Assembly (NCBI GenBank): GCA_035510465.1
Contig: DATKHC010000021.1
Span: forward strand, 130,876-194,875
Source of the DNA: Candidatus Saccharimonadales bacterium
GTDB taxonomy: Bacteria > Patescibacteriota > Saccharimonadia > Saccharimonadales > DATKHC01
Direction of reading: 5' to 3'
Length of the DNA stretch: 64,000 nt
Below the pieces are notes generated by a model that searched no databases, was not told where the DNA came from, and worked only from the letters and a program-made list of their open reading frames with translations. Within the stretch, counting starts at the first letter, position 1, and every line of letters starts with the position of its first letter. The position numbers and the translations under genes were made by a program. This document shows positions 1 through 64,000 of the stretch, piece after piece.

Positions 1-2841
1 CTGACCACCAGTGCCGGCGTTAGTTGAATATTCGTAGTTGCCGCCGCCGCCGCCGGGAGCTTCAGCTAATAATATCGAACCCGTACAAGTTGAGCTCGAA
101 GAACAGATGGCAGACGACCCACCACCACCACCACCACTCTTAGCTGTAGTGTTACCATTACCGCCCGCTCCACCTTTACTGAGACCATATCCACCCGTAC
201 CTCCTGTTCCACCACCAGTAGGGTTATTTCCTTGGCCTCCAACATATATAGTAAGAGTTGACGACGGAGTAACCGAAATTGTACCTTGTACTTCTCCTCC
301 ATATGCACCAACGCTTGAACCAGTGTCAGTAGCACCACCCTGAGCTCCAATTATTTCAATTGTGACTGAGGAAACTCCACTCGGGATATTGCAAGTCTGT
401 GTTGATCCGGTATAAGAAAGATCGCAAGCGCCAGGACCCGTACCCCCCATGATATATAGATAACCATCGTAGGCGACAGAGCCAAAATACTGACGTGCGT
501 TATTAAAAGCTCCTGTGCTAAGCGAAGTTTTATCGGTCCAGGTAGCGCCGATCACCCCCGCTGAATTTACCTGATTATATTGGACATCACTTTTATTACT
601 GCCCGTATATCCTCCCAAGACATAAAAGTAACTGTTATAAGATGTCATGCTCGCTGCCATGCGAGCAGTAGTAATACTTGAGGAGGTCTGCCAGGTACCC
701 AGGGTACCGTCAGAATTGATAGGAGCATACTGAGTATCAGGCTGGTAGGTGGTACAGGTTGGCGTAGTATTACTCACCACGCTACAGCCGCCTGAAATAT
801 AAAGGTAACCATCATAGACAACGCTAGTTTGAAGCACGCGAGAAGTCGTATAGGAATTAGTAAGAGTTGTCCAAGCACCAATAGTATTGGCGTTAATCGT
901 CGCAACTTGAATAGTAGAAGAAGCTAGAGGCAGGCAACCATAACCGCCAGTATTGTAGCTCTGACAACCGCCAAGTGCGTATAAATAGCCATTATAGGCA
1001 ACAGCAGAGCCATCAGCAAAGTTGTTGGCCAGGTCATTGCTGCTGGATGTCCAACTACTCAAGCTACCGTTGGCGTTAATCTGGGTAGATTGTACAGTAT
1101 CGACTGCATCGCTGGGCCAGTCATCGGGCCCGCCCAAGCTGGCACAAAAAAGGCTGCTGTAGCTTCCGCTGTTAGCAAGGTCGCAGCCCCCAACAGCATA
1201 GATATAGCCATTGTAGGCGACAGCAGAGAGATCATCTAATCCCGTTCCGCCCGATAAACCCGATGTCGGGGTCCAACTACCAAGTGCCCCACTAGACAGA
1301 ACTGGAGCGTAAAAAACACTTGATTCCAATGTCGCCGCAGAGGTAGTTTGGCCACCAATAATATAGATATATCCATCGTAGACAACGGTGCCGAAACCAC
1401 TTATGGCAGGGCTAGGATAAGCAGTAGTTGAACACCAATCAGGGCTACCACCACAACCCGGGTTGCTAAGAGCTCCAGTACTTCCTATCTGTGTGTACTC
1501 GATAGTATCATCAGTACCTATAGCGTACATATAACCGTTATAGGCCACAGAGCCAAACGCAGAATAGGCTGTATTCATGGCCCCAGTAGAAGTAGTGGTT
1601 TTATCGGTCCAGCTGCTATTTGCAAGAGTTGCCCCGCTAAGCCCAGATTCGGTAATCTGATTATTAGTACCGTCAAAGGTTATATCTCCGTCATTATTCC
1701 CATTGGTTTGAAAATCGTTAACACTGGTTACCAATACGCTAGGGTCTATGGCAACCGGTCCATTTACGCCCCCCAAGTCACTGGCGGTAAGCGTTAGTAT
1801 ATTTCCCTTAAGCGATAGGCCGGCTTTATGCTGAACTGCGGCCGGCAAAAAACCATCATTATCACTGATAGTTGGTGAGGGAAGCACAAATACCAGATTG
1901 TCTTTGGCGGAGTTTTGTCGAGCTTTTTCTACTTTTTGCTCATCAGCCGGACTACCATAAGTAATATTGCCAAAAAGTGCCGGATCAGCCGAGTATATAC
2001 CAATCGAGCCACCGCTTATCATTCGAGCCTGAAGAGTACTAGGCAATTCAAGTTTATAGCTAAGCTTGACGTCGCCCTTAGGAGCGTGGGCAAAGACAAT
2101 GTCTTCTTGTAAACCATCTCGTTTAACGCTGTAGATGTCCTTGTTAGAGCTAAGATCCATCGGATAGACCATATGCCCATCAACCGGCTTACCTGTAAAG
2201 AGATCAAATTCGGGAACAAGAGTAAATGACAAACGACTACTATCATCATAAGTGGTAATTCCCTGATGAGCGTCGTTCGGCAATTTGACGCTGTAGCCAG
2301 CTTCGTCTGGACCTTCCCCGACCTGAACGCTGTTAGTGGTAGGCGGAGCAGCATTAGCAGATTGATTGAGAGACTGAATCGATGATTTAGCCAAGTAATA
2401 AGCATGAGCTTTAGTATCATAACTAAACTGAGGTAACAGACTTTTGTCAGGCTGGCCGATGAGGGCTTGTACGGCTACCGGTAAATTATAGCTGCGGGAT
2501 ACTAAGCTTCTATAATAACTAATTGCTCCGAATACTATGGCCACTACAGCTATAACACTAAGACTATACATGGCCCATTTGACTCGTCGTCGACCAAGCC
2601 GATCAACTATCTTATTTAGCCAAATTCCGATTTTACGAACAGGAGATCCCAACCATCTAACAAACGGACTTATAACAAACCCAGTTACCTTAAAAGGCGG
2701 TTTGAGCAGCCTTATGAGGTAACTAAGTAAGGGCCTAAAAACTAGCTTAGTCAAACGAGCTACTGGCCTCATAATTATAAGCAGACTTCTTACGACAAAG
2801 CGTTTAACTCTCCTTATTTTTATCTTAGTCACCCAAAGCAT
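1..2841 (-). CDS. Large Kelch/beta-propeller-repeat, glycine-rich cell-surface protein (3' end runs off the window start)
   Basis: Absent from the ORF track because it is open to the window edge. My translation of the minus strand (frame of codon 1..3) is stop-free from ATG 2841 (alternative ATG 2772) to base 1. It has an N-terminal TM segment (KWAMYSLSVIAVVAIVFGAI), many Y-x-G-Y-x-Y-x-x-GG type repeats and a C-terminal Gly-rich block (IEIIGAQGG..VGGQGNNPTGGGTGG..). Confidence 0.75.
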   Translation of the reverse strand, partial: MLWVTKIKIRRVKRFVVRSLLIIMRPVARLTKLVFRPLLSYLIRLLKPPFKVTGFVISPFVRWLGSPVRKIGIWLNKIVDRLGRRRVKWAMYSLSVIAVVAIVFGAISYYRSLVSRSYNLPVAVQALIGQPDKSLLPQFSYDTKAHAYYLAKSSIQSLNQSANAAPPTTNSVQVGEGPDEAGYSVKLPNDAHQGITTYDDSSRLSFTLVPEFDLFTGKPVDGHMVYPMDLSSNKDIYSVKRDGLQEDIVFAHAPKGDVKLSYKLELPSTLQARMISGGSIGIYSADPALFGNITYGSPADEQKVEKARQNSAKDNLVFVLPSPTISDNDGFLPAAVQHKAGLSLKGNILTLTASDLGGVNGPVAIDPSVLVTSVNDFQTNGNNDGDITFDGTNNQITESGLSGATLANSSWTDKTTTSTGAMNTAYSAFGSVAYNGYMYAIGTDDTIEYTQIGSTGALSNPGCGGSPDWCSTTAYPSPAISGFGTVVYDGYIYIIGGQTTSAATLESSVFYAPVLSSGALGSWTPTSGLSGGTGLDDLSAVAYNGYIYAVGGCDLANSGSYSSLFCASLGGPDDWPSDAVDTVQSTQINANGSLSSWTSSSNDLANNFADGSAVAYNGYLYALGGCQSYNTGGYGCLPLASSTIQVATINANTIGAWTTLTNSYTTSRVLQTSVVYDGYLYISGGCSVVSNTTPTCTTYQPDTQYAPINSDGTLGTWQTSSSITTARMAASMTSYNSYFYVLGGYTGSNKSDVQYNQVNSAGVIGATWTDKTSLSTGAFNNARQYFGSVAYDGYLYIMGGTGPGACDLSYTGSTQTCNIPSGVSSVTIEIIGAQGGATDTGSSVGAYGGEVQGTISVTPSSTLTIYVGGQGNNPTGGGTGGTGGYGLSKGGAGGNGNTTAKSGGGGGGSSAICSSSSTCTGSILLAEAPGGGGGNYEYSTNAGTGGQ

Positions 2842-2882
2842 TAGTTTAATTATATCTTACCGCTTTAGAATTACTATGTATC

Positions 2883-3093
2883 TTATGGTGAACACGATTT
2901 TTAGCTTTGATAAAATGTAAAATTCTTAAAAATCTCTATGATGCGCGGGGCGGGATTTACCTGGAAATCTCTATACACCAGTTTAATAGATTTAAGCGAA
3001 AAACTAGAGGAACTTGGGCTAGTGGAGGTTGGCGGGAAAACAGTATTGATTGAGGATAATATTTCATACGCAAACTTCGAGCAAGGCTAATGA
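2883..3093 (+). repeat. Relic att junction U1: remnant of an LSR 3' end, tRNA-Leu core, and an orphan recombinase tail ORF (2938..3090, 50 aa)
   Basis: 2893-2941 aligns with the last ~50 nt of LSR 15411..17138 (atttttagc..aaaaatctct). 2942-2955 is identical to tRNA-Leu 17089-17102. It continues in the recombinase frame as MMRGAG-FTWKSLYTSLIDLSEKLEELGLVEVGGKTVLIEDNISYANFEQG*. Confidence 0.6.
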
Positions 3094-3160
3094 CCCCTCT
3101 TTTGCATGGCATTCCAAAAAGGTTCTTGACTACTGCCTACATTTTATGTAAACTGTAGGC

Positions 3161-3412
3161 ATGAACAACATACAATATACTATACGTAACGTGCCTGAGG
3201 ATGTAGATAACTCTTTGCGCTTGCGTGCCAAAAAGAATAAACAAAGTTTCAATGCTACGCTTGTGCAGGCTCTTAAACAATCCACAATTAAAGGCATTAA
3301 ACAACCACCAAGTGACTTAGGCTGGTTCTATGGCAGTGGTGGGATCGGAAAAGCTGAGCTTGATACATTCGCTGAGCAGAGGGTGATTGATAAGCGGCTC
3401 TGGGGTTTATAG
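3161..3412 (+). CDS. Putative antitoxin of a type II TA pair (small DNA-binding protein)
   Basis: 83-aa ORF that abuts the PIN gene (stop 3410-3412, next ATG 3413). The N-terminus RNVPEDVDNSLRLRAKK looks like an RHH/FitA-type antitoxin. Assignment is mainly by position. Confidence 0.6.
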   Translation: MNNIQYTIRNVPEDVDNSLRLRAKKNKQSFNATLVQALKQSTIKGIKQPPSDLGWFYGSGGIGKAELDTFAEQRVIDKRLWGL

Positions 3413-3805
3413 ATGAAGATCGCCATTGATACAAATGTCTATTCAGACTTGCAGATTGGTAAAGCTACCCAACTAATGCCAGCCATTAATGGTGCAGAGT
3501 TGCTGATATTGCCGTTTGTCGTCGATGCAGAGTTACGTGCTGGCTTTAAAAAAGGCCAAAATGAAAAAAAGAATTATGAAAAATTACAAAAATTCCAATC
3601 GCTTGATCGCGTATCGGTATTATGGCCAGATGAAGAAACTGACGAGTTATACGCCAAAATTTGGGTAGAGCTGTCCACTCAAGGCAAGCCCATTCCGACT
3701 AACGACGTTTGGATTGCAGCTATATGCTTACAACATAACCTAACACTCGCAACATCTGATGCTCATTTTAATTACGTGCCGCTCCTACGCAAATTACTCC
3801 CTTAA
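3413..3805 (+). CDS. vapC: PIN-domain toxin (VapC family ribonuclease)
   Basis: 130 aa with PIN-like acidic positions (KIAIDTNV.., ..LATSDAHF). Coupled to the upstream small ORF. Confidence 0.75.
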   Translation: MKIAIDTNVYSDLQIGKATQLMPAINGAELLILPFVVDAELRAGFKKGQNEKKNYEKLQKFQSLDRVSVLWPDEETDELYAKIWVELSTQGKPIPTNDVWIAAICLQHNLTLATSDAHFNYVPLLRKLLP

Positions 3806-3854
3806 AGGTATGGCATTCAGACCTCAGCCTTTCCCCGGTAACAGTTATATAGCC

Positions 3855-4008
3855 AACTATTTTAGTCTTGGTGCGCAGCACGAGGGTTACCTGGAAAACC
3901 CTTTATCCCAGTTTAATACATTTAGATGAGAAATTAGAAGAACTTGGACTTGTAGAGGTTGATGGGAAGATCATCCTAATCGAGGATGAGGAGAAAGACT
4001 ATGCGTAG
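3855..4008 (+). repeat. Relic att junction U2: degenerate tRNA-Leu core plus a second copy of the recombinase tail
   Basis: tttagtcttggtgcgcagcacgaggg resembles the LSR end plus the tRNA-Leu 3' end. In frame it reads LVRSTRV-TWKTLYPSLIHLDEKLEELGLVEVDGKIILIEDEEKDYA*. Over 34 codons aligned to U1, I count 11 synonymous and 8 non-synonymous differences. Confidence 0.6.
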
Positions 4009-4486
4009 GTTGCTAAACTTTCGTAAAGTTAATGCTTCGGTCTTACTAAAATCCAAGCTGTACGATGAAACCCACTTCTATGACGCCTTCACCAAAGACC
4101 TTAAACACGCAAAACAAGAAGTCATCATAGAATCCCCCTATTTAACCTGCAAGCGAGCCAATGAACTAGCTCCAGTGTTCCGTAAATTAATAAGAAAAGG
4201 CGTTCGGGTACACGTTAACACCCGTAATCCAAACCATCATGATAAGTATCTGCGTATCCAAGCCTGGATAGCTCTCAAGAAGTTAAAGGACTCGGGAGTA
4301 AAAGTAAGGTTATATAACGATATGCGTCATAGAAAATTAGCCATATTAGACAATACTATTCTCTGGGAAGGCAGTCTTAATGTTCTTTCACAGAATAATA
4401 GTAGAGAGGTTATGCGGCGTACAGAGTCGAAAGAATTATGTAGACAAATGATCAGCTTTGCAAAGCTCAAAAGGTGGTATTGGTGA
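3986..4486 (+). CDS. PLD-family (Nuc-like) nuclease/phosphodiesterase
   Basis: 166 aa with a single HxKxxxxD motif (HRKLAILDNTILWEGSLN). The true start may be ATG 4001, because the 5' end overlaps relic tail U2. Confidence 0.7.
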   Translation: MRRKTMRRLLNFRKVNASVLLKSKLYDETHFYDAFTKDLKHAKQEVIIESPYLTCKRANELAPVFRKLIRKGVRVHVNTRNPNHHDKYLRIQAWIALKKLKDSGVKVRLYNDMRHRKLAILDNTILWEGSLNVLSQNNSREVMRRTESKELCRQMISFAKLKRWYW

Positions 4487-4725
4487 TATACTCGAGATTA
4501 TCTATGAACGGATATGAACTAAACGACAAAGACACCCAAGCTATGGTTCGGTGGCTAAAGATATTCCATCCAGAAAATGCTAACGAAGCTTTTGCAAAGG
4601 CCATGCTTATAAGTATGCAGCTTAACTATAGACAGATGGGCTGGGACGACCCCGACAAGTTAGAGGACCACTACCGCGAATATACTGGCAAAGAATACCA
4701 CGACGACAAAACATCTGATAAATAA
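4474..4725 (+). CDS. Hypothetical small protein
   Basis: ORF overlapping the PLD gene stop. The start is uncertain (GTG 4474/4483 or ATG 4504). No recognisable motif. Confidence 0.4.
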   Translation: MVLVIYSRLSMNGYELNDKDTQAMVRWLKIFHPENANEAFAKAMLISMQLNYRQMGWDDPDKLEDHYREYTGKEYHDDKTSDK

Positions 4726-4769
4726 GCAACCCAAAATAACTACTTCGAAAAACAATGCTGCCGTCACCG

Positions 4770-4872
4770 CTGCAGGACGGACACGCAGATTACGATTGTC
4801 ATTGTCAGGATGATTGACATTCCTGTTGACCTTGCCGTCATTGACATTGCGAATCTGAACGTTGCCGGCCGC
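4770..4872 (-). repeat. DGR template repeat (TR)
   Basis: 103-bp repeat of 5124..5226. All 17 mismatches are at plus-strand T (A in the minus sense). In minus sense it is rich in AAC/AAT codons (NVQIRNVNDGKVNRNVNHPDNDNRN). Confidence 0.9.
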
Positions 4873-5109
4873 CCTTACCTACGCGGTAATCCTGGCACAT
4901 CAACTGAACATGGTCAATCGAGCGCACTATTATTTCAGACACTAAACGTGCCTTACCTCGTAGAACTCCAGTGGTGTTGATTTATAGATCGACCGCCGGA
5001 GTTCATTGGCCTGGGTAGAATACTACCTTCCAATTACTCACTGTTGACGATACTGACCAAAACTAAAATACAAAAGAATCAAAAAAGAGTCAAAGGTTCA
5101 AAGACAAAA

Positions 5110-5943
5110 CTATTCAATTACCACTGCAGGACGGACACGCAGACCACGATAGTCATCGTCAGGAAGATCGACACTCCCGCGGACCCCGCCGCCATAGACA
5201 TAGCGAACCTGAACGTAGCCGGCCGCTGTTAGCGGTTCGCCGGTTAACATAGTCCATGTCCATAGGTCATTGTTTTCTTTTGCAGCTTCTTGACTATCAG
5301 GAAGAGTACTACCTTCCTGAGCTTTAGCATCAGCTACTAGTGCGTCGTAGGCAGCATCTGTCATGCCTTCTCGAGTGTCATAGGTAATCCCGCCAACTTG
5401 TACGTTGAACAAGTCATTGTTTTTCTTAGCCATAACGCTATTGTAGCTTCGAGCTTTATCAAAATCCTTGGTTGGGTTACCAATATCAACACCGTTACCA
5501 GTATGAACAAGTGTAAAGACTTTTTTGCCCTCTTCTGTTTCGTGCTGTACTACACGCAAACTCTCAGAAGTAACACCGTGAGCCTGAAAACGCTCAGCTA
5601 TAACCTTGCGAGCTTCACTGGCTTTGACTTTTTGTTCAAGACTCATAGCGTTCCAGACAGTTTCGCTGGCAAAGTATTCAAATTCTGTTGGAATAGAAGT
5701 TTCAAAAGCACCTCGTCCGGGCATCAGTGCTTCAGCAGCAGATTCGTACAAACGAAAGCCTTGATCCGCCTGGGCAAAGGCTGCTTTCAGCCCCTTTACT
5801 TCACTACCAATAGCAGCTTCGGCTATTTTTGTAGCTGCTTTGTGTCGTTCATTGAAAGCATCATTAGCTTGGTTAGCAAGTTGCCATGCATTGTTATAAT
5901 CGGTTTCTTGCTGAGGTGTAAGTTGTTCCATAGTTTCTCTCAT
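5110..5943 (-). CDS. DGR target (variable) protein with C-terminal VR
   Basis: 277 aa. The last ~35 codons are the VR (..AAGYVQVRYVYGGGVRGSVDLPDDDYRGLRVRPAVVIE*). The ..GLRVRP ending resembles the GFRxx end of C-type-lectin-fold DGR targets. I saw no signal peptide. Confidence 0.85.
   Translation of the reverse strand: MRETMEQLTPQQETDYNNAWQLANQANDAFNERHKAATKIAEAAIGSEVKGLKAAFAQADQGFRLYESAAEALMPGRGAFETSIPTEFEYFASETVWNAMSLEQKVKASEARKVIAERFQAHGVTSESLRVVQHETEEGKKVFTLVHTGNGVDIGNPTKDFDKARSYNSVMAKKNNDLFNVQVGGITYDTREGMTDAAYDALVADAKAQEGSTLPDSQEAAKENNDLWTWTMLTGEPLTAAGYVQVRYVYGGGVRGSVDLPDDDYRGLRVRPAVVIE
5124..5226 (-). repeat. DGR variable repeat (VR)
   Basis: Matches the TR except at 17 TR-adenine positions. 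The invariant GC-rich end (ctgcaggacggacacgcag, 5124-5142) is a candidate IMH-like segment. Confidence 0.9.
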
Positions 5944-5974
5944 CTAAACTTTTATGTATGATATTTTAACACTC

Positions 5975-7036
<1,062 letters not shown>

Positions 7037-7359
7037 TGTCGAGAAAACCTATCAAATATACAAACGTTTGGTTGTTATTGACGCTAGTCTCCCTGATAAG
7101 CATAGACCCATAGGTGAGCAAACTCAGCGCACCATGAATGACTTGCTCCAGCTTTTTTTCATAGCTCAACACGCCCCCAAGGTTCACAAAGGGGCATACC
7201 TACTAAAAGCCCAAGCTCAACTAGAAGTTTTAAATTTGCAGCTAAGGTTATACCTAGATCTTAAGCTTGCCAATGAAACCAAGCTTTTCCAATTACTGGC
7301 CGACTTACAAGAAGTCGGTAGAATGCTTGGTGGTTGGCTGAAAGCTAGTACTTAAAGCC

Positions 7360-8961
7360 TTAGATTTCTAACAGATCGGTCTTGTCCATAGTTAGACCAA
7401 TAACTGCTTGGGCTAATCTTGGATGGTCAATCTTAGGCTGTAGCTCAACGCCAAGTACCCTAACATCATGCACTTTAGTGGGGCCAAAGTTACCAATGAC
7501 CGTAACTGCGTTAGTGTCGTCTATTCGTACTTTGTTAAATAAAGCTTGATTAAGACAGCGCCTTAGCAGTGGATGGGCATTTAAATAGGCCTTTTCAAGA
7601 TTTAAGGTACTTGCTAGATTAACCGCTGCTTGGTAACTTCGTTTTGCGAAAGCACGAGCCCTAGTTGCATCACTAACTACCTCTTTGAGTAAACCTATCT
7701 CTTTATTGACACGCTTTTGCTCAATACCCAACATTTCACTGGATATTTCATCATCATAGAAGGCCTGCAAAATACGCTGGCGCTCCATGATTAGACGGCT
7801 AAGGCGCTTTTCCTGTCTAGTAAGTTCGGCTTTGCCGTTTGTGACCTCATATCGAAGCTGCGCTCGAACCTCTCGTTGCAAAGCAGCACGATCAGCTGAA
7901 GTAAGCTTTGTATTACTAAATTGTTTAGCAACTGCTTCCTCTACTAAGGCTGCCGGAATATAAAGCTGTGTACATTGCTGACCTTGCTGACGACTCAGAC
8001 AATAGAAGTAGGGATAGGCATTTTTATAGCGGTTTATAGTCAGCGTAAATGACATCCTTCGTCCACACTGGCCACAGAAAAGTGTGCCCAATAGGTAATG
8101 ATCGTGGGCTCTTTTTCTAATACCAGCTCGGCGACTATCACTCATGGCTTGAACATTGGCAAAAACAGCTGCAGAGACTAGCGGTTTATGCCTACCTCGA
8201 TACTCGATGCCACAATATTTTACATAACCGGCGTAGTAACGGTTATGGAGCATCTTGGCTATGCCAGATCGACCAATAGGCTTAGACATTGAAGTGCCTG
8301 TACGACGATTACGAAAGCCACGTTTATATAGTTCTTCAGTTATAGTTTTGACACTGTGATCGCCAGTCGCATAACGCTTGAAAGCCCAGGTAATGAGCGC
8401 AGATCGCTCAATATCTATGACAACTGTACGAGCTTCTCGTTCGTTGATTTGTCGACTTACATTAATATAACCAAGCGGTGCACGGTACGGTGTACCACCC
8501 CTTTTAGCTTTTTGAGTTGCACCTTTCAATGCTTCAGCTGCAAGATTACGGCTATAGAACTCGGCAATCGTTGCCATAATTCCATGGAGCAATTTCCCTG
8601 ACGGGGTTTCGTCAATGTTTTCAGTGACCGATACTAGCTGTGCTCCAGCTTTCTGAATAGCCAAGCCAATCATGACATCATCATGTAAGCTTCTCGCTAG
8701 ACGATCTACCTTATGGACAATGATGTAGTCAATTTCTTTCTTGCGATCACGTAGATCATTAAGTAGTCGCTGCAACTCCGGACGATCTGCTGACCTGGCT
8801 GATTCACCTCGGTCAACATACTCGTCAATTACGGTTGACTTTAAACTCTTGGCCTTGCGTTTGCAGGCCTCCCTCTGTGCAGGTATAGAAAAGCCTTCTG
8901 GCTGATCTCCCCGTATTGCTTGATCGAGTGTTGAAACTCGAATATATAATATTGCGTTCAT
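7360..8961 (-). CDS. Large serine recombinase (inverted relative to the other four)
   Basis: 533 aa. N-terminal resolvase motif ILYIRVSTLDQ, recombinase domain, Cys-rich zinc-ribbon region (CGQCGRRM..YYCLSRQQGQQC) and a coiled-coil region. Confidence 0.9.
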   Translation of the reverse strand: MNAILYIRVSTLDQAIRGDQPEGFSIPAQREACKRKAKSLKSTVIDEYVDRGESARSADRPELQRLLNDLRDRKKEIDYIIVHKVDRLARSLHDDVMIGLAIQKAGAQLVSVTENIDETPSGKLLHGIMATIAEFYSRNLAAEALKGATQKAKRGGTPYRAPLGYINVSRQINEREARTVVIDIERSALITWAFKRYATGDHSVKTITEELYKRGFRNRRTGTSMSKPIGRSGIAKMLHNRYYAGYVKYCGIEYRGRHKPLVSAAVFANVQAMSDSRRAGIRKRAHDHYLLGTLFCGQCGRRMSFTLTINRYKNAYPYFYCLSRQQGQQCTQLYIPAALVEEAVAKQFSNTKLTSADRAALQREVRAQLRYEVTNGKAELTRQEKRLSRLIMERQRILQAFYDDEISSEMLGIEQKRVNKEIGLLKEVVSDATRARAFAKRSYQAAVNLASTLNLEKAYLNAHPLLRRCLNQALFNKVRIDDTNAVTVIGNFGPTKVHDVRVLGVELQPKIDHPRLAQAVIGLTMDKTDLLEI

Positions 8962-9103
8962 ACGAACCTCCCTTATTTAATTAGTAAGGGCATGGTGAAC
9001 GCTAGGTAAGGGTTAAGTAAAGTTAATCGTAGTTTATTTCAGCCAAGCCTAAGAATTACGAAGGAGACATAGGCTCCTCCTATTGCTCTGTTACAATTTA
9101 TAC

Positions 9104-9409
9104 ATGTTACGTAAGTGGGCAAGAAGAGACATAAAAATACTTATAGCAAGTTTTTTACTCTTTTGGCTTGGTCAAGGTATTGCGCACATCCCTTTAATCA
9201 TTTCTCGAAATAGTGATAGTGGTTGCATTTCAAATTTGGCGGCATGTACGCTCAGGAGAGATATAACTCTTGTCGATATTGGAGAAGTAGTTGTATATAT
9301 AGCCCTCTTACTATTTTTCATAGGAACCCTCGTACTTCTAGTATTGGCGATAATTTGGGCATATAAAAAGTTAATACACCATAAACGTAAACACACCAAA
9401 GCTTCTTAG
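9104..9409 (+). CDS. Small membrane protein
   Basis: Two hydrophobic segments (ILIASFLLFWLGQGIA; VVYIALLLFFIGTLVLLVLAIIW). The track starts at TTG 9083; ATG 9104 is preferred. Confidence 0.45.
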   Translation: MLRKWARRDIKILIASFLLFWLGQGIAHIPLIISRNSDSGCISNLAACTLRRDITLVDIGEVVVYIALLLFFIGTLVLLVLAIIWAYKKLIHHKRKHTKAS

Positions 9410-9497
9410 GGGAAGTTTGGACAATAAGGCTCGATTATCTGTCGTTGCACATCGACTACAGTTATGTCATAGTATAGTTTAGTAACTGCGTCTTTAG

Positions 9498-10820
9498 GTG
9501 GTTATCATTGCGCTTTTATACTTAGCTATGTCAACAAATCAAACTGAAGCACTTACACCTCCCCACCTATACGATGTAATAGCAGCGGCAGGTAACCACG
9601 AAGTAAAAGCCGCGACCCTTGCTGCTATGGAACCTGACACTGCTTATACTATGACGCCAATATATAACGAAGTTATGGCGCTGCAGGGCAGAAACCCAGA
9701 ATGGAAACTTCACAAAAGAACACCTCATGATTTTTGTAGTAAGTTCGCTTCTATTGGCGGTTTTGCCGAGTTGGTGACCACGGAAAGTGGTGCTACTGCT
9801 TACAGAACTCTGGATGAGGCAGAGAGGCTCGTTCTTCCTTTAGTAGGACAGCTAGTTGGTGTATCTCTAAACGAAGATCCTTCATTGGTGGCATTTTTTG
9901 GTCCTACCCAGACAAATTCAGAGAGAGGGATAAGACCATGCGAACGACGAATCGGGTTAATGGAACTGCTACGTCAAAGTGAGGGTCATGAAGTCAGTAC
10001 GGCTGTTTTGAGCGATAGGTTAGAGTTGGCAACAGCTCATGCCGGTAACATTATTGGCGATTTAGTTGTTAATAATATAGTGAGTAGCGAGGCTAGTGGA
10101 CGAGGCAAACCAACTATTAGCTATAGCCCCGAAAAAGGATTTGAAGGTCTATCAGTCGATCCAAGTCAAGCCAGCGAACTTTTAATAGATATAGTGAATT
10201 TTTTACAAACCTATTTCCATTGTTACCCAGATAGTTCTATTTACAACGAAACAATTGCCCAAGCGCTTATTGATTCAGGACAATACGACGAGCCTTTAAC
10301 TCCTCTCATTAGAGAAGTAAGCGCTAAAACAAACTACTTGGAAAATATGAGAAAAGCCCTAAAAGCCAAGCGAGATATTGATACAGATAATGCTCGTGAA
10401 GTTATTTGGGCAACAGAAACCCAACTGGAAGTTATTAACTCTGTGCTGGATGTTGTAGAAGGGATTCAAAACCCAAGTGACGATTATTTAGACCAAGGGC
10501 TAGAAAACGTTGCCAGAATTAAAAAAGATCCTAAGCTTGTGAAGTATCTCATGCATAAAGCTAAAAGAGACTCGATAGGTCTAAAACGTTCAGGCAAAGA
10601 GCAACAAGCGATACGCACTGCTATTCAGGCAGTGATAGAAAGTTCACCTGTACCTTTATCTAAGACAGAGGTCTGGCAAGCTCTCTTGGATTCCGGCGTA
10701 ATTCTAGACGTAATTTCTGTTTACCAACACCTAAACGAAGCTTTAGACCTAGGCAATATTGCGATGAGTGAGACCAGACAGGGCTATAAATATTCGGACG
10801 TAGGTGCTGGAGACCAGTAG
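9498..10820 (+). CDS. Hypothetical protein
   Basis: 440-aa ORF with no overlapping competitor. The start may be ATG 9528. No motif recognised. Confidence 0.6.
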   Translation: MVIIALLYLAMSTNQTEALTPPHLYDVIAAAGNHEVKAATLAAMEPDTAYTMTPIYNEVMALQGRNPEWKLHKRTPHDFCSKFASIGGFAELVTTESGATAYRTLDEAERLVLPLVGQLVGVSLNEDPSLVAFFGPTQTNSERGIRPCERRIGLMELLRQSEGHEVSTAVLSDRLELATAHAGNIIGDLVVNNIVSSEASGRGKPTISYSPEKGFEGLSVDPSQASELLIDIVNFLQTYFHCYPDSSIYNETIAQALIDSGQYDEPLTPLIREVSAKTNYLENMRKALKAKRDIDTDNAREVIWATETQLEVINSVLDVVEGIQNPSDDYLDQGLENVARIKKDPKLVKYLMHKAKRDSIGLKRSGKEQQAIRTAIQAVIESSPVPLSKTEVWQALLDSGVILDVISVYQHLNEALDLGNIAMSETRQGYKYSDVGAGDQ

Positions 10821-10896
10821 TTTCGAATTAATCTCAATTCCCAGCCAAATTGGTTATGGTTTACATTTTTGGTCTATACCCCGACAATAAGCTAGC

Positions 10897-11457
10897 ATGA
10901 AAGAACCACTTATATTTGTAACGGGTCATCCAACTAAAGCAGAGCAGATTAGTTGGCATATAAATTATCCGATAAAAGCTCACAAATTAGACCTTAAAGA
11001 AATACAGTCACTAGATCCGGAAGAAGTGGTAAGGGCTAAGGCCTTAGAAGCCTATGAACATTTGCATCAAGCTTGTTTGGTTGAGGACGTTTCGTTAAGG
11101 TTTACGGCTCTTGGCAAACTACCAGGAACACTTATCAAATGGTTCTATGAAGAACTATCTACCACAGGCGTATGTAAATTACTGGATGCTTATGACAATA
11201 GAGAAGCTACCGTTAGTTCATACTTTGCGCTAACTACTAATGGTAGTAGCGTTCAAGTATTCCATGCTGACATTAATGGTCGGATTAGTGGTGCCCCGCT
11301 AGGCAATAATGGGTTCCTTAGTGACTCAATCTTTATCCCAGAAGGATTCGACATAACTTATGCTCAAATGACAGAAGAACAACAAAAAGAAAACTCCGTA
11401 CGAAGGCTAGCCCTGCAGGGATTAAGTGACTACCTTGAAAGAAACCCCATTAACTGA
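10897..11457 (+). CDS. rdgB: Non-canonical purine NTP pyrophosphatase (HAM1/RdgB/ITPase family)
   Basis: 186 aa. IFVTGHPTKAEQ.., ..LVEDVSLRFTALGKLPGTLIKW.. and ..NREATVSSYFAL.. follow the HAM1 family pattern. Confidence 0.7.
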   Translation: MKEPLIFVTGHPTKAEQISWHINYPIKAHKLDLKEIQSLDPEEVVRAKALEAYEHLHQACLVEDVSLRFTALGKLPGTLIKWFYEELSTTGVCKLLDAYDNREATVSSYFALTTNGSSVQVFHADINGRISGAPLGNNGFLSDSIFIPEGFDITYAQMTEEQQKENSVRRLALQGLSDYLERNPIN

Positions 11458-11496
11458 GACTCAGTTTTTGTAACTTACGGAACTCAACCTCTAGCC

Positions 11497-12231
11497 TCAG
11501 GACTCGCTGGCAACCTGTCCTAAGAATGACGCAAGTCTAGGGTCATAATCTCCATTGTCTATGGACTGTTGGAGTTTATCTACCGGATTTCCGTTGTGAG
11601 CTCTTTCTCTGTCGATTGCTTCCTGAACCCTCGGATCTCTATGCCCTCTGGAAATGACATATTGTGTACCACCCCTTGGGAGGTCCTTGAATGTTATCCC
11701 TGTAGGATGGCCAGAATCACCAAACTGATAGTCGCTTATTCTACTTAGGGCGAAAGACCACTTAGCAGAGGCCTCAACTACATGGTCGCCATCCGGATCG
11801 AACCATGTTCTGTCTTTTATGAAAAAAACTAAACCAGGCTCCTCTAATTCGGATCCTCGTATTGCTATTCGTTCGACTCGGAAGTCCTCAATCGTCCCAG
11901 ATTGACCTTCTCCGAGATCAGTAAAATGAATCTCGCCACCTATTATTCTTTCTCTTTCTAACTTAAGAGATGGATCCTCAAGATTGGGGTTCGCTAGAGC
12001 CAGTAACTCTTCTAACGTCCGAGGTGCTGTTGGTGCTAACATCTCCTCGTCAAATAATCGTCTTGCTTCTCGGGCAATCTCTATTTCATCTGTAGTTGGC
12101 TTGTAGTCAGGCCCCCATGATATGTCCAATGGGTCATAAGAGCGTGCCATATAACCCCACGTGCCAGGTACAATCTCGTCCCGGCTATCGTAGAGACCAA
12201 TTCCGTATACTTGTGTATCCTCTGCACTCAT
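11497..12231 (-). CDS. Hypothetical protein
   Basis: 244-aa acidic ORF with no recognised motif. Confidence 0.55.
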   Translation of the reverse strand: MSAEDTQVYGIGLYDSRDEIVPGTWGYMARSYDPLDISWGPDYKPTTDEIEIAREARRLFDEEMLAPTAPRTLEELLALANPNLEDPSLKLERERIIGGEIHFTDLGEGQSGTIEDFRVERIAIRGSELEEPGLVFFIKDRTWFDPDGDHVVEASAKWSFALSRISDYQFGDSGHPTGITFKDLPRGGTQYVISRGHRDPRVQEAIDRERAHNGNPVDKLQQSIDNGDYDPRLASFLGQVASES

Positions 12232-12414
12232 TGTTTAAATATTATACAACAAGCATATGGAGGACATTTTTCTTTACGTAGTCACACTGTGCTATCGAAG
12301 CAGTCCTCTAGAAATGACATGTTAATATCTTATTTATATTACATATAAAGAATCTAAGTTTAATTATATAAAAGTTTAATTAATTACCTAAACAGTTAAC
12401 TAAATAGTGTCAAT

Positions 12415-12936
12415 TTAGCACTTAATAAGATCACTTGCACGTATAGCTGGGAAGTCAAACCCAGGACCACCTTTACCCCCAAGAGCCCATGCTTCTTGAA
12501 AGGCTATGTAGTTTTTGTACTTTGTGCTTAAAGGCATTTTTAGTATTTGTATGTTATTCGCGTAAGTGTTCCCATAAACCGTGTTTTCAATGTTATTTAC
12601 GTTTGGTTTGCTAGCGTCAAACATATTTACATCGTAGTTGGCTGTAACATCAGGAGGAGTAGGGGTCTTTGGCAACACAGCTTTCCCTTTGACTTCCGTA
12701 GTACCAGACTCACAAGCATAAAAAGTTAAGCCAAGTTCATTCTTGTTTGGTCCTGAGCTAGGTGGAACTACTGTACCAATTAGTTGCCATCCATGAGGCA
12801 CTGTTGCAACACTTGCTGGTGTAGCGGCATGAGTTTGTGTCATTACGTATGTTCCTACTGCCGCAATAGCTAGGACAGCTACAGCTGCTACTAAATAATG
12901 AGCAACGCCTGACTGATTTAGTTTGTGTATTTTCAT
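12415..12936 (-). CDS. Secreted or membrane-anchored hypothetical protein
   Basis: N-terminal hydrophobic anchor HYLVAAVAVLAIAAVGTYV. Confidence 0.6.
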   Translation of the reverse strand: MKIHKLNQSGVAHYLVAAVAVLAIAAVGTYVMTQTHAATPASVATVPHGWQLIGTVVPPSSGPNKNELGLTFYACESGTTEVKGKAVLPKTPTPPDVTANYDVNMFDASKPNVNNIENTVYGNTYANNIQILKMPLSTKYKNYIAFQEAWALGGKGGPGFDFPAIRASDLIKC

Positions 12937-13088
12937 AATTTTACTATTCCTTTTTATTAGTAGATCTGCCTATATGCTACCCCCCCCGTTGTTAATGCAA
13001 TAGCCAGTAAGGTGGTTGTGGAAATCAAAGTTATGGGGGAGTAGACGGGCTAGCTGGTATAGTGACTACTCCTTGCTACAATAACTAG

Positions 13089-13511
13089 ATGAAAACCTAC
13101 CGATCAAAGTATGGCCAGTTACCCGGAACGTCTCACGCCAATGTCATACGAGCTGCTCGTTATGAATATCATAAGATACAAAAGCGTACCCCTAGACGTC
13201 AAGCCTATGTTCGTTCTAAGTACTTTAAGAACGATAAGATCTTTGTGAATCAGTTTTGGGAGCACCTCAAACAGAAACATGCTGGTGACCAATTACGACG
13301 TGCAAAACTATTCGTCTGTGCTATTGATCTTATTAGGCATAATACGTTAGACCCGGATACTATCTATACCTATACCAACATGAATGTAAGCCTGCACCGG
13401 TTTTATGGTCAGACAAAAGATGGCTTTATGTTTTGTGTACAAATTAGAGAAAACAAGCAATCGGGCAGAAAAGACTTTATGTCAGCTTTTCCCATGTCAA
13501 AATCTAAGTAA
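13089..13511 (+). CDS. Hypothetical basic protein (element-associated)
   Basis: 140-aa ORF, followed by a long imperfect hairpin at about 13522-13563. Confidence 0.55.
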   Translation: MKTYRSKYGQLPGTSHANVIRAARYEYHKIQKRTPRRQAYVRSKYFKNDKIFVNQFWEHLKQKHAGDQLRRAKLFVCAIDLIRHNTLDPDTIYTYTNMNVSLHRFYGQTKDGFMFCVQIRENKQSGRKDFMSAFPMSKSK

Positions 13512-13654
13512 ATGAAAAAGGCCTTCCGCACTGGGTAGCCTAGAAACTACGGGCCGAAGGTCTTCAGTGTTAAATAATACTCCTCTGTATCTGTTATGTC
13601 AAGAGAAAATAAAAAATAGGGACCGCATCCGCAGCCTCCAACCCTTAATTAAAA

Positions 13655-14548
13655 TTATACACTAAATAGCCTACGCCCCTCTTCCCATATTTCAGCTGTA
13701 ATATCTTGTTCTTGTAGTTTTTCGGTGGTGGTAAATCGTATATGGATATTCTCTGGGGTGTCATCATCATATATGTCTGCAATTAGTTTCTTTGTTCTTC
13801 GTTTAGCGTAGATTAAATCAACAAGGTTAGGGCAAACTAACAGTATAGTTGGTGGATTATCGTCAGCTGTTGCGTATTCCCACTCACCATCTTCAAGGTA
13901 AGTTAAATAGGCTTTAAGCCTAAATCTCAACCTATAACGAGGTAAGGTGCTATCAAAGACTTCTAATAGGTAATTCGTGGTTGTTCTACCTTTTTGTTTA
14001 GTAATACATAGGTTTGGACGTAGTGTTTCATGCTCAGCTAGGAAGTGATGGTCGCTATCAGGGTCAATGTAGTCAGCTTCAGTAAGGTAGGTATAGCGGG
14101 TGTTGCTTTTGGTTACTTTATCGCTAGTGTTACCGCCAACGCCACTATCAGTGGCGTTTATTGCTTTAAGTGCTAGGCAACAATCTGCTATTAGAATTGA
14201 CCTATCAATAAAGGTTTGGCTACGCTCACTATCTTTGTAGCGTTTTCTTACTTCTTCTAATGGGTAAAAAGGAGATAGTGTACCATTATCATCCCACCTA
14301 ACAGTCTTTAAGTAACATACCCCGTTAATACCAATATAGTAGATAGCTGGTTTACTCTTCTCAGTAAAATTTGTGGAGTATATCCACTGTACATAATCTT
14401 TATCTCTTAAGTCTTTTAACCAACTAATTATTCGTCTTTTATCTTTATGATTCATTAATGATTGTATCTGTATTCTATTTAAGTATCTATATCTATACAG
14501 ATGTCTTATTATTTCTTGTTGTTTAGTAGTTATCTTAGGTAGTTTCAT
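13655..14548 (-). CDS. Replication-relaxation family protein
   Basis: 297 aa. The N-terminal winged-helix-like segment ITTKQQEIIRHLYRYRYLNRIQIQSL..WLKDLRDKDYV matches the Replic_Relax pattern as I know it. Confidence 0.6.
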   Translation of the reverse strand: MKLPKITTKQQEIIRHLYRYRYLNRIQIQSLMNHKDKRRIISWLKDLRDKDYVQWIYSTNFTEKSKPAIYYIGINGVCYLKTVRWDDNGTLSPFYPLEEVRKRYKDSERSQTFIDRSILIADCCLALKAINATDSGVGGNTSDKVTKSNTRYTYLTEADYIDPDSDHHFLAEHETLRPNLCITKQKGRTTTNYLLEVFDSTLPRYRLRFRLKAYLTYLEDGEWEYATADDNPPTILLVCPNLVDLIYAKRRTKKLIADIYDDDTPENIHIRFTTTEKLQEQDITAEIWEEGRRLFSV

Positions 14549-14929
14549 ATAGTTAAGTTACTAGTAGTAGATATATAAGTTAGATAAGTAAGTATTTGTT
14601 TTAGGTATTAGTTATTAAGGTTTAATTGATTCGGTAGTTTATTCATTTTGCCAAACCCTCCTACTCCACTATTTTTAAAAGGTAGGTAACACAAATTATT
14701 CCACACTATCTTCGATAAACCATGAGTATGTTGTCACCGCCCATGGGGACAATTGATATAGCGCGTTCTTAAGACGTTTTCGGGAAACTATGGCATGCCT
14801 TTTGCTAGTTTTGTATACTAACGATCAAGAGGGTTTACGTGGCTTGCGAGCTAACGGAAGCCTTCTTCTTTAATTTATATGGATATGGCTTTAAGTATCT
14901 CTAAAAGTGCGTGATACAATACAACAATT

Positions 14930-15148
14930 ATGTCAGATGACAAAGCTTCAATAATAAGAACCGGTAAAAAGCTTAGAGCGGCTAGACGAAAGAATCATTT
15001 CACTCAAGCCGAGATAGCAAAGAAAGCCGGTATTAGCGAAAATCATTATGCTCAAATTGAGCGTGGCGAAAAAAACCCCACTATTTCCAACTTCAAGAAG
15101 ATAATCAAAGCTATTGGTGTCATGTCTACTGAAATCCTAGGTGACTAG
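14930..15148 (+). CDS. XRE-family helix-turn-helix regulator
   Basis: 72 aa. FTQAEIAKKAGISENHYAQIERGEKNPT is a classic Cro/C1 HTH. Confidence 0.8.
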   Translation: MSDDKASIIRTGKKLRAARRKNHFTQAEIAKKAGISENHYAQIERGEKNPTISNFKKIIKAIGVMSTEILGD

Positions 15149-15264
15149 AGCTAACTTTAGTTACTTCAAAAAGCTGTGCATAAGTCTGGCGTGGCTCTTG
15201 AAATTATTGCTAAAGCTATAGTAAACTATTGCTATAGGAATAGTTTACAGACAGGGTAACCATA

Positions 15265-15426
15265 ATGTCAGAAACGAGAGGGACGACAAATAAGACAAAG
15301 CAGCCACCAGAGGTTGCCTTATCTGAAGCTGAGCGCATTGAGTTAATCGCTAATTTAATAATCGACATTATTAGCGAGGAGCAAGAAAAACAAATTCCTG
15401 GGGACGAACTATGCAAAGTGAGTTAG
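15265..15426 (+). CDS. Micro-ORF upstream of the LSR (53 aa), candidate accessory/directionality factor
   Basis: Below the track cutoff. It overlaps the LSR start. It shares the helix motif ..ELIANLIIDIISEE.. with micro-ORFs upstream of other LSRs at 31529 and 55444. Confidence 0.35.
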   Translation: MSETRGTTNKTKQPPEVALSEAERIELIANLIIDIISEEQEKQIPGDELCKVS

Positions 15427-17138
15427 ACAGCAAAAACGCCGTAGCAGCTATTCGCGTTTCTACTACCAAACAAGGAACGGACGGTGATTCTCCGGAAGCT
15501 CAAAAAGAACAAATTGAGCGCTTTGCAAGCAATAAAGGTATCACAATCAAGAAGTACTTCGTGTTCATGGAATCAGCTTCCAAAGAGCAGCAACCTATGC
15601 AAGAAGCTATAGACTACTGTAAGAATCCAGAAAATAATATTGAGCTATTTATCATTAAGTCAATTGATAGATTTACAAGAGGCGGCTCACTCTCCTATGA
15701 TCTACTCAAAAACCAATTAGAAAACTGCAAAGTACGTTTAGTAGATATTTACGGCGTTATAAGCTCTGAGAAAATAAATACCCTCGAACACCTTAGAGTT
15801 TCATATAAATGGAGCGTATATTCGCCCAGCAAGAAATCAGAAATTTTAGAAGCTGAACGGTCAAAAGATGAACTACGCGACATTATGAGTCGGATGATTG
15901 GAGCTGAAATACGTTATGCACGTATGGGTTATTGGATGCACCAACCGCCTTACGGTTTTATTAGCGAAAAGCTTGATACTAGACACGGTAAACGTTGCGT
16001 ACTAAAACCTCACCCAACAGAAGCCCAGCTAATTATTAAAATGTTTGAGCTACGCGCCAAAGGCAATCTTTACGAGAAAGAGATAGTAGCCGAGATTAAC
16101 AAACTTGGCTTTAAAACTAGACTCCAGAACGTCCGTAGCAAGCTAGACCATACAAAAATAGTATCCAGGCGTGGTGGTGATCCCCTCACCGTTAAAGCTA
16201 TGCAAAAGTATATACAAAATCCTATTTACGCAGGAGTAAACGTTGAAAGATGGACCGAAGACAAACCTGTTAAGTGTGCATTTGACGGCTTAGTATCAAT
16301 TGAGCTATTTAACCGAGCTAATCAAGGCAAAAAGTTTATTGTTTTAGATGAACAAAACGTCCCAACTATACACAAAAAACTTCCGCCACCTCATCAACTC
16401 AACAAAGGTAGACGCAATCCAGACTTCCCTTATCGTAAGTTTATAGCTTGCCCACAGTGTCAGCGACCACTTCTCGGTAGTGCATCTAGGGGAAAGAACG
16501 GTAAATATTACCCAGCTTACCATTGCAGTAATTACGGCCATTACTTTCGTATTACCAAGCAGGAGCTAGACGAAACAGTTAGTGAGTTCATTGGTAGCTT
16601 ACAAGTATCTCCAAGCCGCATAAACACTGTAATAGATGCTGTCAAAGCCGAATGGCTACGAAGAAACCAGATACAAGGAAATGAGCTTCAAAGCTTAGAG
16701 GTACGCATTAAAGAGCTTCAGATGGAGGCTGAGACTACAATTAGAAAGATAAAGGTGTTAAGTAACGAAACGGTTATTAAATATATGGAGGAAGATATTA
16801 TGAAAATAGAACAGAAAATAAACACACTGACCCATCAAAAGACAGAAACAGAAGCCAAAAAGCCAGTGGATTTTCGTAGGGTCATGACTAAGGTACGTTA
16901 CCTAATCGAAAACCTCGATCAATTACTACTAAAACAGATTGACCCGATTAAAAAAGCTCAGTTTTTTGCAGCAATCTTTAACAGATTACCGTCTTACGAA
17001 GACCTAAAACCTGGAAACCCAAAAACAGCTCTTTTTACAGGGGTGAATCCAATTTTTAGCATAGCTAAAATGGAAAAATCTCTTGTGGTGCGCGGGGCGG
17101 GACTCGAACCCGCAAGCCTTTTGGGCAAGGGATTTTAA
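15411..17138 (+). CDS. Large serine recombinase; its 3' end overlaps tRNA-Leu antisense
   Basis: 575 aa. AAIRVSTTKQ catalytic motif, zinc ribbon CPQCQRPL..YHCSNYGH and a coiled coil. The last 17 codons (..VVRGAGLEPASLLGKGF*) are encoded by the antisense strand of tRNA-Leu. Confidence 0.9.
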   Translation: MQSELDSKNAVAAIRVSTTKQGTDGDSPEAQKEQIERFASNKGITIKKYFVFMESASKEQQPMQEAIDYCKNPENNIELFIIKSIDRFTRGGSLSYDLLKNQLENCKVRLVDIYGVISSEKINTLEHLRVSYKWSVYSPSKKSEILEAERSKDELRDIMSRMIGAEIRYARMGYWMHQPPYGFISEKLDTRHGKRCVLKPHPTEAQLIIKMFELRAKGNLYEKEIVAEINKLGFKTRLQNVRSKLDHTKIVSRRGGDPLTVKAMQKYIQNPIYAGVNVERWTEDKPVKCAFDGLVSIELFNRANQGKKFIVLDEQNVPTIHKKLPPPHQLNKGRRNPDFPYRKFIACPQCQRPLLGSASRGKNGKYYPAYHCSNYGHYFRITKQELDETVSEFIGSLQVSPSRINTVIDAVKAEWLRRNQIQGNELQSLEVRIKELQMEAETTIRKIKVLSNETVIKYMEEDIMKIEQKINTLTHQKTETEAKKPVDFRRVMTKVRYLIENLDQLLLKQIDPIKKAQFFAAIFNRLPSYEDLKPGNPKTALFTGVNPIFSIAKMEKSLVVRGAGLEPASLLGKGF

Positions 17139-17171
17139 GTCCCTCGTGTATACCAATTCCACCACCCGCGC
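17086..17171 (-). tRNA. tRNA-Leu (anticodon UAA), class II long variable arm, CCA encoded
   Basis: Manual cloverleaf: acceptor GCGCGGG/CCCGCGC, anticodon stem AGGGA/TCCCT with loop CTTAAAA, T arm GCGGG-TTCGAGT-CCCGC. Confidence 0.9.
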
Positions 17172-17182
17172 TTAATGTACTA

Positions 17183-17256
17183 TGGAGGCGCGTACCGGAA
17201 TCGCACCGGCGTAAAAGCTTTTGCAGAGCTTTGCCTAACTACTCGGCCAACGCGCC
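17183..17256 (-). tRNA. tRNA-Cys (anticodon GCA), CCA encoded
   Basis: Manual fold: acceptor GGCGCGT/ACGCGCC, anticodon stem AAGCT/AGCTT with loop CTGCAAA, T arm GCCGG-TGCGATT-CCGGT. Confidence 0.85.
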
Positions 17257-17315
17257 ATAATCGTTATCTTAACAGTTTTACTGTATAACAGCATAAACTG
17301 ATTGGCAAAGCTGGT

Positions 17316-19082
17316 TTAGTCATTCATAAACCCACCCGATTGATGGGCCCATAGCTTGGCGTAGCTACCATTTTTGGCAAGCAAGTCCTTGTGTGAGCCT
17401 TCTTCGACTATTTTGCCGTCATCTAAGACTATGATGCGATCCATTTTTTGAATAGTACTAAGCCTATGCGCAATCACAATAGCTGTCCGACCTTCCATCA
17501 GTTTCCAAAGAGCATCTTGAATTAAGACTTCACTTTCAGAGTCTAGTGAGCTAGTTGCTTCGTCTAGTACCAAAATGGGAGCATTCTTGAGCATGGCCCG
17601 AGCAATCGCAATGCGCTGACGCTGGCCTCCCGAGAGCTTTATGCCACGCTCTCCAACCAGAGTTTCGTAACCCTCAGGTAATGCCTCTATAAATTTGTCG
17701 GCATGAGCCATCTCCGCAGCCTGCTTGACTGCTTTTTCCGGGGCGTTAAATTCACCGTAAGAGATGTTATCGAAAAGTGATCTATGAAACATGATTGGCT
17801 CCTGGGGGACATACGCAATTTGACGACGCAAATCATTTTGCGTAAGTGAAGATATACTTTGCCCATCAATTAAAATCTGACCGCCATCAATATCACTGAA
17901 TCGCAGAAGCAGTCGCATGAATGTAGTCTTTCCCGAACCAGAGTGACCAACTAGACCAATCTTCTCGCCAGGTTTAATTTTTAAAGAAAGCTTGGAAAAT
18001 ATGGCATCGTCTTGACCTTGATGAGTAAAATCCACTTCCCGGAATTCTATCTCACCATCTTTTGTACTAGGCTTCTCTGGATTTACGGGATCTTTTATCT
18101 CAGGTTCAATGCCCAGTATTTTAATCATGTCAGTAGCGTCACCAAAAGACCGGTTATAATTTCGCAGCGAGCTTGTGCCGAATGTAAATAGCTGGGCTAC
18201 TATGGCGGAGGTATAGCTAAGGATTAGATAGACTGTAGCTATGTCAGATTTTAAAACCGTAACACCGACTACCGTCATTACGAGTGCGATTACGGAAAAT
18301 GTATTGGTAACCGCTGAGAGTGAGTTGTTTTGGCGATGTGAGGCTCTCATTAAATCTAGGGTTTGAGAGTGAGCCTGGTCAGTTATTTTCTTAAATTGTT
18401 TGGCTTCATAGTCGCTGCCTGAAAAGCTTTTTATTGCCATAACGTTAGTCATAGAGTCAGCTAAATAGCCAGTTTCCTTACTTTCAGTTTGGGCGACTTT
18501 GGCACTTAATTTGCGGACCCGTTTTGATGCAAGAATGGAAACTATAATAAATAGGATTGCTATCAAAATTAAAAAGACTGTGTAGAGGGGGGCGCGGCCC
18601 GACAAGATGATCGCTGAGAATACTAAGCTAGATATCATCGGAATTAATTGAAAGATTGTGGTATCTGCTGACCTTATATAACCACTCATAAGTTTATTGG
18701 TCTTTGAGACCAGGGAACCGCCGAAATTGTTTGCATGAAAATTGGCACTCTGGCTAATCAAATGGTTGAAAACAATTTCGGCTATGTCACGTTCAACTGA
18801 AGCTTCTAGTCGCCAGACGAGCTGGTCAACTACTCTCCACATAATGAAAGCTCCTCCGAAAATTAGGGCTGCATAAAGAGCAAAATCTCCCAAAAAGCTC
18901 TGCCAATGATGAGGATGATACTGCCCACCACTAAGACGGCCTAATACGTGAGCTAATATTAAAGGCGGTAAGTATTGTGATAACAATACTGTGACCGGCA
19001 ATACACATATAATTGCCCATGTGTATTTAGGGTATGTAAATACCCGTTTTAAATAGAATTTTAATATCTGGGGTGCTGGCAT
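17316..19082 (-). CDS. ABC exporter, fused permease and ATPase (MsbA/multidrug type)
   Basis: 588 aa. Six-TM N-terminal half, Walker A GHSGSGKTT, signature LSGGQRQR, Walker B ILVLDEATS. Confidence 0.9.
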   Translation of the reverse strand: MPAPQILKFYLKRVFTYPKYTWAIICVLPVTVLLSQYLPPLILAHVLGRLSGGQYHPHHWQSFLGDFALYAALIFGGAFIMWRVVDQLVWRLEASVERDIAEIVFNHLISQSANFHANNFGGSLVSKTNKLMSGYIRSADTTIFQLIPMISSLVFSAIILSGRAPLYTVFLILIAILFIIVSILASKRVRKLSAKVAQTESKETGYLADSMTNVMAIKSFSGSDYEAKQFKKITDQAHSQTLDLMRASHRQNNSLSAVTNTFSVIALVMTVVGVTVLKSDIATVYLILSYTSAIVAQLFTFGTSSLRNYNRSFGDATDMIKILGIEPEIKDPVNPEKPSTKDGEIEFREVDFTHQGQDDAIFSKLSLKIKPGEKIGLVGHSGSGKTTFMRLLLRFSDIDGGQILIDGQSISSLTQNDLRRQIAYVPQEPIMFHRSLFDNISYGEFNAPEKAVKQAAEMAHADKFIEALPEGYETLVGERGIKLSGGQRQRIAIARAMLKNAPILVLDEATSSLDSESEVLIQDALWKLMEGRTAIVIAHRLSTIQKMDRIIVLDDGKIVEEGSHKDLLAKNGSYAKLWAHQSGGFMND

Positions 19083-19366
19083 AGCTTATACTTCCCGAAC
19101 TGTTAAACAGACTTATTTTTTAACTCAAATCTCAACTAACTTATATATATTTACCTTTTTAGTGTTTTTAGATGTTAAGTTTTAAACCAGTTGTTTCTGA
19201 TTGATAATGCTAAATAAAAAGAGTCTCTTTTTGGCAATTCCGTCATATAATAACAGAAGTTATGGGGAAAATATATAGGGTGGAAAACATTTTAGTCCTA
19301 TCAAAACGAAACGTTTGGGATTATTTGCAAATTGATTTAGTGTTTCTAAATTCTAATTAATCACTG

Positions 19367-20134
19367 ATGAATAGACTCCCCAGACAAGCAATTCGAAAAG
19401 TTCCTGAAATTACAGCTCTGTTTTGGATTACCAAACTGCTCACTACGGCTATGGGTGAAGCTACCTCGGACTTTCTTGTATTTCGAATCAACCCATATTT
19501 TGCTGTGTCACTAGGAGGGGTTGCGCTTTTAATCGCTCTGATACTACAATTTTCCGTTCGCAAATATATACCTTGGGTTTATTGGTTAACCGTTGCTATG
19601 GTAGCCGTATTTGGAACTATGGCTGCCGATGTTCTTCATATTCAATTTGGGATTCCGTATATAGAAACTACTATTTTCTTCGCTATCATTCTTATTATAG
19701 TTTTTATAGTTTGGCACAAAAGCGAGAAAACGCTTTCCATTCACAGTATATATACTCCTCGAAGGGAGATGTTCTATTGGGCCACGGTGATGGCGACCTT
19801 CGCTCTTGGTACCGCCGCCGGCGATCTAACAGCAACCACGATAGGGCTAGGTTATTTCTCATCAGCCCTTTTATTTAGTGGCGTGATAATTGTTCCGGCA
19901 GTAGGCTACTGGCTATTTAGATTGAATCAGATTACAGCATTCTGGCTGGCCTACATTTTGACACGACCCATCGGAGCTTCTTTTGCAGATTGGACAAGCA
20001 AAGCACACACTGTTGGCGGACTCGCTTTTGGTGACGGCCATGTCAGCTTTTTTTTAACTGCAATAATTATTGTCTTTGTTGCTTACATGAGTATCTCTAA
20101 AAGAGAAGTTAAAAGAGAACGAAGTCGGATATAA
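19367..20134 (+). CDS. Polytopic membrane protein
   Basis: 255 aa with multiple hydrophobic helices. N-terminus is KVPEITALFWITKLLTTAMGEATSD. Family not assigned with certainty. Confidence 0.6.
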   Translation: MNRLPRQAIRKVPEITALFWITKLLTTAMGEATSDFLVFRINPYFAVSLGGVALLIALILQFSVRKYIPWVYWLTVAMVAVFGTMAADVLHIQFGIPYIETTIFFAIILIIVFIVWHKSEKTLSIHSIYTPRREMFYWATVMATFALGTAAGDLTATTIGLGYFSSALLFSGVIIVPAVGYWLFRLNQITAFWLAYILTRPIGASFADWTSKAHTVGGLAFGDGHVSFFLTAIIIVFVAYMSISKREVKRERSRI

Positions 20135-20156
20135 ATAGGTGGCTAAGTTATTGACA

Positions 20157-20768
20157 CTACTTGGCTGGTTCTAAAACGATTTGGATTGTATCCGCGCTAA
20201 GGCCGGTTATAGTATCGAGCCGTCTAAGTGTCCTGGGATCCTGATAGTGAGCTAAGTTATCGGTATAAAGCAGCGCCATAGAACAATGGGGCGCATATTC
20301 GCCGTCGTCGTTAGGATCTGTTCTGAGCGAAAAGCCTTTTCTTCGAAACCCATCTTCTAAGTCTTCGACTTCTTGTTCCAGCTCCTCGCTTATTAGAGCA
20401 ACCCCTAGTTTTGCTTTGGTTTCGGTGTCATAAATACTTAATTTCCCCAACCCAACTTCCAAAGCAGAACTGGTAGAAAGTACCTTTCTGACAACCTCAG
20501 AAGTTGGCGGACCTGTCCCAAGATGGCGTCTATCGAATCTAGAGAATCCGACTACAGTAACCCCAAGGGTTCTGACATCAAACAAACGGCCAGTAGAGCG
20601 TATTTCGGGCTGCAAAATATCTGAGATGACTTGCAGACTTTCTTGACTCTCGGGTGCAACCCTACGTCTGACAGCGAAGACTCCTCGCCTGTTAGCCCTT
20701 TCTAGGTTATGTGCTTTTGCTTTTTGTGGTCTGGTTCTTCGGTTTTTCACCGCTTGTCCTACCTGCAT
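20157..20768 (-). CDS. Hypothetical protein
   Basis: 203-aa ORF with no recognised motif. Confidence 0.45.
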   Translation of the reverse strand: MQVGQAVKNRRTRPQKAKAHNLERANRRGVFAVRRRVAPESQESLQVISDILQPEIRSTGRLFDVRTLGVTVVGFSRFDRRHLGTGPPTSEVVRKVLSTSSALEVGLGKLSIYDTETKAKLGVALISEELEQEVEDLEDGFRRKGFSLRTDPNDDGEYAPHCSMALLYTDNLAHYQDPRTLRRLDTITGLSADTIQIVLEPAK

Positions 20769-20829
20769 TTAATAATAGCAAGAAATAACCCCTTGCATAA
20801 AGACTTCGTCGCAAAAACTACTAGTTCAA

Positions 20830-21939
20830 TTACGGTTGTAACCAAGCTTGGCGAAAGGAATAAAACGCTGGCTTTGGACGATATCTGCTATCAAACAGAT
20901 AGGAATGAGAATCCGTGTGGCCGAGCCATTTAAGTAAGTTTTCTTTGTCGCTAATTCCAAAGTTATCGAAACTGACGCAAGCTTTCGATTCTATGCAAGC
21001 CCTAACTATATTGTAAGTAATTTGAGCTTCTAGCTGATTTTTATAAGCACTGCTGCCCTTGACAGTGTTTAGATTGACGTCAAATTCAGTGATGTACACC
21101 GGAACGCCAATTGCAGAAAAACGCTGCATGTTTGTGATTATTGCTTCCTCGGATGGAGGATCAGACGCGTTAATGTGCATCTGCATACCAACCCCGTCGA
21201 TAGGAATACCTCTAGCTTTAGCAGCTACCACATAATTATATTCTGCGTTGGATATACTATTTTCGGTCTCATTATTAAAGTCATTGAGTAGTAATTTAGC
21301 ATTCGGGTCGGCTTGGTGAGCCCAAATAAAAGAGTCGTCAATGTAGGTGGTGCCACCGCCGGTATGATCAGCCCACCAATCACTTAATCCGTAGGTATGT
21401 TGTGCTCTTGAAAATGCCTCGTTGACGACTGACCACTGTGCCACCTTTCCCTTGTAATGCCCTACCACGTTAGAGATATAATCGTGAATAATGTTTAGTA
21501 GTTGCGCTTTGTTATAGTTACCGTTTTTTAGCCAGGCAGGCAGGAATTTTTGTTCACCCCAAACCAAATGATGTATTTGTACGGGCATATTGTGAGCCTT
21601 TGCAAAAGCCATAAGCTTATCAACTTTGGTGTAGTTATACTGCGTTAAAGACGGATGAATAGTATTCCAATTTGCCTCACCATCAATCGTTAAAAATGAA
21701 AATTGGGAGGTTAGAATATTTGTATACGGTTTGTCACTCAAACGAGATAGTGAAGCATGACTCCCAAGCTGAATACCATGAGCTGCCGCTAGGTCTTTTA
21801 AAGGCGGTTCCGGCAGATTAGGGGTCTTGATCGAAAAATACCAATAAAGTAACGGGATAGACAATATCAATAACGCAACCAGAATAGTTATTGGTATACG
21901 GGTTCTCTTTCTTAAGGTGTTCTTTTTCTTTTTAGCCAC
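20830..21939 (-). CDS. Membrane-anchored glycoside hydrolase family 10 (endo-1,4-beta-xylanase-like)
   Basis: 369 aa. N-terminal TM, then GH10 catalytic motifs WSVVNEAF and YITEFDV. Confidence 0.8.
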   Translation of the reverse strand: MAKKKKNTLRKRTRIPITILVALLILSIPLLYWYFSIKTPNLPEPPLKDLAAAHGIQLGSHASLSRLSDKPYTNILTSQFSFLTIDGEANWNTIHPSLTQYNYTKVDKLMAFAKAHNMPVQIHHLVWGEQKFLPAWLKNGNYNKAQLLNIIHDYISNVVGHYKGKVAQWSVVNEAFSRAQHTYGLSDWWADHTGGGTTYIDDSFIWAHQADPNAKLLLNDFNNETENSISNAEYNYVVAAKARGIPIDGVGMQMHINASDPPSEEAIITNMQRFSAIGVPVYITEFDVNLNTVKGSSAYKNQLEAQITYNIVRACIESKACVSFDNFGISDKENLLKWLGHTDSHSYLFDSRYRPKPAFYSFRQAWLQP

Positions 21940-22035
21940 GCCACATAATTATAGTTAATCTAGGGGATATGTACATGCTTATGTCTTGTACACCAAATGA
22001 ATAATTACAGCTAACTTTTAAAAAAAGGAGCTTAT

Positions 22036-22082
22036 CAAGAGAATGTGGTGGTTATCGACGGAAGTCGATTCACATTCTCTTG
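22036..22082 (-). terminator. Long hairpin downstream of the purE-purC fusion (putative terminator)
   Basis: Perfect 12-bp arms caagagaatgtg / cacattctcttg with an inner atcgac/gtcgat stem. In minus sense a T-run follows ~10 nt later. Confidence 0.4.
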
Positions 22083-22137
22083 ACAGAGCCCCGTAAAGTT
22101 TCACCTCCTTTATTTGTCAGGGCCCGTTTGGACCGGT

Positions 22138-23439
22138 TTAGACGAAGCTGCCCGTAAGCACAGCGACTTCATCAAAGTTTTTCTTGATCTGTGGCAAGGT
22201 CTGGCTACCGTCTCGGTAAGACTCCTTGGACACGTCCCTGTCGCCGAAGCGAAGTCGCCCGGAGTCACTGTCAATGACATCTGCTACGAGCAACTCGCCG
22301 GTTTCGTGGTCGTGGCCACCTTCGACTTTGTAGTCAAAGTACGTGCCGCCGAGTGCCGCCCAGGCCTCCTCGATAATCTCAAAGGCTCGGAGTGTGATGT
22401 CACACAGTTGCTCAATGAGCTCGAGAGTGACCCCGGCATAACGGCTATCCGCAAGAGGCTCTTCGCTGATCAGGTCGCCCGCTTTGACATTGTCTCCGAT
22501 AGCTTGAGCCGCCTTCTTGTTGGGCACATATCGCCTAAGCACGCCGGCCTTGAAATCAAACTCCAACAGCGGATCATGGTTGGCATCATCTTTCTCGAAG
22601 ATCTCAAAGACAAGCTCTTCAAAGACAGTGCCATCTGCCACGTCCGGATACCGGTCAAGGTAGCTACCTGTAGCGATACGTCGAGCAATAAGCTCAAGCG
22701 GGATCATGTCCACATCGCGAGCCCGGAAGGTTACGTCGTCGACCTTTTTCACGAAGTGGGTACGAACGCCGTGCCTTTCGAGTAGCTCGAAGATATTGCA
22801 GGTGGTCCTCGTGGAGGCGGCCCCCTTGCCCTCGATCACGTCGTGTCTGGCACCGTCGCCAGCGGTTATGTCATCCATGTTGCGGACGAGCACCTCTCCA
22901 TTGCCGACGTATTCGATTCTTTTGGTCTTGCCTCTTTTGGGTTTGGGGATATTGAACCGCGGTGGTTTGATCTTCGCCAGGACTTGTCCGAGCAATTCTG
23001 GATCAGGGTTGGGATCGTAGGCCCAAAGCTGTTGCTGCAGATCGGAGATGATGGCGTTGAAGCCATCGACGCCGACACCGCCATAAGCGACATCGATACC
23101 GGATGGCAGATGCAGAATGCTGATCTCGGCATCCTTACCATCACGGTAATCATCCGACGGCAGCGCGATCCCATAGACCTTCGCTAGTGACCTGCCGAGC
23201 AGATGTGCTTTGACGACGCCAGGCAAGGCAGCAGCCCAACCAGCAGCACAAACATATGCCCCGGTAGTCCCGATGGTCTCGTTGATGCGCTTGGCCAGAG
23301 CAGCCGCGTTACGATGCGCCGACAAAGTTGCAACGGCATAGGTTATGCCGTCAGCCTCCAGCGCGTCTAGAAGCTCCGAGTCCCACAAGTAGTGGAGATC
23401 GCTTTCGCTACCAAGAATCACTTCAGCGTGAGGTATCAT
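22138..23439 (-). CDS. Bifunctional PurE-like (AIR carboxylase/mutase) and PurC (SAICAR synthetase) fusion protein
   Basis: 433 aa. The N-terminal half has GSESD..SAHRN..AAGWAAALPGVV..LPSG (PurE pattern). The C-terminal half has DDITAGDG..GKG..FELL..GVRTHF..YFDYKVEGG..LVADVIDSDSGRLR (PurC pattern). The region is visibly GC-rich. Confidence 0.8.
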   Translation of the reverse strand: MIPHAEVILGSESDLHYLWDSELLDALEADGITYAVATLSAHRNAAALAKRINETIGTTGAYVCAAGWAAALPGVVKAHLLGRSLAKVYGIALPSDDYRDGKDAEISILHLPSGIDVAYGGVGVDGFNAIISDLQQQLWAYDPNPDPELLGQVLAKIKPPRFNIPKPKRGKTKRIEYVGNGEVLVRNMDDITAGDGARHDVIEGKGAASTRTTCNIFELLERHGVRTHFVKKVDDVTFRARDVDMIPLELIARRIATGSYLDRYPDVADGTVFEELVFEIFEKDDANHDPLLEFDFKAGVLRRYVPNKKAAQAIGDNVKAGDLISEEPLADSRYAGVTLELIEQLCDITLRAFEIIEEAWAALGGTYFDYKVEGGHDHETGELLVADVIDSDSGRLRFGDRDVSKESYRDGSQTLPQIKKNFDEVAVLTGSFV

Positions 23440-23571
23440 GATCCTCTTTCTCTCGTTTCCGATTGGATAATTTGCTTCTCTTTGATTGGCCGGTAGTTTT
23501 CTTCTACCGTGGTGAAAAGGTCCAGTGACAATTTGTCACATGTGCTAAATCATGCCACGCCTACGGTACGA

Positions 23572-24342
23572 CTACAAGCATAGGCAGTTTGACTTTAAGA
23601 ACCCCAGAAGGGTTGGAGGGTTACACGAAAGCTCGATTCTCTTTTCGCTGTCTATGGAAACTCTGTGCTTAAGCGGTGAATGGAATGGCCGCAGAGTCGT
23701 AAATCCGATTCTTCGGACAACTCCCGACAACTTCTCATACTGCTTATTATATTTTTCGTTAAATACTTCAAGATTTCTGTACGCAGTTTCCTGCTCGCCG
23801 TTAACGGAGGCTGGGTATTCAGTAGACATCATCCTTGTCCAAATAAACTCTAATAATTTATCCCTAGCTAACCGTTTATCTTCGCGAAGTTTGTTTTCAT
23901 ACGATATAGCCTCTTCGCTGGTGATGATATCAACGAGTAAACCCCATAACTGCTTCAAGCTAAGCTCATCTTCTATATAGACTGATTCTACTAATCTACC
24001 TTGACGATCTGTTTTGAAACTCGCGCCCTCTATCCTATCCTTAGCAATAATTACTTGCCATATTGTTCTTTCGCCTTGGCTGCCTCTACTCAACTGCCAT
24101 AAATATTCGCCGCTTTCTGTTGAGTCAAATATCAAAGTGTCTACAAATAGCCTCTGTTGACTTCCATGTTCATGTTTTGACTGTTGTAGCACTACCCCAC
24201 GACCTTCATCCAATAATTCTTGGCGGGATTCCCGGTAGTATTCAGAAAAGTGATATAGGTTAATCGCAGTAAATTCTGAAGGTACTAAAAAAGCGGCCCG
24301 AGGCCGCTCATCTAATTCATTTATTGTTTCTAGTATATGCAC
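23572..24342 (-). CDS. Hypothetical protein
   Basis: 256-aa ORF with no motif recognised. Confidence 0.5.
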   Translation of the reverse strand: MHILETINELDERPRAAFLVPSEFTAINLYHFSEYYRESRQELLDEGRGVVLQQSKHEHGSQQRLFVDTLIFDSTESGEYLWQLSRGSQGERTIWQVIIAKDRIEGASFKTDRQGRLVESVYIEDELSLKQLWGLLVDIITSEEAISYENKLREDKRLARDKLLEFIWTRMMSTEYPASVNGEQETAYRNLEVFNEKYNKQYEKLSGVVRRIGFTTLRPFHSPLKHRVSIDSEKRIELSCNPPTLLGFLKSNCLCL

Positions 24343-24401
24343 ACTAGGACTTTATTGTATCACGTTCTTTTAAAGCCTAACAAGTTCAAGCTACTTATGT
24401 T

Positions 24402-24443
24402 TGGTGCGACACATATGACGCATTGCAAACACTTGCCCTATAA
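24402..24443 (+). repeat. Relic att junction A (tRNA-Gly-type core TGGTGCGA plus truncated tail)
   Basis: Reads tggtgcgacacatatgacgcattgcaaacacttgc. In the TGG TGC frame this gives WCDTYDALQTLAL*. The left flank (aaagcc..cttatg) resembles the 3' end of LSR 39220..40716. Confidence 0.5.
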
Positions 24444-24613
24444 CAACTTAGATAATATGAAGCTTAAATTTCCAGCACAGATTTTTAATTTATAACCAAA
24501 TTTATTAAATTAATAACTTCCATCAACAATGCCTATTATCTAAGCTAGAAACTCTTGTTAAACTATTAACATTACTCGAATAAAAAAACCTTAGGGAGTA
24601 ATGATAACGGATT

Positions 24614-25171
24614 ATGAGCAGTAAATACGGATCACAAGAGAAAAAAGCTGGGTTAACAATCATGCAGATGTCAATATTATTGTCTATATTCGTAGTTTTT
24701 GTTTTTGTTGCTTATTTACTCTTTCATAGCAGTGATCAATCTATTGTGGCTAATACGAGTGCTTCGTCTACAAACACAGCAACTACTAGCGCTTCTTCTG
24801 ACGCTACTACGACCAGCAATCCATATGCTGTCCTACCTCCAGCAACCGTTCCGTCTAAGGCTGCAGAGTGCAGCCAACAGATTACTTACTCCAGTAACGG
24901 AGTCCCAGGCCCAACAAAATGTTCTAACGGCGGTCTTAATACTCTGGTTTGGGGCTCGTTTGCAGCGCTTGAACCCGAGGTCATGTCCCTAGGCTACGAT
25001 GCTACGGCTAGCCAGGTAGAGACGGCTCTTTGCTCTGACGTTCATGCAAACATAAGCAACCCCATTGAAGAGGCTACCTATCAGATTACTTCACTGTATT
25101 ACAATTGGAGTTTCACAACGGACCCAAGCACTGTAATAAATAATGGTACGTGCGTAAATGTTGACGACTAA
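24614..25171 (+). CDS. Secreted or membrane-anchored S/T-rich protein
   Basis: 185 aa. TM SILLSIFVVFVFVAYLLF, then an S/T-rich linker and a Cys-containing domain. Confidence 0.6.
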   Translation: MSSKYGSQEKKAGLTIMQMSILLSIFVVFVFVAYLLFHSSDQSIVANTSASSTNTATTSASSDATTTSNPYAVLPPATVPSKAAECSQQITYSSNGVPGPTKCSNGGLNTLVWGSFAALEPEVMSLGYDATASQVETALCSDVHANISNPIEEATYQITSLYYNWSFTTDPSTVINNGTCVNVDD

Positions 25172-25226
25172 GACGTAGCACATAATAAATTATGCTTTTC
25201 TGGAGCTAGGTCATAGCGCTTATGCT

Positions 25227-25329
25227 TGGTGCAGCATATGTGACGCATTTCAAACATCTGCTATTGAAAAGTTTGGCGATATTAAACTTGGCTAAGCTCT
25301 TTGGATTATCGGCTAGTTTGCTTGATTAG
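25227..25329 (+). repeat. Relic att junction B (core TGGTGCAG plus frameshifted recombinase tail)
   Basis: Reads WCSICDAFQTSAIEKFGDIKLG*, then in another frame AKLFGLSASLLD*. This is homologous to the intact tail at 33341..33460. Confidence 0.55.
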
Positions 25330-25338
25330 GGTTCGACT

Positions 25339-25722
25339 TTACAGCTCTTTTACATGGCTGCCGCCATGCTTTACCAATTCTTTGTCAAATGTAACAAGTG
25401 TGTTGTTATATAGTTTTGATTCGGTTGCAGCATAGCAATCTACGATAGATAGGCTTTTCTTCGCACCGTATAAATCTATAGCTTGGTCTAAAAAGTAGTC
25501 ATTGTAAATTACATTGGGTAGGCTCAAAAAAGTTTTGACTAGCTTAACTATATCAGAGCGTTCCATGCCAATAACTTTTTCAAGCACAAATATTATTTCT
25601 ACAGCTACAACATCAGTTACATATGATGCTGAATTAGTGATGACCTCCTTGGACTTGAAGCCCTGCTCAGGAATATCGTTGAGCAAGTAACGAAGTACTA
25701 CGTTCGTATCAAGGCTATTCAC
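25339..25722 (-). CDS. vapC: PIN-domain toxin (VapC family)
   Basis: 127 aa with N-terminus MNSLDTNVVLRYL. Overlaps the upstream antitoxin gene by 8 nt. Confidence 0.8.
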   Translation of the reverse strand: MNSLDTNVVLRYLLNDIPEQGFKSKEVITNSASYVTDVVAVEIIFVLEKVIGMERSDIVKLVKTFLSLPNVIYNDYFLDQAIDLYGAKKSLSIVDCYAATESKLYNNTLVTFDKELVKHGGSHVKEL

Positions 25723-25984
25723 TATAATCAGCTACCCAGGCTTTTGCTGCCGCTTCTTTCAATGCTTGACCAGTTAAACCTTTTTTGTGACTAGGTATCT
25801 TTTTGGTAATTTCGTCTCGTAGCTTCTCAAAATCATCTACGGTAGTGCCTCCACCGATAACAACTTGTCGATTCTTGTCTAAAGTTAGGCTAACTTTTTG
25901 TCCAGATTTAAAACCAAGCGCTTTACGTAACGGTGCGGCAATCGTTATGGTACCCTTGCTTGTTATTGTTGAAGTATATTTCAT
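25715..25984 (-). CDS. AbrB/SpoVT (MazE-like) antitoxin
   Basis: 89 aa. SKGTITIAAPLRKALGFKSGQKVSL is a swapped-hairpin AbrB-type motif. Confidence 0.75.
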   Translation of the reverse strand: MKYTSTITSKGTITIAAPLRKALGFKSGQKVSLTLDKNRQVVIGGGTTVDDFEKLRDEITKKIPSHKKGLTGQALKEAAAKAWVADYSE

Positions 25985-26105
25985 ATCTTACATTATATAT
26001 AACGTATTACGACTTGTCAATTTCTTTCATAGTATAAGTAAACAAAAAGACCTTAACGGTCTCAAATGTTTGAATGCTCTCTGGACTAAAGACGTTTGGG
26101 TCTAA

Positions 26106-26210
26106 TTGGTGCAGCGTGTGGGTAAAAGTTTTCACCTTATTAGAGATGAGATAGCTCGTTGGAGAGAAATCTTGGAAGTCCCCTATCAAGAATATCTGCT
26201 TAATAACTAA
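26106..26210 (+). other. Detached C-terminal tail coding segment of LSR 31795..33357 (att junction D)
   Basis: In the recombinase frame (xTG GTG C) it is stop-free for 34 codons: LVQRVGKSFHLIRDEIARWREILEVPYQEYLLNN*. It is homologous to the ssrA-array tails (SPLIFDEIRRWRYLLWDDYIYY). Confidence 0.6.
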
Positions 26211-26236
26211 GAGCTGGGAGTTACACTCATATCATT

Positions 26237-26677
26237 ATGGAGAATAGAGACACAACAAAGCAACAGCTAATCAGCAATCAACATTCTAGTGTTATGGGTC
26301 GTCCAAGAAGAATAACTGAGGGTGACACCTATTATCTAATTGAGCTGTTCAAAAAGGGCTATACAGTGACAATAGCCTGTCGTAAAGCTGGAATACCAAG
26401 CTCTACTTACTATGATGAGTTTGCAAGCAATGAAGACTTTTCGGACAAAGTAACAGCTGCTCAAGAAATAATGACAGTCCAGGCGACACGCATTATTAAG
26501 GGAGCATTGAGTAGGGGTGACTTGAAAACAGCCATGTGGTTTCTTGATAGACAAGATAGGCGTGAGAGAAATGCTCAACGAGCAAAAGAGTATCGTTTGG
26601 TAAAAAAGCTAACTGTCACCAAGTCTTACAAAGAAACACAGTCAGTTGAGCTTGAGATAGATACTGTTACAGATTAG
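26237..26677 (+). CDS. HTH DNA-binding protein (element regulator or terminase-small-subunit-like)
   Basis: 146 aa. YYLIELFKKGYTVTIACRKAGIPSSTYYDEF is an HTH-like segment. Confidence 0.45.
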   Translation: MENRDTTKQQLISNQHSSVMGRPRRITEGDTYYLIELFKKGYTVTIACRKAGIPSSTYYDEFASNEDFSDKVTAAQEIMTVQATRIIKGALSRGDLKTAMWFLDRQDRRERNAQRAKEYRLVKKLTVTKSYKETQSVELEIDTVTD

Positions 26678-26678
26678 G

Positions 26679-27284
26679 TTATTTTCTTTTAAGTGCTATG
26701 GTAAACCAATCCGTTTTGCCAATTTTTTGGTGAGCTTCGTGAACAGTAGTAAATGAGCTACCTGCAAGCTCTCTGATTAAGTCAATGTTATAGTAGTAAA
26801 ACATTCGTTCGCCGTACTCATCTTTTTTGGCCTCTTCAGTGTAAGTCTCACGCTCTTTGAGAGAGATATAAAATACACCGCCTGAGCGTAATGACTGAGC
26901 AGCTTTTTCAAAAACCTTTGGCAGGTCAGTTTTATTGGCATGAAGTAAAGACGCAAAGGCAAAGATAACATCTACATTTTGGGGGTAGTGATAGGTTAAG
27001 GCGTCTGCAACAACAAATGATGTGCTTGGTAAGTTTTTCTCAGCAATTTCTAGCAAACCCTTTGATGGGTCAAAGCCCTCATACCAACCTACACGCTTAA
27101 CTATCTCTATTGCGTCACGACCATCACCACAACCAATCTCTACTGCTCTAGCTGTATTATCAGCACCTGCAAGTTTAAGCCCAAGTTCAATATCATCAAC
27201 CCTTGCTCCAATACCTTTGAAGTATTTAGCCAAAGCCTGTGCTGAGCTGTCATAAGTCTTTATAGTTTGAGTGTTCCAGTCCAT
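26679..27284 (-). CDS. Class I SAM-dependent methyltransferase
   Basis: 201 aa with motif I VEIGCGDGRDA. No DPPY/NPPY-type DNA methyltransferase motif seen. Confidence 0.75.
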   Translation of the reverse strand: MDWNTQTIKTYDSSAQALAKYFKGIGARVDDIELGLKLAGADNTARAVEIGCGDGRDAIEIVKRVGWYEGFDPSKGLLEIAEKNLPSTSFVVADALTYHYPQNVDVIFAFASLLHANKTDLPKVFEKAAQSLRSGGVFYISLKERETYTEEAKKDEYGERMFYYYNIDLIRELAGSSFTTVHEAHQKIGKTDWFTIALKRK

Positions 27285-27307
27285 TGATATGAGTATATAA
27301 CAGATGT

Positions 27308-29044
27308 TTAAGTTTGGTCGTGCTTAAAATACGACTTCATAAGTCTTTTGGTGTGTTTTTCAAAATCACTCATTAGTGACTTATTAAGCGGTATTTTTAT
27401 GCCCTGAGAATATAGGTGGTTTTTGAAGCTAAAATCATTGTTTATATCAGCCTTTGAAACCTTTTGAGAGTAGTCAATAAGTAACTGCTCAATGTCGTCT
27501 TTGGTCATTTCGGTTGCCATAGCTTCAAGAAACTCCACTTCCTCAATGGTTATGTAGATAAACGGCAGCAAATATGGCTCGTTGAACTTTACTCCATTAG
27601 CCCTTAACATCTTTTGATAGAACATATAGTGAAATGCCTCAGCAGGTAGGTAGTCAGACACTATTAAGATTGGTAGTATCTTACGCTTGCCAATACTTTC
27701 TTTTAGCACAAACTTGCCATCAATAATGTCCTTAGCGTGGCTGACGGCCTGAACAATGCCTTTCTTCTTGCCAAAACACTGTCCAAACGGAGTTGCTAAA
27801 TCTTGCTCGTTACCAGTAACTGTTGCCTTGTAAGATAAGTGAATAGATTTTTCTTCAAATAGTAAAATGCTTTGCTTACCCTCATAGATACCATCAGCCC
27901 TTTTGCTTTTGTCTTCAGCAACTCTACGATAGCCAGCCCCCAAGATTTTTTTAAGACTTGTGTCTGCATAATGTTCAAATGCTTCGCCCCACAAGCTCGG
28001 CAAGAGGTTGTATTGCTTGGTAAGACCCTTATCTCTCAAGTAGTCGGAGACAATCATATAAGCACCCTCAGTAGTTTTTGAGACAAGATACTCTGGTGAT
28101 GGTGCAGCAAGCAGGTGGTCAGCAACTTCAACTAGCGGAAACTTGCGAAGAAAAAGGTAGTTATAGTCGTAAATATCTTTATTGCTCAGAACGCCAAGCG
28201 ACCAAGAGTATATAGCTGCAAAGTCTTTGGGTGAAAATGTGAGCAGTTTGTATAGTTTTTCAAGATTAGCTTGAGTGACTTTGACTTCTTTGAAGTGTGT
28301 TCTTTTATCTATGTACCAGTCTTGGTCTAAGTTGAAGTCTTCTTTTTTTATTCCCCACCGCATAGACAACATTGTGCCAATGTCATAGTAGAGCTTAAGG
28401 CTCAAACCAGTTGCCTCTTTGAAATACTTACTGAAGCCAAAGTCACTATGGTGAGCTGCTAGGTAGTTGATTATTTTTAAGTGCCTATACAGGGGGTTTG
28501 GAAACTTTTCTTCTACTGTAAAGACCAACCGCCTGAACATAAACTCTCTTATCTTGATACGACTGTAATCAGCAGGTACTACTAAGGTTGATGGCGTAAA
28601 GTAATTTGCGTCAATATAGTCTGTCAGGCTCAGTAAGATTTTTGCAATCTCTGGTGTTAGTTCAGGACTAATCAGCTTGCCACCTTTTGTCGGACAGCTC
28701 TCAAGTGCAAGTTTCAAGAAAAGCAGAGCCGAGTGTTTTGAAAATAAGCCCCAACTGTCTGTGGCTTCATTGCGAACTACCGCTTTACTGAGAAGCTTAA
28801 CAAAGGCGTCTCTTTCTTCTTTGTTATCGTACAACGACCTGATGATGTTTCGCTGACCTAAGTTAAGATTTTTTGGGCCACCTGAAGTATGAAATAAGAT
28901 AATTCCGAGTTTTGTAGAAAACTCTAGTAGTCCGTTCAGGTCATAATCTTTGAGTGCCTTTCGGATTTCATCAAGCGACATACCCTGAGAGCCATATATC
29001 TCACGATAGCCTATTGAAGTAATGCGGTATTCGTTTGTACTCAT
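27308..29044 (-). CDS. Hypothetical 578-aa protein with a possible PD-(D/E)xK nuclease core
   Basis: Clean long ORF. The segment RADGIYEGKQSILLFEEKSIH fits D..(E)xK spacing. Function is speculative. Confidence 0.55.
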   Translation of the reverse strand: MSTNEYRITSIGYREIYGSQGMSLDEIRKALKDYDLNGLLEFSTKLGIILFHTSGGPKNLNLGQRNIIRSLYDNKEERDAFVKLLSKAVVRNEATDSWGLFSKHSALLFLKLALESCPTKGGKLISPELTPEIAKILLSLTDYIDANYFTPSTLVVPADYSRIKIREFMFRRLVFTVEEKFPNPLYRHLKIINYLAAHHSDFGFSKYFKEATGLSLKLYYDIGTMLSMRWGIKKEDFNLDQDWYIDKRTHFKEVKVTQANLEKLYKLLTFSPKDFAAIYSWSLGVLSNKDIYDYNYLFLRKFPLVEVADHLLAAPSPEYLVSKTTEGAYMIVSDYLRDKGLTKQYNLLPSLWGEAFEHYADTSLKKILGAGYRRVAEDKSKRADGIYEGKQSILLFEEKSIHLSYKATVTGNEQDLATPFGQCFGKKKGIVQAVSHAKDIIDGKFVLKESIGKRKILPILIVSDYLPAEAFHYMFYQKMLRANGVKFNEPYLLPFIYITIEEVEFLEAMATEMTKDDIEQLLIDYSQKVSKADINNDFSFKNHLYSQGIKIPLNKSLMSDFEKHTKRLMKSYFKHDQT

Positions 29045-29307
29045 ACTACCTACATTATATCTCTGCTACACCTTACAAGTGCTATAATTTCAGCAACGCC
29101 CAAAGCGTTGTAACAATTTGGTATGACCTAACCCCAAGCATTTGTTTGGGTATGGTCGTAAATCCTAATCAGAGCCTTGAGCTAGTTGTTCAGGTATCTG
29201 ATTAGGTCATAGTCCGAAAGGTCTATGGGTGGCCGCAAGGTCGCCGCCTGGCAGCTAGCTCTGTTGTTTTCTGTCAGGCTAACTAACAAAGTCTGAAAGG
29301 AGACAAT

Positions 29308-29982
29308 GTGTCATTATTCAAAAAAGCACTCAATGTTACACCAGCCTATCAAGCTGCAAAGTTAGGCTCTAAGCTAAGTCAGCAACATAAACAGCAAAAC
29401 CAAGAAAAGGCAGTGGCAGCACAATCGGCTCAACCAGTTGAAGCTGCTCAACCTAAGCCAAAAATCAAAAAACTAAGTTTTACTTACTCAAAATACTTAG
29501 GCGGTCACTCTAAGCTTGGCAAAGCTCGTCAGGGCAATCTTTATCTGACAGATGAGAAAATTGGTGTTGGCACATTCGGCCCAAGCCATTCTGCTTTACT
29601 TTGGACAGATGTTGCCAGCGTAGATGTAAGTGGTGAACAAGTAAGTAAGTCAAAGATTGGAGCAACTCTAGTATTCGGTGTGTTCGGTGGTTTGGCAGCA
29701 AAGGGTACAAAAAACCAAGCAGCAATAATTATTCACACCAAAGACAACGAAGTTGCATATTACCAGATAGATAAAGTAAGCCAATTAGAGGCTAAGGCTA
29801 AAATTACGCCCTTACTTCACGCTGTTGGTGTACCACTGAGTGATGAAACAGCACAGCAGCCTCAAGCACCTCAAGTCAATGATGTTACAGAGCAACTAAC
29901 ACAGCTCTCTAAGCTCAAGGAGCAAGGCATATTGACTGAGGCAGAGTTTACTGCCAAGAAGAAGCAGTTACTCGGCTTGTAG
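29308..29982 (+). CDS. SHOCT-domain protein
   Basis: GTG start with SD aaggag upstream. C-terminal LSKLKEQGILTEAEFTAKKKQLLGL is the SHOCT motif. Confidence 0.7.
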   Translation: MSLFKKALNVTPAYQAAKLGSKLSQQHKQQNQEKAVAAQSAQPVEAAQPKPKIKKLSFTYSKYLGGHSKLGKARQGNLYLTDEKIGVGTFGPSHSALLWTDVASVDVSGEQVSKSKIGATLVFGVFGGLAAKGTKNQAAIIIHTKDNEVAYYQIDKVSQLEAKAKITPLLHAVGVPLSDETAQQPQAPQVNDVTEQLTQLSKLKEQGILTEAEFTAKKKQLLGL

Positions 29983-29991
29983 GGGTTGAAT

Positions 29992-30765
29992 ATGAAAATA
30001 TATGATAATTTCAAGAACAAAATCAAAGGCGTTGTTAGGTTATTAGATAAAAGGTACAGAGGCTTCCCAGTAGGCGTATTGGTTGGTATAGCCATAGTTG
30101 CAGGTACTTCGGCTTATGCAGCACCAATGCTTCTTAGTAGTAAGCCTGTAAGCAAGACCACAGACAGTAGCTCATCAGCCCAGCACCTGACACAAAGCAA
30201 TAACCCTAAGCAGCCTAACAATACTTCAAACAGCACCAACACAGGCACGACTACGCCCACTAACCAGTCAGGCAGCACCACCTCATCAAACTCAAAGTCC
30301 AGTAGTTCGCCAACAAGTAGCAGCTCGTCTTCAAGCTCAACAAATACGCCAGCGTCAAACACACCTACAAAGCCAACCCCTACGATTACAGGCATTTCTG
30401 TCGTCACATCATCAGGCGGTCAAACAGTGACAGTAAACTACCCTGTCTGTGATTTTCAGTCTATCAACAGTGGCACACCAGAGACTTGCTATCACTATGT
30501 ACCTCTGCCGTTCAGCCTAGTAGCAAAATACTCAGACGGCTCTACTGCACCTCTATCATGGTCAGACGCTACTGAGACATCACTTAGTTACGATATACCG
30601 AGACTGTTCAGTGTAGACGCTTCAAACAACACATTGCTAGAGGGCAACGGACTTCAATACTACAACTACCCTATGAACAGCACCGTTCCAATGAACATTA
30701 CATATCAGAGTTGGACTTACACCGAATACATCAATGTCATAATAAACAGTCTTTGGGGTAGTTGA
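29992..30765 (+). CDS. Membrane-anchored S/T-rich surface protein
   Basis: TM VGVLVGIAIVAGTSAYAAP followed by a long S/T/N-rich linker. The track begins at TTG 29986. Confidence 0.65.
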   Translation: MKIYDNFKNKIKGVVRLLDKRYRGFPVGVLVGIAIVAGTSAYAAPMLLSSKPVSKTTDSSSSAQHLTQSNNPKQPNNTSNSTNTGTTTPTNQSGSTTSSNSKSSSSPTSSSSSSSSTNTPASNTPTKPTPTITGISVVTSSGGQTVTVNYPVCDFQSINSGTPETCYHYVPLPFSLVAKYSDGSTAPLSWSDATETSLSYDIPRLFSVDASNNTLLEGNGLQYYNYPMNSTVPMNITYQSWTYTEYINVIINSLWGS

Positions 30766-30810
30766 TAAAGAAAGCTCAGTTGTTCAGCTAAAAAATTGTA
30801 TAGTTTTACT

Positions 30811-31476
30811 ATGACAAAGCGAAAAGCTAGTGTCTGGCAACGAGCCATGTACCTAACAAGTAAGCCAGACTTCATAGATGATATTTTAGCCATTAGAGAA
30901 AAGTTTAGTCTCCCCACTGACGGTTTTATCTCTGACGAGGCTGTTGAAGCATGGAGAGAAAAGTATATCTATTACAAACCAGTTAGCCCTGAAGATGATA
31001 TTGAAGACGGTATTGACCTAGCTGTTGCTCGGATTATTACAAAACCAGGGTATGAGCTATCGCCTGGCTGGCATAACTCTGTCAAACGCTTTTTGCTACT
31101 AAACAATGTTGAAGATATGCAACTACCAGTGAGTATTGGCAATCAGTTGGTTGAAGATAAAGTGACCAAACAGCTCACAATCCATATTGTCGTCTCCGAA
31201 GATACCAGCAAGCAAGATTACATTGATGAGTGGGAGAACATTGAGCGAATAAGAAGTATGCGACAACTAAAAACTCCTAAACAAAGGCGACTTGCACACC
31301 CTCATATACTTAGGCGTAAAAAATTGGCTTATGAGACTTGGGTGATAACTGGCTCTTATGAAGAGGCTGCAAAAGCAGTTATAGCAAAGTACCCAAAAGA
31401 GGTTGAAGTAAAAGGCTACAATTCAGATAGTGCAAAAACTGATATATCTAACTTCATAAAGCAAGCAGGTATTTAG
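30811..31476 (+). CDS. Hypothetical protein
   Basis: ORF with ATG at 30811 (the track starts at TTG 30796). No motif recognised. Confidence 0.55.
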   Translation: MTKRKASVWQRAMYLTSKPDFIDDILAIREKFSLPTDGFISDEAVEAWREKYIYYKPVSPEDDIEDGIDLAVARIITKPGYELSPGWHNSVKRFLLLNNVEDMQLPVSIGNQLVEDKVTKQLTIHIVVSEDTSKQDYIDEWENIERIRSMRQLKTPKQRRLAHPHILRRKKLAYETWVITGSYEEAAKAVIAKYPKEVEVKGYNSDSAKTDISNFIKQAGI

Positions 31477-31528
31477 TGCTGGCTTAAATAAACTTACCTA
31501 GCAACTGTATGAGCGTAAGTTGTAGGGT

Positions 31529-31711
31529 ATGTCACTTGTTAGGTCTAAGCCATCAAGAAGCGTTGAGGTTGATGAGAAATCATTCAAGACTAAACGCAAA
31601 GAAGACGCTCTTGAGCTTGCTCAAATCTTATATGACATCTTCAAAGAAAAGCAGGCTAATGATAAACTTAAAAATGGACAAAACAATGCACAACAAATCA
31701 CAAACAGTTAG
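31529..31711 (+). CDS. Micro-ORF upstream of the LSR (60 aa), candidate accessory factor
   Basis: ..ALELAQILYDIFKE.. shares the helix motif seen at 15265 and 55444. Confidence 0.4.
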   Translation: MSLVRSKPSRSVEVDEKSFKTKRKEDALELAQILYDIFKEKQANDKLKNGQNNAQQITNS

Positions 31712-31794
31712 TTTATTAGTATCAGTGGGAGCTTTCGTAGGCCTTGCATTGGCCTTGTCCAGGAAGCTCCCTCTTATATTAGTAAGGAGCTGTT

Positions 31795-33357
31795 ATGCCT
31801 AAACAAATACTAGCCATAGCATTGTGCAGAGTATCTTCTCTTGAGCAGTTACAAAGTCACAGTCTTGATAATCAAAAAGACAAAGTATTAAGAGCTGCTG
31901 AGGTACTTGGAGCAACCATACCTGCTGATGGTATATGGTCAGGTCATGTATCAAGTAAAAAGGGCGTGAACTATGACCGCAAAGACCTCAAGGAAATGCT
32001 TGAATACTGTAAGAAAACTCCAAATGTTAAGTACCTTATAGTTCAAGAGGTAGATAGGTTTATGAGAAGCCCTGATGAGCAGGTGTATTTCCAGGTCAAG
32101 TTTAGTGAAGAGGTGGGAGTTAAGATATGGTATGCCGATAAGCCTGAGCTTAATGAAGATAATATATATGCTGGCCTGATGAGGTACATGGAGGGGTTTC
32201 GTGCTGCTGGCAGCAATGATGAACGCCAAAGAAAATCAATCACAGGACAAACAAACGCCCTTAACGCTGGAAGATACCCATTTGCTCCAAAGCCAGGCTA
32301 TATTAGGGGGCATATTCCTGGCATACAAGAGCTTCACCCTGTTAGAGGCAAAATACTACAAGATACTTTGATTAGCATTGTTACTAAACGATTATCACCC
32401 ACTCAAGCTCTCATTAAGCTAAATGATAGCGAGTATATGCAGGGTCATTCTCCATACAAAATGGACAAGTTCAGGACTATCGTCACAGACCCTTTTTATG
32501 CTGGAATTGTTGAAATTGATAAACAAGTACAAGTCCGAAACGAAAACGGCTTGCATGAGCCACTGATAACCAAAGAGCAACACAACAAGCTACTTGAGAT
32601 TATGAACGCTAAGAAAAAGGTGCAAGCTGGCCCAAGAAAAGGCGGTAACCCTGAATACCCATTATCAAACCAAGTAAATTGTATTGAGTGCAGAGAGGCA
32701 AGGAATGGCCGACTTGTGGGCTACAAACATGGTAACGGCAAACCTAACTCAACGCTCGTGTATCACAAGTATCGCTGTCGGTCTTGTGCTAGATACCAGT
32801 CCAGAGAGGAACTTCACCCAAAAATTGCTCAAAAGTTCAATGAGAGGCCAGTCACTGATGGCGGTAAGCAAGACCTGTTAGAGGCGTTGAAGATAGTTTG
32901 GGAGCAAAATGAAAGCCAAGTAGAACAAGACATAAACCGCTTGCAACATAGCATTGACCAGCTTGATAGCTTTATTGAAGAGCGAGTAAATGCTGCAACT
33001 GACCCAAAGTACAGTGCGATTGCAACAGACATCATGAAGTTGGTAGAGAAAAAGAAGACCGAACGCTCAAAGTTACAAGAGCAGCTTTCAAACCTTACTA
33101 CAACGGCTGATGAAGATAATGAACGGTTTCTTGATTTTGCCTTTGATTATCTTAACGACATAGGTAAAAACTTCTTCAGCCCTGATGTGTCACTTGAAAA
33201 CAGATTGAGGTGTAAACAAGCTATATTTCCAGCAGGATTTTGGGTTGATAAAAATAGAAAAGTTTACACCCCTGAAATAAGCTATCTTTACAGATTGGCG
33301 GAAAAGAAAAAGGACGCCAGAGCGTCCAATAATTCCCTAATGGTGCGGCATAGCTGA
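31795..33357 (+). CDS. Large serine recombinase (integrated, C-terminally truncated form)
   Basis: 520 aa. AIALCRVSSLEQ motif, zinc ribbon CIECREA..YRCRSC and a coiled coil. It ends SLMVRHS*, 3 codons after the TGGTGC core. Confidence 0.9.
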   Translation: MPKQILAIALCRVSSLEQLQSHSLDNQKDKVLRAAEVLGATIPADGIWSGHVSSKKGVNYDRKDLKEMLEYCKKTPNVKYLIVQEVDRFMRSPDEQVYFQVKFSEEVGVKIWYADKPELNEDNIYAGLMRYMEGFRAAGSNDERQRKSITGQTNALNAGRYPFAPKPGYIRGHIPGIQELHPVRGKILQDTLISIVTKRLSPTQALIKLNDSEYMQGHSPYKMDKFRTIVTDPFYAGIVEIDKQVQVRNENGLHEPLITKEQHNKLLEIMNAKKKVQAGPRKGGNPEYPLSNQVNCIECREARNGRLVGYKHGNGKPNSTLVYHKYRCRSCARYQSREELHPKIAQKFNERPVTDGGKQDLLEALKIVWEQNESQVEQDINRLQHSIDQLDSFIEERVNAATDPKYSAIATDIMKLVEKKKTERSKLQEQLSNLTTTADEDNERFLDFAFDYLNDIGKNFFSPDVSLENRLRCKQAIFPAGFWVDKNRKVYTPEISYLYRLAEKKKDARASNNSLMVRHS

Positions 33358-33460
33358 CACATTGCAAACATCTGCAATAGAGGCTATTAACGATTATAAA
33401 CTAAAGCATCTAGCTGAACTTTTTGGCTTATCAGGCGAACTATTATCAATTAAAAAGTAA
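33341..33460 (+). other. Detached C-terminal tail coding segment of LSR 39220..40716 (att junction C)
   Basis: In the TGG TGC frame used by LSR 39220..40716 (..NLWCE*) it reads 39 codons: WCGIADTLQTSAIEAINDYKLKHLAELFGLSGELLSIKK*. Confidence 0.55.
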
Positions 33461-33464
33461 GTAA

Positions 33465-34250
33465 TTAGTTTACTCCACAGTTAATTTTATCAGCATAAAA
33501 ATCCTCAATTAGCCTCACGTCTTCATCTATATATTCAAGCATCATATGCAAGTCAACATCTAGCTCTCCATCAAATACGTTTTCCATTGCTCTAGGTGCA
33601 ATAACAGAGGCAGAGTTTGGATTATTATGCAGCGTCGTTGCATGGGCTGCCGCACATCTATATTTTTCATAGTACCGCTCTGCTGTAACCTGAACGACAT
33701 GATGATGATTGACTAAGTGGAGTATTAAGTTTCTATCACGACAGCCATGAAATGCTTCTAAAAAACGCCATGCGTTTAATAAACGCCATTCAGTTGTTAA
33801 TGTTGCATCTTTAGCCGCTCTGTATAGATGAAGTATTCTGGGCGGATTTTTTGGTTCATTAAGATAGTCTAGGTTAACTACAAATGCCTTACCCCCATTC
33901 ATAACATGCGAATCGGCGTCGTGAAACCATGCACCATCAAGCACATAGACCTTGTCTTTATACTTGCAAGTTATAGGTTTACTAAGATAGGCATCCGTCT
34001 GCGATGAGGCACATAGTACCGTTAATATCTCCTCAGTAAATATCAATGCCTGCCTCAATATAGTATTCTCTATAGCATTACTTCTTACGTTTATAGTTAC
34101 TTGTATGCCTTTTACCCCAGGGTATCTCTGCCCAGCCTCATCAACATTAAAATAGGTTGTATCACGAATAAATTTACCGCTGTCAAAGGTTGCGTTGCCA
34201 TCAATAGAAGCACTAATGTTTAATCCATAAAACTCTACCTCAGCAATCAT
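33465..34250 (-). CDS. Hypothetical protein with a possible HEPN-like Rx4H motif
   Basis: 261 aa containing ..EKYRCAAAHATT.. (R-x4-H). Otherwise unrecognised. Confidence 0.5.
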   Translation of the reverse strand: MIAEVEFYGLNISASIDGNATFDSGKFIRDTTYFNVDEAGQRYPGVKGIQVTINVRSNAIENTILRQALIFTEEILTVLCASSQTDAYLSKPITCKYKDKVYVLDGAWFHDADSHVMNGGKAFVVNLDYLNEPKNPPRILHLYRAAKDATLTTEWRLLNAWRFLEAFHGCRDRNLILHLVNHHHVVQVTAERYYEKYRCAAAHATTLHNNPNSASVIAPRAMENVFDGELDVDLHMMLEYIDEDVRLIEDFYADKINCGVN

Positions 34251-34391
34251 ATATTTACGTTACGCCTAAAAATATTTACTATCAATGTATCTAAGTTGTT
34301 TAGAGGATACTTATGCAAATAACAGAAAAAGAATATCAAGGCGAGCTATTAAGTAGCATGGATTAGCCTCGGATAATTCAAGCTCTTTTTA

Positions 34392-35723
34392 TCAATGTTT
34401 GTATAGTACCATTTGCCAGTGAACACCTCCTGGATTGATTGGTATTTCGCATAAATGGCCTGGTTTTTGTTGGTTGCACTGGCTAACATAATATTGATAG
34501 TTTAGATTTGGCAATGGTGCAATCTTCCACGAACTAGGTATTCCCATAGCCACAAACAAGACAATGAGACAGATGCAGACAATACGCATGATTATACTTT
34601 TAGCCGCCAACGCTACCCAGAGCAAGGTTACCAGCCAAACAAAAATAGGTATAAACCAATATCTCTGGCCTGCACCTGGGTCAATAAGAACTCCCCACAC
34701 ATCGACACCAGCTAAGGGGTGCAGTGAGAAAAGCACGGACACAAAAAGCAGTAATGAGTATAGATTTGCATACCTGAGCCAGCTCGGCCCTTTCCTGATG
34801 GCATAGGCAATGATAGCCAGAGCCACACCTAAGGCAATCCATAAATGAAGGCTGTTGTAGAAGTAAAAGACGTGTTTTACTCCAAAGATACTACCAGCGA
34901 ACACTTGCCCAACCATCATTTTTATCACATCAATCCATACTAGATGGTGGTAGTAACCTCGTTGGCCAGGCTCAATTATAAATAAGCTAATTAACTGAAG
35001 TAATGACGTGACGATAAGTACACCAAGATTTAACAGTGAATGACGTAGCCTGGTGTTAAACCATACAAGAAAAGCGATGATTACTAACGGAAAGGTAATT
35101 GGCCCTGTTAAGCCTGCAATCATAAGTACTACAACATCAAAAGCAACCCATAGTCGGCTTGTTGGTTTACTGGCAATCAGTAGTAAAAATGCGGCTATGG
35201 CAAAATGCCATTGTACGTTCGCTAGATTTACGAACACCTCCTGAGAGTTAATAGCTACATACAGTAGGCTAACCACTATAGCAATTAGCTGATACCTGAC
35301 AATTGGCTGCAAGCGTTTACTATTAAGTATAAATATAGGCAGCAATTGGCACGCTAGTGCTGATAAATTAAAAAAGAGAGGTGCATAGTTAAGCGGCAAG
35401 AATGTCGCTATATATGCTATTATCCGTTGAAATATAGAGAATGTTCCCGAATATGGTAAAAATAAGGTTGTACGAAGTCCATGATTGTAAGCACTCTGAA
35501 ACCAAGTAACACCATCTTCGGCCCAAAACTGTGCATGCGTAAAGGCTTCTGGTTTTCTCAAAATAATTACCAGAGTGCAAAGTGCCAGTACGCCGACTGT
35601 CAAAAGCAGCGGCCGTGAGGACAATTTTTTATCAAATTTGTCAATTTTTCTCTGTAGTTTAGTCAACCAATAGCCTGACCGTCCCCCTATGGTCTTACGA
35701 CTGGTTATTGCAGAACGCCTCAC
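34392..35723 (-). CDS. Large polytopic membrane protein (possible GT-C-type glycosyltransferase or polymerase)
   Basis: 443 aa with at least 10 hydrophobic helices. GTG start. Function inferred only from topology. Confidence 0.6.
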   Translation of the reverse strand: MRRSAITSRKTIGGRSGYWLTKLQRKIDKFDKKLSSRPLLLTVGVLALCTLVIILRKPEAFTHAQFWAEDGVTWFQSAYNHGLRTTLFLPYSGTFSIFQRIIAYIATFLPLNYAPLFFNLSALACQLLPIFILNSKRLQPIVRYQLIAIVVSLLYVAINSQEVFVNLANVQWHFAIAAFLLLIASKPTSRLWVAFDVVVLMIAGLTGPITFPLVIIAFLVWFNTRLRHSLLNLGVLIVTSLLQLISLFIIEPGQRGYYHHLVWIDVIKMMVGQVFAGSIFGVKHVFYFYNSLHLWIALGVALAIIAYAIRKGPSWLRYANLYSLLLFVSVLFSLHPLAGVDVWGVLIDPGAGQRYWFIPIFVWLVTLLWVALAAKSIIMRIVCICLIVLFVAMGIPSSWKIAPLPNLNYQYYVSQCNQQKPGHLCEIPINPGGVHWQMVLYKH

Positions 35724-35894
35724 AGTTCATCTCTGGTGTAATCTTTTAGTCTTTGAGCCATCACATCTTTCTGCACTTATCAGCCAGCTTTATATAAGCA
35801 AGCGTTATGTTATCAAATCTAGCACACCGCCTCTGCTATTGCTAACAGAATGTTAGTGGTTTGCCTGTTGCTATAAGGATAACGTTGAATTAGC

Positions 35895-36128
35895 ATGAAG
35901 CGAAATTCAACAGAGTTCAAAAACATGCGGATAAGACTTGGTAAACGTATTCAAGAGATACGCATTGAAAAAGGCATGACCCAAGAAAGTCTATCCGCTA
36001 TTTCGGGATTAGACAGAGTTTCAATTGGTTACATTGAACAGGGCAAACGTGCTGCAAGATTAAGCACTTTGCTGATACTCGCTAAAAGTCTCAAGGTAAA
36101 AATGGCTGACTTTTTTGACGGTTTCTAA
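35895..36128 (+). CDS. XRE-family HTH regulator
   Basis: 77 aa. MTQESLSAISGLDRVSIGYIEQGKRAARLSTL. Confidence 0.8.
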   Translation: MKRNSTEFKNMRIRLGKRIQEIRIEKGMTQESLSAISGLDRVSIGYIEQGKRAARLSTLLILAKSLKVKMADFFDGF

Positions 36129-36334
36129 TTCTGACTTTTCTTTAGCAACGTAGCAATATCTTCACGACGGTAACGTCTATCTCGGCGTGTGCCAAATCGC
36201 ACCGCCGTGAGGTAGCCTTTTTTGTCCCACGCTCTTAATGTATTTGGATGACAATTCAAAATCTCACTCGCTTGTTTGAGAGTTAGCAACTTAGGTTCTT
36301 TTTTCCCAGATTGTGGCATACTATAACTATACAC
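36125..36334 (-). CDS. Excisionase/MerR-type HTH protein
   Basis: 69 aa. LLTLKQASEILNCHPNTLRAWDKKGYLTAVRFGTRRDRRY. Confidence 0.7.
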   Translation of the reverse strand: MYSYSMPQSGKKEPKLLTLKQASEILNCHPNTLRAWDKKGYLTAVRFGTRRDRRYRREDIATLLKKSQN

Positions 36335-36359
36335 TACTTAACGGTGTGAGAGCGATGTG

Positions 36360-37415
36360 ATGACAAGGCCAATTGATAAGTTGCTGGAATTATATGAAAT
36401 GCTATCTGACCTACGGCTGGTTACGCCAGGTGCTAAGTTAATTCAGCTCAACCCGATTAAAGATATTGATGCTAAGAAGTTTGACCGTCAGACGCTTGAA
36501 TATCTGTTTGAGCTATTAGAAAGTGACTACAAGGTTATCACTGTACATACACGACCTGATTATAAGAATGAGTTTCATTACCGTTTTGAAATAAATGACA
36601 ACTTTGACGAAGTGTACAATCGTATTTACGTATCAGCAAAATTCGGTGTCGGTAACCTGGACTGGACATCACTTCTCAGAGTTTACGAAGTAGCACTAGA
36701 TATTAGCAGCCAGTTGAAATTCACGACATCGGACACTGTAACGCTTATAATCCCGCCTGTATCAAGTCGTTTTTTAGCATCTCTCGCTTTTGATACAATT
36801 CCAGCGTTTCAGGCTGGTTACGAAAACGGCATCAAGTTTCTGCAAGAACAAGGTGTACTCGCCTCATATAAAACTTATTATGACCTGGATAGAAGCTATC
36901 GTGTCACAGTTAATCACATCCATCGTCCTAAGTTTGATAGGCTGATACGATTGCTGGCAATCAAGCATAAAGAGTTAGCGGGTGTTTACAAGCAAAGTCA
37001 ACCCCCACCTACAGAGGGACAGCCAGACAAAAAAAGAAACGAACAGCTCAAGAAACTTGAAACTATTTATAATGACGCTAAAGACGGAAACAAAATATCG
37101 GGGCAAGAAACAAATGATGTGCACCCTCTAGTAAGGTTTGACACTAAGACAAGTGTGCTCGTATTCGGCGATAAAACGTGTGATATACCAGACGAAACGC
37201 TAGAGCATTATATCTGTAAGTTCGCATTTAAGAACCGCCGTGTTGCTGCAAAAGAGGATGACATATTAGAGAAGACCGTAAAAAGCCAAGACAGCCAACG
37301 TGCTGTTTATGATGCGATGCTTAGGGTAAATAAAAAGGCTCGTGAGCAACTTGGTATTGAAAAACTACTAAAATATAAAGCCGCAAAAATACGAATTGAT
37401 AAAAAGTATCAGTAG
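36360..37415 (+). CDS. Hypothetical protein
   Basis: About 351 aa with no motif recognised. Confidence 0.6.
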   Translation: MTRPIDKLLELYEMLSDLRLVTPGAKLIQLNPIKDIDAKKFDRQTLEYLFELLESDYKVITVHTRPDYKNEFHYRFEINDNFDEVYNRIYVSAKFGVGNLDWTSLLRVYEVALDISSQLKFTTSDTVTLIIPPVSSRFLASLAFDTIPAFQAGYENGIKFLQEQGVLASYKTYYDLDRSYRVTVNHIHRPKFDRLIRLLAIKHKELAGVYKQSQPPPTEGQPDKKRNEQLKKLETIYNDAKDGNKISGQETNDVHPLVRFDTKTSVLVFGDKTCDIPDETLEHYICKFAFKNRRVAAKEDDILEKTVKSQDSQRAVYDAMLRVNKKAREQLGIEKLLKYKAAKIRIDKKYQ

Positions 37416-37500
37416 TAAACTGTGAGTGAAGTGTGAGCCAGTTAGCGTCTAAGTTGGGTCATTAGCCCTAAAAGTAGTCTTACGTTGTAAGGCTATTTTT

Positions 37501-37725
37501 ATGTCTACAAATAACCAACCACAACCAACAGAGCCACAAGAACAAGCCGCAAATAAAGGCGTGGCTGTTAAGTTGAGTGCGGAAGCACTACATAACTTGG
37601 CTGGCTGGTTTGATGTGCTCATTCAAATGGACTTAGCGCAAAAAGTACGTAATGAAATAAGGAGTAAAAACGATGAAAAGGCTGATATTCAAGATGCTTC
37701 AAGTAAGTCTAAGGAAGTGCATTGA
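37501..37725 (+). CDS. Small hypothetical protein
   Basis: 74 aa. Contains ..LHNLAGWFDVLIQMD.., loosely like the LSR-associated micro-ORFs. Confidence 0.45.
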   Translation: MSTNNQPQPTEPQEQAANKGVAVKLSAEALHNLAGWFDVLIQMDLAQKVRNEIRSKNDEKADIQDASSKSKEVH

Positions 37726-37788
37726 CTGGCTAATGACCTGTTGGCTATGGGTTAATAAGCACGAAAAATCCTTAGAGGAATGTAAAAG

Positions 37789-38100
37789 ATGAAAGTAAGC
37801 GAAGTAAACATTGTGCCGATAAAGGCGGTTGATGGCTTAGTTGCCTTTGCCAGTTGTGTAGTAAATAACGAGCTGTATCTTGGCTCTCTAGGCGTGCATC
37901 GCCGCTTAGACGGTTCTGGTTATCGTATAATCTACCCGACTAAACATATCGGGAAACGTGAGCTGAACTACTACAATCCAATAACTAAGGAAGCAGGTAG
38001 CGTAATTGAGCAAGCAATCGTTGCTAAGTGCCGTGAACTTTTTGAAAGAAGTGATGAAAATTATGGTAGACACAGTAAAACTACTACTGCCAATCAATGA
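37789..38100 (+). CDS. spoVG: SpoVG-family protein
   Basis: 103 aa. MKVSEVNIVPIKAVDGLVAFASCVVNNELYLGSLGVHRRLDGSGYRIIYPTK follows the SpoVG pattern. Confidence 0.65.
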   Translation: MKVSEVNIVPIKAVDGLVAFASCVVNNELYLGSLGVHRRLDGSGYRIIYPTKHIGKRELNYYNPITKEAGSVIEQAIVAKCRELFERSDENYGRHSKTTTANQ

Positions 38101-39181
38101 GCCGATGATACTGAGCAAAGGGGCGTTTGAGCCGCTAACAGTCGGGCAACTGGTAGGCACTTGGGGTACAAGTAGAACATACCTGAACCCCTCGCCTACC
38201 TACGCCAAAATAGGTAAATATATGCCAAGATTGACACTTTACAGACGACCAACCAAGACAATGGGTATTGTTTATCAGTTATCGGTTGAGTTTTCAGCTC
38301 CAAAGATGCTATTCATGCAGAACTTTGATGAGCTGACGGAAGCAGACTTTGAGCCATTACTGAAAGCATTGCGGGAAGCACTGCATGAACTGACAGGTCA
38401 TCAGTTTTTCCCTCATCAGTTGGCTAACGCCGTTGTAGCCTCATGGCATCCGTCTAAGAACATAGTGTTTTTAGACTACACTTCATGCCAGACGATACTA
38501 AACACTATCGCCAAATTAGATATAAGCCGTATCTACGACTTACAGCGTACCAACTTCCGTGACGGGCATGTTGTACATATACACTGCAACTCACTAGATA
38601 TTGCCTTTTACGATAAGATGGCTGATTTACGCCGAGGCAAAGTAAGTGAAAAACGGGCATTTGAAAATGATAATGCCATTCAACTGAACTTACTTGAGCC
38701 GTTGCAGCACATTAGCCCGATTGAGGTACTTCGCTATGAGGTACGTTTTGTTGGCAGAAAAGCTATCAAGCGAGCTTACCCCGATATTGAAAATCAAACA
38801 TTTAAGGCATTGTTCAAGAAGCAACTAAGCCAAGATATATTGCTTAAGCATTGGAATAAAATAACTAGCTCCATAGATATGTTGTCTCTGGATGAACGCC
38901 GTCCTTACGAGCTGTTCCAAAACTACCTGATTGACAACCCAGACGCTACACCACAGGCATCTTTAGCAGCAACAGCGGCATTGCTCATAAACGGGCAAGA
39001 GGGCATAAGGAACTTCCGTAACCTGCTTGAGGCTCGCTATAACCCAGATGCTTGGTATCGCATCAAAAAAACGCTCAAGACACCGCAGCAGCACCGCTAT
39101 ACACACTTCCAGCATGTAGATGAAGCACTAAAACAATTCACGCCCACTCGCATGAGTGATTATCTAAAATATATTGAATAA
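38054..39181 (+). CDS. Hypothetical protein, possible replication initiator (weak)
   Basis: About 375 aa. The start is uncertain (ATG 38054 or 38063; the track uses 38006). The N-terminus VDTVKLLLP is reminiscent of phage/plasmid Rep proteins. Functional confidence is low. Confidence 0.55.
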   Translation: MKIMVDTVKLLLPINEPMILSKGAFEPLTVGQLVGTWGTSRTYLNPSPTYAKIGKYMPRLTLYRRPTKTMGIVYQLSVEFSAPKMLFMQNFDELTEADFEPLLKALREALHELTGHQFFPHQLANAVVASWHPSKNIVFLDYTSCQTILNTIAKLDISRIYDLQRTNFRDGHVVHIHCNSLDIAFYDKMADLRRGKVSEKRAFENDNAIQLNLLEPLQHISPIEVLRYEVRFVGRKAIKRAYPDIENQTFKALFKKQLSQDILLKHWNKITSSIDMLSLDERRPYELFQNYLIDNPDATPQASLAATAALLINGQEGIRNFRNLLEARYNPDAWYRIKKTLKTPQQHRYTHFQHVDEALKQFTPTRMSDYLKYIE

Positions 39182-39219
39182 ACTAGTAACTTATGTTAAG
39201 TTAATAAGGAGTAACCATT

Positions 39220-40716
39220 ATGGAAACTAAAGTAATCTTAATCGCCAGAGTTTCAGACAAAGAGCAACGTAAAGCGTTGCCCGCTCAAAAACAAAGACTT
39301 GAAAACTATGCCAATGATGTACTAAATAAGCCTTTCAAGTATTACCAGTTTGACGAAAGTGCCTATAAAGACGACAGACAAAAGTTCGCCTCGCTGATTG
39401 AGGATAAAATCCAATCACTAAAACACCCTGCCATTATCGTATTTGATAAGATTGACCGCTTTACCCGTGACGCATCCCAACGTGAGGTACGGATAATAAG
39501 TACTTTAGTAGAAAAAGGTAGTATTGAAATACACTTCCCGTCTGACAACCTATTCATTACCAAAAACTCACCTGCAACTGATTTGTTCAGGCTCGGTATC
39601 GGTATGCTACTGGCAAAATACTACTCAGATGCCAGTCGGGATAATGTCAAACGCCGATTTGAACAGATGCTAACCGATGGTATTTGGGTACACCGTGCCC
39701 CTATTGGCTACAAGAACATCATTGTAGGCGGCACACCACAAAGACCAATTAAAGGCATTGAGGTTGATGACGAAAAATCCCCTCACATCTTGAAAGCCTT
39801 TGAGATGAGAGCACTTGGCACACCCTACGAGATAATCGCTAGGCAGCTCAATGAGGACGGTTTCCGAACCAATGCGGGTAATAGAGCAACCAGAGGCTAT
39901 ATTGAACGAACACTAAACAACAAGTTTTATTATGGCAAGATGGTACATGGCGACAGAGAATACGACCATCATTACCCGCCAATCGTTAGCCAAGCACTGT
40001 TCAGAGAGAGCCAACGGATTAGAGAGCACCGCAAGCATGAAAAGACCAAGTACGACAGTAAAGACTACGCTTTCAAGAAAATCGTAAAGTGCGGCAAGTG
40101 TGGACGCTCAGTATCGCCGTTTAAGGCTCGTAACACAGTTTACTTGAGATGTGCCAACAACCATTGCGTTAATCCAAATACAGCCGTATCGCTTATAATA
40201 GACGGCGTGACTGATGACGTTTGTAATGTAGATGTACCTGAAAACTGGATTGACCAAGTTATTGCCGAGTTACGCAAACGCCACGATAACCAGCAGCTAT
40301 ACTTCACACAGAACATTGAAACTGCCCGTGCTGAGTACGACAAAATCAAAGAAAAGATGCGTAAGTTGTACTACGACCTACTTGAGGGACGTATTACTCA
40401 GCCTTTCCATGACGAAATTGCAAATGAACTTGAAGCAAGACAGCAGGAACTTAACGATAGGCTCAAGATGCTAACAAGTGATAATAAGTCATTCCAAGTG
40501 ACTGCTTCTTATCTGTTGGACTTGGCTCAGCGAGCCGAAAAGCTGTTCAAAGAGAGCGATGAGGGTTTGCAGCAAAAACTTTTAGACTACGTACTTTCAA
40601 ACATTGAACTTAACGACAAAAAGTTGTCATATATACTAAACGAACCCTTTAGAACGATAGTTGAGGCAAAGAAAAAAGCCCTTTCAGGCTCAAATCCAAA
40701 CTTATGGTGCGAGTGA
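39220..40716 (+). CDS. Large serine recombinase; stop codon lies inside the tRNA-Gly 3' end
   Basis: 498 aa. LIARVSDKEQ motif, zinc ribbon CGKCGRSV..LRCANNHC and a coiled coil. It ends ..NPNLWCE*, with TGG TGC GAG TGA being the antisense of the tRNA CCA end and acceptor stem. Confidence 0.9.
   Translation: METKVILIARVSDKEQRKALPAQKQRLENYANDVLNKPFKYYQFDESAYKDDRQKFASLIEDKIQSLKHPAIIVFDKIDRFTRDASQREVRIISTLVEKGSIEIHFPSDNLFITKNSPATDLFRLGIGMLLAKYYSDASRDNVKRRFEQMLTDGIWVHRAPIGYKNIIVGGTPQRPIKGIEVDDEKSPHILKAFEMRALGTPYEIIARQLNEDGFRTNAGNRATRGYIERTLNNKFYYGKMVHGDREYDHHYPPIVSQALFRESQRIREHRKHEKTKYDSKDYAFKKIVKCGKCGRSVSPFKARNTVYLRCANNHCVNPNTAVSLIIDGVTDDVCNVDVPENWIDQVIAELRKRHDNQQLYFTQNIETARAEYDKIKEKMRKLYYDLLEGRITQPFHDEIANELEARQQELNDRLKMLTSDNKSFQVTASYLLDLAQRAEKLFKESDEGLQQKLLDYVLSNIELNDKKLSYILNEPFRTIVEAKKKALSGSNPNLWCE
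40668..40690 (-). terminator. Putative terminator of tRNA-Gly, embedded antisense in the LSR coding sequence
   Basis: Minus sense: AGCC-tgaaag-GGCT followed by TTTTTCTTTG, 14 nt after the tRNA 3' end. The T-run is the antisense of Lys codons (..AKKKAL..). The stem is weak. Confidence 0.4.
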
Positions 40717-40780
40717 CGGGATTCAAACCCGTGGCCTCTTCCTTGGCAAGGAAGCGCTCTATCAGCTGAGCTACACTCGC
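40705..40780 (-). tRNA. tRNA-Gly (anticodon GCC), CCA encoded
   Basis: Manual fold: acceptor GCGAGTG/CACTCGC, anticodon stem CTTCC/GGAAG with loop TTGCCAA, T arm with GGTTTGAATCC. Confidence 0.9.
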
Positions 40781-40880
40781 ATAATTAAACCTATCTGAAA
40801 AATTATAGTGGTCAAAACCCCTAGCGGCAAGCCTACCTTATTGAGAAAGTTATGTTTTTCTTTTAAAATAACCATAAGTT

Positions 40881-40956
40881 GGCGCTTTAGCTCAGTTGGT
40901 AGAGCAGAGGCTTGAAGAGCCTTGTGTCCCCAGTTCGAGTCTGGGAGGCGCCACCA
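40881..40956 (+). tRNA. tRNA-Phe (anticodon GAA), CCA encoded
   Basis: Manual fold: acceptor GGCGCTT/AGGCGCC, anticodon stem GAGGC/GCCTT with loop TTGAAGA, T arm CCCAG-TTCGAGT-CTGGG. Confidence 0.9.
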
Positions 40957-41136
40957 AATCAGATAAACGATCGTAGATTATATTACAAGTCAAATATATT
41001 GACATTATAAATAGGCAGGTAGTACACTAATAAATACCATCGAGAGGTGGTAGATAATACTAGAAATAGTATTATCTGAAAAGAAGCTCTTTACGGGGCT
41101 TCTTTTCTTTTATATTAATTTTTTGCGAGCGAAAAT

Positions 41137-41213
41137 TGGTGGGGCTGGAGGGGCTCGAACCCCCGACCTCATGAATGTGAATCATGCGCTCTGGCCAACT
41201 GAGCTACAACCCC
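41137..41213 (-). tRNA. tRNA-Val (anticodon CAC), CCA encoded
   Basis: Manual fold: acceptor GGGGTTG/CAGCCCC, anticodon stem CATGA/TCATG with loop TTCACAT, T loop TTCGAGC. Confidence 0.9.
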
Positions 41214-41248
41214 AATTTTGATACAAGCTAAATATTATCAGATATAAA

Positions 41249-42511
41249 TTATTTAGGATCTATAAATTCTTTACACAATCTTTCAAATATAGAATTAGTC
41301 CAACCAAAGCCCGTTTGTGAAGGATAGACTCCTTTTAGGGGTGGCTTTGACGGGGAAACTACGTTATATTTTTCCAAAAATTCACCGTGTTCGTTGAACC
41401 AGGCTAGGTTGGTTCTAATCCACTTTTGAGCAATGTCTTTAGCTATTTTATCGTAACCATATCGTTTAAGACCCTCTATCACAATAAAGTGCAGTGGCGC
41501 CCAACCATTAGGATAGGCCCACTGAGTTGGAATGGCGCCCGGTACCAATTGATTAAACTGTTGGGCATCGGTTGTTGACAAGCCACCTCTTTGTTCAAAA
41601 CGTTTGATGGAGTGGACTAATTGATCAGCTTGAACCTGGTCAATCATACCCGCCCACATGGGGTAGAAAGTGGCAAGCGAGTTCACTACACCCCGCTTTT
41701 CTTTTACGAAGTTGTAATCATAATACATTCCTCGAAGATCGCTCCACATTAGCTCGTCGATTATATTTTTTCTATGATCCGCGGCTTTTGCCCATTGTGA
41801 TGCAGTTTCTTTTTCACCAGTTAATTCGTAAAAACGGACAAAATCCATTTCATAGCGAAATAGCAAACTATTAAGGTCAATCGGGAGATAATTAAGACAT
41901 TTTCTGTTGAATCTTGGCGTTAGATCCCAGCCACTTTCGGCCTCAGCCAAATCATGTAGATAATTTATATCGTAATACCGTGACAAGCCCTGGTAAATAA
42001 GTCGGGCGTTGGGTTTTACGGTACCCGTCCATACCGTGTGATACTCTTCTTCAGCAACTGCTATACGAGGCTTTAGCCATTCCAATCCTAAGTCGTATCT
42101 ATCATATAAGTTGAAGATAAAGGTCGTCAGGAAAGGCGGCTGTGACCGTCCTGTTAAGTATGTCCTGGATGCATTCGGGATAATTTTAAAGTGTTTAAAT
42201 AGACTTATTAAGTTATCGAGTATCCCTATTACTAGCTCTTTATGCTCATTGTCGAGAAGTCCCTGAACTACAAAGTAACTGTCCCAGTAATACATCTCAT
42301 TATAGTCAAACTCATGACTGGGTGAGTAGGCTGGCACGATGTATGGGTATGGTAAGCCAAATAAACTTTCGTCATCTTTAGGGTGATAGCGAATAAGCTT
42401 TGGCCAATAATCAGCAATATATTTTCTGGCAGCAGCCACATCGATCGAAGTGAGATCCTGTGTATCGCTGAAGAGGCTTTTTGCTATTTCTTTTGGTTTA
42501 GAGAACATCAT
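41249..42511 (-). CDS. Alpha,alpha-trehalase (GH37)
   Basis: Trehalase signatures YYWDSYF and WAYPNGWAPL. The track starts at TTG 42532; ATG 42511 is preferred. Confidence 0.8.
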   Translation of the reverse strand: MMFSKPKEIAKSLFSDTQDLTSIDVAAARKYIADYWPKLIRYHPKDDESLFGLPYPYIVPAYSPSHEFDYNEMYYWDSYFVVQGLLDNEHKELVIGILDNLISLFKHFKIIPNASRTYLTGRSQPPFLTTFIFNLYDRYDLGLEWLKPRIAVAEEEYHTVWTGTVKPNARLIYQGLSRYYDINYLHDLAEAESGWDLTPRFNRKCLNYLPIDLNSLLFRYEMDFVRFYELTGEKETASQWAKAADHRKNIIDELMWSDLRGMYYDYNFVKEKRGVVNSLATFYPMWAGMIDQVQADQLVHSIKRFEQRGGLSTTDAQQFNQLVPGAIPTQWAYPNGWAPLHFIVIEGLKRYGYDKIAKDIAQKWIRTNLAWFNEHGEFLEKYNVVSPSKPPLKGVYPSQTGFGWTNSIFERLCKEFIDPK

Positions 42512-42580
42512 TTTCAGACTAATCCTTTGCAACCGATATCGTCAAGTGTAATAAACTAAGCGGAATTAAAGAAAATCTAC

Positions 42581-43294
42581 TTAGCAGGCATAGTCGGTAT
42601 CAAGTTGGCCGATATATTGGGTTAGTAAAACCGCTCCGCCGTTGAAGCTATTTTCACGGCAATAACTCTGAGCAACTGATCTAAAATTACTATTTGAAGC
42701 TACCCAAGCTGGCCATTTATTCTGCCAATTTCCCGTAAGTGTCTGCCAGCCGCCTGGATATGCGTAAACTCCGAGCACCGTTGGTTGGGCGTAAAAACTA
42801 AGAGCATTTGCCTCTCCGCCAATACTTGCTTGGTTAGTACTTGGTTCGTTGGCCCAAGAATTGATTGTTTCAACATCCAACCACCAGTCTCTCGAAACCA
42901 CGCCGTGGCTCAGTGCATAGTTAAAACTGTATTTAGCGGCGTTAAAACCGTAGTTATAGGCTAAACACGCGTCATTCGAGAAGGAACAAGACTTGGGCCA
43001 CTGGCTATATTTATCAGCATATGGGCGTCCAGGATAGCCAGTATTTGTATAAAGAGAAAGGTCACTCTTAAACAAACTCGCCTCCTGACCTACGCACAGA
43101 TTTGGATGAAAGCTTAAACCACCACTAACTCCAACAACGCCAAACGGTGTCAGGGGAGAAATCTTTGCCTCACAGTTAGGCCAAGAAACGTCATAGCCAG
43201 TTTTACCTGAACTAAAATCTGTATATGCAAAAGCCTGCGAGGGCGCGCATAGCAAACAAGCGAAAACAAACAGACCAGTTATTGTTCGCCTCAT
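42581..43294 (-). CDS. Secreted glycoside-hydrolase-like protein (GH25/DUF1906-like)
   Basis: Signal-like N-terminus LFVFACLLCAPSQAFA, plus GYDVSWPNC and WWLDVE motifs. Confidence 0.5.
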   Translation of the reverse strand: MRRTITGLFVFACLLCAPSQAFAYTDFSSGKTGYDVSWPNCEAKISPLTPFGVVGVSGGLSFHPNLCVGQEASLFKSDLSLYTNTGYPGRPYADKYSQWPKSCSFSNDACLAYNYGFNAAKYSFNYALSHGVVSRDWWLDVETINSWANEPSTNQASIGGEANALSFYAQPTVLGVYAYPGGWQTLTGNWQNKWPAWVASNSNFRSVAQSYCRENSFNGGAVLLTQYIGQLDTDYAC

Positions 43295-43319
43295 ACCGTA
43301 TATATTATGATCCTTGTGT

Positions 43320-44102
43320 CTAGGTTTTGATATCTCTTCTCACAAAAAAGATAAAAGACAGGACTATCAAAACTAGTCCAAAGATTGCCAGAACTTCGGT
43401 GTTGTGTTTGTTAAACACCTCTAGGTTTTGATAGTAATGAAAAGGTGACAGCTTATCTATCCCCTGTAGAGACTTGACCGTCGGAGCCATGCTACTGATC
43501 AGATAACTACCAAATGCGAAAGTAGTAGATAGCCCAGTTACAATCCCTTTAGTCCCAAAAATTGAACTAAGTAGCAGCGCAACAAGACCAAAATCAAGAC
43601 TTATGAGTAAACATTCAAGACTTTCTTGAATGATCTTTAATAAACTGTAGTGGGTGTGAATTGAAATTAGACCCAGTTTTACTCCAACAACTATTCCAAC
43701 TGAAGCAACCACCACCACCAAGATGGCGCAAACTAATTTCGTCAAGAATATTTTCTTTCGAGTAAGTGGCAAGCTTATTTGAGCTTCAAGCAAGCCTTTG
43801 CGTTCCTCGGATACATATAAATTGTTAAACAATAGGATGCTTAATATGATCAGTAGTAAGGGTTCTCGCAAAGCAAAAATTTCCTGAGCTATATAGCCAC
43901 CAATTGAACTGAAGGTATTAGCACCCCCAGTGACCTGTTGTAGGCCTTTGGGCAAAGTGTTAAAAACCTGTCCCAGGTTGCTATTTTTGAGCGCTGGAAA
44001 AAAAATAATTGTAAAGAAAGTCACTCCCACAAGCCCCGCAAACCACCAAATCATTGTCTTTCGTTTTTGATAGAGTATTTTTTTTAAATAACCGCCGGTC
44101 AT
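43320..44102 (-). CDS. ABC-2 type transporter permease
   Basis: 260 aa with six hydrophobic helices. Abuts the upstream ABC ATPase gene. Confidence 0.75.
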   Translation of the reverse strand: MTGGYLKKILYQKRKTMIWWFAGLVGVTFFTIIFFPALKNSNLGQVFNTLPKGLQQVTGGANTFSSIGGYIAQEIFALREPLLLIILSILLFNNLYVSEERKGLLEAQISLPLTRKKIFLTKLVCAILVVVVASVGIVVGVKLGLISIHTHYSLLKIIQESLECLLISLDFGLVALLLSSIFGTKGIVTGLSTTFAFGSYLISSMAPTVKSLQGIDKLSPFHYYQNLEVFNKHNTEVLAIFGLVLIVLSFIFFVRRDIKT

Positions 44103-45029
44103 CTACTTTTCCACGTCTTCATTCTTATTTTTATAGAAACCAATAAATACATCTTCAAGATCAGGTTCCTCGATAACAACATCACTCAAATCCTGAACAG
44201 ATAGGAATTTAAGCAATTTTTTTATGTCTCCGTTATATGTAAATCCTAGCGAACGACCACTTGAACGGAAAAGATTAAGACCACTTATGCTCTTAAAAGT
44301 TTCTTTTAATTTTTTAACTCCGCCTTTTGCGACAATAATTTCAACCCGCTTAGTCGTCTGATCTCTCAAACCAGCCAATGTTTTGATGGCAATAATTTCA
44401 CCGTCTTTAATAAAAGCGACTCTGTCACAAACTTTTTCAACCTCTCCCAGGTCATGAGATGACATAAACACAGTTCCGCCTCGATCTTTAAAACCTCCTA
44501 ATAAATTCAGGAACTTCTCCTGCATAATTGGGTCAAAGCCTGAGGTAGGCTCATCTAATATCAAGAGTTCAGGACGATGCATAATTGCTGCTATCAATCC
44601 TATTTTTTGTTTATTACCTCTCGAGTATTTTCCTATCTTTACTTTTAAATCGACTTCAAAAATTTTAGCTAAGCTCAGTATACGGTTACGGTTGCGACCT
44701 CCGAATAGCCCGTCGATAAAGTTTAGGTATTGCATCCCACTTAGGTCTTCGTCCATTTTCATATCGTCAGATAAATAACCAATTCGCGAGTGTATCTGTT
44801 TAACTTTTTTATTACTGAGATCGAAAAGTTGGACTTGTCCCTTAGAGGCTTTTAAGACATTTAAAATCACCCTTATAGTGGTGGTTTTACCTGCACCATT
44901 TGGTCCTAAGAAACCAAAAATTTCACCTTTTTCAACCGTTAGGCTTACATCCTTAAGAATTTTTTTTGAGCCCAACGATTTGTAAATATTAGTGAGCTCA
45001 ATTATTGAGTTCTTGGTCGTTCTTGGCAT
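44103..45029 (-). CDS. ABC transporter ATP-binding protein
   Basis: Walker A GPNGAGKTT, Walker B LLILDEPTSGFD. Likely start is M30 of the track ORF (45029). Confidence 0.85.
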   Translation of the reverse strand: MPRTTKNSIIELTNIYKSLGSKKILKDVSLTVEKGEIFGFLGPNGAGKTTTIRVILNVLKASKGQVQLFDLSNKKVKQIHSRIGYLSDDMKMDEDLSGMQYLNFIDGLFGGRNRNRILSLAKIFEVDLKVKIGKYSRGNKQKIGLIAAIMHRPELLILDEPTSGFDPIMQEKFLNLLGGFKDRGGTVFMSSHDLGEVEKVCDRVAFIKDGEIIAIKTLAGLRDQTTKRVEIIVAKGGVKKLKETFKSISGLNLFRSSGRSLGFTYNGDIKKLLKFLSVQDLSDVVIEEPDLEDVFIGFYKNKNEDVEK

Positions 45030-45410
45030 TTTCCCAGCTTCCGCATTTAGTATTAGGCACCTTTTAGTCTCATCATACGCTAATGGTTTTTCCCCAGCAA
45101 GCAAGGTGATTACCAAAGAAAAGTTACTTTTTTCTGCATAGTGTAATTAAACATACATCGCTAAAAGTCCTCTGGCTGTACTATTACACCAATTAGGTTT
45201 TTATTGATCGTGTTTAGAGATGAGTTGTTATCGGGAGCCATTATATTATTCGATTCTCCTGGCCTTCAGTTTACCGGGGGTTATCATGTCTTTACTATTA
45301 TTAAACAACCCCATCGTAGTTATTTTCTGTAATTTTCCGATTCTTTTTGCCTATAACTCAGTTTTGACTTCGTCTAAGAAAACAGAAAAATTCAAAGAGG
45401 TTTATCCATT

Positions 45411-45659
45411 ATGGCTAGCGTAAATCTTCTTTACAATCGTTTGGTCTGGATTACTTCCGACTACCTTGGGCCAACCGCTGATAGTTTTATTTCGCATCAG
45501 ATAAAAAATCACTTAAACAAGTCTCCTCAAAACTTAGTCCCTGGGGACATTACCGAACTAGCGGAATGGCTTAAAGTTTCAATGGCTTTTTTGACCAAAG
45601 ACACCTCGACTATCAATAACTATTTTGAAGCCCTTAAGAAATTAGCTAGGGAAACGTGA
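45411..45659 (+). CDS. Hypothetical small protein, overlapping the start of the kinase gene
   Basis: 82 aa. Its stop overlaps the start of the histidine kinase gene. Confidence 0.5.
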   Translation: MASVNLLYNRLVWITSDYLGPTADSFISHQIKNHLNKSPQNLVPGDITELAEWLKVSMAFLTKDTSTINNYFEALKKLARET

Positions 45660-46834
45660 TGACCGGAAAACTTGATCAAACTAAGGAAAGCCTGCTAAAA
45701 CGGGTTCGAACTCTTTTAATTTTTAACCACGCTGAAAAAGCTAAATCTAACGCACTGTTTGAAAGCATGGGAGAAGGAGTAATTGCGACAGATAATATGG
45801 GCCGTGTCGTTAGGACTAACCAAGCGGCTACCGACATTTTAGGATACCCTAAAAAAGAGCTGATCGGTCAGTGGTTTCAAGATGTTATACTTTTCTGCCT
45901 AGAAGACGGTAGCGTCGTAGATCCATCAAACAGCCCGATTTATAAAACTTTGTTGAGCGGGAAAACTCATAAGGCCAATGGCTTCTTTAAAACAAATGAA
46001 GGGATTCTCGTACCAGTCTCCGTTACTTCATCGCCAATTATTTTGAGCGGTAGACCAATTGGAGCTTTGGAAATATTCAGAGATGTTACGAAAGAACTAG
46101 AGTCAGATCGAATGAAAACTGAGTTTATGTCACTTGCTTCTCACCAACTCAGAACACCGTTATCAGCTATCAACACTTATGCATTTTTGTTGAAGGAAGA
46201 CTACGCTGGCAAACTAAACGCTAATCAAAGTTCTTTCGTCGAAGTCATTTTAGCTGCTTCGAAAAGAATGAATCAACTGATCAGTTCACTACTTAATTTA
46301 ACGAGACTTGAGGGTGGTAAGTTGACAATTGCCTCTCAGCCAACAGACGTTGCTAAACAACTCAAAAAATCAATCCGCGAATTTGAGCCACAACTCAAGA
46401 AAAAGAAAATAACACTAGGGAGTGATATTTCATCGAAATTAGGGTCAATAAGAACTGACCGTATGATTGTTGGAGAGATTATCAATAACCTACTCTCTAA
46501 CGCCTATAAATATTCACCGCAGGGCGGGAAAATTTCAGTGTCTCTGGGGCGAGAAGGAAATAACATCGTCATGTCAGTCAAAGACAGTGGTTATGGCATA
46601 CCTTCTGAGTTACAAGAGTTGGTTTTTACTAAATTCTTTAGAGCCAGCAATGTAGTTGACAGGGAGGAGACTGGTACCGGGTTGGGTCTTTACCTTACAA
46701 AAATACTAGCCGAACACATCGACGGTGAAATATGGTTTACTAGCAAGGAAAATAGAGGATCTACTTTCTATTTTTCCCTACCCAAGACTGGAACGTTAGC
46801 CAAACAAGGCCGATTTAAATTAGAGATAACGTAA
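45656..46834 (+). CDS. PAS-domain sensor histidine kinase
   Basis: H-box SHQLRTPL, N-box NLLSNAYKYS, G-boxes DSGYGI and GTGLGL, with an N-terminal PAS-like region. Confidence 0.9.
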   Translation: MMTGKLDQTKESLLKRVRTLLIFNHAEKAKSNALFESMGEGVIATDNMGRVVRTNQAATDILGYPKKELIGQWFQDVILFCLEDGSVVDPSNSPIYKTLLSGKTHKANGFFKTNEGILVPVSVTSSPIILSGRPIGALEIFRDVTKELESDRMKTEFMSLASHQLRTPLSAINTYAFLLKEDYAGKLNANQSSFVEVILAASKRMNQLISSLLNLTRLEGGKLTIASQPTDVAKQLKKSIREFEPQLKKKKITLGSDISSKLGSIRTDRMIVGEIINNLLSNAYKYSPQGGKISVSLGREGNNIVMSVKDSGYGIPSELQELVFTKFFRASNVVDREETGTGLGLYLTKILAEHIDGEIWFTSKENRGSTFYFSLPKTGTLAKQGRFKLEIT

Positions 46835-46913
46835 TTAGTTAGAATTTATACTGTTAGATAATTTAGATCGGTTACTATTAGCACGAAACAAACTTAATGG
46901 GGAATTTTAAAGA

Positions 46914-47282
46914 GTGGCTAAAATATTAATTGTCGAGGATGACGAAGACTTAAACAAGGCGTATAGCCTAATATTAAAAAGGGAGAAACATTCTGTTAAT
47001 TCAGTTTTTGATGGACAGCAAGCCCTAGATAAACTAAAGCGATTTCAACCAGATTTAATACTTCTTGATCTGCTGATGCCTATAAAATCCGGTTTAGACT
47101 TTCTGAGAGAATATACGAAACGTAGAAAAGAAGAGAACGCTAAGGTCGTTATCTTTACTAATTTGGAGAATTCGCCTGAAATCATTGAGGCATTCGATCT
47201 TGGAGCCTACAAATGTATAGTAAAATCTTGGACCGCTCCTCAGGGACTAGCCAAGGTGGTCAACGACGTTCTACGGGCTTGA
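46914..47282 (+). CDS. Single-domain response regulator (CheY-like receiver)
   Basis: 122 aa. ILIVEDDEDL.. and ..DLILLDLLMP.. give the receiver acidic pocket. Confidence 0.85.
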   Translation: MAKILIVEDDEDLNKAYSLILKREKHSVNSVFDGQQALDKLKRFQPDLILLDLLMPIKSGLDFLREYTKRRKEENAKVVIFTNLENSPEIIEAFDLGAYKCIVKSWTAPQGLAKVVNDVLRA

Positions 47283-47949
47283 GCGAGCTTGTGCTGGCAT
47301 TTATTAATCTATTGAGCTGACTCAGATCAACTTCGTAAAATTCCCTGTCGCGACCGTAGTGAATCACTCCCTTTCTTTTGAGTTTATTAAGACCAACCGC
47401 AACTGTTTCACGTCTAAGCCCAGTTAGATTCGCAATTTCTTGATGCGTGAGACTAATACCTATCTGGACAATGTTATGCCCAATCACAGTTCCGTAATTA
47501 ATCGCCAGGTAGGAAATAACGTTGATCAACTTATCTACTGCTTTGGAATTAAGTAATGAAGTTAAACGCTTAGCCTGCTTAACTTCTGAGCGAGCATACT
47601 TTTCTAGCTCAAAAATAATCATTCCTTCTGTTTTTCTTAGGAAAAATTGATAGGCTTGTTTATTTAAAACACGAAGTTCAGTATCAGTTAAAGATTCATA
47701 ATAAAAGTGTGATGTTGGAGTTTGATTGAGTAACCATGGGTACGGAAAGACATCTGCGGATGTTAGTAAATATGCTAACTGTTCGTCACCCTGCGCGTTA
47801 ATGTCATAAGATTTAACGATGCCTTTTTTGATTACATAACCGGACTGCGGTGACTCCCCTTGAAATAACAGCATTTGTCCGGATTTGAATGACCTAATAG
47901 GTTGCTGATCAATAAAGCGCCCCCAAAGCAACCGAGTGTCAGTATCCAT
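47260..47949 (-). CDS. Crp/Fnr-family transcriptional regulator
   Basis: cNMP-binding-like N-terminal region and a C-terminal HTH (HQEIANLTGLRRETVAVGLNKLKRKGVI). Confidence 0.8.
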   Translation of the reverse strand: MDTDTRLLWGRFIDQQPIRSFKSGQMLLFQGESPQSGYVIKKGIVKSYDINAQGDEQLAYLLTSADVFPYPWLLNQTPTSHFYYESLTDTELRVLNKQAYQFFLRKTEGMIIFELEKYARSEVKQAKRLTSLLNSKAVDKLINVISYLAINYGTVIGHNIVQIGISLTHQEIANLTGLRRETVAVGLNKLKRKGVIHYGRDREFYEVDLSQLNRLINASTSSLKPVERR

Positions 47950-48032
47950 GTATTTCTATTTTATTAGAAATCTTCATCAATTACGACTGATATGTAATAA
48001 TTCTCACTCAGCTATCACGGTCCAAGCCTGAA

Positions 48033-48095
48033 TTATAATTTCGGTTTAGGCTGTTTCGGTTTCTTAACTTCTTTTCTACCTTTATCTTTAGACAT
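48033..48095 (-). CDS. Possible 20-aa basic micro-protein
   Basis: MSKDKGRKEVKKPKQPKPKL*, preceded by the SD-like gagaggtg 5 nt upstream. Too short for confidence. Confidence 0.25.
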   Translation of the reverse strand: MSKDKGRKEVKKPKQPKPKL

Positions 48096-48188
48096 AAGCA
48101 CCTCTCTAATTACTAAAGTATATCACTGGACTCTATTAGATAAACACGGGGAAGGTATCGTCCCTGTGGCAAAAACCTTCCAGTGGCG

Positions 48189-48668
48189 CTAAACGGGTTC
48201 GGTTTCGTATTCAGAGTAAATGACACCACTCAATACATCTTCAATTACTAACCTAACTAGGGGAAGCATATTATCAGGAAGCTTATCTAAAGGAAACCAC
48301 GACAAATCGTCGCACTTTCCCGGTTCTTTGTTTGTTACCTCACCGTCCCACCGCCAAGCCTCGAAAAATAAATCAATTCTTTCCTGGTCTTTTTGATTTC
48401 TCGTAAGCCGATGTGCTATATGCACAAATTTTAAATCGGTTTGACTCAATTCTATCCCAGCCTCTTCTTCAGCTTCTCTTATTATGGCATCTGTACTAAG
48501 CTCGTCACCGTCTTGGTGTCCAGCGATTACGCTATACTTGCCATCTTGATACCCCGTATTTGCTCGTCTTAACAGCAATATTTCATTATCTCGCCTTAAT
48601 AGCAGGTATACAGCTGGAATTAATTTAAACCTCTCTTTCGGATGACTGTCTGTTCCCGTTTTATTCAT
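48189..48668 (-). CDS. Nudix hydrolase
   Basis: Nudix box GHQDGDELSTDAIIREAEEEAGI. The track ORF extends to 48767, but that extension is read-through of repeat unit 1. Start set at MNKTG (48668). Confidence 0.85.
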   Translation of the reverse strand: MNKTGTDSHPKERFKLIPAVYLLLRRDNEILLLRRANTGYQDGKYSVIAGHQDGDELSTDAIIREAEEEAGIELSQTDLKFVHIAHRLTRNQKDQERIDLFFEAWRWDGEVTNKEPGKCDDLSWFPLDKLPDNMLPLVRLVIEDVLSGVIYSEYETEPV

Positions 48669-48697
48669 ACATTGATAATTACTATAGCAAAACACAA

Positions 48698-48870
48698 CAA
48701 AAACCCCTGAATTAACAAGGGTCATAATGCTTATGGTGGAGCACCTCCAAAATAATTCACCCCTCATATTTGATGAAATAAGGAGATAGAGGTATTTACT
48801 CTGGGATGAGTACCTATATTTCCAACAGAGTAAAACTAGCTTTAAGAAGGTAGGTATCCCCTGATGGTAT
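48698..48870 (+). repeat. ssrA-array junction unit 1 (hairpin, LSR-end remnant, core 48734-48742, tail arm with nonsense codon)
   Basis: Tail frame reads MVEHLQNNSPLIFDEIRR*, with TGG changed to TAG at 48787-48789. Hairpin cccctg..caaggg lies at 48704-48721. Confidence 0.65.
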
Positions 48871-49452
48871 TCACTTCTGGCTTAAGCTTAATTGCCTAGT
48901 TCTAATTACGAGTAGGCTAAAGATAGCTGTAGAGACAATTACACTATAGACAGGAACTACAAGCAACTTTGCGTCCAATTTTCCAACAGATATCGAACCG
49001 AATATACCAGCTACACTTGTAGTAAACCAGCTTAAATGCGTCTCTGTATTAGGTTTAAAATAACCTTTTTTAACTGTAGGAATATAGCTTAAGGTTGATA
49101 CTAATAGGTTACAATACAACGACACCAGAGGTGTTTTAAGTATCCACCATAGGAGAAGACCTATTATTGCACCACTTAAGCATAGGATGTCCAGTTTAGC
49201 GAAGCCACCAACTCCTTTTTTAATTGATAGAAGAAATACTACCAACGTTATTAGTATCCACGATACAACTAAATATAGAGAACTTCGTGCTCCCAAAGAC
49301 CACTGATTTGCTAAATAGATGAGATTAAGCGTAAGAAATAATAACCATGATATTCTATGTGGTTTAGTCTTACCTTTTACGGTGTCTAATATATACGGAA
49401 TGTCACCAAGTATATAAATAATGCCACCTATAATTCCTATGATTGCAAACAT
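48871..49452 (-). CDS. Polytopic membrane protein (cassette gene)
   Basis: 193 aa with about 6 TM helices. No family assigned. Confidence 0.65.
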   Translation of the reverse strand: MFAIIGIIGGIIYILGDIPYILDTVKGKTKPHRISWLLFLTLNLIYLANQWSLGARSSLYLVVSWILITLVVFLLSIKKGVGGFAKLDILCLSGAIIGLLLWWILKTPLVSLYCNLLVSTLSYIPTVKKGYFKPNTETHLSWFTTSVAGIFGSISVGKLDAKLLVVPVYSVIVSTAIFSLLVIRTRQLSLSQK

Positions 49453-49477
49453 GCATAAATAGTATCAGAAACAATAA

Positions 49478-49656
49478 AAGTGGCCTCCAAAAACAGGGGT
49501 CATAATGCTTATGGTGGAGCACCTCCAAAATAATTCACCCCTCATATTTGATGAAATAAGGAGATAGAGGTATTTACTCTGGGACGACTATATTTACTAT
49601 AAACAGGAGAAAGAAGGGTCTAAGGAGATAGCGGTCCGCTGAGGTTATTCGCACAC
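49478..49656 (+). repeat. ssrA-array junction unit 2 (core 49512-49520, tail arm with nonsense codon)
   Basis: Nearly identical to unit 1 across the core and first ~95 nt of the arm. Same TAG at 49565-49567. The hairpin is degenerate. Confidence 0.65.
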
Positions 49657-49941
49657 TTAGAAAGGGCTGATGGATACATGGCTAAGCATCACTACGGCCC
49701 CAACAAAAGAGAAAACGCATAGTAACGTGCTGATAACAGCGGCTTTATTTTTTGCTTTAATTAGCCATATTAAATTCAGAATTAATAATATGGGTAGTAA
49801 AAAATCAAAATAGGCGTTGGTAGATGGAGGATTAAGACTATTTCTATAAAGTACGACTATCCCGATTTCATATAAGTTGTACAGAGCATATAGGATCGTT
49901 ACACATATAAGTACTTTTTCAATTTTATTTATTTTAACCAT
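49657..49941 (-). CDS. Small membrane protein (cassette gene)
   Basis: About 94 aa with 3 hydrophobic helices. ATG 49941 is preferred over the track's GTG 49965. Confidence 0.55.
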   Translation of the reverse strand: MVKINKIEKVLICVTILYALYNLYEIGIVVLYRNSLNPPSTNAYFDFLLPILLILNLIWLIKAKNKAAVISTLLCVFSFVGAVVMLSHVSISPF

Positions 49942-49965
49942 ATGGATAATAATACCAAAAGTCAC

Positions 49966-50150
49966 AAAAATGACCTCACTTTAGAGAGGTCATAATGATA
50001 TTGGTGGAGCACCTCCAGAATAATTCACCCCTCATCTTTGATGAAATACGGAGATGGAGGTATTTACTCTGGGATGATTATATTTACTTTAAACGAGACG
50101 AAAGGCTTAAAGAGCTGTCCATCCCCTAGGGGTTATCACACTTTTTTATA
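49966..50150 (+). repeat. ssrA-array junction unit 3 (core 50002-50010, intact 42-codon tail)
   Basis: Tail frame 50001..50129 reads LVEHLQNNSPLIFDEIRRWRYLLWDDYIYFKRDERLKELSIP*. The hairpin atgacctc..gaggtcat at 49970-49993 has a different sequence from units 1 and 4 but the same position. Confidence 0.65.
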
Positions 50151-50221
50151 TACTCAGCCTTACTTGGTTTTACGTCTAGAAATGTGCCCTGGAATAAAGA
50201 ATACAGAAGCAATTACTGCTA

Positions 50222-50443
50222 TTACCAACCCGTAGAACACGTAAAATAAAATCCTATCCCACTAAGACCAGCAGTGGTATCCTCGGCGGCGTTAGGATGC
50301 TTGATGCCTATAATAAGAAAATAAACTGCATATCCAAAGAATAAGGCCGCAATGACGTATCCTAAAATTCCAACATAAAACAATATCGAGCCGAACATTT
50401 TCTTCGTGGAAATCGATTGTTTAGTAAAGTTACTAGTCGGCAT
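50222..50443 (-). CDS. Small membrane protein (cassette gene)
   Basis: 73 aa with two hydrophobic helices. Confidence 0.5.
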   Translation of the reverse strand: MPTSNFTKQSISTKKMFGSILFYVGILGYVIAALFFGYAVYFLIIGIKHPNAAEDTTAGLSGIGFYFTCSTGW

Positions 50444-50482
50444 TCTCTCGAAATCATATACTTTTAGGTCATTTCGTGCAAC

Positions 50483-50667
50483 AAAAAACCCCTGAATTCA
50501 CAGGGGTCATAATGCTTATGGTGGAGCACCTCCAAAATAATTCACCCCTCATCTTTGATGAAATAAGAAGATGGAGGTATTTACTCTGGGATGATTATAT
50601 TTACTATAAACGGAGGCGAGAACAGCCTAAGGAGATAATAGTCCGCTAGGGGTATACGCCCACCTAT
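50483..50667 (+). repeat. ssrA-array junction unit 4 (core 50519-50527, intact 43-codon tail)
   Basis: Tail frame 50518..50649 reads MVEHLQNNSPLIFDEIRRWRYLLWDDYIYYKRRREQPKEIIVR*. Hairpin cccctg..cagggg lies at 50489-50506. Differences from unit 3 include synonymous CAA/CAG and AGA/CGG. Confidence 0.65.
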
Positions 50668-51369
50668 TTATAATAAAACTAGCGTTGCTATTCTTAAACA
50701 GTACCCGAACAATATGTCGTCAAAAACCTCTTGACCCAATTTCTCTTTGTTCTTGCGTATCTGGTCTTCACTACTACCCTTAATCTGATAAACCTCATTC
50801 ATAATTCTCGTAAACACTTCAGTCGTAACGTTTAATGCTAGGTTATAAATGCTGTTAAGGTATCGCTCAAACTCATTTGGTGCAATTAATGTATACTTCT
50901 TATAGCTTGATTTCCACAGCAACGAATATGCTCCATATTCTAAACCTCTACTTATTGGGTCATCTGAAAAAATCTCATACTTATCCTTGTCTTCTTCCTT
51001 CATAAACTCTCGAATATGTGTAGCCAAATCTTTTCTGTTTATAGCGGTCTTCTTGCCTTTGATTTCTTCGGTAACCCTTAATGAATATCCAGCCAACATA
51101 TTAGCCCCGTACTGCCCGAAGAGTGGGTTAAGGTCAAACCCTGATTGAACGCCAACCGAAGGCAGTCCCTGACTTAGTTGTGCTTGCATTTGGTAGTATT
51201 GTTTCTCTTGTTTTGACTGTATGGTAGCTTCGGCTTTACTAGGCAGTAACTTACTCCTATTTAGCTCGTCATTTGAGTGGAGTAAGCTATCTACTGAATT
51301 AAATATGTCATTAAACTTATTGTCTTTTACGTTTGGGTCATTGGGTGTAACAAAAATCGGAGTGTCCAT
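50668..51369 (-). CDS. Hypothetical protein
   Basis: 233-aa ORF with no motif recognised. Confidence 0.55.
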   Translation of the reverse strand: MDTPIFVTPNDPNVKDNKFNDIFNSVDSLLHSNDELNRSKLLPSKAEATIQSKQEKQYYQMQAQLSQGLPSVGVQSGFDLNPLFGQYGANMLAGYSLRVTEEIKGKKTAINRKDLATHIREFMKEEDKDKYEIFSDDPISRGLEYGAYSLLWKSSYKKYTLIAPNEFERYLNSIYNLALNVTTEVFTRIMNEVYQIKGSSEDQIRKNKEKLGQEVFDDILFGYCLRIATLVLL

Positions 51370-51440
51370 TATTACTTATCTTAACAGACAAGTTTTAGGA
51401 GATACTTGATTGTGTTATAACATCACTTCACAATAGACAC

Positions 51441-52109
51441 ATGATGCAAAATCGTAAAGAGTTAAGACCAATAGGTAGCAAGCTTAAACCCACTAAAGCT
51501 GGTAAGCCAATTTCATATTCTGACCATATAACCTTCGAAGAGCTTGTATCCGAAATTCAGATGCTCGTAAGTAGCAAGAGCAATACTGTGGTTGTCGCTA
51601 TATCAGGCTTTGGAGGTGCTGGGAAAACGACTTTAGCCGAAAAACTTAAAAATCGCTTTCACGGCTCAACATGGATTCAGCTCGATAACTTTATTGTAAA
51701 CAGAACTAAGGGTGATGATTGGGATTCAGGCTACGACTGGAGTCGGCTCGAGAGAGTCCTAAGGGACGTTCGAGCTGATAAGGAGCTACACTACCAATTC
51801 TATGACTGGCATAAAGACGCTCTTACGGGCTGGATAGATGTAAGCCCGCTACCAAAACTAATTATTGTCGAGGGCATTCGTCTGTTACAGCCAAAGTTCA
51901 TGACCTACTTTGACCTAAGCGTGTGGATTGACTGCCCTATTGAAGTAGCTGCAAAGCGTGGCATAGAGCGGGACAGAAAAAACGGAGTAGATAACCAGCA
52001 CATACTTGAGTGGGAGAAAAACTGGATACCAAAAGACAAAACATTCTACGAAATGTACAGACCTGACGAAAGTGCCAGTTTCTTAGTCGAGTCTCATATC
52101 ACTGACTGA
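51441..52109 (+). CDS. P-loop kinase, uridine kinase/PRK-like
   Basis: Walker A ISGFGGAGKTTLAEKL and the later IIVEGI segment, typical of the Udk/PRK family. Confidence 0.6.
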   Translation: MMQNRKELRPIGSKLKPTKAGKPISYSDHITFEELVSEIQMLVSSKSNTVVVAISGFGGAGKTTLAEKLKNRFHGSTWIQLDNFIVNRTKGDDWDSGYDWSRLERVLRDVRADKELHYQFYDWHKDALTGWIDVSPLPKLIIVEGIRLLQPKFMTYFDLSVWIDCPIEVAAKRGIERDRKNGVDNQHILEWEKNWIPKDKTFYEMYRPDESASFLVESHITD

Positions 52110-52164
52110 TCATACCAAAAGCACGAATATTATAGATCTCTACGTTCGTGTCGTGCATTCTATC

Positions 52165-52203
52165 CTGGTGGAGAATATTCAAAATAATTCAACCCTCATC
52201 TAG
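52165..52203 (+). repeat. ssrA-array junction unit 5 (truncated)
   Basis: ctggtggagaatattcaaaataattcaaccctcatctag reads LVENIQNNSTLI* in the recombinase frame. This is a protein-level variant of LVEHLQNNSPLIF, cut off where gene 52200..52844 ends. Confidence 0.5.
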
Positions 52204-52844
52204 ATACAGACGTCTTTTCCCAAATGAGTGAGATATTGCCTGTCCCACCATAAAAAACGTAAGTAGGCTCCGTATCCAAGTTGTGCTTCGCTACTGGATG
52301 CTTTTAGAATGTTTCTTGTAAATTCTTGTTTACCCTTTTTTACAGATTCAGAAGCTGATTTACCTTTTAGAAGGCTAACCACAACTTGATTAGATGGGTC
52401 TAGAAATAACGCAGCTGTTTTATCTGTCCTTGGTTTGGACGTTGTTCCACCCTCACTAAAAAAGATAAAATCCTGAGTATAGCCAATAAAGCTTTTAGCA
52501 CCTTTTTTAATTGTTTCGGGGCCAAGTTGTGCTGCTGACTTGCAAGAAACAGCATATGCAATCGTACCTTTAAGTATTTTGGAGTTATCCATATCCAAAA
52601 GCACTTCTTCGTCTTGGCCAGTAACACAATGTTCGGCACCATGACCGTTCATAAATATCAAATCTGGAGACATTTTGGTGACGATACTCTCAAACTCTTT
52701 TCTATTAGCACGCTTTTTATCTAACTTTAAGACGTTAACGCTTCTTCTTTCAGCATATTGAATTAACGACTTTGCCCAAGCTGCTAAATATCTAGTTGTC
52801 GGTTCATAGTCTGGCATTGTCACCAAGACTGTCTTGTTGCTCAT
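52200..52844 (-). CDS. Hypothetical protein with a caspase-like His/Cys dyad pattern
   Basis: Start at ATG 52844, with SD gagggtga upstream. The segments IFMNGHGAEH and AYAVSCKSAA resemble the H-G ... C arrangement of C14/CHAT-type peptidases. The assignment is weak. Confidence 0.5.
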   Translation of the reverse strand: MSNKTVLVTMPDYEPTTRYLAAWAKSLIQYAERRSVNVLKLDKKRANRKEFESIVTKMSPDLIFMNGHGAEHCVTGQDEEVLLDMDNSKILKGTIAYAVSCKSAAQLGPETIKKGAKSFIGYTQDFIFFSEGGTTSKPRTDKTAALFLDPSNQVVVSLLKGKSASESVKKGKQEFTRNILKASSSEAQLGYGAYLRFLWWDRQYLTHLGKDVCI

Positions 52845-53058
52845 GGTCGTAAATATCACCCTCTTTTAATGCCCGTAAAAATTCAATATCTACTTCTATA
52901 ATCTTCTTACCTATTTCATCCCCGTCTTCGACATGTTTTAGTAGCTGGATTTTATCGATTGTGCCTACATCTCCAATCGAGATACTTGCATCAGCCGGTA
53001 AAGCCTGTAGCCTTGCTAGAACAAGCTTCTGGAATTCCTTATCCAATTCGGTCTGCAT
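52804..53058 (-). CDS. Hypothetical small acidic protein
   Basis: 84 aa, in an operon-like arrangement with its neighbours. Confidence 0.45.
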   Translation of the reverse strand: MQTELDKEFQKLVLARLQALPADASISIGDVGTIDKIQLLKHVEDGDEIGKKIIEVDIEFLRALKEGDIYDHEQQDSLGDNARL

Positions 53059-53241
53059 CTAAATTAACCCCATTTCAATCAACTTCTTCATTATAGTCTT
53101 ACCTAGTGCCGTCTCATTTATAATTTCTACGTATGCTGCGTTCCACGTTAGTGGACCAACCTCATCAAGTACTACGACAATTTCATTACGAGCTGCGATA
53201 GGCAGATTCGCATAGACTTTTTGAAACCGTGATATATCCAT
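53059..53241 (-). CDS. Hypothetical small protein
   Basis: 60 aa. It abuts the next ORF, with the stop directly followed by the next ATG. Confidence 0.4.
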   Translation of the reverse strand: MDISRFQKVYANLPIAARNEIVVVLDEVGPLTWNAAYVEIINETALGKTIMKKLIEMGLI

Positions 53242-53540
53242 GATAATTTTACTTATTTTATGTATCCTACTTCAAAATATACCATATATTGCTTATGTTT
53301 AACTGAAGTAACAGATGTAAACTATGTTTACCGTAACCTATACATTTGACTTTGTCAAATATACTCAACCAATTAATCTAGTGATTTAAACAGAGTGTCG
53401 CACAATGTGCATTTTCGGACTCGCACTAACAGAGGTTGGTGGCGTTTTTTATCATATAAGAGCCTTGTCAAGGGCGACACTTATTTAACTCCGCCTCTGT
53501 TAAAAGACATATCATAACACATTCGCTTTTTGGCTATATA

Positions 53541-54449
53541 TTAGCAATTAATTGCGGCCAGTTGCGATTGATAACTTTGCTGAAGCTCTTGGCTTTGTTG
53601 TGTGTAGCTCTGTTCTAGCTCGGAGATTTGCTGCTGGCCAACTCCAGAACTTTCAATTCCTTCCTGCCCCAACTTAGTCTCTAGAGCCGACAGGGCTGCA
53701 CTTTCTTGGTCGCCAAGGTTAGTCTGGTTCGCTTGGTATTCCGAGGAATCCTCAGCTTTTAGTTGTTCGTTACAAGTTGGAGGCGCTGGTGTAGTGGTTG
53801 TGTTTGTTGGCGCAGGCTGAGTCGTAGTGCCAGTACTAGCAATAGGTGTATTTGACATAGGACTTGAAGCGTAATCAGTCGGGGTTGTTTGCAACGTATA
53901 AGGTGTATATGAATAGGTTGGCAATGTAACCCCAGCGACAGTATTACTTTGGGTAGAGGCTACAGGTATATTTGAAGTAATATTGTTGATATCACTAATC
54001 TCAGCTTGGGTGAAGTTCTGTTCATTTTTAACATTGTCTAGGCATCCTTGGAGGATTTGTTCACCAGTAGATGCAACGTCTAGAACTTTTTGGTTGGTCG
54101 TTAAAATGCCTTGTGCTGCAATGAGGTTTGCCGTGTTACTAGACCAAGCAGGTTCTTTGATTAATTGTCCTATCTGATTAGTTTCAGAGTTAACTTGCCC
54201 AATTACGGAGTTATATTTGCTCATGTCATCGTTACATATTTTTTGTAAGTAAGCATATTGATAACCTGACTGTGTGCCTAATGATGCTAAGCTTACGACT
54301 TGCTTAGGAGATGTCTTTGGGTGAAATACAACTAGACCAATACTGGCTGCGGATATGATAAGAACGCTTAAACCAACCAGGAATTTACGCCTAGTCTTTC
54401 TTTTCTTTCGTTCTCTGTTAATTGAGTCTAAAAAACTTGTATCAGCCAT
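53541..54449 (-). CDS. Membrane-anchored Q/S/T-rich protein
   Basis: 302 aa. TM FLVGLSVLIISAASIGLVVF, then low-complexity T/Q-rich and coiled-coil-like regions. Confidence 0.6.
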   Translation of the reverse strand: MADTSFLDSINRERKKRKTRRKFLVGLSVLIISAASIGLVVFHPKTSPKQVVSLASLGTQSGYQYAYLQKICNDDMSKYNSVIGQVNSETNQIGQLIKEPAWSSNTANLIAAQGILTTNQKVLDVASTGEQILQGCLDNVKNEQNFTQAEISDINNITSNIPVASTQSNTVAGVTLPTYSYTPYTLQTTPTDYASSPMSNTPIASTGTTTQPAPTNTTTTPAPPTCNEQLKAEDSSEYQANQTNLGDQESAALSALETKLGQEGIESSGVGQQQISELEQSYTQQSQELQQSYQSQLAAINC

Positions 54450-54878
54450 ATAACTACTTACTATCCTTGCTATTTGTTGACTCCGAGACTTAAAAGCTCG
54501 CCACTAAGCGAAACCGAAGTCTCTGTAACCGTTTCCAGCTACAACTACAACGAAGAGTACTCAATGACGAGCTGTCTTTCGTTGTAGATTTATTGACCAT
54601 GCCATTAAAGAATGGTTTAGGTTGAAGTGGTAAAACCACTTAATTGAAATTATACATCTAGTTGCTTAGTTGCGCCGATAGACCATGTTGAACCTAGTTA
54701 AGTACCTATAAACATATTGATTAGCAATGTTTCGTGTAGCGCCCAAAAAAATAACAAATAGTACCCATAAAACAAATATGGGGAACACCCCTGTCAGATA
54801 TATATCTAATCCATCTCTTACGCCGTTCTGGTACGGTACCAAACGTATCCCTATTTAATAGGGGTCGATAAACAAAGC

Positions 54879-55337
54879 TTAGTTATTCTCTGGCCAGACT
54901 GCTTTAAGTAGAGCTACTTCATCATTTCTGTCTGAGGCTAGTTTTATAGCTTTCTGTTGGTCGGGTGTGTATATATCGTTATTATAAGGATTCAGTGCAT
55001 TTTGCTTGCTAATTAACTCTTTTTGGCTTTGCATTTCTTTGACTATACGAACTAGACTGTTTGTCTCTATTAAATAGGGGTCGTCTAGCCTCTTTTCGAG
55101 CTCTCTAAGGGCTTTTAAGTGAACTCTCGTAACAATGTCTGTATCTGACTTACTAATAGCCTTTTTCATCTGTAGTAGTACGGGGTTATTCCGCTTTTTT
55201 ATCTTCTTAATAGTTGACATCGGAACGCTTGTCTTAACACTCACGTCCGCGTACCTATAACCCAAGGCAATTAGCTTGACTACATTGCGTTCTACGTCAG
55301 GCTTTGTTCGTAGGTGATGTATTTGAAGATTACTCAT
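54879..55337 (-). CDS. HTH DNA-binding protein (element regulator)
   Basis: 152 aa. KLIALGYRYADVSVKTSVPMSTIKKIKKR is an HTH-like segment. Confidence 0.5.
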   Translation of the reverse strand: MSNLQIHHLRTKPDVERNVVKLIALGYRYADVSVKTSVPMSTIKKIKKRNNPVLLQMKKAISKSDTDIVTRVHLKALRELEKRLDDPYLIETNSLVRIVKEMQSQKELISKQNALNPYNNDIYTPDQQKAIKLASDRNDEVALLKAVWPENN

Positions 55338-55443
55338 ACTTTAAAGTGTTATACACTTCGCGAGACTTGACAATTATCAGGTCTGATGAAAAATCGTGGA
55401 GCTGATGGTTATATTGGATTAATCATTGTGCGAGAGTAGCCAC

Positions 55444-55572
55444 ATGAGCACTAGCGCAAAGGCTGTGGCTAACGTGCCAGAAGACCCACTTATACCCGAG
55501 AACTATGAAAAAACTGATTTAGATGAACTGTGTTTATGGCTTTATGATATATACGAGGAATCAATAACTTAA
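55444..55572 (+). CDS. Micro-ORF upstream of the LSR (42 aa), candidate accessory factor
   Basis: ..LDELCLWLYDIYEE.. shares the helix motif with 15265 and 31529. Below the track cutoff. Confidence 0.35.
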   Translation: MSTSAKAVANVPEDPLIPENYEKTDLDELCLWLYDIYEESIT

Positions 55573-55704
55573 CTATTTGAATATATTAGGGGAAGAGCTC
55601 GGCATGAAGATTACCACTGTTACTCAAAAATATAAATGGCAGCCCAAAAATGTCTTTGCTGAGTCATTCCCTTGGACTGCTATTCATCTGTTTGAGGTCA
55701 CAAT

Positions 55705-57321
55705 ATGAAGGAACAAGGTATAGCACTATGTCGTATTTCCTCCGATGACCAAATTAAGGGTCATAGCCTTGAGGCTCAAGACACTAGCACCAGGAAAGCA
55801 GCCAATAGTATCGACGTTGAGTTAATTAAGACTTGGACGGAAGTTAAGTCAAGCAAAAAAGGTAAAAACTTTGGAAGAAAAGATTTGGAAGAAATGCTAC
55901 GTTTTTGTAAACAAAACAAACGCGTTAAATACCTTTTTATAGATTTCATGAGCCGCTTAATGCGAGAGGTTGAAGTAATGATTTACTATAAGGTACTGTT
56001 CAACCAAATGGGTGTGAAATTACATTTTTGTGACCCTTCACAACAGCACCTTAACGGAGAAGACCAAATCGCTCAACTTATGCGATTAATAGAGGGTTAC
56101 AAATCGGAAACAGAAAATACAGCCAGACAAGAAACAACTATTGCTCGAATGAAAGCTCGGTATGAGGCTGGTTACTATATTTCACACCCACATCAGGGTT
56201 ATATAAAATCAGATGTGGCTGGTGTGCACATCCCTGACCCAAAGAGATTCGATTTATTACAAAAAGGTGGTCGTTTGATGATTTACGAGCAGCATAGCGT
56301 TCAGCAAGCAATCAAATGGATGAATGAAAACGGATATTTAACATTAGGCGGTAGACCACTCGACTTAAATCACTATATAGAATTTATTGTAGATAGATAT
56401 TACTGTGGCATTATTGATATACAGTCAGAGGGTTGGCCTAAAGATATACTCGGATTACATCAACCCATGTTTACGCAACGCGAACATAAAATACTTTCCG
56501 CTTTAATAACGAAGCGGAATCCACGCGTTAGACAAGCACACAATCCCGACTTCCCAATGTCTAATATTATTAGGCATAAGGAGTGCGAGGGTATTGGACG
56601 TTACGAAAAGTTTACTGGTCATATTTACAATCGAGGGAAAAGGCCTAGTGGTAGTCAAAGACCATTAAAGCCGGTTTATGATTGCCGAGATTGCAGACAA
56701 CGGATACAGAGGGATAAGGCGCACTCCTCTCTCACACACTACTTAAGCAAATTAAACCTACTGCCTGACGAAAAGCACTTTAAAGAGGCTTTGATTCGTG
56801 TCTGGAGAAGTCAAAGAGGTTCTCAATCCCAGAGACTTAACAGTCTACAGGGCAATAAGGTTAGGATTGAGCAGAAAATAAGAGAAACTGCTGCTATTTA
56901 CGCTTCTGAACAAGATGAATCCATTAAACAATCACTTGGCTTACTGTTAAAAGACTACGATGCTCAATTGAAGCAAATTGATACAGACGTTACCAGCAAT
57001 AAAAACTTAGAAATAGAGTCAGAAGATTTCGTCCGTTTCGCTATGGACTTCGTGGCTAACCTCAAGAATAAATGGTGGAAATTAAGCTGGGATAACATTG
57101 CGAGGGGTGAACAAGTTTTATTTAACGGCAAAATTTACATTGATAATTCTGCAAAAGTTCACACCCCCAATTTAAGCTCAATTTACAGATTAGGGACAAA
57201 CAAAAAAGCACTAGAAAATGCTTCTAATGCTCATTTGGTGGAGCTGCCGGAGTACTGCCCTCCGGGTCCGCTAGCTTACTGTAGCCAATCTTCTACGAGT
57301 GTAGGTCATTTAGATAAGTAA
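55705..57321 (+). CDS. Large serine recombinase; its 3' end overlaps the tmRNA antisense
   Basis: 538 aa. IALCRISSDDQ motif, Cys pairs (..YDCRDCRQ..) and a coiled coil. The last ~28 codons (..HLVELPEYCPPGPLAYCSQSSTSVGHLDK*) are the antisense of the tmRNA 3' domain. Confidence 0.9.
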   Translation: MKEQGIALCRISSDDQIKGHSLEAQDTSTRKAANSIDVELIKTWTEVKSSKKGKNFGRKDLEEMLRFCKQNKRVKYLFIDFMSRLMREVEVMIYYKVLFNQMGVKLHFCDPSQQHLNGEDQIAQLMRLIEGYKSETENTARQETTIARMKARYEAGYYISHPHQGYIKSDVAGVHIPDPKRFDLLQKGGRLMIYEQHSVQQAIKWMNENGYLTLGGRPLDLNHYIEFIVDRYYCGIIDIQSEGWPKDILGLHQPMFTQREHKILSALITKRNPRVRQAHNPDFPMSNIIRHKECEGIGRYEKFTGHIYNRGKRPSGSQRPLKPVYDCRDCRQRIQRDKAHSSLTHYLSKLNLLPDEKHFKEALIRVWRSQRGSQSQRLNSLQGNKVRIEQKIRETAAIYASEQDESIKQSLGLLLKDYDAQLKQIDTDVTSNKNLEIESEDFVRFAMDFVANLKNKWWKLSWDNIARGEQVLFNGKIYIDNSAKVHTPNLSSIYRLGTNKKALENASNAHLVELPEYCPPGPLAYCSQSSTSVGHLDK

Positions 57322-57632
57322 TTAGAGAGCAAACGACCAAAAACTAACTACTTGTGTCCTAAATCTTTACAATACTTACGGACAGTAAGCACTGTGCATC
57401 CAGATAAATTGACACGAATATACATTATCTGACGTCATGCAAATCCGTGGCTCCAGAAATTAAACTGAAGCTAGTGCGTATTGACGAGGAACAAGGTTCT
57501 TTACAGAATCCTTGACCCAAGCTACTGCGCTAGATACTTTTGTTGCATCTACATTGGTTTGCCGTATAACGCTCAGCCAGCGACTCGCTGATATAGCTTG
57601 TAAGGTCCAACGTCGAGCTTAAAATCAGCCCC
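57236..57632 (-). ncRNA. ssrA: tmRNA (SsrA)
   Basis: The 5' end GGGGCTGATTTTAAGCTCGACG and 3' end ..CGGAC-CCGGAG-GGCAGTA-CTCCGG-CAGCTCC-ACCA match canonical tmRNA ends (E. coli ends ..GGAC..CAGCTCCACCA). The acceptor stem has a G3:U pair. The internal tag ORF ends ..PRQYALASV-TAA. Confidence 0.85.
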
Positions 57633-57689
57633 GTAACAGGTAATTATATCAAAAATATTAATTATTTGCAACTTGAGTATAAATGTGTT

Positions 57690-58157
57690 CTAGTTAGCTG
57701 TTATGTAGTTAATGTAGCTGGTGTTGTGGTCAAACTTGCATATATTTTTATCGATTATCTTAAGGAGTTCTAGAAGTTGATCCTGTTTTTTTGAATGAAG
57801 TGATTTAAGAAAAGGGGAGTAGTACTTTTCGATAATGTCTGACGCCGCTTCAGTCATGCGATGTCCTTTTTGAGTCAAGATTGCCATATGAACCCTTCTG
57901 TTCCTTGAATCAATAACCATTCTAATAACTCCCATTTTCACCAAAACCCTTATTTGTCGGCTAATTGCTGCTTCAGTCTGACCCAGAGCAAAAGCGATAA
58001 ACTTTTGTTTAGGTTTAGGATTTGAATAAATAACTTCCATGATTTTAAACTGAGTGTTACCAATCCCCAATTGCTCAAGGAGAATTTGATCTATATCTCT
58101 TGCTAGGAGGGTACTTATATGTTGTAGTATATATAGAGGTGTTTCTGATTTTTGCAT
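57690..58157 (-). CDS. MarR-family transcriptional regulator
   Basis: Winged-helix region ..FIAFALGQTEAAISRQIRVLVKMGVIRMVIDSRNRRV... Start at ATG 58157 (the track gives 58181). Confidence 0.75.
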   Translation of the reverse strand: MQKSETPLYILQHISTLLARDIDQILLEQLGIGNTQFKIMEVIYSNPKPKQKFIAFALGQTEAAISRQIRVLVKMGVIRMVIDSRNRRVHMAILTQKGHRMTEAASDIIEKYYSPFLKSLHSKKQDQLLELLKIIDKNICKFDHNTSYINYITAN

Positions 58158-58238
58158 GAATACTACCGTCAACGTTACCAACCAATACTTAACATGTCAA
58201 GCTTCTAGAAATAACAGGGTAGGGGATTATCGGAGGAT

Positions 58239-59021
58239 TTACTTATGGATAACTTTATAGAGTTTGTGCCAGTCGTCTAGCGATAATTTTTGGGGTCGTA
58301 GGTTCGGGTCCAGACCAACACCAATGATAATTTGCTCTGTCTCCTGCCTGTTTAATCTAAGGCCTGCGGATAAAGAATTTAAAACTGTCTTCCTTCTTGA
58401 AGAGAAACCTGCTCTAACGATACGGAAATATTCGTCTTCTTTTACGCTTTCGTACAATGGTTTTTTTCTCCTGATCAGGATTACAACTTGTGAGTCAACT
58501 TTGGAATTTGGAGTAAACTTGTCAGCGGTAATAATTTGTCCCAGATTGCAGTTAAAGTAAAACTGAGTTGCTACCGATAACAAGGACATCTTCCCTGGCT
58601 TAGCGCAGACCCTTTGAGCGACTTCTTTCTGAACGAGAAGTATAGCCAAGCTCGGGGGGTTTGTAGATTCTGAAATTAAACGTAATAGTTTACTAGTTAA
58701 GTAATATGGGATGTTTGCTACCACCTTGTAATCTTTTGTTAAGACAGATAGGTCAAAACTCAAAATATCACTATTAATAATTTCCAGGTTATTCGCTTTT
58801 ATCTTGTCCTCAAGCTTAGGGATTAAGCTTTTATCGAACTCAACTGCTATGACTTTTCCAGCAAATTTGACTAATTGATTGGTTAAATCGCCTTGCCCTG
58901 GTCCAATTTCGAGTACAGTATCTGATTTGGTCAAACCAGCTTCACCAACTACAGCGTCTAAGCTGGCCTTATCTCTTAGCCAATACTGGCCAAGTGGCTG
59001 AGGAAGATTACTGCTTGCCAT
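58239..59021 (-). CDS. rsmA: 16S rRNA (adenine1518/1519-N6)-dimethyltransferase RsmA/KsgA
   Basis: GQYWLRD, the SAM motif LEIGPGQGDLT, and NIPYYLTS. Confidence 0.9.
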   Translation of the reverse strand: MASSNLPQPLGQYWLRDKASLDAVVGEAGLTKSDTVLEIGPGQGDLTNQLVKFAGKVIAVEFDKSLIPKLEDKIKANNLEIINSDILSFDLSVLTKDYKVVANIPYYLTSKLLRLISESTNPPSLAILLVQKEVAQRVCAKPGKMSLLSVATQFYFNCNLGQIITADKFTPNSKVDSQVVILIRRKKPLYESVKEDEYFRIVRAGFSSRRKTVLNSLSAGLRLNRQETEQIIIGVGLDPNLRPQKLSLDDWHKLYKVIHK

Positions 59022-59035
59022 AGATTTTAGTTAGG

Positions 59036-60265
59036 CTACCACCAACCATTATCTGACCAGTGAATTTGCGCCCCCGCCCAGCCGCCGTATCTACTTAGGG
59101 CATAGTTGTTAAAGAAGTTAAGTTGACAGACTGCGTCGACCTGCCAATCAGGACAAACAACTGATAATCCAGAAGGATAACCACAAGACTGCCCCAGTCC
59201 TACACAGCCTGAATGGCTAACATCATCGGGGTTCCAGTTTGATTCATGCGTAATAATATAATCCGCATCAGCATAGCTACCGGGATCTATGTTAGAGTCT
59301 TTCAGCCAAGTGATATTATCTCCTCCATCTACGGCTTGGATGCCAATCCCTTTGGAGATAATCTCAGGGGTTGGAGGAGTTATAGTAACTTGTTGAATCA
59401 AACTTCTGGTGGCAGCAGCCCCAGTTCCGCTAACTGAATAAACCGCAAGAGCCAACCCATTTACACCCGCTTGAGTAACTACAGAGGTGCCAAAAGGAGC
59501 CGATGGATCGTAAACGGTTTGACTGGTAAACGGCACTGGTTCTTGGGTTGATATCAGCTGTTGGCCAACCGGTACAACAATGACTTGCATATTGGCTGTT
59601 ACTGGAGTCGAAGTAGCTGGTAATACGTTGTTGCCGGTGGAAGTTTTAATTTTTTCATCCGATAATAGTTCAGCCACCGTTGTGGCATGTGTCCTTACGG
59701 TCACTTGGCTGCCGTAAAGGTTTAGGCTAACAGGGGTAGCTGGATCAACAGTAATCTCCTCTCCCAGTACATTTTCATCAATACTTGTTGCGTCCGTAGT
59801 TGGCGTTACATAATCCTCAGGATATATGGTGAAACCAGCCTGTTGGGCAATTACTCTGGGATCATTGCTAGCTGTCAGAATCACTTGTTTTTGGTTATTT
59901 TCAACTACCGTAACTGAATGTTCTCTATATACGTTAATTTGAAAGTTATTTTGCAGAATGGCTGTGTTTTGATCTGGCTCAACTATATCTCCGGGATTGA
60001 GTGTAATATTAAGGCGTTTTAGTAAATCCCCTACCGTTTGGGCGGTTGTTGGGATAATTTGCTGTTGACCACCGTCAATAGATAGCTCTACGACTCTGGA
60101 ATCGCCTGCTCCGATCGTTGTACCACTCTTAGCAATAAACACGATCATAGTGGCAAAAAAAAGCACTAAAAAAGTTATTACTGGCACCATATATGGGTGC
60201 CGCAAGCGATGAAAACGATCAAGCCGTACTTCTTTTTTTACCTGAGTTGGTTTAGTTGGATTCAT
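59036..60265 (-). CDS. Cell-wall protein with DUF348-like repeats, a G5-like region and a C-terminal transglycosylase-like domain
   Basis: N-terminal TM, repeated ..TVGDLL..L.. modules, and a C-terminal ITHESNWNP..GLGQ..HWSDNGWW. Confidence 0.65.
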   Translation of the reverse strand: MNPTKPTQVKKEVRLDRFHRLRHPYMVPVITFLVLFFATMIVFIAKSGTTIGAGDSRVVELSIDGGQQQIIPTTAQTVGDLLKRLNITLNPGDIVEPDQNTAILQNNFQINVYREHSVTVVENNQKQVILTASNDPRVIAQQAGFTIYPEDYVTPTTDATSIDENVLGEEITVDPATPVSLNLYGSQVTVRTHATTVAELLSDEKIKTSTGNNVLPATSTPVTANMQVIVVPVGQQLISTQEPVPFTSQTVYDPSAPFGTSVVTQAGVNGLALAVYSVSGTGAAATRSLIQQVTITPPTPEIISKGIGIQAVDGGDNITWLKDSNIDPGSYADADYIITHESNWNPDDVSHSGCVGLGQSCGYPSGLSVVCPDWQVDAVCQLNFFNNYALSRYGGWAGAQIHWSDNGWW

Positions 60266-60370
60266 AGTTGTGTGAACTAAAGCTGGTCTCCGTTGGCCTC
60301 AAACTTACTCAGTCAGTTCCAGATTTCAGTCTAGCAAATGCCACCTGTAAAGGCCAAGTAATCTTAACCC

Positions 60371-63300
60371 TTATATCAACTTATTAAATGGAGCAAACGC
60401 CAAAGATAAATTCTTTAAGCCACCCTTCTTAAAATGAACTACTACCCTATCGCCGGCTACTTCAATCACCTCCCCGGGCCCAAAAATCTTATGATTAACC
60501 AAATCACCCTCAGATACTTCAATTTCATAACGAACTTCATCCTCATAGGCATGGCTAGTAAGCTTTTCTGAGTTTTGGTCTAGGTCGTACTGATTAGGCG
60601 AGGTTTCAAACTCTGCCTCCATATCGCTCAAAAACCTTGACGGGGGGTTATGTTGAACGCTGCCATAAAGTAGACGACTGGTTGCATAGCTTAGGTAAAG
60701 CTCTTTTTTTGCCCTGGTCATGCCAACATAACAGAGCCGTCTCTCTTCCTCTAAATTTTCTTGGTCGTATAGTGAGCGGCTACTTGGGAATATTGTTTCT
60801 TCCATCCCAACCATAAATACAGTCGGAAATTCCAAACCTTTAGCTGCATGCATCGTCATAAGCGTTACGCTATCTTCTTGGGTCTGTGCCATTTCAAGCT
60901 TAGATATTAACGACACTCCCTCTAAGAACTCTCCGAGATCAGAGCTTAAATACTCTTTCGTAACGCTAAGCAGTTCCTGGACGTTTTGTGTCCGGCTCTC
61001 CCCCTGAATAGTACCGTCACTTAAGAAAGCATAATAATCTACTCGTCTGACTAGACTATCAATCAAACTATTTAGGGGTGCTTCCTCGCTGTATTGTTTA
61101 AGCGAACTTAGGATGTCAGCCAGCTCACCAAGCCCAGTCTTAGCTTTAGTAGTTAGACTTGGATGCTTGTCCGCTCGGTTTAGGGCTTCCGATAGAGAAA
61201 GTTTATTCTGGTGCTGCCATATGAAAAAGTCACTTAGTGATTTGGCGCCTATGCCTCTGGTGGGCACGTTAACAATTCGCTCAAAACTAATCCGATCTTC
61301 GGGCTGGTAGATTAATCTAAGGTAAGCAATTATATCCTTAATTTCTTTTCTATCGTAAAAACGTAGTCCGCCGACAATCCTGTAAGGAACTGCATAGCGA
61401 ATAAAAGCCTCTTCCAAAGCACGGCTCTGGGCATTGATACGGTACAAAATCGCAAAATCTGCATAATTATTTAGCTTTGCATCGGCCAGTGCCCGGATTC
61501 GGGTTACAATTGCCTCCGCTTCCTCAGACTCCGAAGAGTATTGAACTATATGAACGGGTTTACCGCTGCCCTCAGACGTCCAAAGTTTTTTTTCCGATCT
61601 CTTCTGATTTTTGCTTATAACGGAGTGGGCGGCATCTAGGATTGACTTTGTGCTGCGATAATTTTGCTCAAGTTTTATTATTTGGGCTCCAGGAAAATCT
61701 TGCTCAAACTTCAAAATATTACGAAAATCTGCTCCCCTCCACGAATAAATTGAATTGTGCACAGCGATGCCTGACACAAGGTAGGTATGCACTTTTTCTA
61801 TATCTAGGTCGTAAACAAAACCAGAATATGTTTGTTTAGTAACCTCTACGACCTTATCTGTGACGATCTTGTCCCCCTCAAGCACAGGAATATCCATTTC
61901 TTGGTGAATTTGGCCAGCTGGCATAAAATAAAACTTCTTATTAGTTAAGAAACTATACTTAATAAGTATAGTTTCCTCAGTCTTACCTTGTTTGATCTTT
62001 TCAACTATTTGTTCGATTTTTCCGTAATCAAGATTTGAGATCTCTGTTCTGAATGTTCCTGCCCGGCCGGCCCTTATGGTGTAGCCCAAGTCCTCAAACA
62101 GTTTTAAGTCTTTTTTTGAAGTTGTATTTACGGAAATTCTACTCGCTGACCAGCCGCCTTGCCCCGCAAGCCTCTTGTCCCCAAAAAGGACAACGTTTAT
62201 TACGACCCTTTTGCGGTTTTTTCTACTCGTTGCTTGAGGCAAAAAGTGCGGATACTCAAAAGCTAAGCCTAATTCAGTCATTAGTTTTTTTGCTCTTTCC
62301 TCGGTATCAATTTCGGAATAAATTGCGTCAATGTGTTTCTGGCTAATGTACATAGATCGGTTGGCGAATGCATGAAATACAAGCATTGGTATACCGTACT
62401 TATATGCATAGAGCGATTCAGTGTATATCGCTTCGTCTTTATCCTTGCAGACCTTAATAATCCACATTCGGTCTGCTCTTTCCTGATTTGCCCTCACACG
62501 CAGCCCAATATCGTCCTTTTTACCATCAAATCTGGTACCTTTGGCTAGTCCTATCCGATACCCTTTCTCGGATGAGTACATTAAATATACGAAATAGGAA
62601 TCGGTTTTTTCCCATCGAGCAAAGAGAAGATGGTTTGGTGTACAAACTAGTTCCTTGCCGGAAGCTGTCTTAATACGTATGACATCCCCTTTGTAGGCAA
62701 ATTTCTTTTGACTCTCTACTTTAAAATAACCCGTATTTCCATAACCGCTGGCGGATTTAACTAAATATCCTTTTTTTATGGCTTCTATTTTTCTGCTACC
62801 CTCTTTGGTTTCGATGAGGCTCCCTGGCATTAAACATTGCCAGTCATCACCCACAACTGCGATATTTTTTTGCTTTCCCAGGAGAAGCTTGATCAATTCA
62901 TATTGAGCCTGGTTAGTGTCCTGATACTCATCAACCATGATGTATTTGAACTGTTTTTGCCATTTTAATTTAACCTCGTTGTCGGACCTTAGAAGTTGTA
63001 CGGTCTTTAGGAGTAGGTCATCAAAATCAAGACCATGGGCCTGTTTTAAGATTGATTCATACTCCGGAAAGACACTAGCTGCCACCCGCTGCAGCTGACC
63101 ACTAGCTAGAGTTGCGTAAGTTTCCGGGTCAATCATTTCATTTTTACTAGAACTGATTATTGAGCTGATTGAACGAGCAGGATAACTTTTCTCTTCAATT
63201 TTGAGGTTTTTCATGGCCTGTTTGATCGCATTTAGATGGTCAGCCTCATCAAAAATAACGAAGTTTGACGGGATACCAATGTTTGCGCCATCAACTCTTA

Positions 63301-63601
63301 AGAGCTTGACGCAGACTCCATGAAATGTGCCAAGAAAAGGCATGAACATGCGATGAGCTGAGTTTTGACCAAGTAATTTCGCAACTCGTTCGCGCATTTC
63401 GTTGGCTGCTTTGTTTGTGAAAGTAACTGCTAATATTTCCTGAGGTTTTGTGTCGGTCGTAGCTAACAAATACGCCATTCTATGCGTTAAGGTTTTAGTT
63501 TTGCCAGAACCCGCCCCCGCCAATATAAGCAAAGGGCCGTTAACTTGCTTAACTGCCCTTACCTGTTCGCTATTTAATCCAACTGTAAGTTCATCTGACA
63601 C
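60371..63601 (-). CDS. pcrA: PcrA/UvrD-family DNA helicase interrupted by an intein
   Basis: Walker A AGAGSGKTKTL, DEYQD, then ..VVGDDWQ | intein | SIYSWRGAD (motif III), plus later helicase motifs. The extein is about 715 aa. Confidence 0.9.
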   Translation of the reverse strand: MSDELTVGLNSEQVRAVKQVNGPLLILAGAGSGKTKTLTHRMAYLLATTDTKPQEILAVTFTNKAANEMRERVAKLLGQNSAHRMFMPFLGTFHGVCVKLLRVDGANIGIPSNFVIFDEADHLNAIKQAMKNLKIEEKSYPARSISSIISSSKNEMIDPETYATLASGQLQRVAASVFPEYESILKQAHGLDFDDLLLKTVQLLRSDNEVKLKWQKQFKYIMVDEYQDTNQAQYELIKLLLGKQKNIAVVGDDWQCLMPGSLIETKEGSRKIEAIKKGYLVKSASGYGNTGYFKVESQKKFAYKGDVIRIKTASGKELVCTPNHLLFARWEKTDSYFVYLMYSSEKGYRIGLAKGTRFDGKKDDIGLRVRANQERADRMWIIKVCKDKDEAIYTESLYAYKYGIPMLVFHAFANRSMYISQKHIDAIYSEIDTEERAKKLMTELGLAFEYPHFLPQATSRKNRKRVVINVVLFGDKRLAGQGGWSASRISVNTTSKKDLKLFEDLGYTIRAGRAGTFRTEISNLDYGKIEQIVEKIKQGKTEETILIKYSFLTNKKFYFMPAGQIHQEMDIPVLEGDKIVTDKVVEVTKQTYSGFVYDLDIEKVHTYLVSGIAVHNSIYSWRGADFRNILKFEQDFPGAQIIKLEQNYRSTKSILDAAHSVISKNQKRSEKKLWTSEGSGKPVHIVQYSSESEEAEAIVTRIRALADAKLNNYADFAILYRINAQSRALEEAFIRYAVPYRIVGGLRFYDRKEIKDIIAYLRLIYQPEDRISFERIVNVPTRGIGAKSLSDFFIWQHQNKLSLSEALNRADKHPSLTTKAKTGLGELADILSSLKQYSEEAPLNSLIDSLVRRVDYYAFLSDGTIQGESRTQNVQELLSVTKEYLSSDLGEFLEGVSLISKLEMAQTQEDSVTLMTMHAAKGLEFPTVFMVGMEETIFPSSRSLYDQENLEEERRLCYVGMTRAKKELYLSYATSRLLYGSVQHNPPSRFLSDMEAEFETSPNQYDLDQNSEKLTSHAYEDEVRYEIEVSEGDLVNHKIFGPGEVIEVAGDRVVVHFKKGGLKNLSLAFAPFNKLI
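61754..62836 (-). mobile_element. Intein (361 aa) within helicase motif III
   Basis: Begins with Cys (CLMPGSLIET..), ends ..SGIAVHN, and is followed by Ser. Boundaries verified at the nucleotide level (TGT at 62834-62836, AAT at 61754-61756). Confidence 0.85.
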
Positions 63602-63687
63602 TTTATACCTATTCTAACAAGCCAAGGAAGAATCCTCCTAAGAGCTTGTCTATTTTCAGCCGAGATAATAACTAATAAACTAGTAGT

Positions 63688-64000
63688 CTATTTTTTAATC
63701 ATTAGTACGACAAAACCTGCGACAGCGATCACCAATACAACTACTAAGATAACGATCAGCTTTTTCGAAGACTTACCACCGTGGTGCGACACCACAGGTG
63801 CTTGAACGGGAGGACCTTGGCTATCGACTGGAGCTGAACCAGGTAGGGTTGGCGGGGTTGTTGGGTCCTCGGCGCTAGTTGAAGGTTCAGGGCTAGCTGG
63901 AGGTGCGGCTACGCTTATTTGCTCAGGTGGAACTGAAGCAACTGGATCTGGCGACGAAAGTGGGGTTGATGTTTCAGGGCTAGCAGACGCGTCTTGACTT
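63688..64000 (-). CDS. Proline/serine-rich protein with a C-terminal TM anchor (5' end outside the window)
   Basis: Edge-truncated ORF not in the track. It reads ..PPVQAPVVSHHGGKSSKKLIVILVVVLVIAVAGFVVLMIKK*, with stop TAG at 63688-63690. Confidence 0.6.
   Translation of the reverse strand, partial: SQDASASPETSTPLSSPDPVASVPPEQISVAAPPASPEPSTSAEDPTTPPTLPGSAPVDSQGPPVQAPVVSHHGGKSSKKLIVILVVVLVIAVAGFVVLMIKK

What the first reader, a model, noticed from the sequence alone, without database searches (positions are those of the whole stretch)
33341..40780. Same split-gene architecture at tRNA-Gly: the LSR stops inside the tRNA, and an intact 39-codon tail sits at the far end, abutting the previous LSR
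LSR 39220..40716 ends AAC TTA TGG TGC GAG TGA, where TGGTGCGAG is the antisense of the tRNA-Gly CCA end and acceptor stem. At 33341, TGG TGC GGC.. in the same codon phase reads WCGIADTLQTSAIEAINDYKLKHLAELFGLSGELLSIKK*. This junction overlaps the last codons of the upstream LSR (31795..33357). The layout is therefore [LSR-b end][core][tail of LSR-c], as expected for serial integration into the same tRNA. Older, decayed copies of this tail lie at 25227 (frameshifted) and 24402 (truncated). The region 24.4-40.8 kb thus reads as a stack of at least four insertions at tRNA-Gly.
Basis: partly seen in the sequence, partly recalled or inferred. Interest (0 to 1): 0.75.

Follow-up and report, generated by a model that had tools for sequence, protein, structure and literature searches.

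The report
Integrase gene split by its own integration
A 7.4-kb mobile element in a Saccharibacteria genome inserts at the very tip of a glycine tRNA gene using a serine integrase whose own gene contains the recombination site, so each insertion cuts a conserved 37-residue tail off the enzyme and parks it at the far end of the element.

Summary
LSR-c (39220..40716) ends NLWCE* inside the antisense of the CCA end of tRNA-Gly(GCC). An intact, start-less tail (33341..33460) in the same codon phase sits 7.36 kb upstream, directly after the end of LSR-b.

The split-gene reading is supported by five lines of evidence.
- Homologues exist with the tail contiguous.
- 44 of 46 tail sites in about 160 Saccharibacteria loci are open for 35-40 codons.
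- Tail codons 11-35 evolve with pS 0.74 against pN 0.28. Codons 1-10 are frozen at the DNA level, as expected for the P' arm of attP.
- Tail and LSR body co-evolve (Mantel r 0.74, p 2e-4).
- A relative (L164) has LSR-b abutting tRNA-Gly with element C missing exactly at the core.

The last LSR codons before the core also encode, on the opposite strand, an intrinsic terminator for the tRNA.

Two points need correction. Only three layers are visible, not four. No excised circle was seen: every long-contig case of a contiguous tail is a tandem-array junction.

What the tail does is inferred, not shown. I class this as a new variant of a known kind. It is a bacterial serine-recombinase counterpart of Mx8 IntP/IntX and of the archaeal SSV-type split integrases.

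The parts
39220..40716 (+). LSR-c in its integrated, truncated form (498 aa). It has a catalytic serine-recombinase domain, a recombinase domain, a four-Cys zinc ribbon and a long coiled coil. Its last codons TGG TGC GAG TGA lie inside the tRNA.
   Evidence: AF2 model and Foldseek hits to the SPbeta, phiC31, LI and Bxb1 integrases.
40704..40711 (.). attR core ATGGTGCG. TGGTGC is the antisense of the GCACCA-3' end of the tRNA, and crossover must lie within it.
   Evidence: In 37 genome loci the W codon coincides exactly with the first base of the tRNA-Gly(GCC) annotation.
40705..40780 (-). tRNA-Gly(GCC), intact. It forms the B' half of the target site.
40666..40691 (-). Intrinsic-terminator-like hairpin GAGCCTGAAAGGGCTT followed by a T-run, 13 nt downstream of the tRNA CCA end. 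It is encoded antisense within LSR-c codons ..AKKKALSGS.. and forms the P arm of attP.
   Evidence: The same feature occurs in 76 of 116 unique LSR 3' ends against 1 of 116 control windows.
33341..33460 (+). Displaced 3' end of LSR-c: 39 codons plus stop, of which WC belongs to the core and 37 residues are unique to the tail. A TAA stop lies immediately upstream in frame and there is no start codon. The tail is predicted to form three short helices.
33341..33369 (.). P' arm of attP (TGGTGCGGCATAGCTGACACATTGCAAAC). It is conserved at the DNA level, synonymous sites included.
   Evidence: (pS 0.28 in codons 1-10)
33340..33347 (.). attL core of element C (ATGGTGCG). It also lies in the last codons of LSR-b.
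33349..40712 (+). Element C, a 7.36-kb insertion that is absent at exactly these limits in L164 and L165. It holds two cargo genes on the minus strand (33465..34250; 34392..35723, glucosyltransferase-like), an HTH_3 gene 35895..36128, an HTH_17/MerR gene 36125..36334 (-), and a conserved module of 36357..37415, 37789..38100 (SpoVG-like) and 38006..39181, followed by LSR-c.
31795..33357 (+). LSR-b (520 aa), the integrase of element B. It shows no detectable sequence similarity to LSR-c but uses the same core. It reads the core as ATG GTG and stops at the TGA inside the P' arm of element C.
33302..33327 (-). Terminator-like hairpin GGACGCTCTGGCGTCC followed by a T-run, encoded antisense in the LSR-b 3' codons. 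This was the tRNA terminator before element C arrived.
25227..25329 (+). Left end of element B (25227..33348). The P' arm is intact (0 mismatches), but the tail-like ORF is broken by an 8-nt deletion.
24402..25226 (+). Layer A, a 0.8-kb remnant or mini-unit. It has a P' arm with 1 mismatch, a tail open for only 13 codons, and one ORF (24614..25171).

Best explanation
Element C (33349..40712) is an integrative element of a Candidatus Saccharimonadales genome. It is driven by a large serine recombinase whose attP site lies inside its own open reading frame.

The attP site has three parts. The core TGGTGC(G) is the conserved Trp-Cys codon pair. The P arm is the preceding roughly 15 codons. The P' arm is the first roughly 10 codons of a 37-residue C-terminal tail.

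Recombination with the GCACCA-3' end of tRNA-Gly(GCC) has three effects. It leaves the tRNA intact. It replaces the sequence downstream of the tRNA with the antisense of the LSR 3' codons, which form a hairpin plus T-run terminator. It makes the LSR ORF run into the tRNA, where it stops after one codon (498 aa).

The tail ends up 7.36 kb away at the other end of the element, with no promoter or start codon. It is translated only when a P-P' junction is re-formed. That happens in the excised circle, where the product would be 534 aa, or when another element sits next to it in a tandem stack.

Here element C inserted into the attR site of an earlier element B (LSR-b end plus tRNA). That explains the layout [LSR-b end][core][tail-c].

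Shown here: the anatomy, the exact insertion limits, the protein-level selection on the tail, and the shared history of tail and LSR body.

Inferred: element C passes through a circular stage, and the two isoforms differ in activity. My best guess is that the tail serves integration or its control, because the full-length gene exists only while the element is not integrated.
For: - Anatomy.
- Contiguous full-length homologues P0003, P0013, P0018, P0042 and P0075, with tails WC.IVDA.QT...DYKLKHL.E.F.LSG.L.
- In 79 genome loci and 79 metagenome loci the W codon coincides with the CCA end of a tRNA. The targets are Gly-GCC mostly, with clades on Asn, Asp, Arg and Gly-TCC.
- Tails lie 6.5-11.4 kb upstream on the same strand.
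- A DNA-level P'-arm search, which does not depend on an open frame, found 44 of 46 sites followed by 35-40 open codons. A random 25-codon window is open 34% of the time.
- Of 43 tails, 32 have an in-frame stop within 40 codons upstream, and only one of those has an ATG in between.
- Nei-Gojobori estimates on 25 unique tails give pS 0.28 and pN 0.15 for codons 1-10, and pS 0.74 and pN 0.28 for codons 11-35.
- Tail identity tracks LSR body identity: Spearman 0.77-0.82, Mantel r 0.74, p 2e-4.
- L164 and L165 have LSR-b joined directly to tRNA-Gly. The alignment to the window breaks at 33348 and resumes at 40701.
- The same B-C order is present in L016. C-C' tandems occur in L013 and L096.
- Antisense terminators.
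- LSR fold.
Against: - No circular or excised form was seen. The exact reconstituted 534-aa protein is absent from the 15-billion-protein collection. There were no hits in viral contigs.
- Every long contig with a contiguous tail is a tandem junction (L013, L096). The short contigs (L001-L005, L134) cannot be classified either way.
- Tails also stay intact, with pS well above pN, in units whose own LSR does not read them or that have no LSR: L164 of B type, and the outer mini-units in L099, L012, L042 and L119. The tail is therefore not simply tied to the LSR of the same unit.
- The truncated 498-aa protein keeps every recognised LSR domain, so the tail may be dispensable for catalysis.
- AF2 confidence in the tail is only moderate (pLDDT 66-76), and only 5 sequences in the alignment cover it.
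- The sequences used for the selection and co-evolution tests are phylogenetically related, so the counts overstate the number of independent cases.
Confidence: 0.8

Rival explanations
1. The full-length LSR arises only at junctions inside chromosomal tandem stacks. The elements rarely or never circularise today. Tails persist because they complete the LSR of whichever element lies upstream, acting as a shared module among neighbours rather than as the displaced end of the same element's gene.
For: All long-contig contiguous cases are tandem arrays (L013, L096). Intact tails occur in LSR-less mini-units and in a B-type element. No excision junction of this element is on record.
Against: The tail co-evolves with the LSR at the far end of the same element, not with a neighbour. 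Most elements are single, with a chromosomal terminator or tRNA to the left of the tail and in-frame stops upstream, so their tails would be unused. B elements that are 91% identical sit in genomes whose flanking genes are only 66% identical. That implies recent horizontal movement, and so excision.
Confidence: 0.1
2. The 'tail' is only the P' half of attP followed by a fortuitously open frame. The real LSR ends at WC(E/G)* and nothing downstream of the core is ever protein.
For: The first 30 nt are conserved as DNA, synonymous sites included. The truncated protein has all LSR domains. In sister clades that target tRNA-Asn, Asp or Arg, the sequence after the core is short and not conserved.
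Against: An LSR half-site spans about 25 bp, yet codons 11-35 show pS 0.74 against pN 0.28. The length is held at 35-40 codons in 44 of 46 sites, where chance gives 0.34 per site. A conserved amino-acid pattern, DYKLKHL.E.F.LSG.L, persists across tails whose DNA is saturated at synonymous sites. Tail identity in codons 11-35 correlates with LSR body identity.
Confidence: 0.05
3. The tail region is an independent small gene or a cis-acting RNA or regulatory element at the left end of the element, unrelated to the LSR.
For: It always lies next to the first cargo gene, and in the integrated state it is physically separate from the LSR.
Against: It has no start codon. A stop codon lies directly upstream in the window, and within 40 codons in 32 of 43 tails. 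It is always in the W-C phase of the core. It is contiguous with LSR ORFs in 8 loci. No Rfam family matches it and no Pfam family does.
Confidence: 0.03
4. The layout is an assembly or binning artefact of a metagenome-assembled genome, with mis-joined repeats at a tRNA.
For: The source is a MAG, and repeats at tRNA genes are classic sites of mis-assembly.
Against: The same architecture recurs in more than 100 independent assemblies, including closed long-read chromosomes (OY969928, OY970350). The B-C order recurs in L016. L164 and L165 give the exact empty-site counterpart.
Confidence: 0.02

Closest known systems
Myxococcus phage Mx8 integrase (intP converted to intX)
   Same: attP lies inside the 3' part of the integrase gene. 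Integration creates a recombinant gene with a new C-terminus, without removing the catalytic core. The altered protein stays active but has changed properties. This is taken from the review PMC6070905, which cites Tojo 1996 and Magrini 1999.
   Different: Mx8 Int is a tyrosine recombinase, whereas this enzyme is a large serine recombinase. In Mx8 about 100 residues are exchanged (from memory). Here the crossover is at the CCA tip of a tRNA, the P arm doubles as the tRNA terminator, and the displaced piece is a conserved 37-residue module.
SSV1-type 'suicidal' integrases of archaeal viruses and plasmids
   Same: The recombination site lies within the integrase's own ORF and the target is a tRNA gene. 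The gene is partitioned on integration and restored on excision (PMC8371274).
   Different: These are tyrosine recombinases, and the split separates essential parts, so the provirus lacks a working integrase. [quoted passage not shown] The present enzyme is bacterial (Patescibacteria), serine-type, and loses only a C-terminal tail.
Canonical large serine integrases (phiC31, Bxb1, SPbeta SprA, Listeria A118/LI)
   Same: The domain order and fold are the same: resolvase, recombinase domain, then zinc ribbon with an embedded coiled coil. The att sites are short, with only a few identical central bases.
   Different: In the characterised systems, as far as I know, attP lies outside the integrase ORF and the targets are protein-coding genes. 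Mageeney et al. 2020 state that use of a t(m)RNA gene by a serine integrase 'has not been reported previously' (PMC7192596). Sequence identity to the solved integrases is 11-16%.
Integration-dependent immunity of cluster G, N and P mycobacteriophages (Broussard et al. 2013; from memory, not checked here)
   Same: attP lies inside a phage gene near its 3' end. Integration into a tRNA gene removes a C-terminal tail, so the protein isoform reports whether the DNA is integrated or free.
   Different: There the split gene is the repressor, the integrase is a tyrosine recombinase, and the tail is a degradation tag. Here the split gene is the integrase itself, and the tail shows no ssrA-like ending.
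Tandem accretion of integrative elements and cis-mobilisable elements (CIMEs) at tRNA or fda sites (Streptococcus ICESt1/St3; from memory)
   Same: Several elements and recombinase-less remnants are stacked at one site. Each is bounded by att-like sites, with the newest next to the target gene.
   Different: Those stacks use tyrosine integrases. Here internal junctions are P-P' (attP-like) sites that rebuild a full-length integrase gene for the upstream element.

Membership tests
Large serine recombinase (serine integrase) | N-terminal resolvase-type catalytic domain with the nucleophilic serine | tested here: met
   PF00239 matches residues 5-148 at E 4.8e-13. R10, V11, S12 and D13 are invariant in 14 and in 94 homologues.
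Large serine recombinase (serine integrase) | Recombinase domain followed by a zinc ribbon with an embedded coiled coil | tested here: met
   PF07508 matches at E 5.7e-14. PF13408 matches only at E 0.0027, below the curated cut-off. Cys291, Cys294, Cys311 and Cys316 are invariant. AF2 predicts helices 342-389 and 395-446. Foldseek E-values are 1e-15 to SPbeta integrase, 3e-11 to phiC31 and 4e-9 to LI integrase.
Large serine recombinase (serine integrase) | Short att sites sharing only a small central identity; integration yields hybrid attL and attR | tested here: met
   The shared core is 8 bp in the window and 6 bp (TGGTGC) across loci. Hybrid junctions were confirmed against the B-only site in L164.
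Large serine recombinase (serine integrase) | Catalyses attP x attB recombination, with reversal dependent on a directionality factor (RDF) | not testable with these tools
   This needs biochemistry or genetics. The candidate small genes (HTH_17 at 36125..36334 and others) are only annotated.
Integrase whose attP lies in its own gene (SSV-type or Mx8-type) | The recombination core lies inside the integrase ORF, so integration changes the gene product | tested here: met
   The core is codons W496-C497. The product is 498 aa when integrated and 534 aa when reconstituted.
Integrase whose attP lies in its own gene (SSV-type or Mx8-type) | Tyrosine-recombinase chemistry | tested here: not met
   The protein has the resolvase/LSR fold and a catalytic Ser. 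It works like these systems but is not a member of them.
Integrase whose attP lies in its own gene (SSV-type or Mx8-type) | SSV-type only: the split separates essential domains, leaving no functional integrase in the provirus | tested here: not met
   All LSR domains remain in the 498-aa form. Only 37 residues are removed.
tRNA-gene integrative element (genomic island) | Inserted at the 3' end of a tRNA gene, with the tRNA kept intact | tested here: met
   The W codon coincides with the CCA end in 57 of 84 LSR ends in the genome set and most of those in the metagenome set.
tRNA-gene integrative element (genomic island) | A related genome has the site without the element, at the same limits | tested here: met
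   L164 and L165 break at window 33348 and resume at 40701. The comparison site is attR of element B, not a virgin attB. A virgin attB of this species was not found.
tRNA-gene integrative element (genomic island) | Excision to a circular form | tested here: inconclusive
   The reconstituted protein is not in the collection. Contiguous forms on long contigs are tandem junctions. Short contigs cannot be resolved.

The most novel reading that the evidence does not exclude
The integrase isoform is set by the state of the DNA and acts as a built-in directionality or commitment switch. The 534-aa form, made only from a P-P' junction, would be the integration-competent or self-limiting enzyme. The 498-aa form, made from the integrated copy, would be the excision-competent or quiescent one.

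Every attL-like site in a stack carries a tail. The tRNA-proximal LSR could therefore excise composites of variable size, each time regaining a complete gene. That would give an integron-like way of capturing cassettes at tRNA genes in genome-reduced Patescibacteria. The same 45 nt would also encode both the protein linker and the tRNA's transcription terminator.
Probability: 0.25. Interest if true: 0.85.

Novelty: new variant of a known kind. Interest (0 to 1): 0.72.

Why it matters
Serine integrases are prized genome-engineering tools because their direction is controlled by a separate factor. A natural family in which the DNA rearrangement itself rewrites the enzyme's C-terminus would be a new way to couple recombinase activity to integration state, and it can be tested directly with two constructs.

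The finding also shows that serine integrases can specialise on the CCA tip of tRNA and tmRNA genes. This target class was thought to belong almost entirely to tyrosine integrases (PMC7192596). It further shows that self-interrupting integrase genes are not confined to archaea (PMC8371274).

For Saccharibacteria, which have few described mobile elements, the family marks a widespread class of 6.5-11 kb cargo-carrying elements and stacks. There are five such LSRs in this 64-kb window alone. The dual-coded terminator is a compact example of overlapping protein and RNA-signal constraints.

Tried and rejected
1. IMG/VR viral contigs gave no relatives, so there is no evidence that the element is a phage.
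2. An exact look-up of the reconstituted 534-aa protein found nothing.
3. Pfam found nothing for the tail. Pfam, PHROGs and PADLOC found almost nothing for the conserved module or the cargo. The element type (plasmid-like, satellite or other) therefore stays open.
4. I first took the frameshifted 25227 copy as a natural control, on the idea that the tail decays when the LSR of that unit does not read it. I rejected this. L164 (B-type) and the outer mini-units in L099, L012, L042 and L119 keep intact tails with pS 0.6-0.8 against pN 0.3.
5. I considered a programmed frameshift at the AAG AAA AAG run that would let LSR-b read the tail. I rejected it because the W-C frame has a TAA directly before TGG in the window, and a -1 shift gives the wrong frame.
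6. I looked for a virgin attB of the same species through the flanking genes and found none among the fetched loci.
7. I tried by eye to place the dyad axis of attP. The result was inconclusive and I do not use it.
8. Full-text searches for a serine integrase with attP in its own gene, or for serine recombinases in Patescibacteria, gave no precedent in the held library. The library is incomplete, so this is not proof of absence.
9. A profile search of PDB sequences gave only a weak hit to the catalytic domain. The fold search was needed to confirm the LSR fold.

Full report
**1. The observation**

ARAGORN and Rfam place tRNA-Gly(GCC) at 40705..40780 on the minus strand. The ORF 39220..40716 encodes a 498-aa protein with Resolvase and Recombinase domains and a weak zinc-ribbon match. 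Its last codons, AAC TTA TGG TGC GAG TGA, overlap the antisense of the tRNA 3' end GCACCA.

At 33341 the same phase, TGG TGC GGC, opens a 39-codon frame: WCGIADTLQTSAIEAINDYKLKHLAELFGLSGELLSIKK*. A TAA lies directly upstream in frame. The 8-mer ATGGTGCG is shared by the two sites.

A second, unrelated LSR (31795..33357, 520 aa) shows no BLASTP similarity to LSR-c. It ends ..SLMVRHS* across the 33340 core, in a different frame.

A 29-nt pattern taken from the start of the tail occurs three times in the window, at 24402, 25227 and 33341, against zero expected. The two outer copies are broken. The 25227 copy has an 8-nt deletion, and the 24402 copy is open for only 13 codons.

**2. Organism and family**

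The exact LSR-c and LSR-b proteins are on record from a MAG of Candidatus Saccharimonadales (HUD07302.1 and HUD07293.1). A search with the reconstituted protein returned 1351 relatives, with Saccharibacteria or Saccharimonadales named wherever a source gave a name.

Most relatives are 497-500 aa long and stop at W-C-(G/E). Some read on into antisense tRNA (WCGLGDSNSWPLPWQGSALTTELNP...). Five carry a contiguous tail homologous to the window's: P0003, P0013, P0018, P0042 and P0075.

I fetched 79 genome loci and 79 metagenome loci. In these the Trp codon TGG coincides with the CCA end of a tRNA on the opposite strand. In the genome set the targets were tRNA-Gly(GCC) in 37 cases, tRNA-Asn in 13, tRNA-Asp in 3, tRNA-Arg in 3 and tRNA-Gly(TCC) in 1. 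The metagenome set showed the same picture.

An AF2 model of P0003 has a mean pLDDT of 82. It shows the LSR domain order and a long two-helix coiled coil. Its best PDB matches are the SPbeta, phiC31, Listeria and Bxb1 integrases.

**3. Is the tail really part of the gene?**

Five independent tests agree that it is.

(a) A profile built from the tails finds complete copies 6.5-11.4 kb upstream of the LSR, on the same strand, in about 20 genome loci.

(b) A DNA-level search for the P' arm does not depend on an open frame. It finds 46 W-C-type sites, and 44 of them are followed by 35-40 open codons. A random 25-codon window in these loci is open 34% of the time. The only two broken copies are the outer ones in this window.

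(c) Nei-Gojobori counts on 25 unique tails split the tail in two. Codons 1-10 have pS 0.28 and pN 0.15, so synonymous sites are also constrained, as expected for a protein-binding half-site. Codons 11-35 have pS 0.74 (saturated) and pN 0.28, the signature of a translated sequence under purifying selection.

(d) Across 24 distinct elements, tail identity tracks the identity of the LSR body at the other end of the element. Spearman correlation is 0.77-0.82 and Mantel r is 0.74 with p 2e-4.

(e) The tail cannot be translated on its own. Of 43 tails, 32 have an in-frame stop within 40 codons upstream, and only one of those has an ATG in between. Eight are contiguous with an LSR ORF.

**4. Is element C a discrete insertion?**

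Yes. A protein 90% or more identical to LSR-b (P0126) led to contigs L164 and L165. There the LSR-b region is 91% identical to window 30762..33348. It runs straight into tRNA-Gly, tRNA-Phe, tRNA-Val and the homologue of the right-flank gene. The alignment to the window stops at 33348 and resumes at 40701, overlapping only at the core.

So a relative has the B-only state, and element C occupies exactly 33349..40712. The flanking gene is only 66% identical while the LSR-b end of element B (window 30762..33348) is 91% identical. Element B is therefore itself recently mobile.

The same B-then-C order is present in the closed chromosome OY970350 (L016). C-C' tandems occur in OY969928 (L013) and in L096. 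The newest element lies next to the tRNA. This fits the gradient of decay in the window: the tail at 33341 is intact, the one at 25227 is frameshifted, and the one at 24402 is truncated.

**5. An extra layer of coding**

The last LSR codons before the core (..A-K-K-K-A-L-S-G-S-N-P-N-L) form, on the tRNA strand, a hairpin plus T-run that starts 13 nt after the CCA. This is at 40691..40676 for LSR-c and at 33327..33312 for LSR-b.

The same feature, 12-14 nt from the CCA, is present in 76 of 116 unique LSR 3' ends and in 1 of 116 control windows taken 300 nt upstream. The stems differ between lineages by paired changes: GAGCC/GGCTC, GGCTC/GAGCC, AGGGTC/GACCCT.

Native left arms in other genomes are also terminator hairpins, or the next tRNA. 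The element therefore brings a replacement terminator for the tRNA it invades, written antisense into its integrase gene. It may also explain why an attR site (LSR end plus tRNA) is accepted as a target. That last point is inference.

**6. How it most likely works**

attP is P arm, core and P' arm, all inside the LSR ORF. Integration at GCACCA keeps the tRNA intact, supplies a terminator and truncates the LSR from 534 to 498 aa. Excision, or arrival of a neighbour on the tRNA side, rebuilds the long form. These steps follow from the anatomy and from the comparative data.

What the tail does is not shown. It is predicted to form three short helices with pLDDT 66-76. It has no Pfam match. Its second half, KLKHLAELFGLSGELL, resembles the first helix and turn of HTH_17-type proteins such as the element's own 69-aa protein, but not significantly.

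The long gene exists only while the element is not integrated. My best guess is therefore a role in integration or its control, by analogy with Mx8, where integration alters the Int C-terminus and its properties (PMC6070905). I put about 0.3 on that specific function and 0.8 on the architecture and life cycle.

**7. What does not fit neatly**

No circle was observed. The reconstituted protein is not in the collection. There are no viral-contig relatives. The contiguous cases on long contigs are tandem junctions.

Intact tails also occur where no LSR of the same unit reads them. The B-type element in L164 is one case. Its LSR-b frame stops at the TGA inside the conserved P' motif, as in the window and in L016. 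The outer mini-units of L099 (three in a row), L012, L042 and L119 are others. Each of the L099 units (the ones examined in detail) has one or two genes, a hairpin arm and a tail. These tails still show pS 0.6-0.8 against pN 0.3.

One reading reconciles this. Any attL-like site in a stack can pair with the tRNA-proximal attR, so composite circles fuse the proximal LSR to whichever tail bounds the excised block. I have not tested this.

**8. Comparison with known systems**

The closest functional analogues are Mx8 IntP/IntX and the archaeal SSV-type 'suicidal' integrases. Both are tyrosine recombinases. A 2021 review states that self-disrupting recombinases are known only from archaea (PMC8371274).

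A 2020 survey states that use of t(m)RNA genes by serine integrases had not been reported (PMC7192596). Searches of the held literature found no description of an LSR with attP in its own ORF, and none of LSR elements in Patescibacteria.

The enzyme is a member of the LSR family: domain, fold and att features were tested and met. It works like the Mx8 and SSV class but is not a member of it, because the test for tyrosine chemistry was not met.

**9. Verdict**

This is a real feature and a new variant of a known kind. Interest is about 0.7.

Noticed in passing
window 55705..57321 (+) and 57236..57632 (-): A fifth LSR (538 aa, 28% identical to LSR-b) ends ..AHLVELPEYC.., running antisense into the 3' end of a tmRNA gene. 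Rfam finds this tmRNA (71 bits) but ARAGORN missed it. The architecture is the same as at tRNA-Gly, with a tmRNA as target. In L164 the tmRNA has no LSR next to it, so that contig may hold the empty site.
   Followed up: partly
window 15411..17138 (+) and 17086..17171 (-): A 575-aa LSR reads ..VVRGAGLEPASLLGKGF* into the antisense of tRNA-Leu(TAA). This is presumably the case the finding's title calls 'same architecture'. I did not look for its tail.
   Followed up: no
window 7360..8961 (-), core-like ATGGTGCG at 7135..7128 (-): Another LSR gene (533 aa, about 24% identical to LSR-c over residues 5-418) lies on the minus strand. The 8-mer ATGGTGCG occurs about 225 nt downstream of its stop codon. 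No tRNA is detected there. This could be a decayed or different kind of junction.
   Followed up: no
window 29125..29245 (+) and 54510..54623 (-); L164 7519..7637; L013 16034..16159; L046 8189..8311: LOOT RNA (Rfam RF03000, 56-85 bits) occurs inside element B, and about 1 kb upstream of the tmRNA-targeting LSR. It also occurs near or inside LSR elements in three other loci (inside the elements in L164 and L013; not placed in L046). This orphan structured RNA seems to be a regular component of these integrative elements.
   Followed up: partly
L099 229..3879; L012 2814 and 3504; L042 1488 and 2565; L119 1144 and 3694; window 24402..25226: Stacks of short units lie distal to the full element. 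In L099 the units are 0.85-1.4 kb, and each is made of a P' arm with an intact tail, one or two genes, and an A-run plus hairpin arm. They have no recombinase. They look like trans-mobilisable cassettes rather than random deletion remnants.
   Followed up: partly
window 33341..33357; L016 2331..2347; L164 11543..11569: LSR-b-type integrases read the core as (A/T)TG GTG. They take their stop codon from the conserved TGA of the P' motif (ATAG(C/T)TGAC), or from the tRNA. Integration therefore changes only their last 3-5 residues. Two LSR families with no detectable sequence similarity share one core, one tRNA target and the same terminator-bearing P arm.
   Followed up: partly
loci L050-L084 and L136-L161: Sister clades of the LSR-c family end in W-L/W-R/W-Y and sit on tRNA-Asn(GTT), tRNA-Asp(GTC), tRNA-Arg (three anticodons) and tRNA-Gly(TCC). 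After the core their P' arms keep a VDAL(Q/R)T-like motif, but they have no conserved 35-residue tail.
   Followed up: partly
window 48733..48820, 49511..49639, 49994..50083, 50518..50660: A sequence of about 90-140 nt is repeated four times within 2 kb of the window. It matches a single place in L164 (13998..14147) at 82-92% identity. This is a dispersed or tandem intergenic repeat of unknown nature.
   Followed up: no
window 25339..25984 (-), 26679..27284 (-): The cargo of element B includes a PIN-domain toxin with a MazE/AbrB-type antitoxin. It also includes a methyltransferase that matches the PADLOC model mad2 (E 8.6e-18), which suggests addiction or defence cargo.
   Followed up: no
window 40881..40956 (+) against L164 11650..11725 (-): The tRNA-Phe next to tRNA-Gly is inverted in the window relative to L164, L006, L012 and L016. 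This is a small inversion right beside the integration hotspot.
   Followed up: no

What the first reader, a model, noticed from the sequence alone, without database searches (positions are those of the whole stretch)
48189..51369. Integron-like layout: single small genes alternate with junction units (possible recombinase-less mobilisable cassettes)
Between consecutive junction units there is exactly one minus-strand gene: 193-aa, ~94-aa and 73-aa membrane proteins. A Nudix hydrolase sits after the last unit. Four independent full elements are unlikely to have each decayed to one gene plus ~50 nt of LSR end. An alternative is that each is a mini-element consisting of one gene plus a complete att site (LSR-end remnant, core, tail arm), inserted serially at ssrA in trans by an LSR. 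That would be a serine-recombinase analogue of an integron cassette array. In minus sense each unit also supplies a hairpin plus T-run directly after the core, so each insertion would hand ssrA a new terminator.
Basis: inference. Interest (0 to 1): 0.7.

Follow-up and report, generated by a model that had tools for sequence, protein, structure and literature searches.

The report
Stacked recombinase-element scars beside tmRNA gene
Next to the tmRNA gene of this Saccharibacteria genome sits a stack of tiny one-gene leftovers of mobile elements, each separated by the joint that a serine recombinase made on insertion; it resembles an integron but is best read as repeated insertion followed by shrinkage.

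Summary
Four ~190-nt units (48685-48884, 49466-49660, 49953-50147, 50472-50670) and a degenerate fifth (52130-52201) alternate with single minus-strand genes. A Nudix gene lies beyond the last unit. A 5-kb element whose large serine recombinase (LSR) gene overlaps the tmRNA gene (57236-57632) lies at the other end.

Each unit is an attP-like joint with three parts:
- a short remnant of an LSR 3' end that doubles as a terminator;
- the 9-nt core shared with the ssrA 3' end;
- a ~135-nt arm encoding an alternative ~45-aa LSR C-terminus.

That arm is found once at the far end of LSR elements in most of the 25 other Saccharibacteria loci, and fused to the LSR in two database proteins.

Arrays without an LSR recur elsewhere, with up to 8-9 units. 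Strain comparisons show three processes: clean LSR-element insertion beside an LSR-less cassette, a cassette shrinking by microhomology deletion, and cassette loss by homologous recombination between units. LSR remnants range from about 15 to 95 codons and often stop at the terminator's A-run.

Best reading: serial insertion at ssrA followed by reductive decay. Re-mobilisation of LSR-less cassettes, in cis or in trans, is possible but unproven. Closest precedents are the Dehalococcoides ssrA islands and SCC-like tandem cassettes. This is a new variant of a known kind.

The parts
48189..48668 (-). Nudix hydrolase gene beyond the last detectable unit. It is either the chromosomal flank or an older cassette.
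   Evidence: Pfam PF00293, E 2.5e-16. No unit was detected between it and the Crp gene.
48685..48884 (+). Unit U1. X arm with minus-sense terminator at 48694-48733; core TGGTGGAGC at 48734-48742; P' arm to about 48881, with an in-frame TAG.
48871..49452 (-). Cassette gene: 193-aa multi-pass membrane protein.
   Evidence: ORF; TM-like segments. A homologue at 57% identity sits at the distal end of the L032 array. Other homologues lie in ordinary chromosomal contexts.
49466..49660 (+). Unit U2. Core at 49512-49520, weak hairpin, and a P' arm with the same TAG as U1.
49657..49965 (-). Cassette gene: 102-aa (about 95 aa from ATG) membrane protein.
   Evidence: no Pfam or PHROG match
49953..50147 (+). 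Unit U3. Core at 50002-50010, terminator at 49993-49970 (-), P' arm ORF intact.
50222..50443 (-). Cassette gene: 73-aa membrane protein.
   Evidence: A homologue at 43% identity lies next to a unit in L028.
50472..50670 (+). Unit U4. Core at 50519-50527, terminator at 50508-50487 (-), 48-bp dyad AGGGGT/ACCCCT centred at 50525/50526, P' arm ORF intact.
50668..52109 (.). Two-gene segment: 233-aa ORF at 50668-51369 (-) and a 222-aa P-loop (PRK/uridine-kinase-like) kinase at 51441-52109 (+).
52130..52201 (+). Unit U5, degenerate. It has its own hairpin, the core TGGTGGAGA, and a P' arm with a 14-nt deletion. It is the distal end of the resident LSR element.
52200..55700 (-). Cargo of the resident LSR element: ORFs of 219, 84, 60, 302 and 152 aa, all on the minus strand, and a LOOT RNA at 54510-54623.
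55705..57321 (+). Large serine recombinase gene. Codons 514-538 are read antisense through the ssrA 3' end.
   Evidence: Pfam Resolvase. The AF2 model matches full-length SPbeta, Bxb1, phiC31 and LI integrases. 84 homologues were found.
57206..57232 (-). Intrinsic terminator of ssrA, embedded in LSR codons (..NKKALENASNAH..).
   Evidence: 12-bp stem plus T-run; fold z-score -4.05
57236..57632 (-). tmRNA gene (ssrA). Its last 9 nt, GCTCCACCA, are the core repeated in every unit.
   Evidence: Rfam RF00023, 71.2 bits

Best explanation
The region is a stack of insertions made by large-serine-recombinase (LSR) elements that target the 3' end of the tmRNA gene.

**Element design.** In the free element the LSR gene runs across its own attP. 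The P arm is the last ~15-20 LSR codons, which also encode a hairpin and an A-run. Then comes the 9-12-bp core. The P' arm encodes a further ~45 residues (..EHLxxSSPLIxEEIRRWRxLLWDDY..).

**What insertion does.** Integration at the core splits the gene. The LSR now ends in ssrA-antisense codons. Its coding 3' end becomes the new ssrA terminator. The P' arm is carried to the far end of the element.

**How the array forms.** The next element inserts between that terminator arm and ssrA. This creates an internal joint of the form old P arm, core, new P' arm. That joint is a 'unit'. The newest insert lies next to ssrA.

**Decay.** In these small genomes the inserted elements are whittled down by ordinary deletions. 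What survives is whatever is still useful: usually one gene with its promoter, plus the terminator arm. The P' arm persists for a while and then decays, as in U1 and U2 with their TAG codons.

**Loss.** Units are ~190-nt direct repeats, so cassettes are also lost by homologous recombination between them.

**Shown versus inferred.**
- Shown: the anatomy, the coding nature of the P' arm, insertion next to an LSR-less cassette, deletion decay, and loss by homologous recombination.
- Inferred: that the four window cassettes each began as a full LSR element.

LSR-less cassettes keep both att arms. They may still be carried along with a neighbouring LSR element, or moved in trans. This is not demonstrated.
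For: **Anatomy**
- Units share only GCTCCACCA with the real ssrA end.
- The LSR overlaps ssrA by 86 nt.

**The P' arm codes for an LSR tail**
- P0048 and P0049 are LSRs that read straight into it.
- It occurs once, 2-10 kb upstream of the LSR, in most of the 25 genome loci. Its reading frame is intact in the copies at the distal ends of LSR-bearing elements.
- dN/dS is about 0.36 across genomes.
- In U1-U4, codons 4-27 give pS 0.27 and pN 0.009, with variable sites 1:1:6 by codon position.

**Terminators sit in or derive from LSR codons**.

**Insertion seen directly**
- L031 (empty) versus L039 (occupied) gives attB, attL and attR with the common core ATGGTGGAGCTG.
- The left arm of the target is the arm of an LSR-less cassette.

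**Decay seen directly**
- A 1060-bp deletion with TAGGGG microhomology removes two of three cassette genes.
- LSR remnants of about 24-95 codons lie next to ssrA or inside arrays: L007, L021-L028, and L044 units d and f.
- A frameshifted LSR occurs in L020.
- Independent LSR-type arms are cut at the A-run in L011, L027, L028, L040, L044 and L045.

**Loss by homologous recombination.** L051 lacks three cassettes, and the switch point is 40-50 nt right of the core.

**Age gradient.** Distal units are the more decayed, both in the window and in L032.

**Orientation.** The cargo genes of the intact element lie on the same strand as the cassette genes.
Against: **A shared derived arm.** The left arm of U1-U4 (hairpin + TCATAATGCTTA + core) is shared with L020, L030, L031 and L032. 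That makes 16 copies, each with different cargo. It is 2 nt shorter before the core than any LSR-coding arm. No LSR among 84 homologues ends that way. This points to propagation of an LSR-less arm rather than 16 independent decays.

**Shared boundaries and defects.**
- Four L032 units share the same left boundary to within 1 nt.
- L044 units a and e share the same in-frame TAA.

**The L044/L045 pair.** These differ by 1 SNP in 4.4 kb of shared array. Yet L045 carries two extra LSR-less segments beyond the core of unit e. That is too little time for in-situ decay. It requires either en-bloc transfer or insertion of the minis as minis.

**Size distribution.** Interval sizes peak sharply at 0.5-1.0 kb with few intermediates.
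Confidence: 0.6

Rival explanations
1. True cassette system. LSR-less mini-elements, each one gene plus an X-core-P' site, exist as such. They excise as circles and are inserted one by one at ssrA by an LSR supplied in trans, or are carried in cis with a neighbouring LSR element. On this view the array is a serine-recombinase analogue of an integron or CIME array.
For: **Propagated arm and boundaries**
- The conserved non-coding X-type arm occurs 16 times in 5 genomes with different genes.
- Four L032 units share a common left boundary.

**Array features**
- Arrays of 8-9 single-gene cassettes, including a MazE/PemK pair, carry no LSR.
- Units within one array are more alike than units between genomes, as in chromosomal integron attC sites.

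**Strain comparisons**
- L044 and L045 show site-specific exchange at a unit core of a block containing two LSR-less segments.
- An X-core-ssrA site is a working target for an LSR element.

**Precedent.** CcrAB mobilise ccr-less tandem cassettes (PMC11470126).
Against: **No direct case.**
- No single-cassette gain, circle, or same cassette in two arrays was found.
- The only cassette loss that could be resolved was homologous, not at the core.

**Coding signature.** P' arms of LSR-less cassettes keep a full-length coding signature. Only LSR-bearing elements can maintain that.

**Decay evidence.**
- Many LSR-less arms are plainly recent LSR truncations of varying length.
- A cassette is seen shrinking by ordinary deletion.

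**Mechanism.** Excising an interior cassette would need attP-like by attP-like recombination. By established knowledge, canonical LSRs do not perform this.
Confidence: 0.3
2. In-situ tandem duplication of one unit-plus-gene module, followed by divergence. No repeated insertion is involved.
For: Units within an array are similar to each other.
Against: **Genes.** Cassette proteins are unrelated to each other.

**Arms.**
- X arms and P' arms show mosaic relationships: U1 resembles U4 on the left and U2 on the right.
- Divergence among the P' arms is synonymous.

**Other genomes.**
- Arrays elsewhere mix very different unit types.
- Insertion is seen directly.
Confidence: 0.03
3. The units are structured regulatory RNAs or small RNA genes (3' UTR elements or riboswitch-like leaders) serving the adjacent genes.
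For: The minus strand of U4 folds better than shuffled controls (z -3.8). Each unit carries a terminator.
Against: **No RNA-family match.** No Rfam family matches, even at E<=5.

**Coding signal.**
- Conservation follows plus-strand codons.
- The sequence is contiguous with LSR genes in P0048 and P0049.

**Location.** Units occur only downstream of ssrA and contain its 3' end.
Confidence: 0.02

Closest known systems
Dehalococcoides ssrA-specific genomic islands (McMurdie et al. 2011, PMC3146451)
   Same: Tandem islands lie downstream of the single-copy tmRNA gene, bounded by direct repeats of its 3' end. They are inserted by a roughly 540-aa serine recombinase. Many islands lack the integration module and were proposed to be cis-mobilisable by accretion or fixed.
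   Different: **In Dehalococcoides:**
- Islands are many kilobases long.
- The insertion point is in the T-loop.
- The repeat is 20 bp.
- The recombinase (DsiB, with DsiA) sits at the other edge in a six-gene module and does not span the att site.

**Here:**
- Most members are 0.5-1 kb single genes.
- The joint is a ~190-nt unit.
- The LSR gene reads through attP into ssrA.
- Its codons form the ssrA terminator.
SCCmec, pseudo-SCC and SCC-like tandem cassettes at rlmH (orfX) in staphylococci (PMC11470126)
   Same: LSR-driven serial insertion occurs at the 3' end of an essential gene. Recombinase-less cassettes are bounded by att repeats and arranged in tandem. Mobilisation by the recombinases of a neighbour has been shown experimentally.
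   Different: **In staphylococci:**
- Cassettes are large and multigene.
- CcrA/CcrB pairs act together.
- The recombinase gene is not split.

**Here:** mobilisation is untested.
Cis-mobilisable elements (CIMEs) and accretion in ICESt1/ICESt3-type elements (own knowledge; cited within PMC3146451)
   Same: These are att-flanked segments without a recombinase. They are thought to derive from full elements by deletion and to move together with an adjacent element.
   Different: They use tyrosine integrases, insert at different targets, and are much larger.
Chromosomal integrons (own knowledge)
   Same: Both show ordered arrays of mostly single-ORF, co-oriented cassettes separated by a recombination site. 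The newest cassette lies next to the platform. Recombination sites are more alike within a host than between hosts. Toxin-antitoxin cassettes occur in both.
   Different: **Integrons use:**
- a tyrosine recombinase, IntI;
- folded single-stranded attC sites;
- a common promoter, Pc.

**Here:**
- The sites are double-stranded LSR att-like joints with a coding origin.
- Each unit carries a terminator.
- No platform-resident recombinase is fixed next to the array.
Integration-dependent gene remodelling: Myxococcus phage Mx8 intP/intX, SSV1 int, mycobacteriophage integration-dependent immunity (own knowledge)
   Same: attP lies inside a gene, so integration changes the C-terminus of the protein.
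   Different: The Mx8 and SSV1 integrases are tyrosine recombinases (own knowledge). I know of no described LSR whose gene spans attP. The paper searches did not look for this case directly.
Tycheposons of Prochlorococcus (10.1101/2020.12.28.424599)
   Same: Insertions are serial next to tRNA and tmRNA genes, with newer elements pushing older ones inward. Degenerate remnants and partial target repeats are left behind. A minority of elements carry LSRs.
   Different: These are mostly tyrosine recombinases on larger elements. There is no regular single-gene periodicity.

Membership tests
Large serine recombinase (serine integrase) integrative element | N-terminal serine-recombinase catalytic domain | tested here: met
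   Pfam PF00239, E 3e-13, residues 6-156. A profile of the family hits resolvase and TP901-1 catalytic-domain structures.
Large serine recombinase (serine integrase) integrative element | C-terminal recombinase domain, zinc-ribbon domain and embedded coiled coil | tested here: met
   The AF2 model has mean pLDDT 82.7. It shows helical segments at 182-280, strands at 289-335 and long helices at 356-455. Foldseek gives full-length matches to SPbeta, Bxb1, phiC31 and LI integrases at E 4e-15 to 1e-9. H291, C294, C327 and C330 are invariant. PF07508 is recorded in many homologues.
Large serine recombinase (serine integrase) integrative element | Defined attB/attL/attR with a short common core, shown by comparing occupied and empty sites | tested here: met
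   Met for a related element: L031 versus L039, 12-bp core ATGGTGGAGCTG. For the window's own element the ends are inferred from U5 and the ssrA junction.
Large serine recombinase (serine integrase) integrative element | Catalysis of integration or excision; directionality factor | not testable with these tools
No RDF was identified. The conserved small ORFs upstream of the LSR in L008, L009 and L011 are candidates only.
Integron | IntI tyrosine recombinase with adjacent attI and Pc promoter | tested here: not met
   The only recombinases present are serine recombinases. No tyrosine integrase domain was found in the ORFs scanned between 47260 and 58181.
Integron | attC sites: imperfect palindromes that act as folded single strands | tested here: not met
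   The units are LSR-gene-derived joints. They have a 48-bp dyad around the core and a plus-strand codon signature. No attC-like architecture is present.
Integron | Array of mostly single-ORF, co-oriented cassettes | tested here: met
   Window; L032, L040 and L044/L045.
Integron | Cassettes excise as circles and reinsert at the platform site | not testable with these tools
   No read-level data were available. The comparative evidence is ambiguous.
Cis-mobilisable / accretion elements at tRNA or tmRNA genes (CIME; Dehalococcoides ssrA-GI type) | Tandem segments bounded by direct repeats of the target gene's 3' end | tested here: met
   The core GCTCCACCA is repeated at each unit.
Cis-mobilisable / accretion elements at tRNA or tmRNA genes (CIME; Dehalococcoides ssrA-GI type) | Recombinase-less members derived from full elements by deletion | tested here: met
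   Graded LSR remnants and an LSR pseudogene. Deletion was observed directly. For U1-U4 themselves this origin is inferred.
Cis-mobilisable / accretion elements at tRNA or tmRNA genes (CIME; Dehalococcoides ssrA-GI type) | Co-mobilisation with an adjacent autonomous element | tested here: inconclusive
   The L044 versus L045 block difference starts at a unit core and includes two LSR-less segments plus an LSR element. This is compatible with co-mobilisation but is not proof.
Known RNA families (Rfam) | Match of the units to a curated covariance model | tested here: not met
   No hit to the units at gathering score or at E<=5.

The most novel reading that the evidence does not exclude
Saccharibacteria carry a genuine serine-recombinase cassette system with two linked features.

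**Cassettes.** LSR-less one-gene cassettes have a dedicated non-coding arm: hairpin-terminator plus TCATAATGCTTA, then the core, then the P' arm. They are captured one at a time at the tmRNA gene and shuffled by LSRs supplied in trans or by neighbours. This would give these tiny genomes an integron-like gene-sampling platform.

**Directionality.** The LSR's own C-terminal tail is swapped on integration: the ~45-aa RWRxLLWDDY tail in the free form, ssrA-antisense codons in the integrated form. That swap would act as a built-in directionality switch.
Probability: 0.3. Interest if true: 0.8.

Novelty: new variant of a known kind. Interest (0 to 1): 0.6.

Why it matters
Saccharibacteria and other CPR bacteria have very small genomes, and little is known about how they gain and lose genes. 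The region next to the tmRNA gene turns out to be a recurrent, ordered record of gene acquisition. Up to nine one-gene segments are each delimited by a recognisable recombination joint, and they are present in many lineages.

**Element design.** Three points are unusual for serine integrases:
- The recombinase gene spans its own attP, so integration swaps its C-terminus.
- Its last codons double as the terminator of the essential tmRNA gene.
- Its target is the extreme 3' end of ssrA, or of tRNA genes in distant relatives.

**Possible uses.** If the tail swap controls directionality, it would be a natural counterpart of engineered integrase-RDF fusions and of interest for genome engineering. 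If the LSR-less cassettes prove mobile, this would be a second, independent invention of an integron-like platform. Even as a graveyard of decayed elements, the units give a simple sequence handle for dating and ordering horizontal transfers in uncultured CPR genomes.

Tried and rejected
**Searches that found nothing or little**
- Pattern scans for the window-type unit gave 0 hits in genome contigs and viral contigs. LSR relatives were not found in viral contigs either. The elements are therefore not catalogued as viruses.
- The single metagenome scan returned only three loci. The cap left no scan for the general unit pattern.
- Exact-sequence look-up of the 193-aa protein failed, although the identical protein exists as P0085.

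**Readings considered and rejected**
- *Units as displaced ssrA 3' fragments.* Rejected: only 9 nt match the real ssrA, and there is no T-arm or partial tmRNA hit.
- *Units as RNA genes.* Rejected.
- *Cassette genes as paralogues.* Rejected.
- *X arm as the native ssrA flank (B arm).* Considered because it lies next to the real ssrA in L030-L032. Disfavoured for two reasons. The distal-most arms in L029-L031 are different. Native arms in six other genomes lack the ATAATGCT motif that X arms share with LSR 3' ends.
- *L051's three-cassette gap as site-specific excision.* Two informative sites place the switch 40-50 nt from the core, so homologous recombination is preferred.

**Comparisons that gave no support**
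- No cassette was shared between arrays of different genomes, apart from the 193-aa and 73-aa homologues.
- LOOT RNA is not a general cargo of these elements.
- No phage-like functions were found in the cargo.
- No terminal overlap suggesting circular contigs was found in L001 or L002.

Full report
**1. What is in the window**

The window comes from a Candidatus Saccharimonadales (Patescibacteria) genome. The 193-aa protein is 100% identical to an NCBI MAG protein of that taxon.

Rfam finds the tmRNA gene at 57236-57632 on the minus strand. ARAGORN misses it. A 538-aa ORF at 55705-57321 (+) has a resolvase catalytic domain. Its AlphaFold model (mean pLDDT 82.7) matches full-length SPbeta, Bxb1, phiC31 and LI serine integrases. 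It is therefore a large serine recombinase (LSR). Its last 86 nt overlap the ssrA 3' end on the opposite strand.

MarR, KsgA, a G5/3D protein and UvrD lie to the right of ssrA and form the chromosomal flank.

To the left the order is as follows:
- about 5 kb of cargo, all on the minus strand;
- a degenerate unit, U5, at 52130-52201;
- a two-gene segment (233-aa ORF and a P-loop kinase);
- U4, then a 73-aa gene;
- U3, then a 102-aa gene;
- U2, then a 193-aa gene;
- U1, then a Nudix gene.

The unit pattern occurs four times where none is expected by chance, and only here in the array region. The three small proteins have TM-like segments. The one correction is that the U4-U5 interval holds two genes.

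**2. Anatomy of a unit**

Read on the plus strand, which is the LSR sense, a unit has four parts.

- *Left arm (X arm).* An A-run and a hairpin, followed by TCATAATGCTTA.
  - On the minus strand this is an intrinsic terminator placed about 12 nt after ..CCA.
  - It is detected for U1, U3 and U4, and is weak for U2.
- *Core.* TGGTGGAGC, the only stretch shared with the real ssrA end.
- *Dyad.* A 48-bp dyad (AGGGGT/ACCCCT) is centred inside the core. This is the size and symmetry expected of an LSR att site (established knowledge).
- *Right arm (P' arm).* About 135 nt that continue the LSR reading frame..LVEHLQNNSPLIFDEIRRWRYLLWDDYIYYKRRREQPKEIIVR. The frame is open in U3 and U4. U1 and U2 share a TAG in it.

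**3. The right arm is the detachable end of the LSR gene**

Among 84 LSR homologues, all from Patescibacteria-type sources, C-termini fall into three groups:
- Most end ..NAHLVEL(A/P/V)GTAPAS, which means they read into ssrA.
- Distant ones end ..GDRGVEPLTS, which means they read into tRNA 3' ends.
- Two (P0048, P0049) end ..NAHLVEHLEKSTPLIFEEIRRWRYLLWDDYIEYK... This is the unit's right arm fused to an LSR, confirmed at the DNA level.

In 25 Saccharibacteria genome loci recovered with the LSR profile, the same peptide-coding arm occurs upstream of the LSR in most, at the distal end of the element. It is usually a single copy, and its reading frame is intact at the distal ends of the LSR-bearing elements.

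It evolves under protein-level constraint, with dN/dS about 0.36 over 120 pairs. Hence attP lies inside the LSR gene. Integration removes a ~45-aa tail and replaces it with ssrA-antisense codons. These fall in the part of the model with pLDDT<50 (residues 505-538).

The LSR codons just before the core (..NKKAL..NAH..) encode an A-run and a hairpin. Next to ssrA this is the best terminator in the region: a 12-bp stem with fold z-score -4.05. This explains both the length and the conservation of the units. It excludes the regulatory-RNA reading, for which Rfam also gives nothing.

**4. The layout is general**

A unit profile finds multi-unit, LSR-less arrays in many genomes. Examples:
- L032: tmRNA followed by 8-9 units spaced 0.63-1.37 kb apart.
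  - The intervals hold a HAD hydrolase, a methyltransferase, a MazE/PemK pair and several unknown genes.
  - A homologue of the window's 193-aa protein lies at the distal end.
  - There is no LSR.
- L045: 6-7 units.
- L044: 4-5 units.
- L040: 3 units.
- L020, L007, L026, L027, L030 and L039: 2-3 units each.

Cargo is almost entirely unrelated between genomes. Other homologues of the 193-aa protein sit in ordinary chromosomal contexts with no units nearby.

**5. Processes seen in strain comparisons**

(a) *Insertion.* L031 and L039 are 98-99.8% identical.
- L039 carries a 4384-bp LSR element exactly between the arm of an LSR-less 268-aa cassette and ssrA.
- Together the two loci give attB, attL and attR with the common core ATGGTGGAGCTG.

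(b) *Decay.* In the same pair, L031 lacks 1060 bp (two genes) of that cassette. The deletion is bounded by a TAGGGG microhomology.

(c) *Graded remnants.*
- LSR 3' fragments of about 24-95 codons lie next to ssrA or inside arrays: L007, L021-L028, and L044 units d and f.
- A frameshifted LSR occurs in L020.
- Independent LSR-type arms from different LSR lineages stop within a few nt of the A-run: L011, L027, L028, L040, L044 a and e, and L045 g.
- This fits deletion down to the part still under selection, the terminator.

(d) *Loss by homologous recombination.*
- L051 lacks three cassettes that are present in L044.
- The hybrid unit switches from b-like to e-like 40-50 nt right of the core, not at the core.

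(e) *Site-specific block exchange.*
- L044 and L045 share five units with 1 SNP in 4.4 kb.
- Similarity drops about 10-20 nt right of the core of unit e.
- Beyond that point L044 has one LSR element. L045 has two LSR-less segments followed by a different LSR element.

**6. Interpretation for the window**

*Origin of the four units.* The P' arms of U1-U4 differ from each other almost only at synonymous sites in the conserved 24 codons. The figures are pS 0.27 and pN 0.009, with variable sites 1:1:6 by codon position (my estimate p~0.02). They are therefore not neutral in-place duplicates. They stem from four diverged sources in which the arm was translated, which means LSR-bearing elements.

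*Other supporting points.*
- The cassette proteins are unrelated to each other.
- Left and right arms show mosaic similarities: U1 resembles U4 on the left and U2 on the right. This is expected if each unit joins the arm of one insert to the arm of the next.
- Distal units are the more decayed.

*Preferred reading.* I read the array as four or more successive LSR-element insertions at ssrA. Each was reduced to a gene and a terminator arm. The fifth, still intact element (52.2-57.2 kb) is the newest.

*State of the resident element.* Its own distal arm (U5) has a 14-nt deletion that cuts the tail to 12 residues. It may no longer be fully functional; this is inference.

**7. What this does not explain**

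The X arm of U1-U4 is a shared derived form.
- It is 2 nt shorter before the core than LSR-coding arms and is not readable in frame with ..DNAH-LVE.
- It is absent from all 84 LSR C-termini.
- It is nevertheless present 16 times in five genomes with different genes, including directly next to the real ssrA in L030, L031 and L032.

Further unexplained points:
- Four L032 units share a left boundary to within 1 nt.
- L044 units a and e share an in-frame stop.

Together with comparison (e), this leaves real room for LSR-less cassettes being propagated, whether en bloc with a neighbour (accretion), in trans, or through gene conversion of arms. I put the dedicated-cassette model at about 0.3.

**8. 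Comparison with known systems**

- *Closest precedent: Dehalococcoides ssrA islands.* These are tandem, bounded by ssrA repeats and driven by a serine recombinase. Integrase-less members were proposed to be cis-mobilisable (PMC3146451).
- *SCC-like ccr-less cassettes.* CcrAB have been shown experimentally to mobilise them (PMC11470126).
- *Tycheposons.* They show the same push-inward stacking with remnants.
- *Integrons.* The resemblance is formal only: single-ORF co-oriented cassettes, newest at the platform, host-specific sites, toxin-antitoxin cassettes. The defining features (IntI, attC, Pc) are not met.

New features here are the miniature one-gene periodicity, the phylum, the LSR gene spanning attP with a swapped C-terminus, and the terminator written in LSR codons. 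Paper searches found no description of these arrays in Saccharibacteria or Patescibacteria.

**9. Verdict**

The feature is a new variant of a known kind, with interest 0.6.

Noticed in passing
window 26106-33357 (also 25226): A second, distantly related LSR element (28% identity).
- A P'-like coding arm lies at 26106-26195 (LVQRVGKSFHLIRDEIARWREILEVPYQEY).
- The LSR is at 31795-33357 (+).
- Its 3' end reads into ..GGTGCGGCATAGCTGACACATTGCAAACATCTGC, and a similar stretch occurs at 25226.
- No tRNA or Rfam hit lies at the junction, so the target is unidentified.
- The same arm type occurs in L031 at 3378-3470.
   Followed up: partly
window 29125-29245 (+) and 54510-54623 (-): There are two LOOT RNA (RF03000) copies, at 84.6 and 63.9 bits. 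Each lies inside one of the two LSR elements. LOOT was not found in seven other LSR loci. It is therefore cargo of these particular elements, not of the family.
   Followed up: partly
window 57236-57632 (-): ARAGORN does not detect the tmRNA gene, while Rfam finds it at 71 bits. Its T-arm is unusual: CCGGAG-GGCAGUA-CUCCGG. The G3:U pair of the acceptor stem lies within the 9-nt recombination core.
   Followed up: no
window 57235-57321 (+): LSR residues 514-538 (LPEYCPPGPLAYCSQSSTSVGHLDK) are encoded antisense to the tmRNA 3' domain. The AF2 model gives pLDDT<50 for residues 505-538. Homologues show the matching ..VELAGTAPAS.. ends. More distant relatives end in tRNA-antisense ..GDRGVEPLTS.. 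ends. This family therefore targets the extreme 3' ends of tmRNA and tRNA genes.
   Followed up: partly
window 52166-52260: The P' arm of U5 carries a 14-nt deletion relative to U1-U4. After excision the resident LSR would therefore gain only a 12-aa tail (LVENIQNNSTLI*). The 219-aa minus-strand ORF (52200-52859) runs antisense into this arm.
   Followed up: no
window 60371-63601 (-): The UvrD/PcrA-type helicase ORF is 1076 aa. It appears to be interrupted by an intein-like insertion (..CLMPGSLIETKEG ... VHNS..).
   Followed up: no
L032 1-8700 (DAIQON010000002.1): This is the longest array seen: tmRNA followed by 8-9 units and no LSR.
- Three units have a mutated core (TACGCCACACG or TATGCCAAACG in place of TATGGTGGAG).
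- A conserved GCAAGCTTAAGC follows the terminator arm and resembles a -35 promoter element in the ssrA sense.
- An arm-only remnant lies after the homologue of the 193-aa protein, at 8566-8625.
   Followed up: partly
L008, L009 and L011, about 9160-9880: Two small ORFs, of about 78 aa (-) and 68-87 aa (+), are conserved just upstream of the LSR in several full elements. They are possible regulators or a directionality factor.
   Followed up: no
window 50150-50221: A gap of about 75 nt lies between the end of U3's P' arm and the stop codon of the 73-aa gene. The other cassette genes abut their units. This may be a truncated 3' end of that gene.
   Followed up: no

What the first reader, a model, noticed from the sequence alone, without database searches (positions are those of the whole stretch)
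48698..57632. Array of five ~170-bp junction repeats sharing the last 9 nt of tmRNA, ending at an LSR fused antisense to ssrA
TGGTGGAGC (antisense of the tmRNA 3' end GCTCCACCA) occurs at 48734, 49512, 50002 and 50519, with a degenerate copy at 52166. The real ssrA end is at 57236, inside the LSR 55705..57321 ORF. In the array, each core is preceded by a short remnant resembling the LSR end (ataatgcttaTGG versus ctaatgctcatTTGG) and a hairpin. Each is followed, in the LSR frame, by a tail ORF VEHLQNNSPLIFDEIRRWRYLLWDDYIY... Units 3 and 4 keep the tail intact and differ by synonymous changes (CAA/CAG; AGA/CGG, both Arg). Units 1 and 2 carry the same TGG-to-TAG nonsense change. Unit 5 is a diverged, truncated variant (LVENIQNNSTLI). 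The core with its flank forms an imperfect dyad, TGGTGGAG|CACCTCCA, as expected for a serine-recombinase crossover site.
Basis: partly seen in the sequence, partly recalled or inferred. Interest (0 to 1): 0.8.

Follow-up and report, generated by a model that had tools for sequence, protein, structure and literature searches.

The report
Serine-recombinase gene-cassette array at the tmRNA gene
In this Saccharibacteria genome, a large serine recombinase inserts DNA at the last bases of the tmRNA gene; five ~190-bp junction scars, each carrying the recombinase's own detached 42-codon C-terminal end, mark a stack of four tiny recombinase-less gene cassettes plus one recombinase-bearing element.

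Summary
**Observation.** Confirmed. Four ~190-nt repeats and one truncated copy share TGGTGGAGC, the antisense of the tmRNA 3' end. The tmRNA (57236-57632, minus strand) ends inside the large serine recombinase (LSR) ORF 55705-57321.

**Interpretation.** Supported and extended.
- The "tail ORF" is the LSR's native C-terminal helix. At least 11 LSR homologues carry it fused in frame. It shows codon-periodic purifying selection (pN/pS 0.35) and no RNA covariation.
- Insertion at the tmRNA gene (ssrA) therefore cuts the LSR gene about 42 codons before its stop.
- The LSR's last coding stretch also supplies, on the opposite strand, the tmRNA's terminal bases and a terminator.
- Each unit is the right arm of an outer cassette, the core, and the left arm plus tail of the next cassette inward.

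**Comparison with relatives.**
- Related Saccharibacteria usually have one unit per element.
- One genome has eight LSR-less cassettes after its tmRNA, and three close relatives hold different cassettes at the same site.
- The tRNA-Gly gene in this same window carries a parallel stack.

**Closest known.** The Dehalococcoides ssrA islands (DsiB) are the nearest precedent, then SCCmec/psiSCC. This is a new variant of a known kind.

**Not shown.** Trans-mobilisation of the cassettes, the exact crossover position and the function of the tail are all inferred.

The parts
48694..48885 (+). Unit 1, the outermost junction. Minus-strand terminator hairpin at 48702-48723, linker TCATAATGCTTA, core TGGTGGAGC at 48734-48742, and tail ORF at 48736-48864 with an in-frame TAG at 48787-48789.
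48871..49452 (-). Cassette 1 cargo: a 193-aa multi-pass membrane protein. The gene is real, with 18 homologues. Relatives also sit in or at the tmRNA arrays of L039 and L025.
49472..49663 (+). Unit 2. Hairpin arm, core at 49512-49520, and a tail with the same TAG at 49565-49567. Its first 80 nt after the core are identical to unit 1.
49657..49965 (-). Cassette 2 cargo: a 102-aa hydrophobic ORF. Homologues were not tested.
49962..50153 (+). Unit 3. Hairpin with compensatory stem changes (GACCTC...GAGGTC), core at 50002-50010, and an intact tail ORF running to 50129.
50222..50443 (-). Cassette 3 cargo: a 73-aa hydrophobic ORF. Homologues were not tested.
50479..50670 (+). Unit 4. Terminator hairpin at 50487-50508, core at 50519-50527, and an intact tail ORF at 50521-50649 (VEHLQNNSPLIFDEIRRWRYLLWDDYIYYKRRREQPKEIIVR*). 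This is the most plausible functional left end for the resident LSR element.
50668..52109 (.). Cassette 4 cargo: a 233-aa ORF at 50668-51369 (minus strand) and a 222-aa P-loop kinase-like ORF at 51441-52109 (plus strand; PRK/uridine kinase family).
52120..52203 (+). Unit 5, degenerate. Hairpin-like arm, core TGGTGGAGA at 52166-52174, and a tail cut off after 12 codons (LVENIQNNSTLI*). Four of the six bases next to the core are changed.
52200..55337 (.). Cargo of the LSR-bearing element. ORFs of 219, 84, 60, 302 and 152 aa on the minus strand, with no family assignments, plus a LOOT RNA (RF03000) at 54510-54623 on the minus strand.
55426..55708 (+). Two small ORFs (48 and 43 aa) just upstream of the LSR gene and overlapping its start. 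They are conserved in nearly all related elements. They are candidate regulators or directionality factors; this is inferred.
55705..57321 (+). Large serine recombinase, 538 aa. Homology to relatives ends at about residue 516. The last about 27 codons are read antisense through the tmRNA 3' end.
57196..57235 (-). P arm inside the LSR coding sequence. On the minus strand it forms a terminator hairpin (57232-57206) plus a T-run, immediately after the tmRNA CCA end. The protein stretch it encodes is predicted to be disordered.
57236..57244 (+). Core at the occupied site (attR): TGGTGGAGC, which is the tmRNA 3' end GCTCCACCA.
57236..57632 (-). The tmRNA gene (ssrA), complete. A promoter-like site TTGCAA-17-TATAAT lies at 57671-57643.

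Best explanation
The region is an accretion array at the 3' end of the tmRNA gene, built by a clade of large serine recombinases (LSRs) whose attachment site lies inside their own gene.

**Shown**
- In this LSR clade the ORF continues across the attachment site into a conserved C-terminal helix of about 42 residues (...VEHLxxSSPLIxEEIxRWRxLLWDDY...P*).
- At the tmRNA junction the LSR is instead read antisense into the tmRNA, which gives a variable, unconserved end.
- The tail stays at the far (left) junction of the element.
- The last about 40 nt of LSR coding sequence encode, on the other strand, the terminal bases of the tmRNA followed by a terminator hairpin and T-run.
- Each array unit consists of a right arm of about 40 nt (A-run, hairpin, TCATAATGCTTA), the 9-nt core, and a left arm carrying the tail.
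- The stack in this window is four LSR-less one- or two-gene cassettes (0.5-1.6 kb) followed by a 5.1-kb LSR-bearing element next to the tmRNA.

**Inferred**
- Elements insert one after another at the tmRNA-proximal junction. Each brings a new tmRNA end and terminator and pushes older ones outward, where their cores and tails decay.
- The small cassettes are non-autonomous. They are moved in trans by a resident LSR, or in cis together with a neighbouring element.
- The tail swap changes LSR activity between the free and the integrated state.
For: **The tail is protein.**
- Entropy by codon position is 0.49/0.21/0.82.
- pN/pS is 0.35 across 28 units and about 0-0.1 among the window's units.
- The tail frame has 2 stops, against 29-70 in the other frames.

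**The tail is fused in frame to LSRs.**
- P0048 and P0049 carry it.
- So do nine more 50%-identity clusters, some only about 30% identical to the window LSR. All keep E-I-x-R-W-R-x-L.
- AlphaFold2 gives an LSR body, a disordered linker at residues 530-555, and a tail helix at 552-582 with pLDDT 73-84.
- The model matches solved LSR-DNA complexes.

**The standard single element.**
- In the full-length LSR loci (L003-L012, L032) there is one unit 4-10 kb upstream of an LSR whose end abuts the tmRNA; several also keep MarR and ksgA to the right.
- All LSR ends carry an A-run and hairpin, and the scan calls them terminators.

**LSR-less cassettes elsewhere.**
- L039 has a tmRNA followed by eight units with 631-1276 nt spacing and no LSR in 20.7 kb. 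Inner tails are intact; outer tails and cores are degraded.
- L025 has two cassettes. L023, L018 and L027 have one each, with unrelated 0.8-0.9 kb cargo between conserved flanks.
- L044 holds a homologue (61% identity) of an L039 cassette gene, also flanked by units.
- The same hairpin-TCATAATGCTTA arm abuts the tmRNA itself in L023 and L039.

**Tandem junctions between full elements.** At 33341 in this window, the LSR2 end is joined through a TGGTGC core to the left arm of the LSR3 element, which abuts tRNA-Gly.
Against: - Canonical LSRs recombine only attP with attB. Serial insertion next to an already occupied site needs either relaxed site choice or a right arm that behaves as a bacterial-type half-site. 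Neither was tested.
- No circular form or empty site was observed. The contigs with LSR-tail fusions are short and linear, so they could be chromosomal junctions between neighbouring elements rather than free circles.
- Unit 5, the junction that belongs to the resident LSR element, is the most damaged. This does not fit the simple decay gradient.
- Some LSR-less elements clearly arose by decay: L024 keeps a 60-aa LSR stub and L010 a 42-nt stub.
- Cassette gene families also occur outside arrays (L036-L038, L045).
- The dyad symmetry is weak.
Confidence: 0.72

Rival explanations
1. Graveyard model. Every cassette is the remnant of a once complete LSR element that integrated on its own and then lost its recombinase and most of its cargo by deletion. 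The cassettes were never mobile as small units. Selection for a working tmRNA end and terminator explains why the right arm survives.
For: - L024 retains only the last 60 aa of an LSR next to the tmRNA.
- The left arm of the L010 unit is a 42-nt LSR-end relic.
- The right arms resemble LSR ends: A-run, hairpin, ATAATGCTYA.
- Outer units have stops, truncations or mutated cores.
- Saccharibacteria have reduced genomes (general knowledge).
Against: - About 18 cassettes in six genomes fall in a narrow range of 0.5-1.6 kb, with ORFs that fill them.
- The left boundary of the right arm is the same within an array.
- Three close relatives each hold a different LSR-less cassette at the same site.
- An eight-cassette array has no LSR nearby.
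- Related cassette genes sit at different array positions in different genomes.
Confidence: 0.3
2. The tail is expressed on its own from each unit as a small protein of about 44 aa (MLMVEHLQ...). In LSR-less arrays it acts in trans, for example by complementing or regulating a tail-less integrated LSR.
For: - The hairpin-linker arm creates in-frame ATG codons directly before the core (ATAATGCTTATGGTGGAG). The 3' half of the hairpin (GAGGT/GGGGT) is Shine-Dalgarno-like and lies 5-11 nt upstream.
- Tails stay open in the inner five units of the LSR-less L039 array.
Against: - No promoter was identified on that strand.
- Native left arms in other genomes lack the ATG and SD arrangement.
- Units 1 and 2 carry a stop.
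- The tail is demonstrably part of full-length LSR ORFs.
Confidence: 0.1
3. The units are a structured non-coding RNA, a terminator or 3'-UTR repeat family, or a local tandem duplication unrelated to site-specific recombination.
For: - Each unit ends, on the minus strand, in a hairpin plus T-run.
- The hairpin shows compensatory changes between units.
- The units lie 3' of the minus-strand cassette genes.
Against: - RNAalifold on 28 units gives -7.5 and -5.1 kcal/mol, with no compensatory pairs on one strand and a single compensatory pair on the other.
- The coding signature is strong.
- The same sequence continues LSR ORFs in frame.
- Intervening genes are unrelated, so this is not a duplication.
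- Every unit whose flanking context is readable lies downstream of a tmRNA gene.
Confidence: 0.03

Closest known systems
Dehalococcoides ssrA-specific genomic islands with the serine recombinase DsiB (McMurdie et al. 2011, PMC3146451)
   Same: - An LSR of about 540 aa integrates islands at the tmRNA gene.
- Its 3' end always overlaps the attachment site, so its stop codon lies in ssrA or in the neighbouring island.
- Islands are stacked in tandem downstream of ssrA.
- Fifteen islands lack an integration module.
- The authors already speculated that the recombinase is complete only on the circle or next to an island that supplies the 3' fragment.
   Different: - There the crossover is in the T-loop and leaves a 20-bp repeat. 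Here only a 9-nt core at the acceptor/CCA end is shared.
- There the integration module has six genes (DsiA, RecF-like, ParB, Mom and others). Here only two tiny ORFs are conserved.
- There the variable C-terminus was judged non-functional and no conserved tail was reported. Here the detached tail is a conserved helix under purifying selection.
- Here the stacked units are miniature cassettes of 0.5-1.6 kb, the host is a Saccharibacterium, and the element end also encodes the terminator.
- Sequence relatedness to DsiB was not tested.
SCCmec and psiSCC composite islands (CcrAB serine recombinases). From my own knowledge and as summarised in PMC3146451.
   Same: - LSR-family recombinases insert at the 3' end of a conserved single-copy gene.
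- Tandem composites form, bounded by short direct repeats.
- These include elements without recombinase genes.
   Different: - The target is rlmH (orfX), not a tRNA-like gene.
- Two recombinases (CcrA and CcrB) are needed.
- The elements are tens of kb.
- The recombinase gene is not split by integration.
Integrons (my own knowledge)
   Same: - Arrays of single-gene cassettes of about 0.5-1.5 kb are separated by a recombination-site repeat.
- Arrays grow at one fixed end, next to a strongly transcribed unit.
- Most cassette genes share one orientation, roughly 16 of 22 counted by eye. Outer cassettes appear older.
   Different: - Integrons use a tyrosine recombinase acting on folded single-stranded attC hairpins.
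- Here the sites are LSR-type double-stranded sites with no conserved long hairpin.
- The anchor is the tmRNA 3' end, and the repeat carries a piece of the recombinase gene.
Tycheposons and island build-up at tRNA/tmRNA genes in Prochlorococcus (10.1101/2020.12.28.424599)
   Same: Repeated integration at the same tRNA or tmRNA gene pushes older elements into the island, leaving partial tRNAs and degraded integrases. A minority use large serine recombinases.
   Different: - They are mostly tyrosine recombinases with about 40-nt tRNA repeats.
- The elements are larger and carry replication genes.
- No split recombinase gene is described.
Integration-dependent switches of mycobacteriophages such as BPs and Brujita (my own knowledge)
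   Same: The attachment site lies inside a coding sequence, so integration changes that protein's C-terminus.
   Different: There the gene is the repressor and the integrase is a tyrosine recombinase. Here the recombinase's own gene is cut.

Membership tests
Large serine recombinase (serine integrase) elements | N-terminal resolvase catalytic domain with a serine nucleophile | tested here: met
   PF00239, E = 3e-13. phrog_95 integrase, E = 2e-29. The R10/S12 motif (CRISSDDQ) is near-invariant in the alignment.
Large serine recombinase (serine integrase) elements | Recombinase domain, zinc ribbon and long coiled coil following the catalytic domain | tested here: met
   PF07508 is recorded in many homologues. 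The AF2 model of P0048 has coiled-coil helices at 388-491. Its top fold matches are SPbeta, Bxb1, phiC31 and A118 integrase-DNA complexes, E = 1e-15 to 1e-9.
Large serine recombinase (serine integrase) elements | Short attachment sites made of imperfect inverted half-sites around a central dinucleotide | tested here: inconclusive
   The best symmetry centre is GTGGAG|CACC, but only 10.4 of 24 positions match. A variant in L011/L002 hints at a crossover further left, in TGG.
Large serine recombinase (serine integrase) elements | Free (attP) form and integrated (attL/attR) forms both observed | tested here: inconclusive
   attL and attR are seen in more than 15 loci. LSR-core-tail joins exist, but on linear contigs, so they could be junctions between neighbouring elements.
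Large serine recombinase (serine integrase) elements | A recombination directionality factor for excision | not testable with these tools
   Two conserved small ORFs upstream of the LSR are candidates only.
Dehalococcoides-type ssrA genomic islands (DsiB) | Integration at ssrA, with the LSR 3' end overlapping the attachment site | tested here: met
Dehalococcoides-type ssrA genomic islands (DsiB) | A 20-bp direct repeat of ssrA produced by a crossover in the T-loop | tested here: not met
   Only 9 nt (GCTCCACCA) are shared between the units and the tmRNA. The sequences diverge immediately beyond that.
Dehalococcoides-type ssrA genomic islands (DsiB) | Six-gene integration module (DsiB, DsiA, RecF-like, ParB, Mom and others) | tested here: not met
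   Only the LSR and two ORFs of 43-48 aa are conserved among the elements. No second serine recombinase, ParB or Mom was found.
Dehalococcoides-type ssrA genomic islands (DsiB) | Tandem islands that include integrase-less members | tested here: met
   The window, L039 and L025.
Dehalococcoides-type ssrA genomic islands (DsiB) | Sequence homology of the recombinase to DsiB | not tested
Integrons | IntI tyrosine recombinase | tested here: not met
   The only recombinases here are serine recombinases.
Integrons | attC sites that fold as single-stranded imperfect hairpins | tested here: not met
   No conserved hairpin spans the unit. Only a short terminator stem is present in the arm.
Integrons | Array of short, mostly one-gene cassettes separated by site repeats at a fixed insertion point | tested here: met
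   Spacings are 490-1647 nt in the window and 631-1276 nt in L039. Every array whose flank is readable lies next to a tmRNA gene.

The most novel reading that the evidence does not exclude
Saccharibacteria possess an integron-like gene-cassette system run by a large serine recombinase instead of a tyrosine recombinase.

- The tmRNA 3' end is the fixed insertion point.
- Each 0.5-1.6 kb cassette carries a site of about 190 bp. The site combines a tmRNA-end and terminator mimic with a detachable 'exon' for the recombinase's C-terminal helix.
- Cassettes are captured, shuffled and perhaps expressed by read-through from the tmRNA promoter.
- Gain or loss of the C-terminal helix on excision or integration is a built-in switch of recombinase activity or direction. 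Cassette-borne tails could restore the helix to an integrated LSR, either in cis or as a free peptide.
Probability: 0.3. Interest if true: 0.85.

Novelty: new variant of a known kind. Interest (0 to 1): 0.62.

Why it matters
- **A testable example of an open question.** It gives a sequence-defined case of a serine integrase whose own gene is cut by integration. A conserved C-terminal helix is present only when the site is rejoined. That makes a question left open for Dehalococcoides DsiB directly testable: does the C-terminus control activity or direction?
- **Gene turnover in reduced genomes.** Ultra-small Saccharibacteria can keep a turnover zone of single-gene cassettes (membrane proteins, toxin-antitoxin pairs, methyltransferases, defence genes) at tRNA-like genes. 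This bears on how these epibionts vary their surface and defence repertoire.
- **Tools.** The family offers compact natural sites and a possible natural directionality switch of interest for integrase-based genome engineering.

Tried and rejected
- ARAGORN did not call the tmRNA. Rfam did.
- The structured-RNA reading was tested on both strands and rejected.
- Local duplication was rejected, because the intervening genes are unrelated and the units differ by 14-24%.
- A scan of viral contigs for the unit pattern found nothing.
- Pfam and PHROGs gave no families for most cargo ORFs or for the two small conserved ORFs.
- No LSR or small-ORF relics were found inside the window's cassettes.
- A terminal-overlap test for circularity of the LSR-tail contig L001 was negative. 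L002 was not checked, because the script failed before reaching it.
- Contexts of homologues of the 193-aa cassette gene in L036-L038 and L045 showed no units. The gene family is therefore not confined to arrays.
- The profile search meant for the tail alone also kept the LSR body columns. Tail-bearing hits had to be picked out by the matched range and then read.
- The symmetry analysis did not fix the crossover.

Full report
**1. Observation**

The 9-mer TGGTGGAGC occurs five times on the + strand, at 48734, 49512, 50002, 50519 and 57236. Only 0.25 matches are expected, and no shuffle reached five. Rfam finds a complete tmRNA at 57236-57632 on the minus strand (71 bits). ARAGORN missed it. 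The ORF 55705-57321 is a 538-aa serine recombinase (Resolvase domain; phage-type integrase family). It overlaps the tmRNA 3' end by 86 nt in antisense.

The repeat finder reports four 188-nt copies and a fifth 36-nt copy at 52166. The window comes from a Candidatus Saccharimonadales MAG; a cassette protein is 100% identical to VMR34_05500.

**2. Anatomy of a unit**

Read on the + strand, each unit has four parts:
- an A-run and a hairpin of variable sequence, with compensatory changes in unit 3;
- the linker TCATAATGCTTA;
- the core;
- about 130 nt of conserved sequence ending in a motif TCCCCTrrGGGTATACACCC that contains the stop codon.

On the minus strand, the hairpin followed by a T-run scores as an intrinsic terminator in units 1, 3 and 4. 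The same arrangement sits inside the LSR coding sequence at 57232-57206, directly after the tmRNA CCA end.

**3. The tail is the recombinase's own C-terminus**

Most of the 84 LSR homologues end in ...NAHLVEL(A/V/P)GTAPAS..., which is the antisense reading of a tmRNA 3' end. P0048 and P0049 instead continue ...NAHLVEHLEKSTPLIFEEIRRWRYLLWDDYIEYK...VVP, which is the array's tail. A search of 1.84 billion representative proteins found nine further clusters of LSRs or LSR fragments with an in-frame tail. Some are only about 30% identical to the window protein, yet all keep E-I-x-R-W-R-x-L.

Across 28 distinct units from 24 loci the tail behaves as coding sequence:
- Variability by codon position is 0.49/0.21/0.82.
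- pN/pS is 0.35 overall and about 0-0.1 among the window's four units.
- The tail frame has two stops in total, both the window's TAGs, against 29-70 in the other frames.

AlphaFold2 on P0048 gives a normal LSR body with a long coiled coil. It also gives a low-confidence linker at residues 530-555, which is the part encoded by the terminator, linker and core. Residues 552-582 form a helix at pLDDT 73-84. The model matches solved serine integrase-DNA complexes. RNAalifold on either strand gives weak structures with essentially no compensatory pairs, one at most. The structured-RNA alternative is therefore rejected.

**4. The usual element**

In about a dozen other Saccharibacteria loci there is a single unit 4-10 kb upstream of an LSR whose end abuts the tmRNA. 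In several of them MarR and ksgA lie beyond the tmRNA. Two small ORFs upstream of the LSR are conserved, while the cargo is not.

At these left junctions the arm differs from genome to genome but is always an A-run plus hairpin, which I read as the displaced native tmRNA terminator. At the right junctions the LSR end always carries its own A-run and hairpin. The element therefore replaces both the last bases of the tmRNA and its terminator, using sequence that also codes for a disordered stretch of the LSR.

**5. Arrays and recombinase-less cassettes are not unique to this window**

- L039 (GCA_036787835.1) has a tmRNA followed by eight units at 631-1276 nt spacing. Each interval holds one or two genes: a HAD hydrolase, a methyltransferase, a MazE/PemK pair and several unknowns. 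No LSR lies within 20.7 kb. The five inner tails are open. The three outer tails are degraded, and three cores in the array (two of them in outer units) are mutated.
- L025 has two cassettes and no LSR.
- L023, L018 and L027 are relatives of the window organism. They share the left flank, the unit and the tmRNA side, but each has a different, unrelated cargo of 0.8-0.9 kb in between.
- In L023 and L039 the hairpin-TCATAATGCTTA arm lies directly against the tmRNA. This arm is therefore the right end of a cassette. Each array unit is the right end of the outer cassette, the core, and the left end of the next one inward.
- The 193-aa membrane protein of cassette 1 has 18 homologues. Three of these are array-associated at different positions, and others lie in ordinary contexts.
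- A homologue of an L039 cassette gene is again flanked by units in L044.
- Units cluster by genome.

**6. A parallel stack in the same window**

tRNA-Gly (40705-40780, minus strand) is overlapped in antisense by a third LSR (39220-40716). Its element reaches back to 33341. There the end of LSR2 (31795-33357) is joined through a TGGTGC core to that element's left arm. LSR2's own element reaches to 26107, where a homologous tail ORF lies. A further junction at 25227 bounds a 0.9-kb toxin-antitoxin-like cassette.

In L023 the LSR2 orthologue abuts tRNA-Gly directly. Junctions of the type 'end of one element - core - start of the next' therefore do form between complete elements in this family.

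**7. Mechanism**

Shown:
- The recombinase gene runs across its own attachment site.
- The tmRNA-side junction gives it an unconserved antisense-coded end.
- The conserved helix stays at the other junction.
- The element's end supplies the tmRNA terminus and a terminator.
- The array is a series of such junctions separating LSR-less cassettes and one LSR element.

Inferred:
- Insertion is serial at the tmRNA-proximal end, with outward ageing. The support is the decay gradient in L039 and the stops in units 1 and 2.
- The cassettes move in trans, or in cis together with a neighbour.
- The tail swap has a regulatory role.
- The crossover lies within the core. One variant (GAGGAGC in an LSR-tail form and in one left junction, against GTGGAGC at that element's tmRNA junction) hints at the TGG (CCA) part. 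So does the shorter TGGTGC core of the tRNA-Gly family. The dyad centre at GTGGAG|CACC is only weakly supported.

**8. Problems for this account**

- Canonical serine integrases do not recombine an attP with an occupied junction.
- No circles were seen, and the LSR-tail contigs are linear.
- Unit 5, which belongs to the resident LSR element, is the most damaged. The element may be fixed in place, or it may use unit 4 as its left end.
- Some LSR-less elements are clearly decay products (L024, L010).

**9. Comparison with known systems**

The closest precedent is the family of Dehalococcoides ssrA islands (PMC3146451). It shares an LSR overlapping its site and ssrA, tandem islands and integrase-less islands. 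Its authors also suggested that the recombinase may be complete only on the circle.

The differences are the crossover position and repeat length, the lack of the six-gene integration module, the conserved and selected tail, the built-in terminator, the miniature cassette size and the host phylum. SCCmec/psiSCC composites, tycheposon-built islands, integrons and integration-dependent phage switches share individual features only.

I found no paper describing this in Saccharibacteria, but the searchable library is limited.

**10. Verdict**

The system is a new variant of a known kind. Two aspects appear new: a conserved, detachable recombinase C-terminus, and integron-like arrays of single-gene cassettes at tRNA-like genes of an ultra-small bacterium.

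Noticed in passing
window 25227-40780: tRNA-Gly(gcc) is a second accretion site, with junctions that share the core TGGTGC.

- 25227: cassette-type arm plus left arm type b.
- 26107: tail-like ORF VQRVGKSFHLIRDEIARWREILEVPYQEYLLNN*.
- 33341: LSR2 end joined to left arm type b.
- 40705: LSR3 end (ORF 39220-40716) overlapping tRNA-Gly in antisense.

The order is a 0.9-kb PIN/AbrB-like toxin-antitoxin cassette, then the LSR2 element (7.2 kb), then the LSR3 element (7.4 kb), then the tRNA. In the relative L023 the LSR2 orthologue (92% aa identity) abuts tRNA-Gly directly.
   Followed up: partly
window 15411-17171 and 7360-8961: Two more large serine recombinase genes, both with Resolvase, Recombinase and Zn-ribbon domains. 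The ORF 15411-17138 (+) overlaps the 3' end of tRNA-Leu (17086-17171, minus strand) in antisense by 53 nt, the same layout as at tmRNA and tRNA-Gly. That makes five LSR genes in 64 kb.
   Followed up: partly
window 29125-29245 (+), 54510-54623 (-); L032 9517-9629: LOOT RNA (RF03000) lies inside both the LSR2 element and the tmRNA-site LSR element, and inside a related element in L032, upstream of the LSR. It was not found in six other related loci. It looks like an element-borne small RNA.
   Followed up: partly
L012 5230; L008 7554; L003 1688: Displaced tmRNA 3' fragments of 20-60 nt lie further out than the LSR unit. These are marks of a different island type with a crossover deeper in the tmRNA, at the same gene.
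   Followed up: no
end of every unit, e.g. window 50637-50660: A conserved motif TCCCCTrrGGGTATACACCC spans the tail's stop codon. The blocks TTCACCCCTCAT and TTTACTCTGGGA are invariant even at third codon positions. This points to a DNA-level constraint beyond coding, possibly protein-binding sites.
   Followed up: no
window 48734-48812 vs 49512-49590: Units 1 and 2 are identical for about 80 nt after the core, including the TAG, and then diverge sharply. This suggests gene conversion or exchange between units within the array.
   Followed up: no
L032 3048-11540: A full 8.5-kb element of this family carries defence-type cargo: AbiTii, DUF4238 and a 982-aa protein. A DUF5681 gene lies upstream of the LSR.
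   Followed up: no
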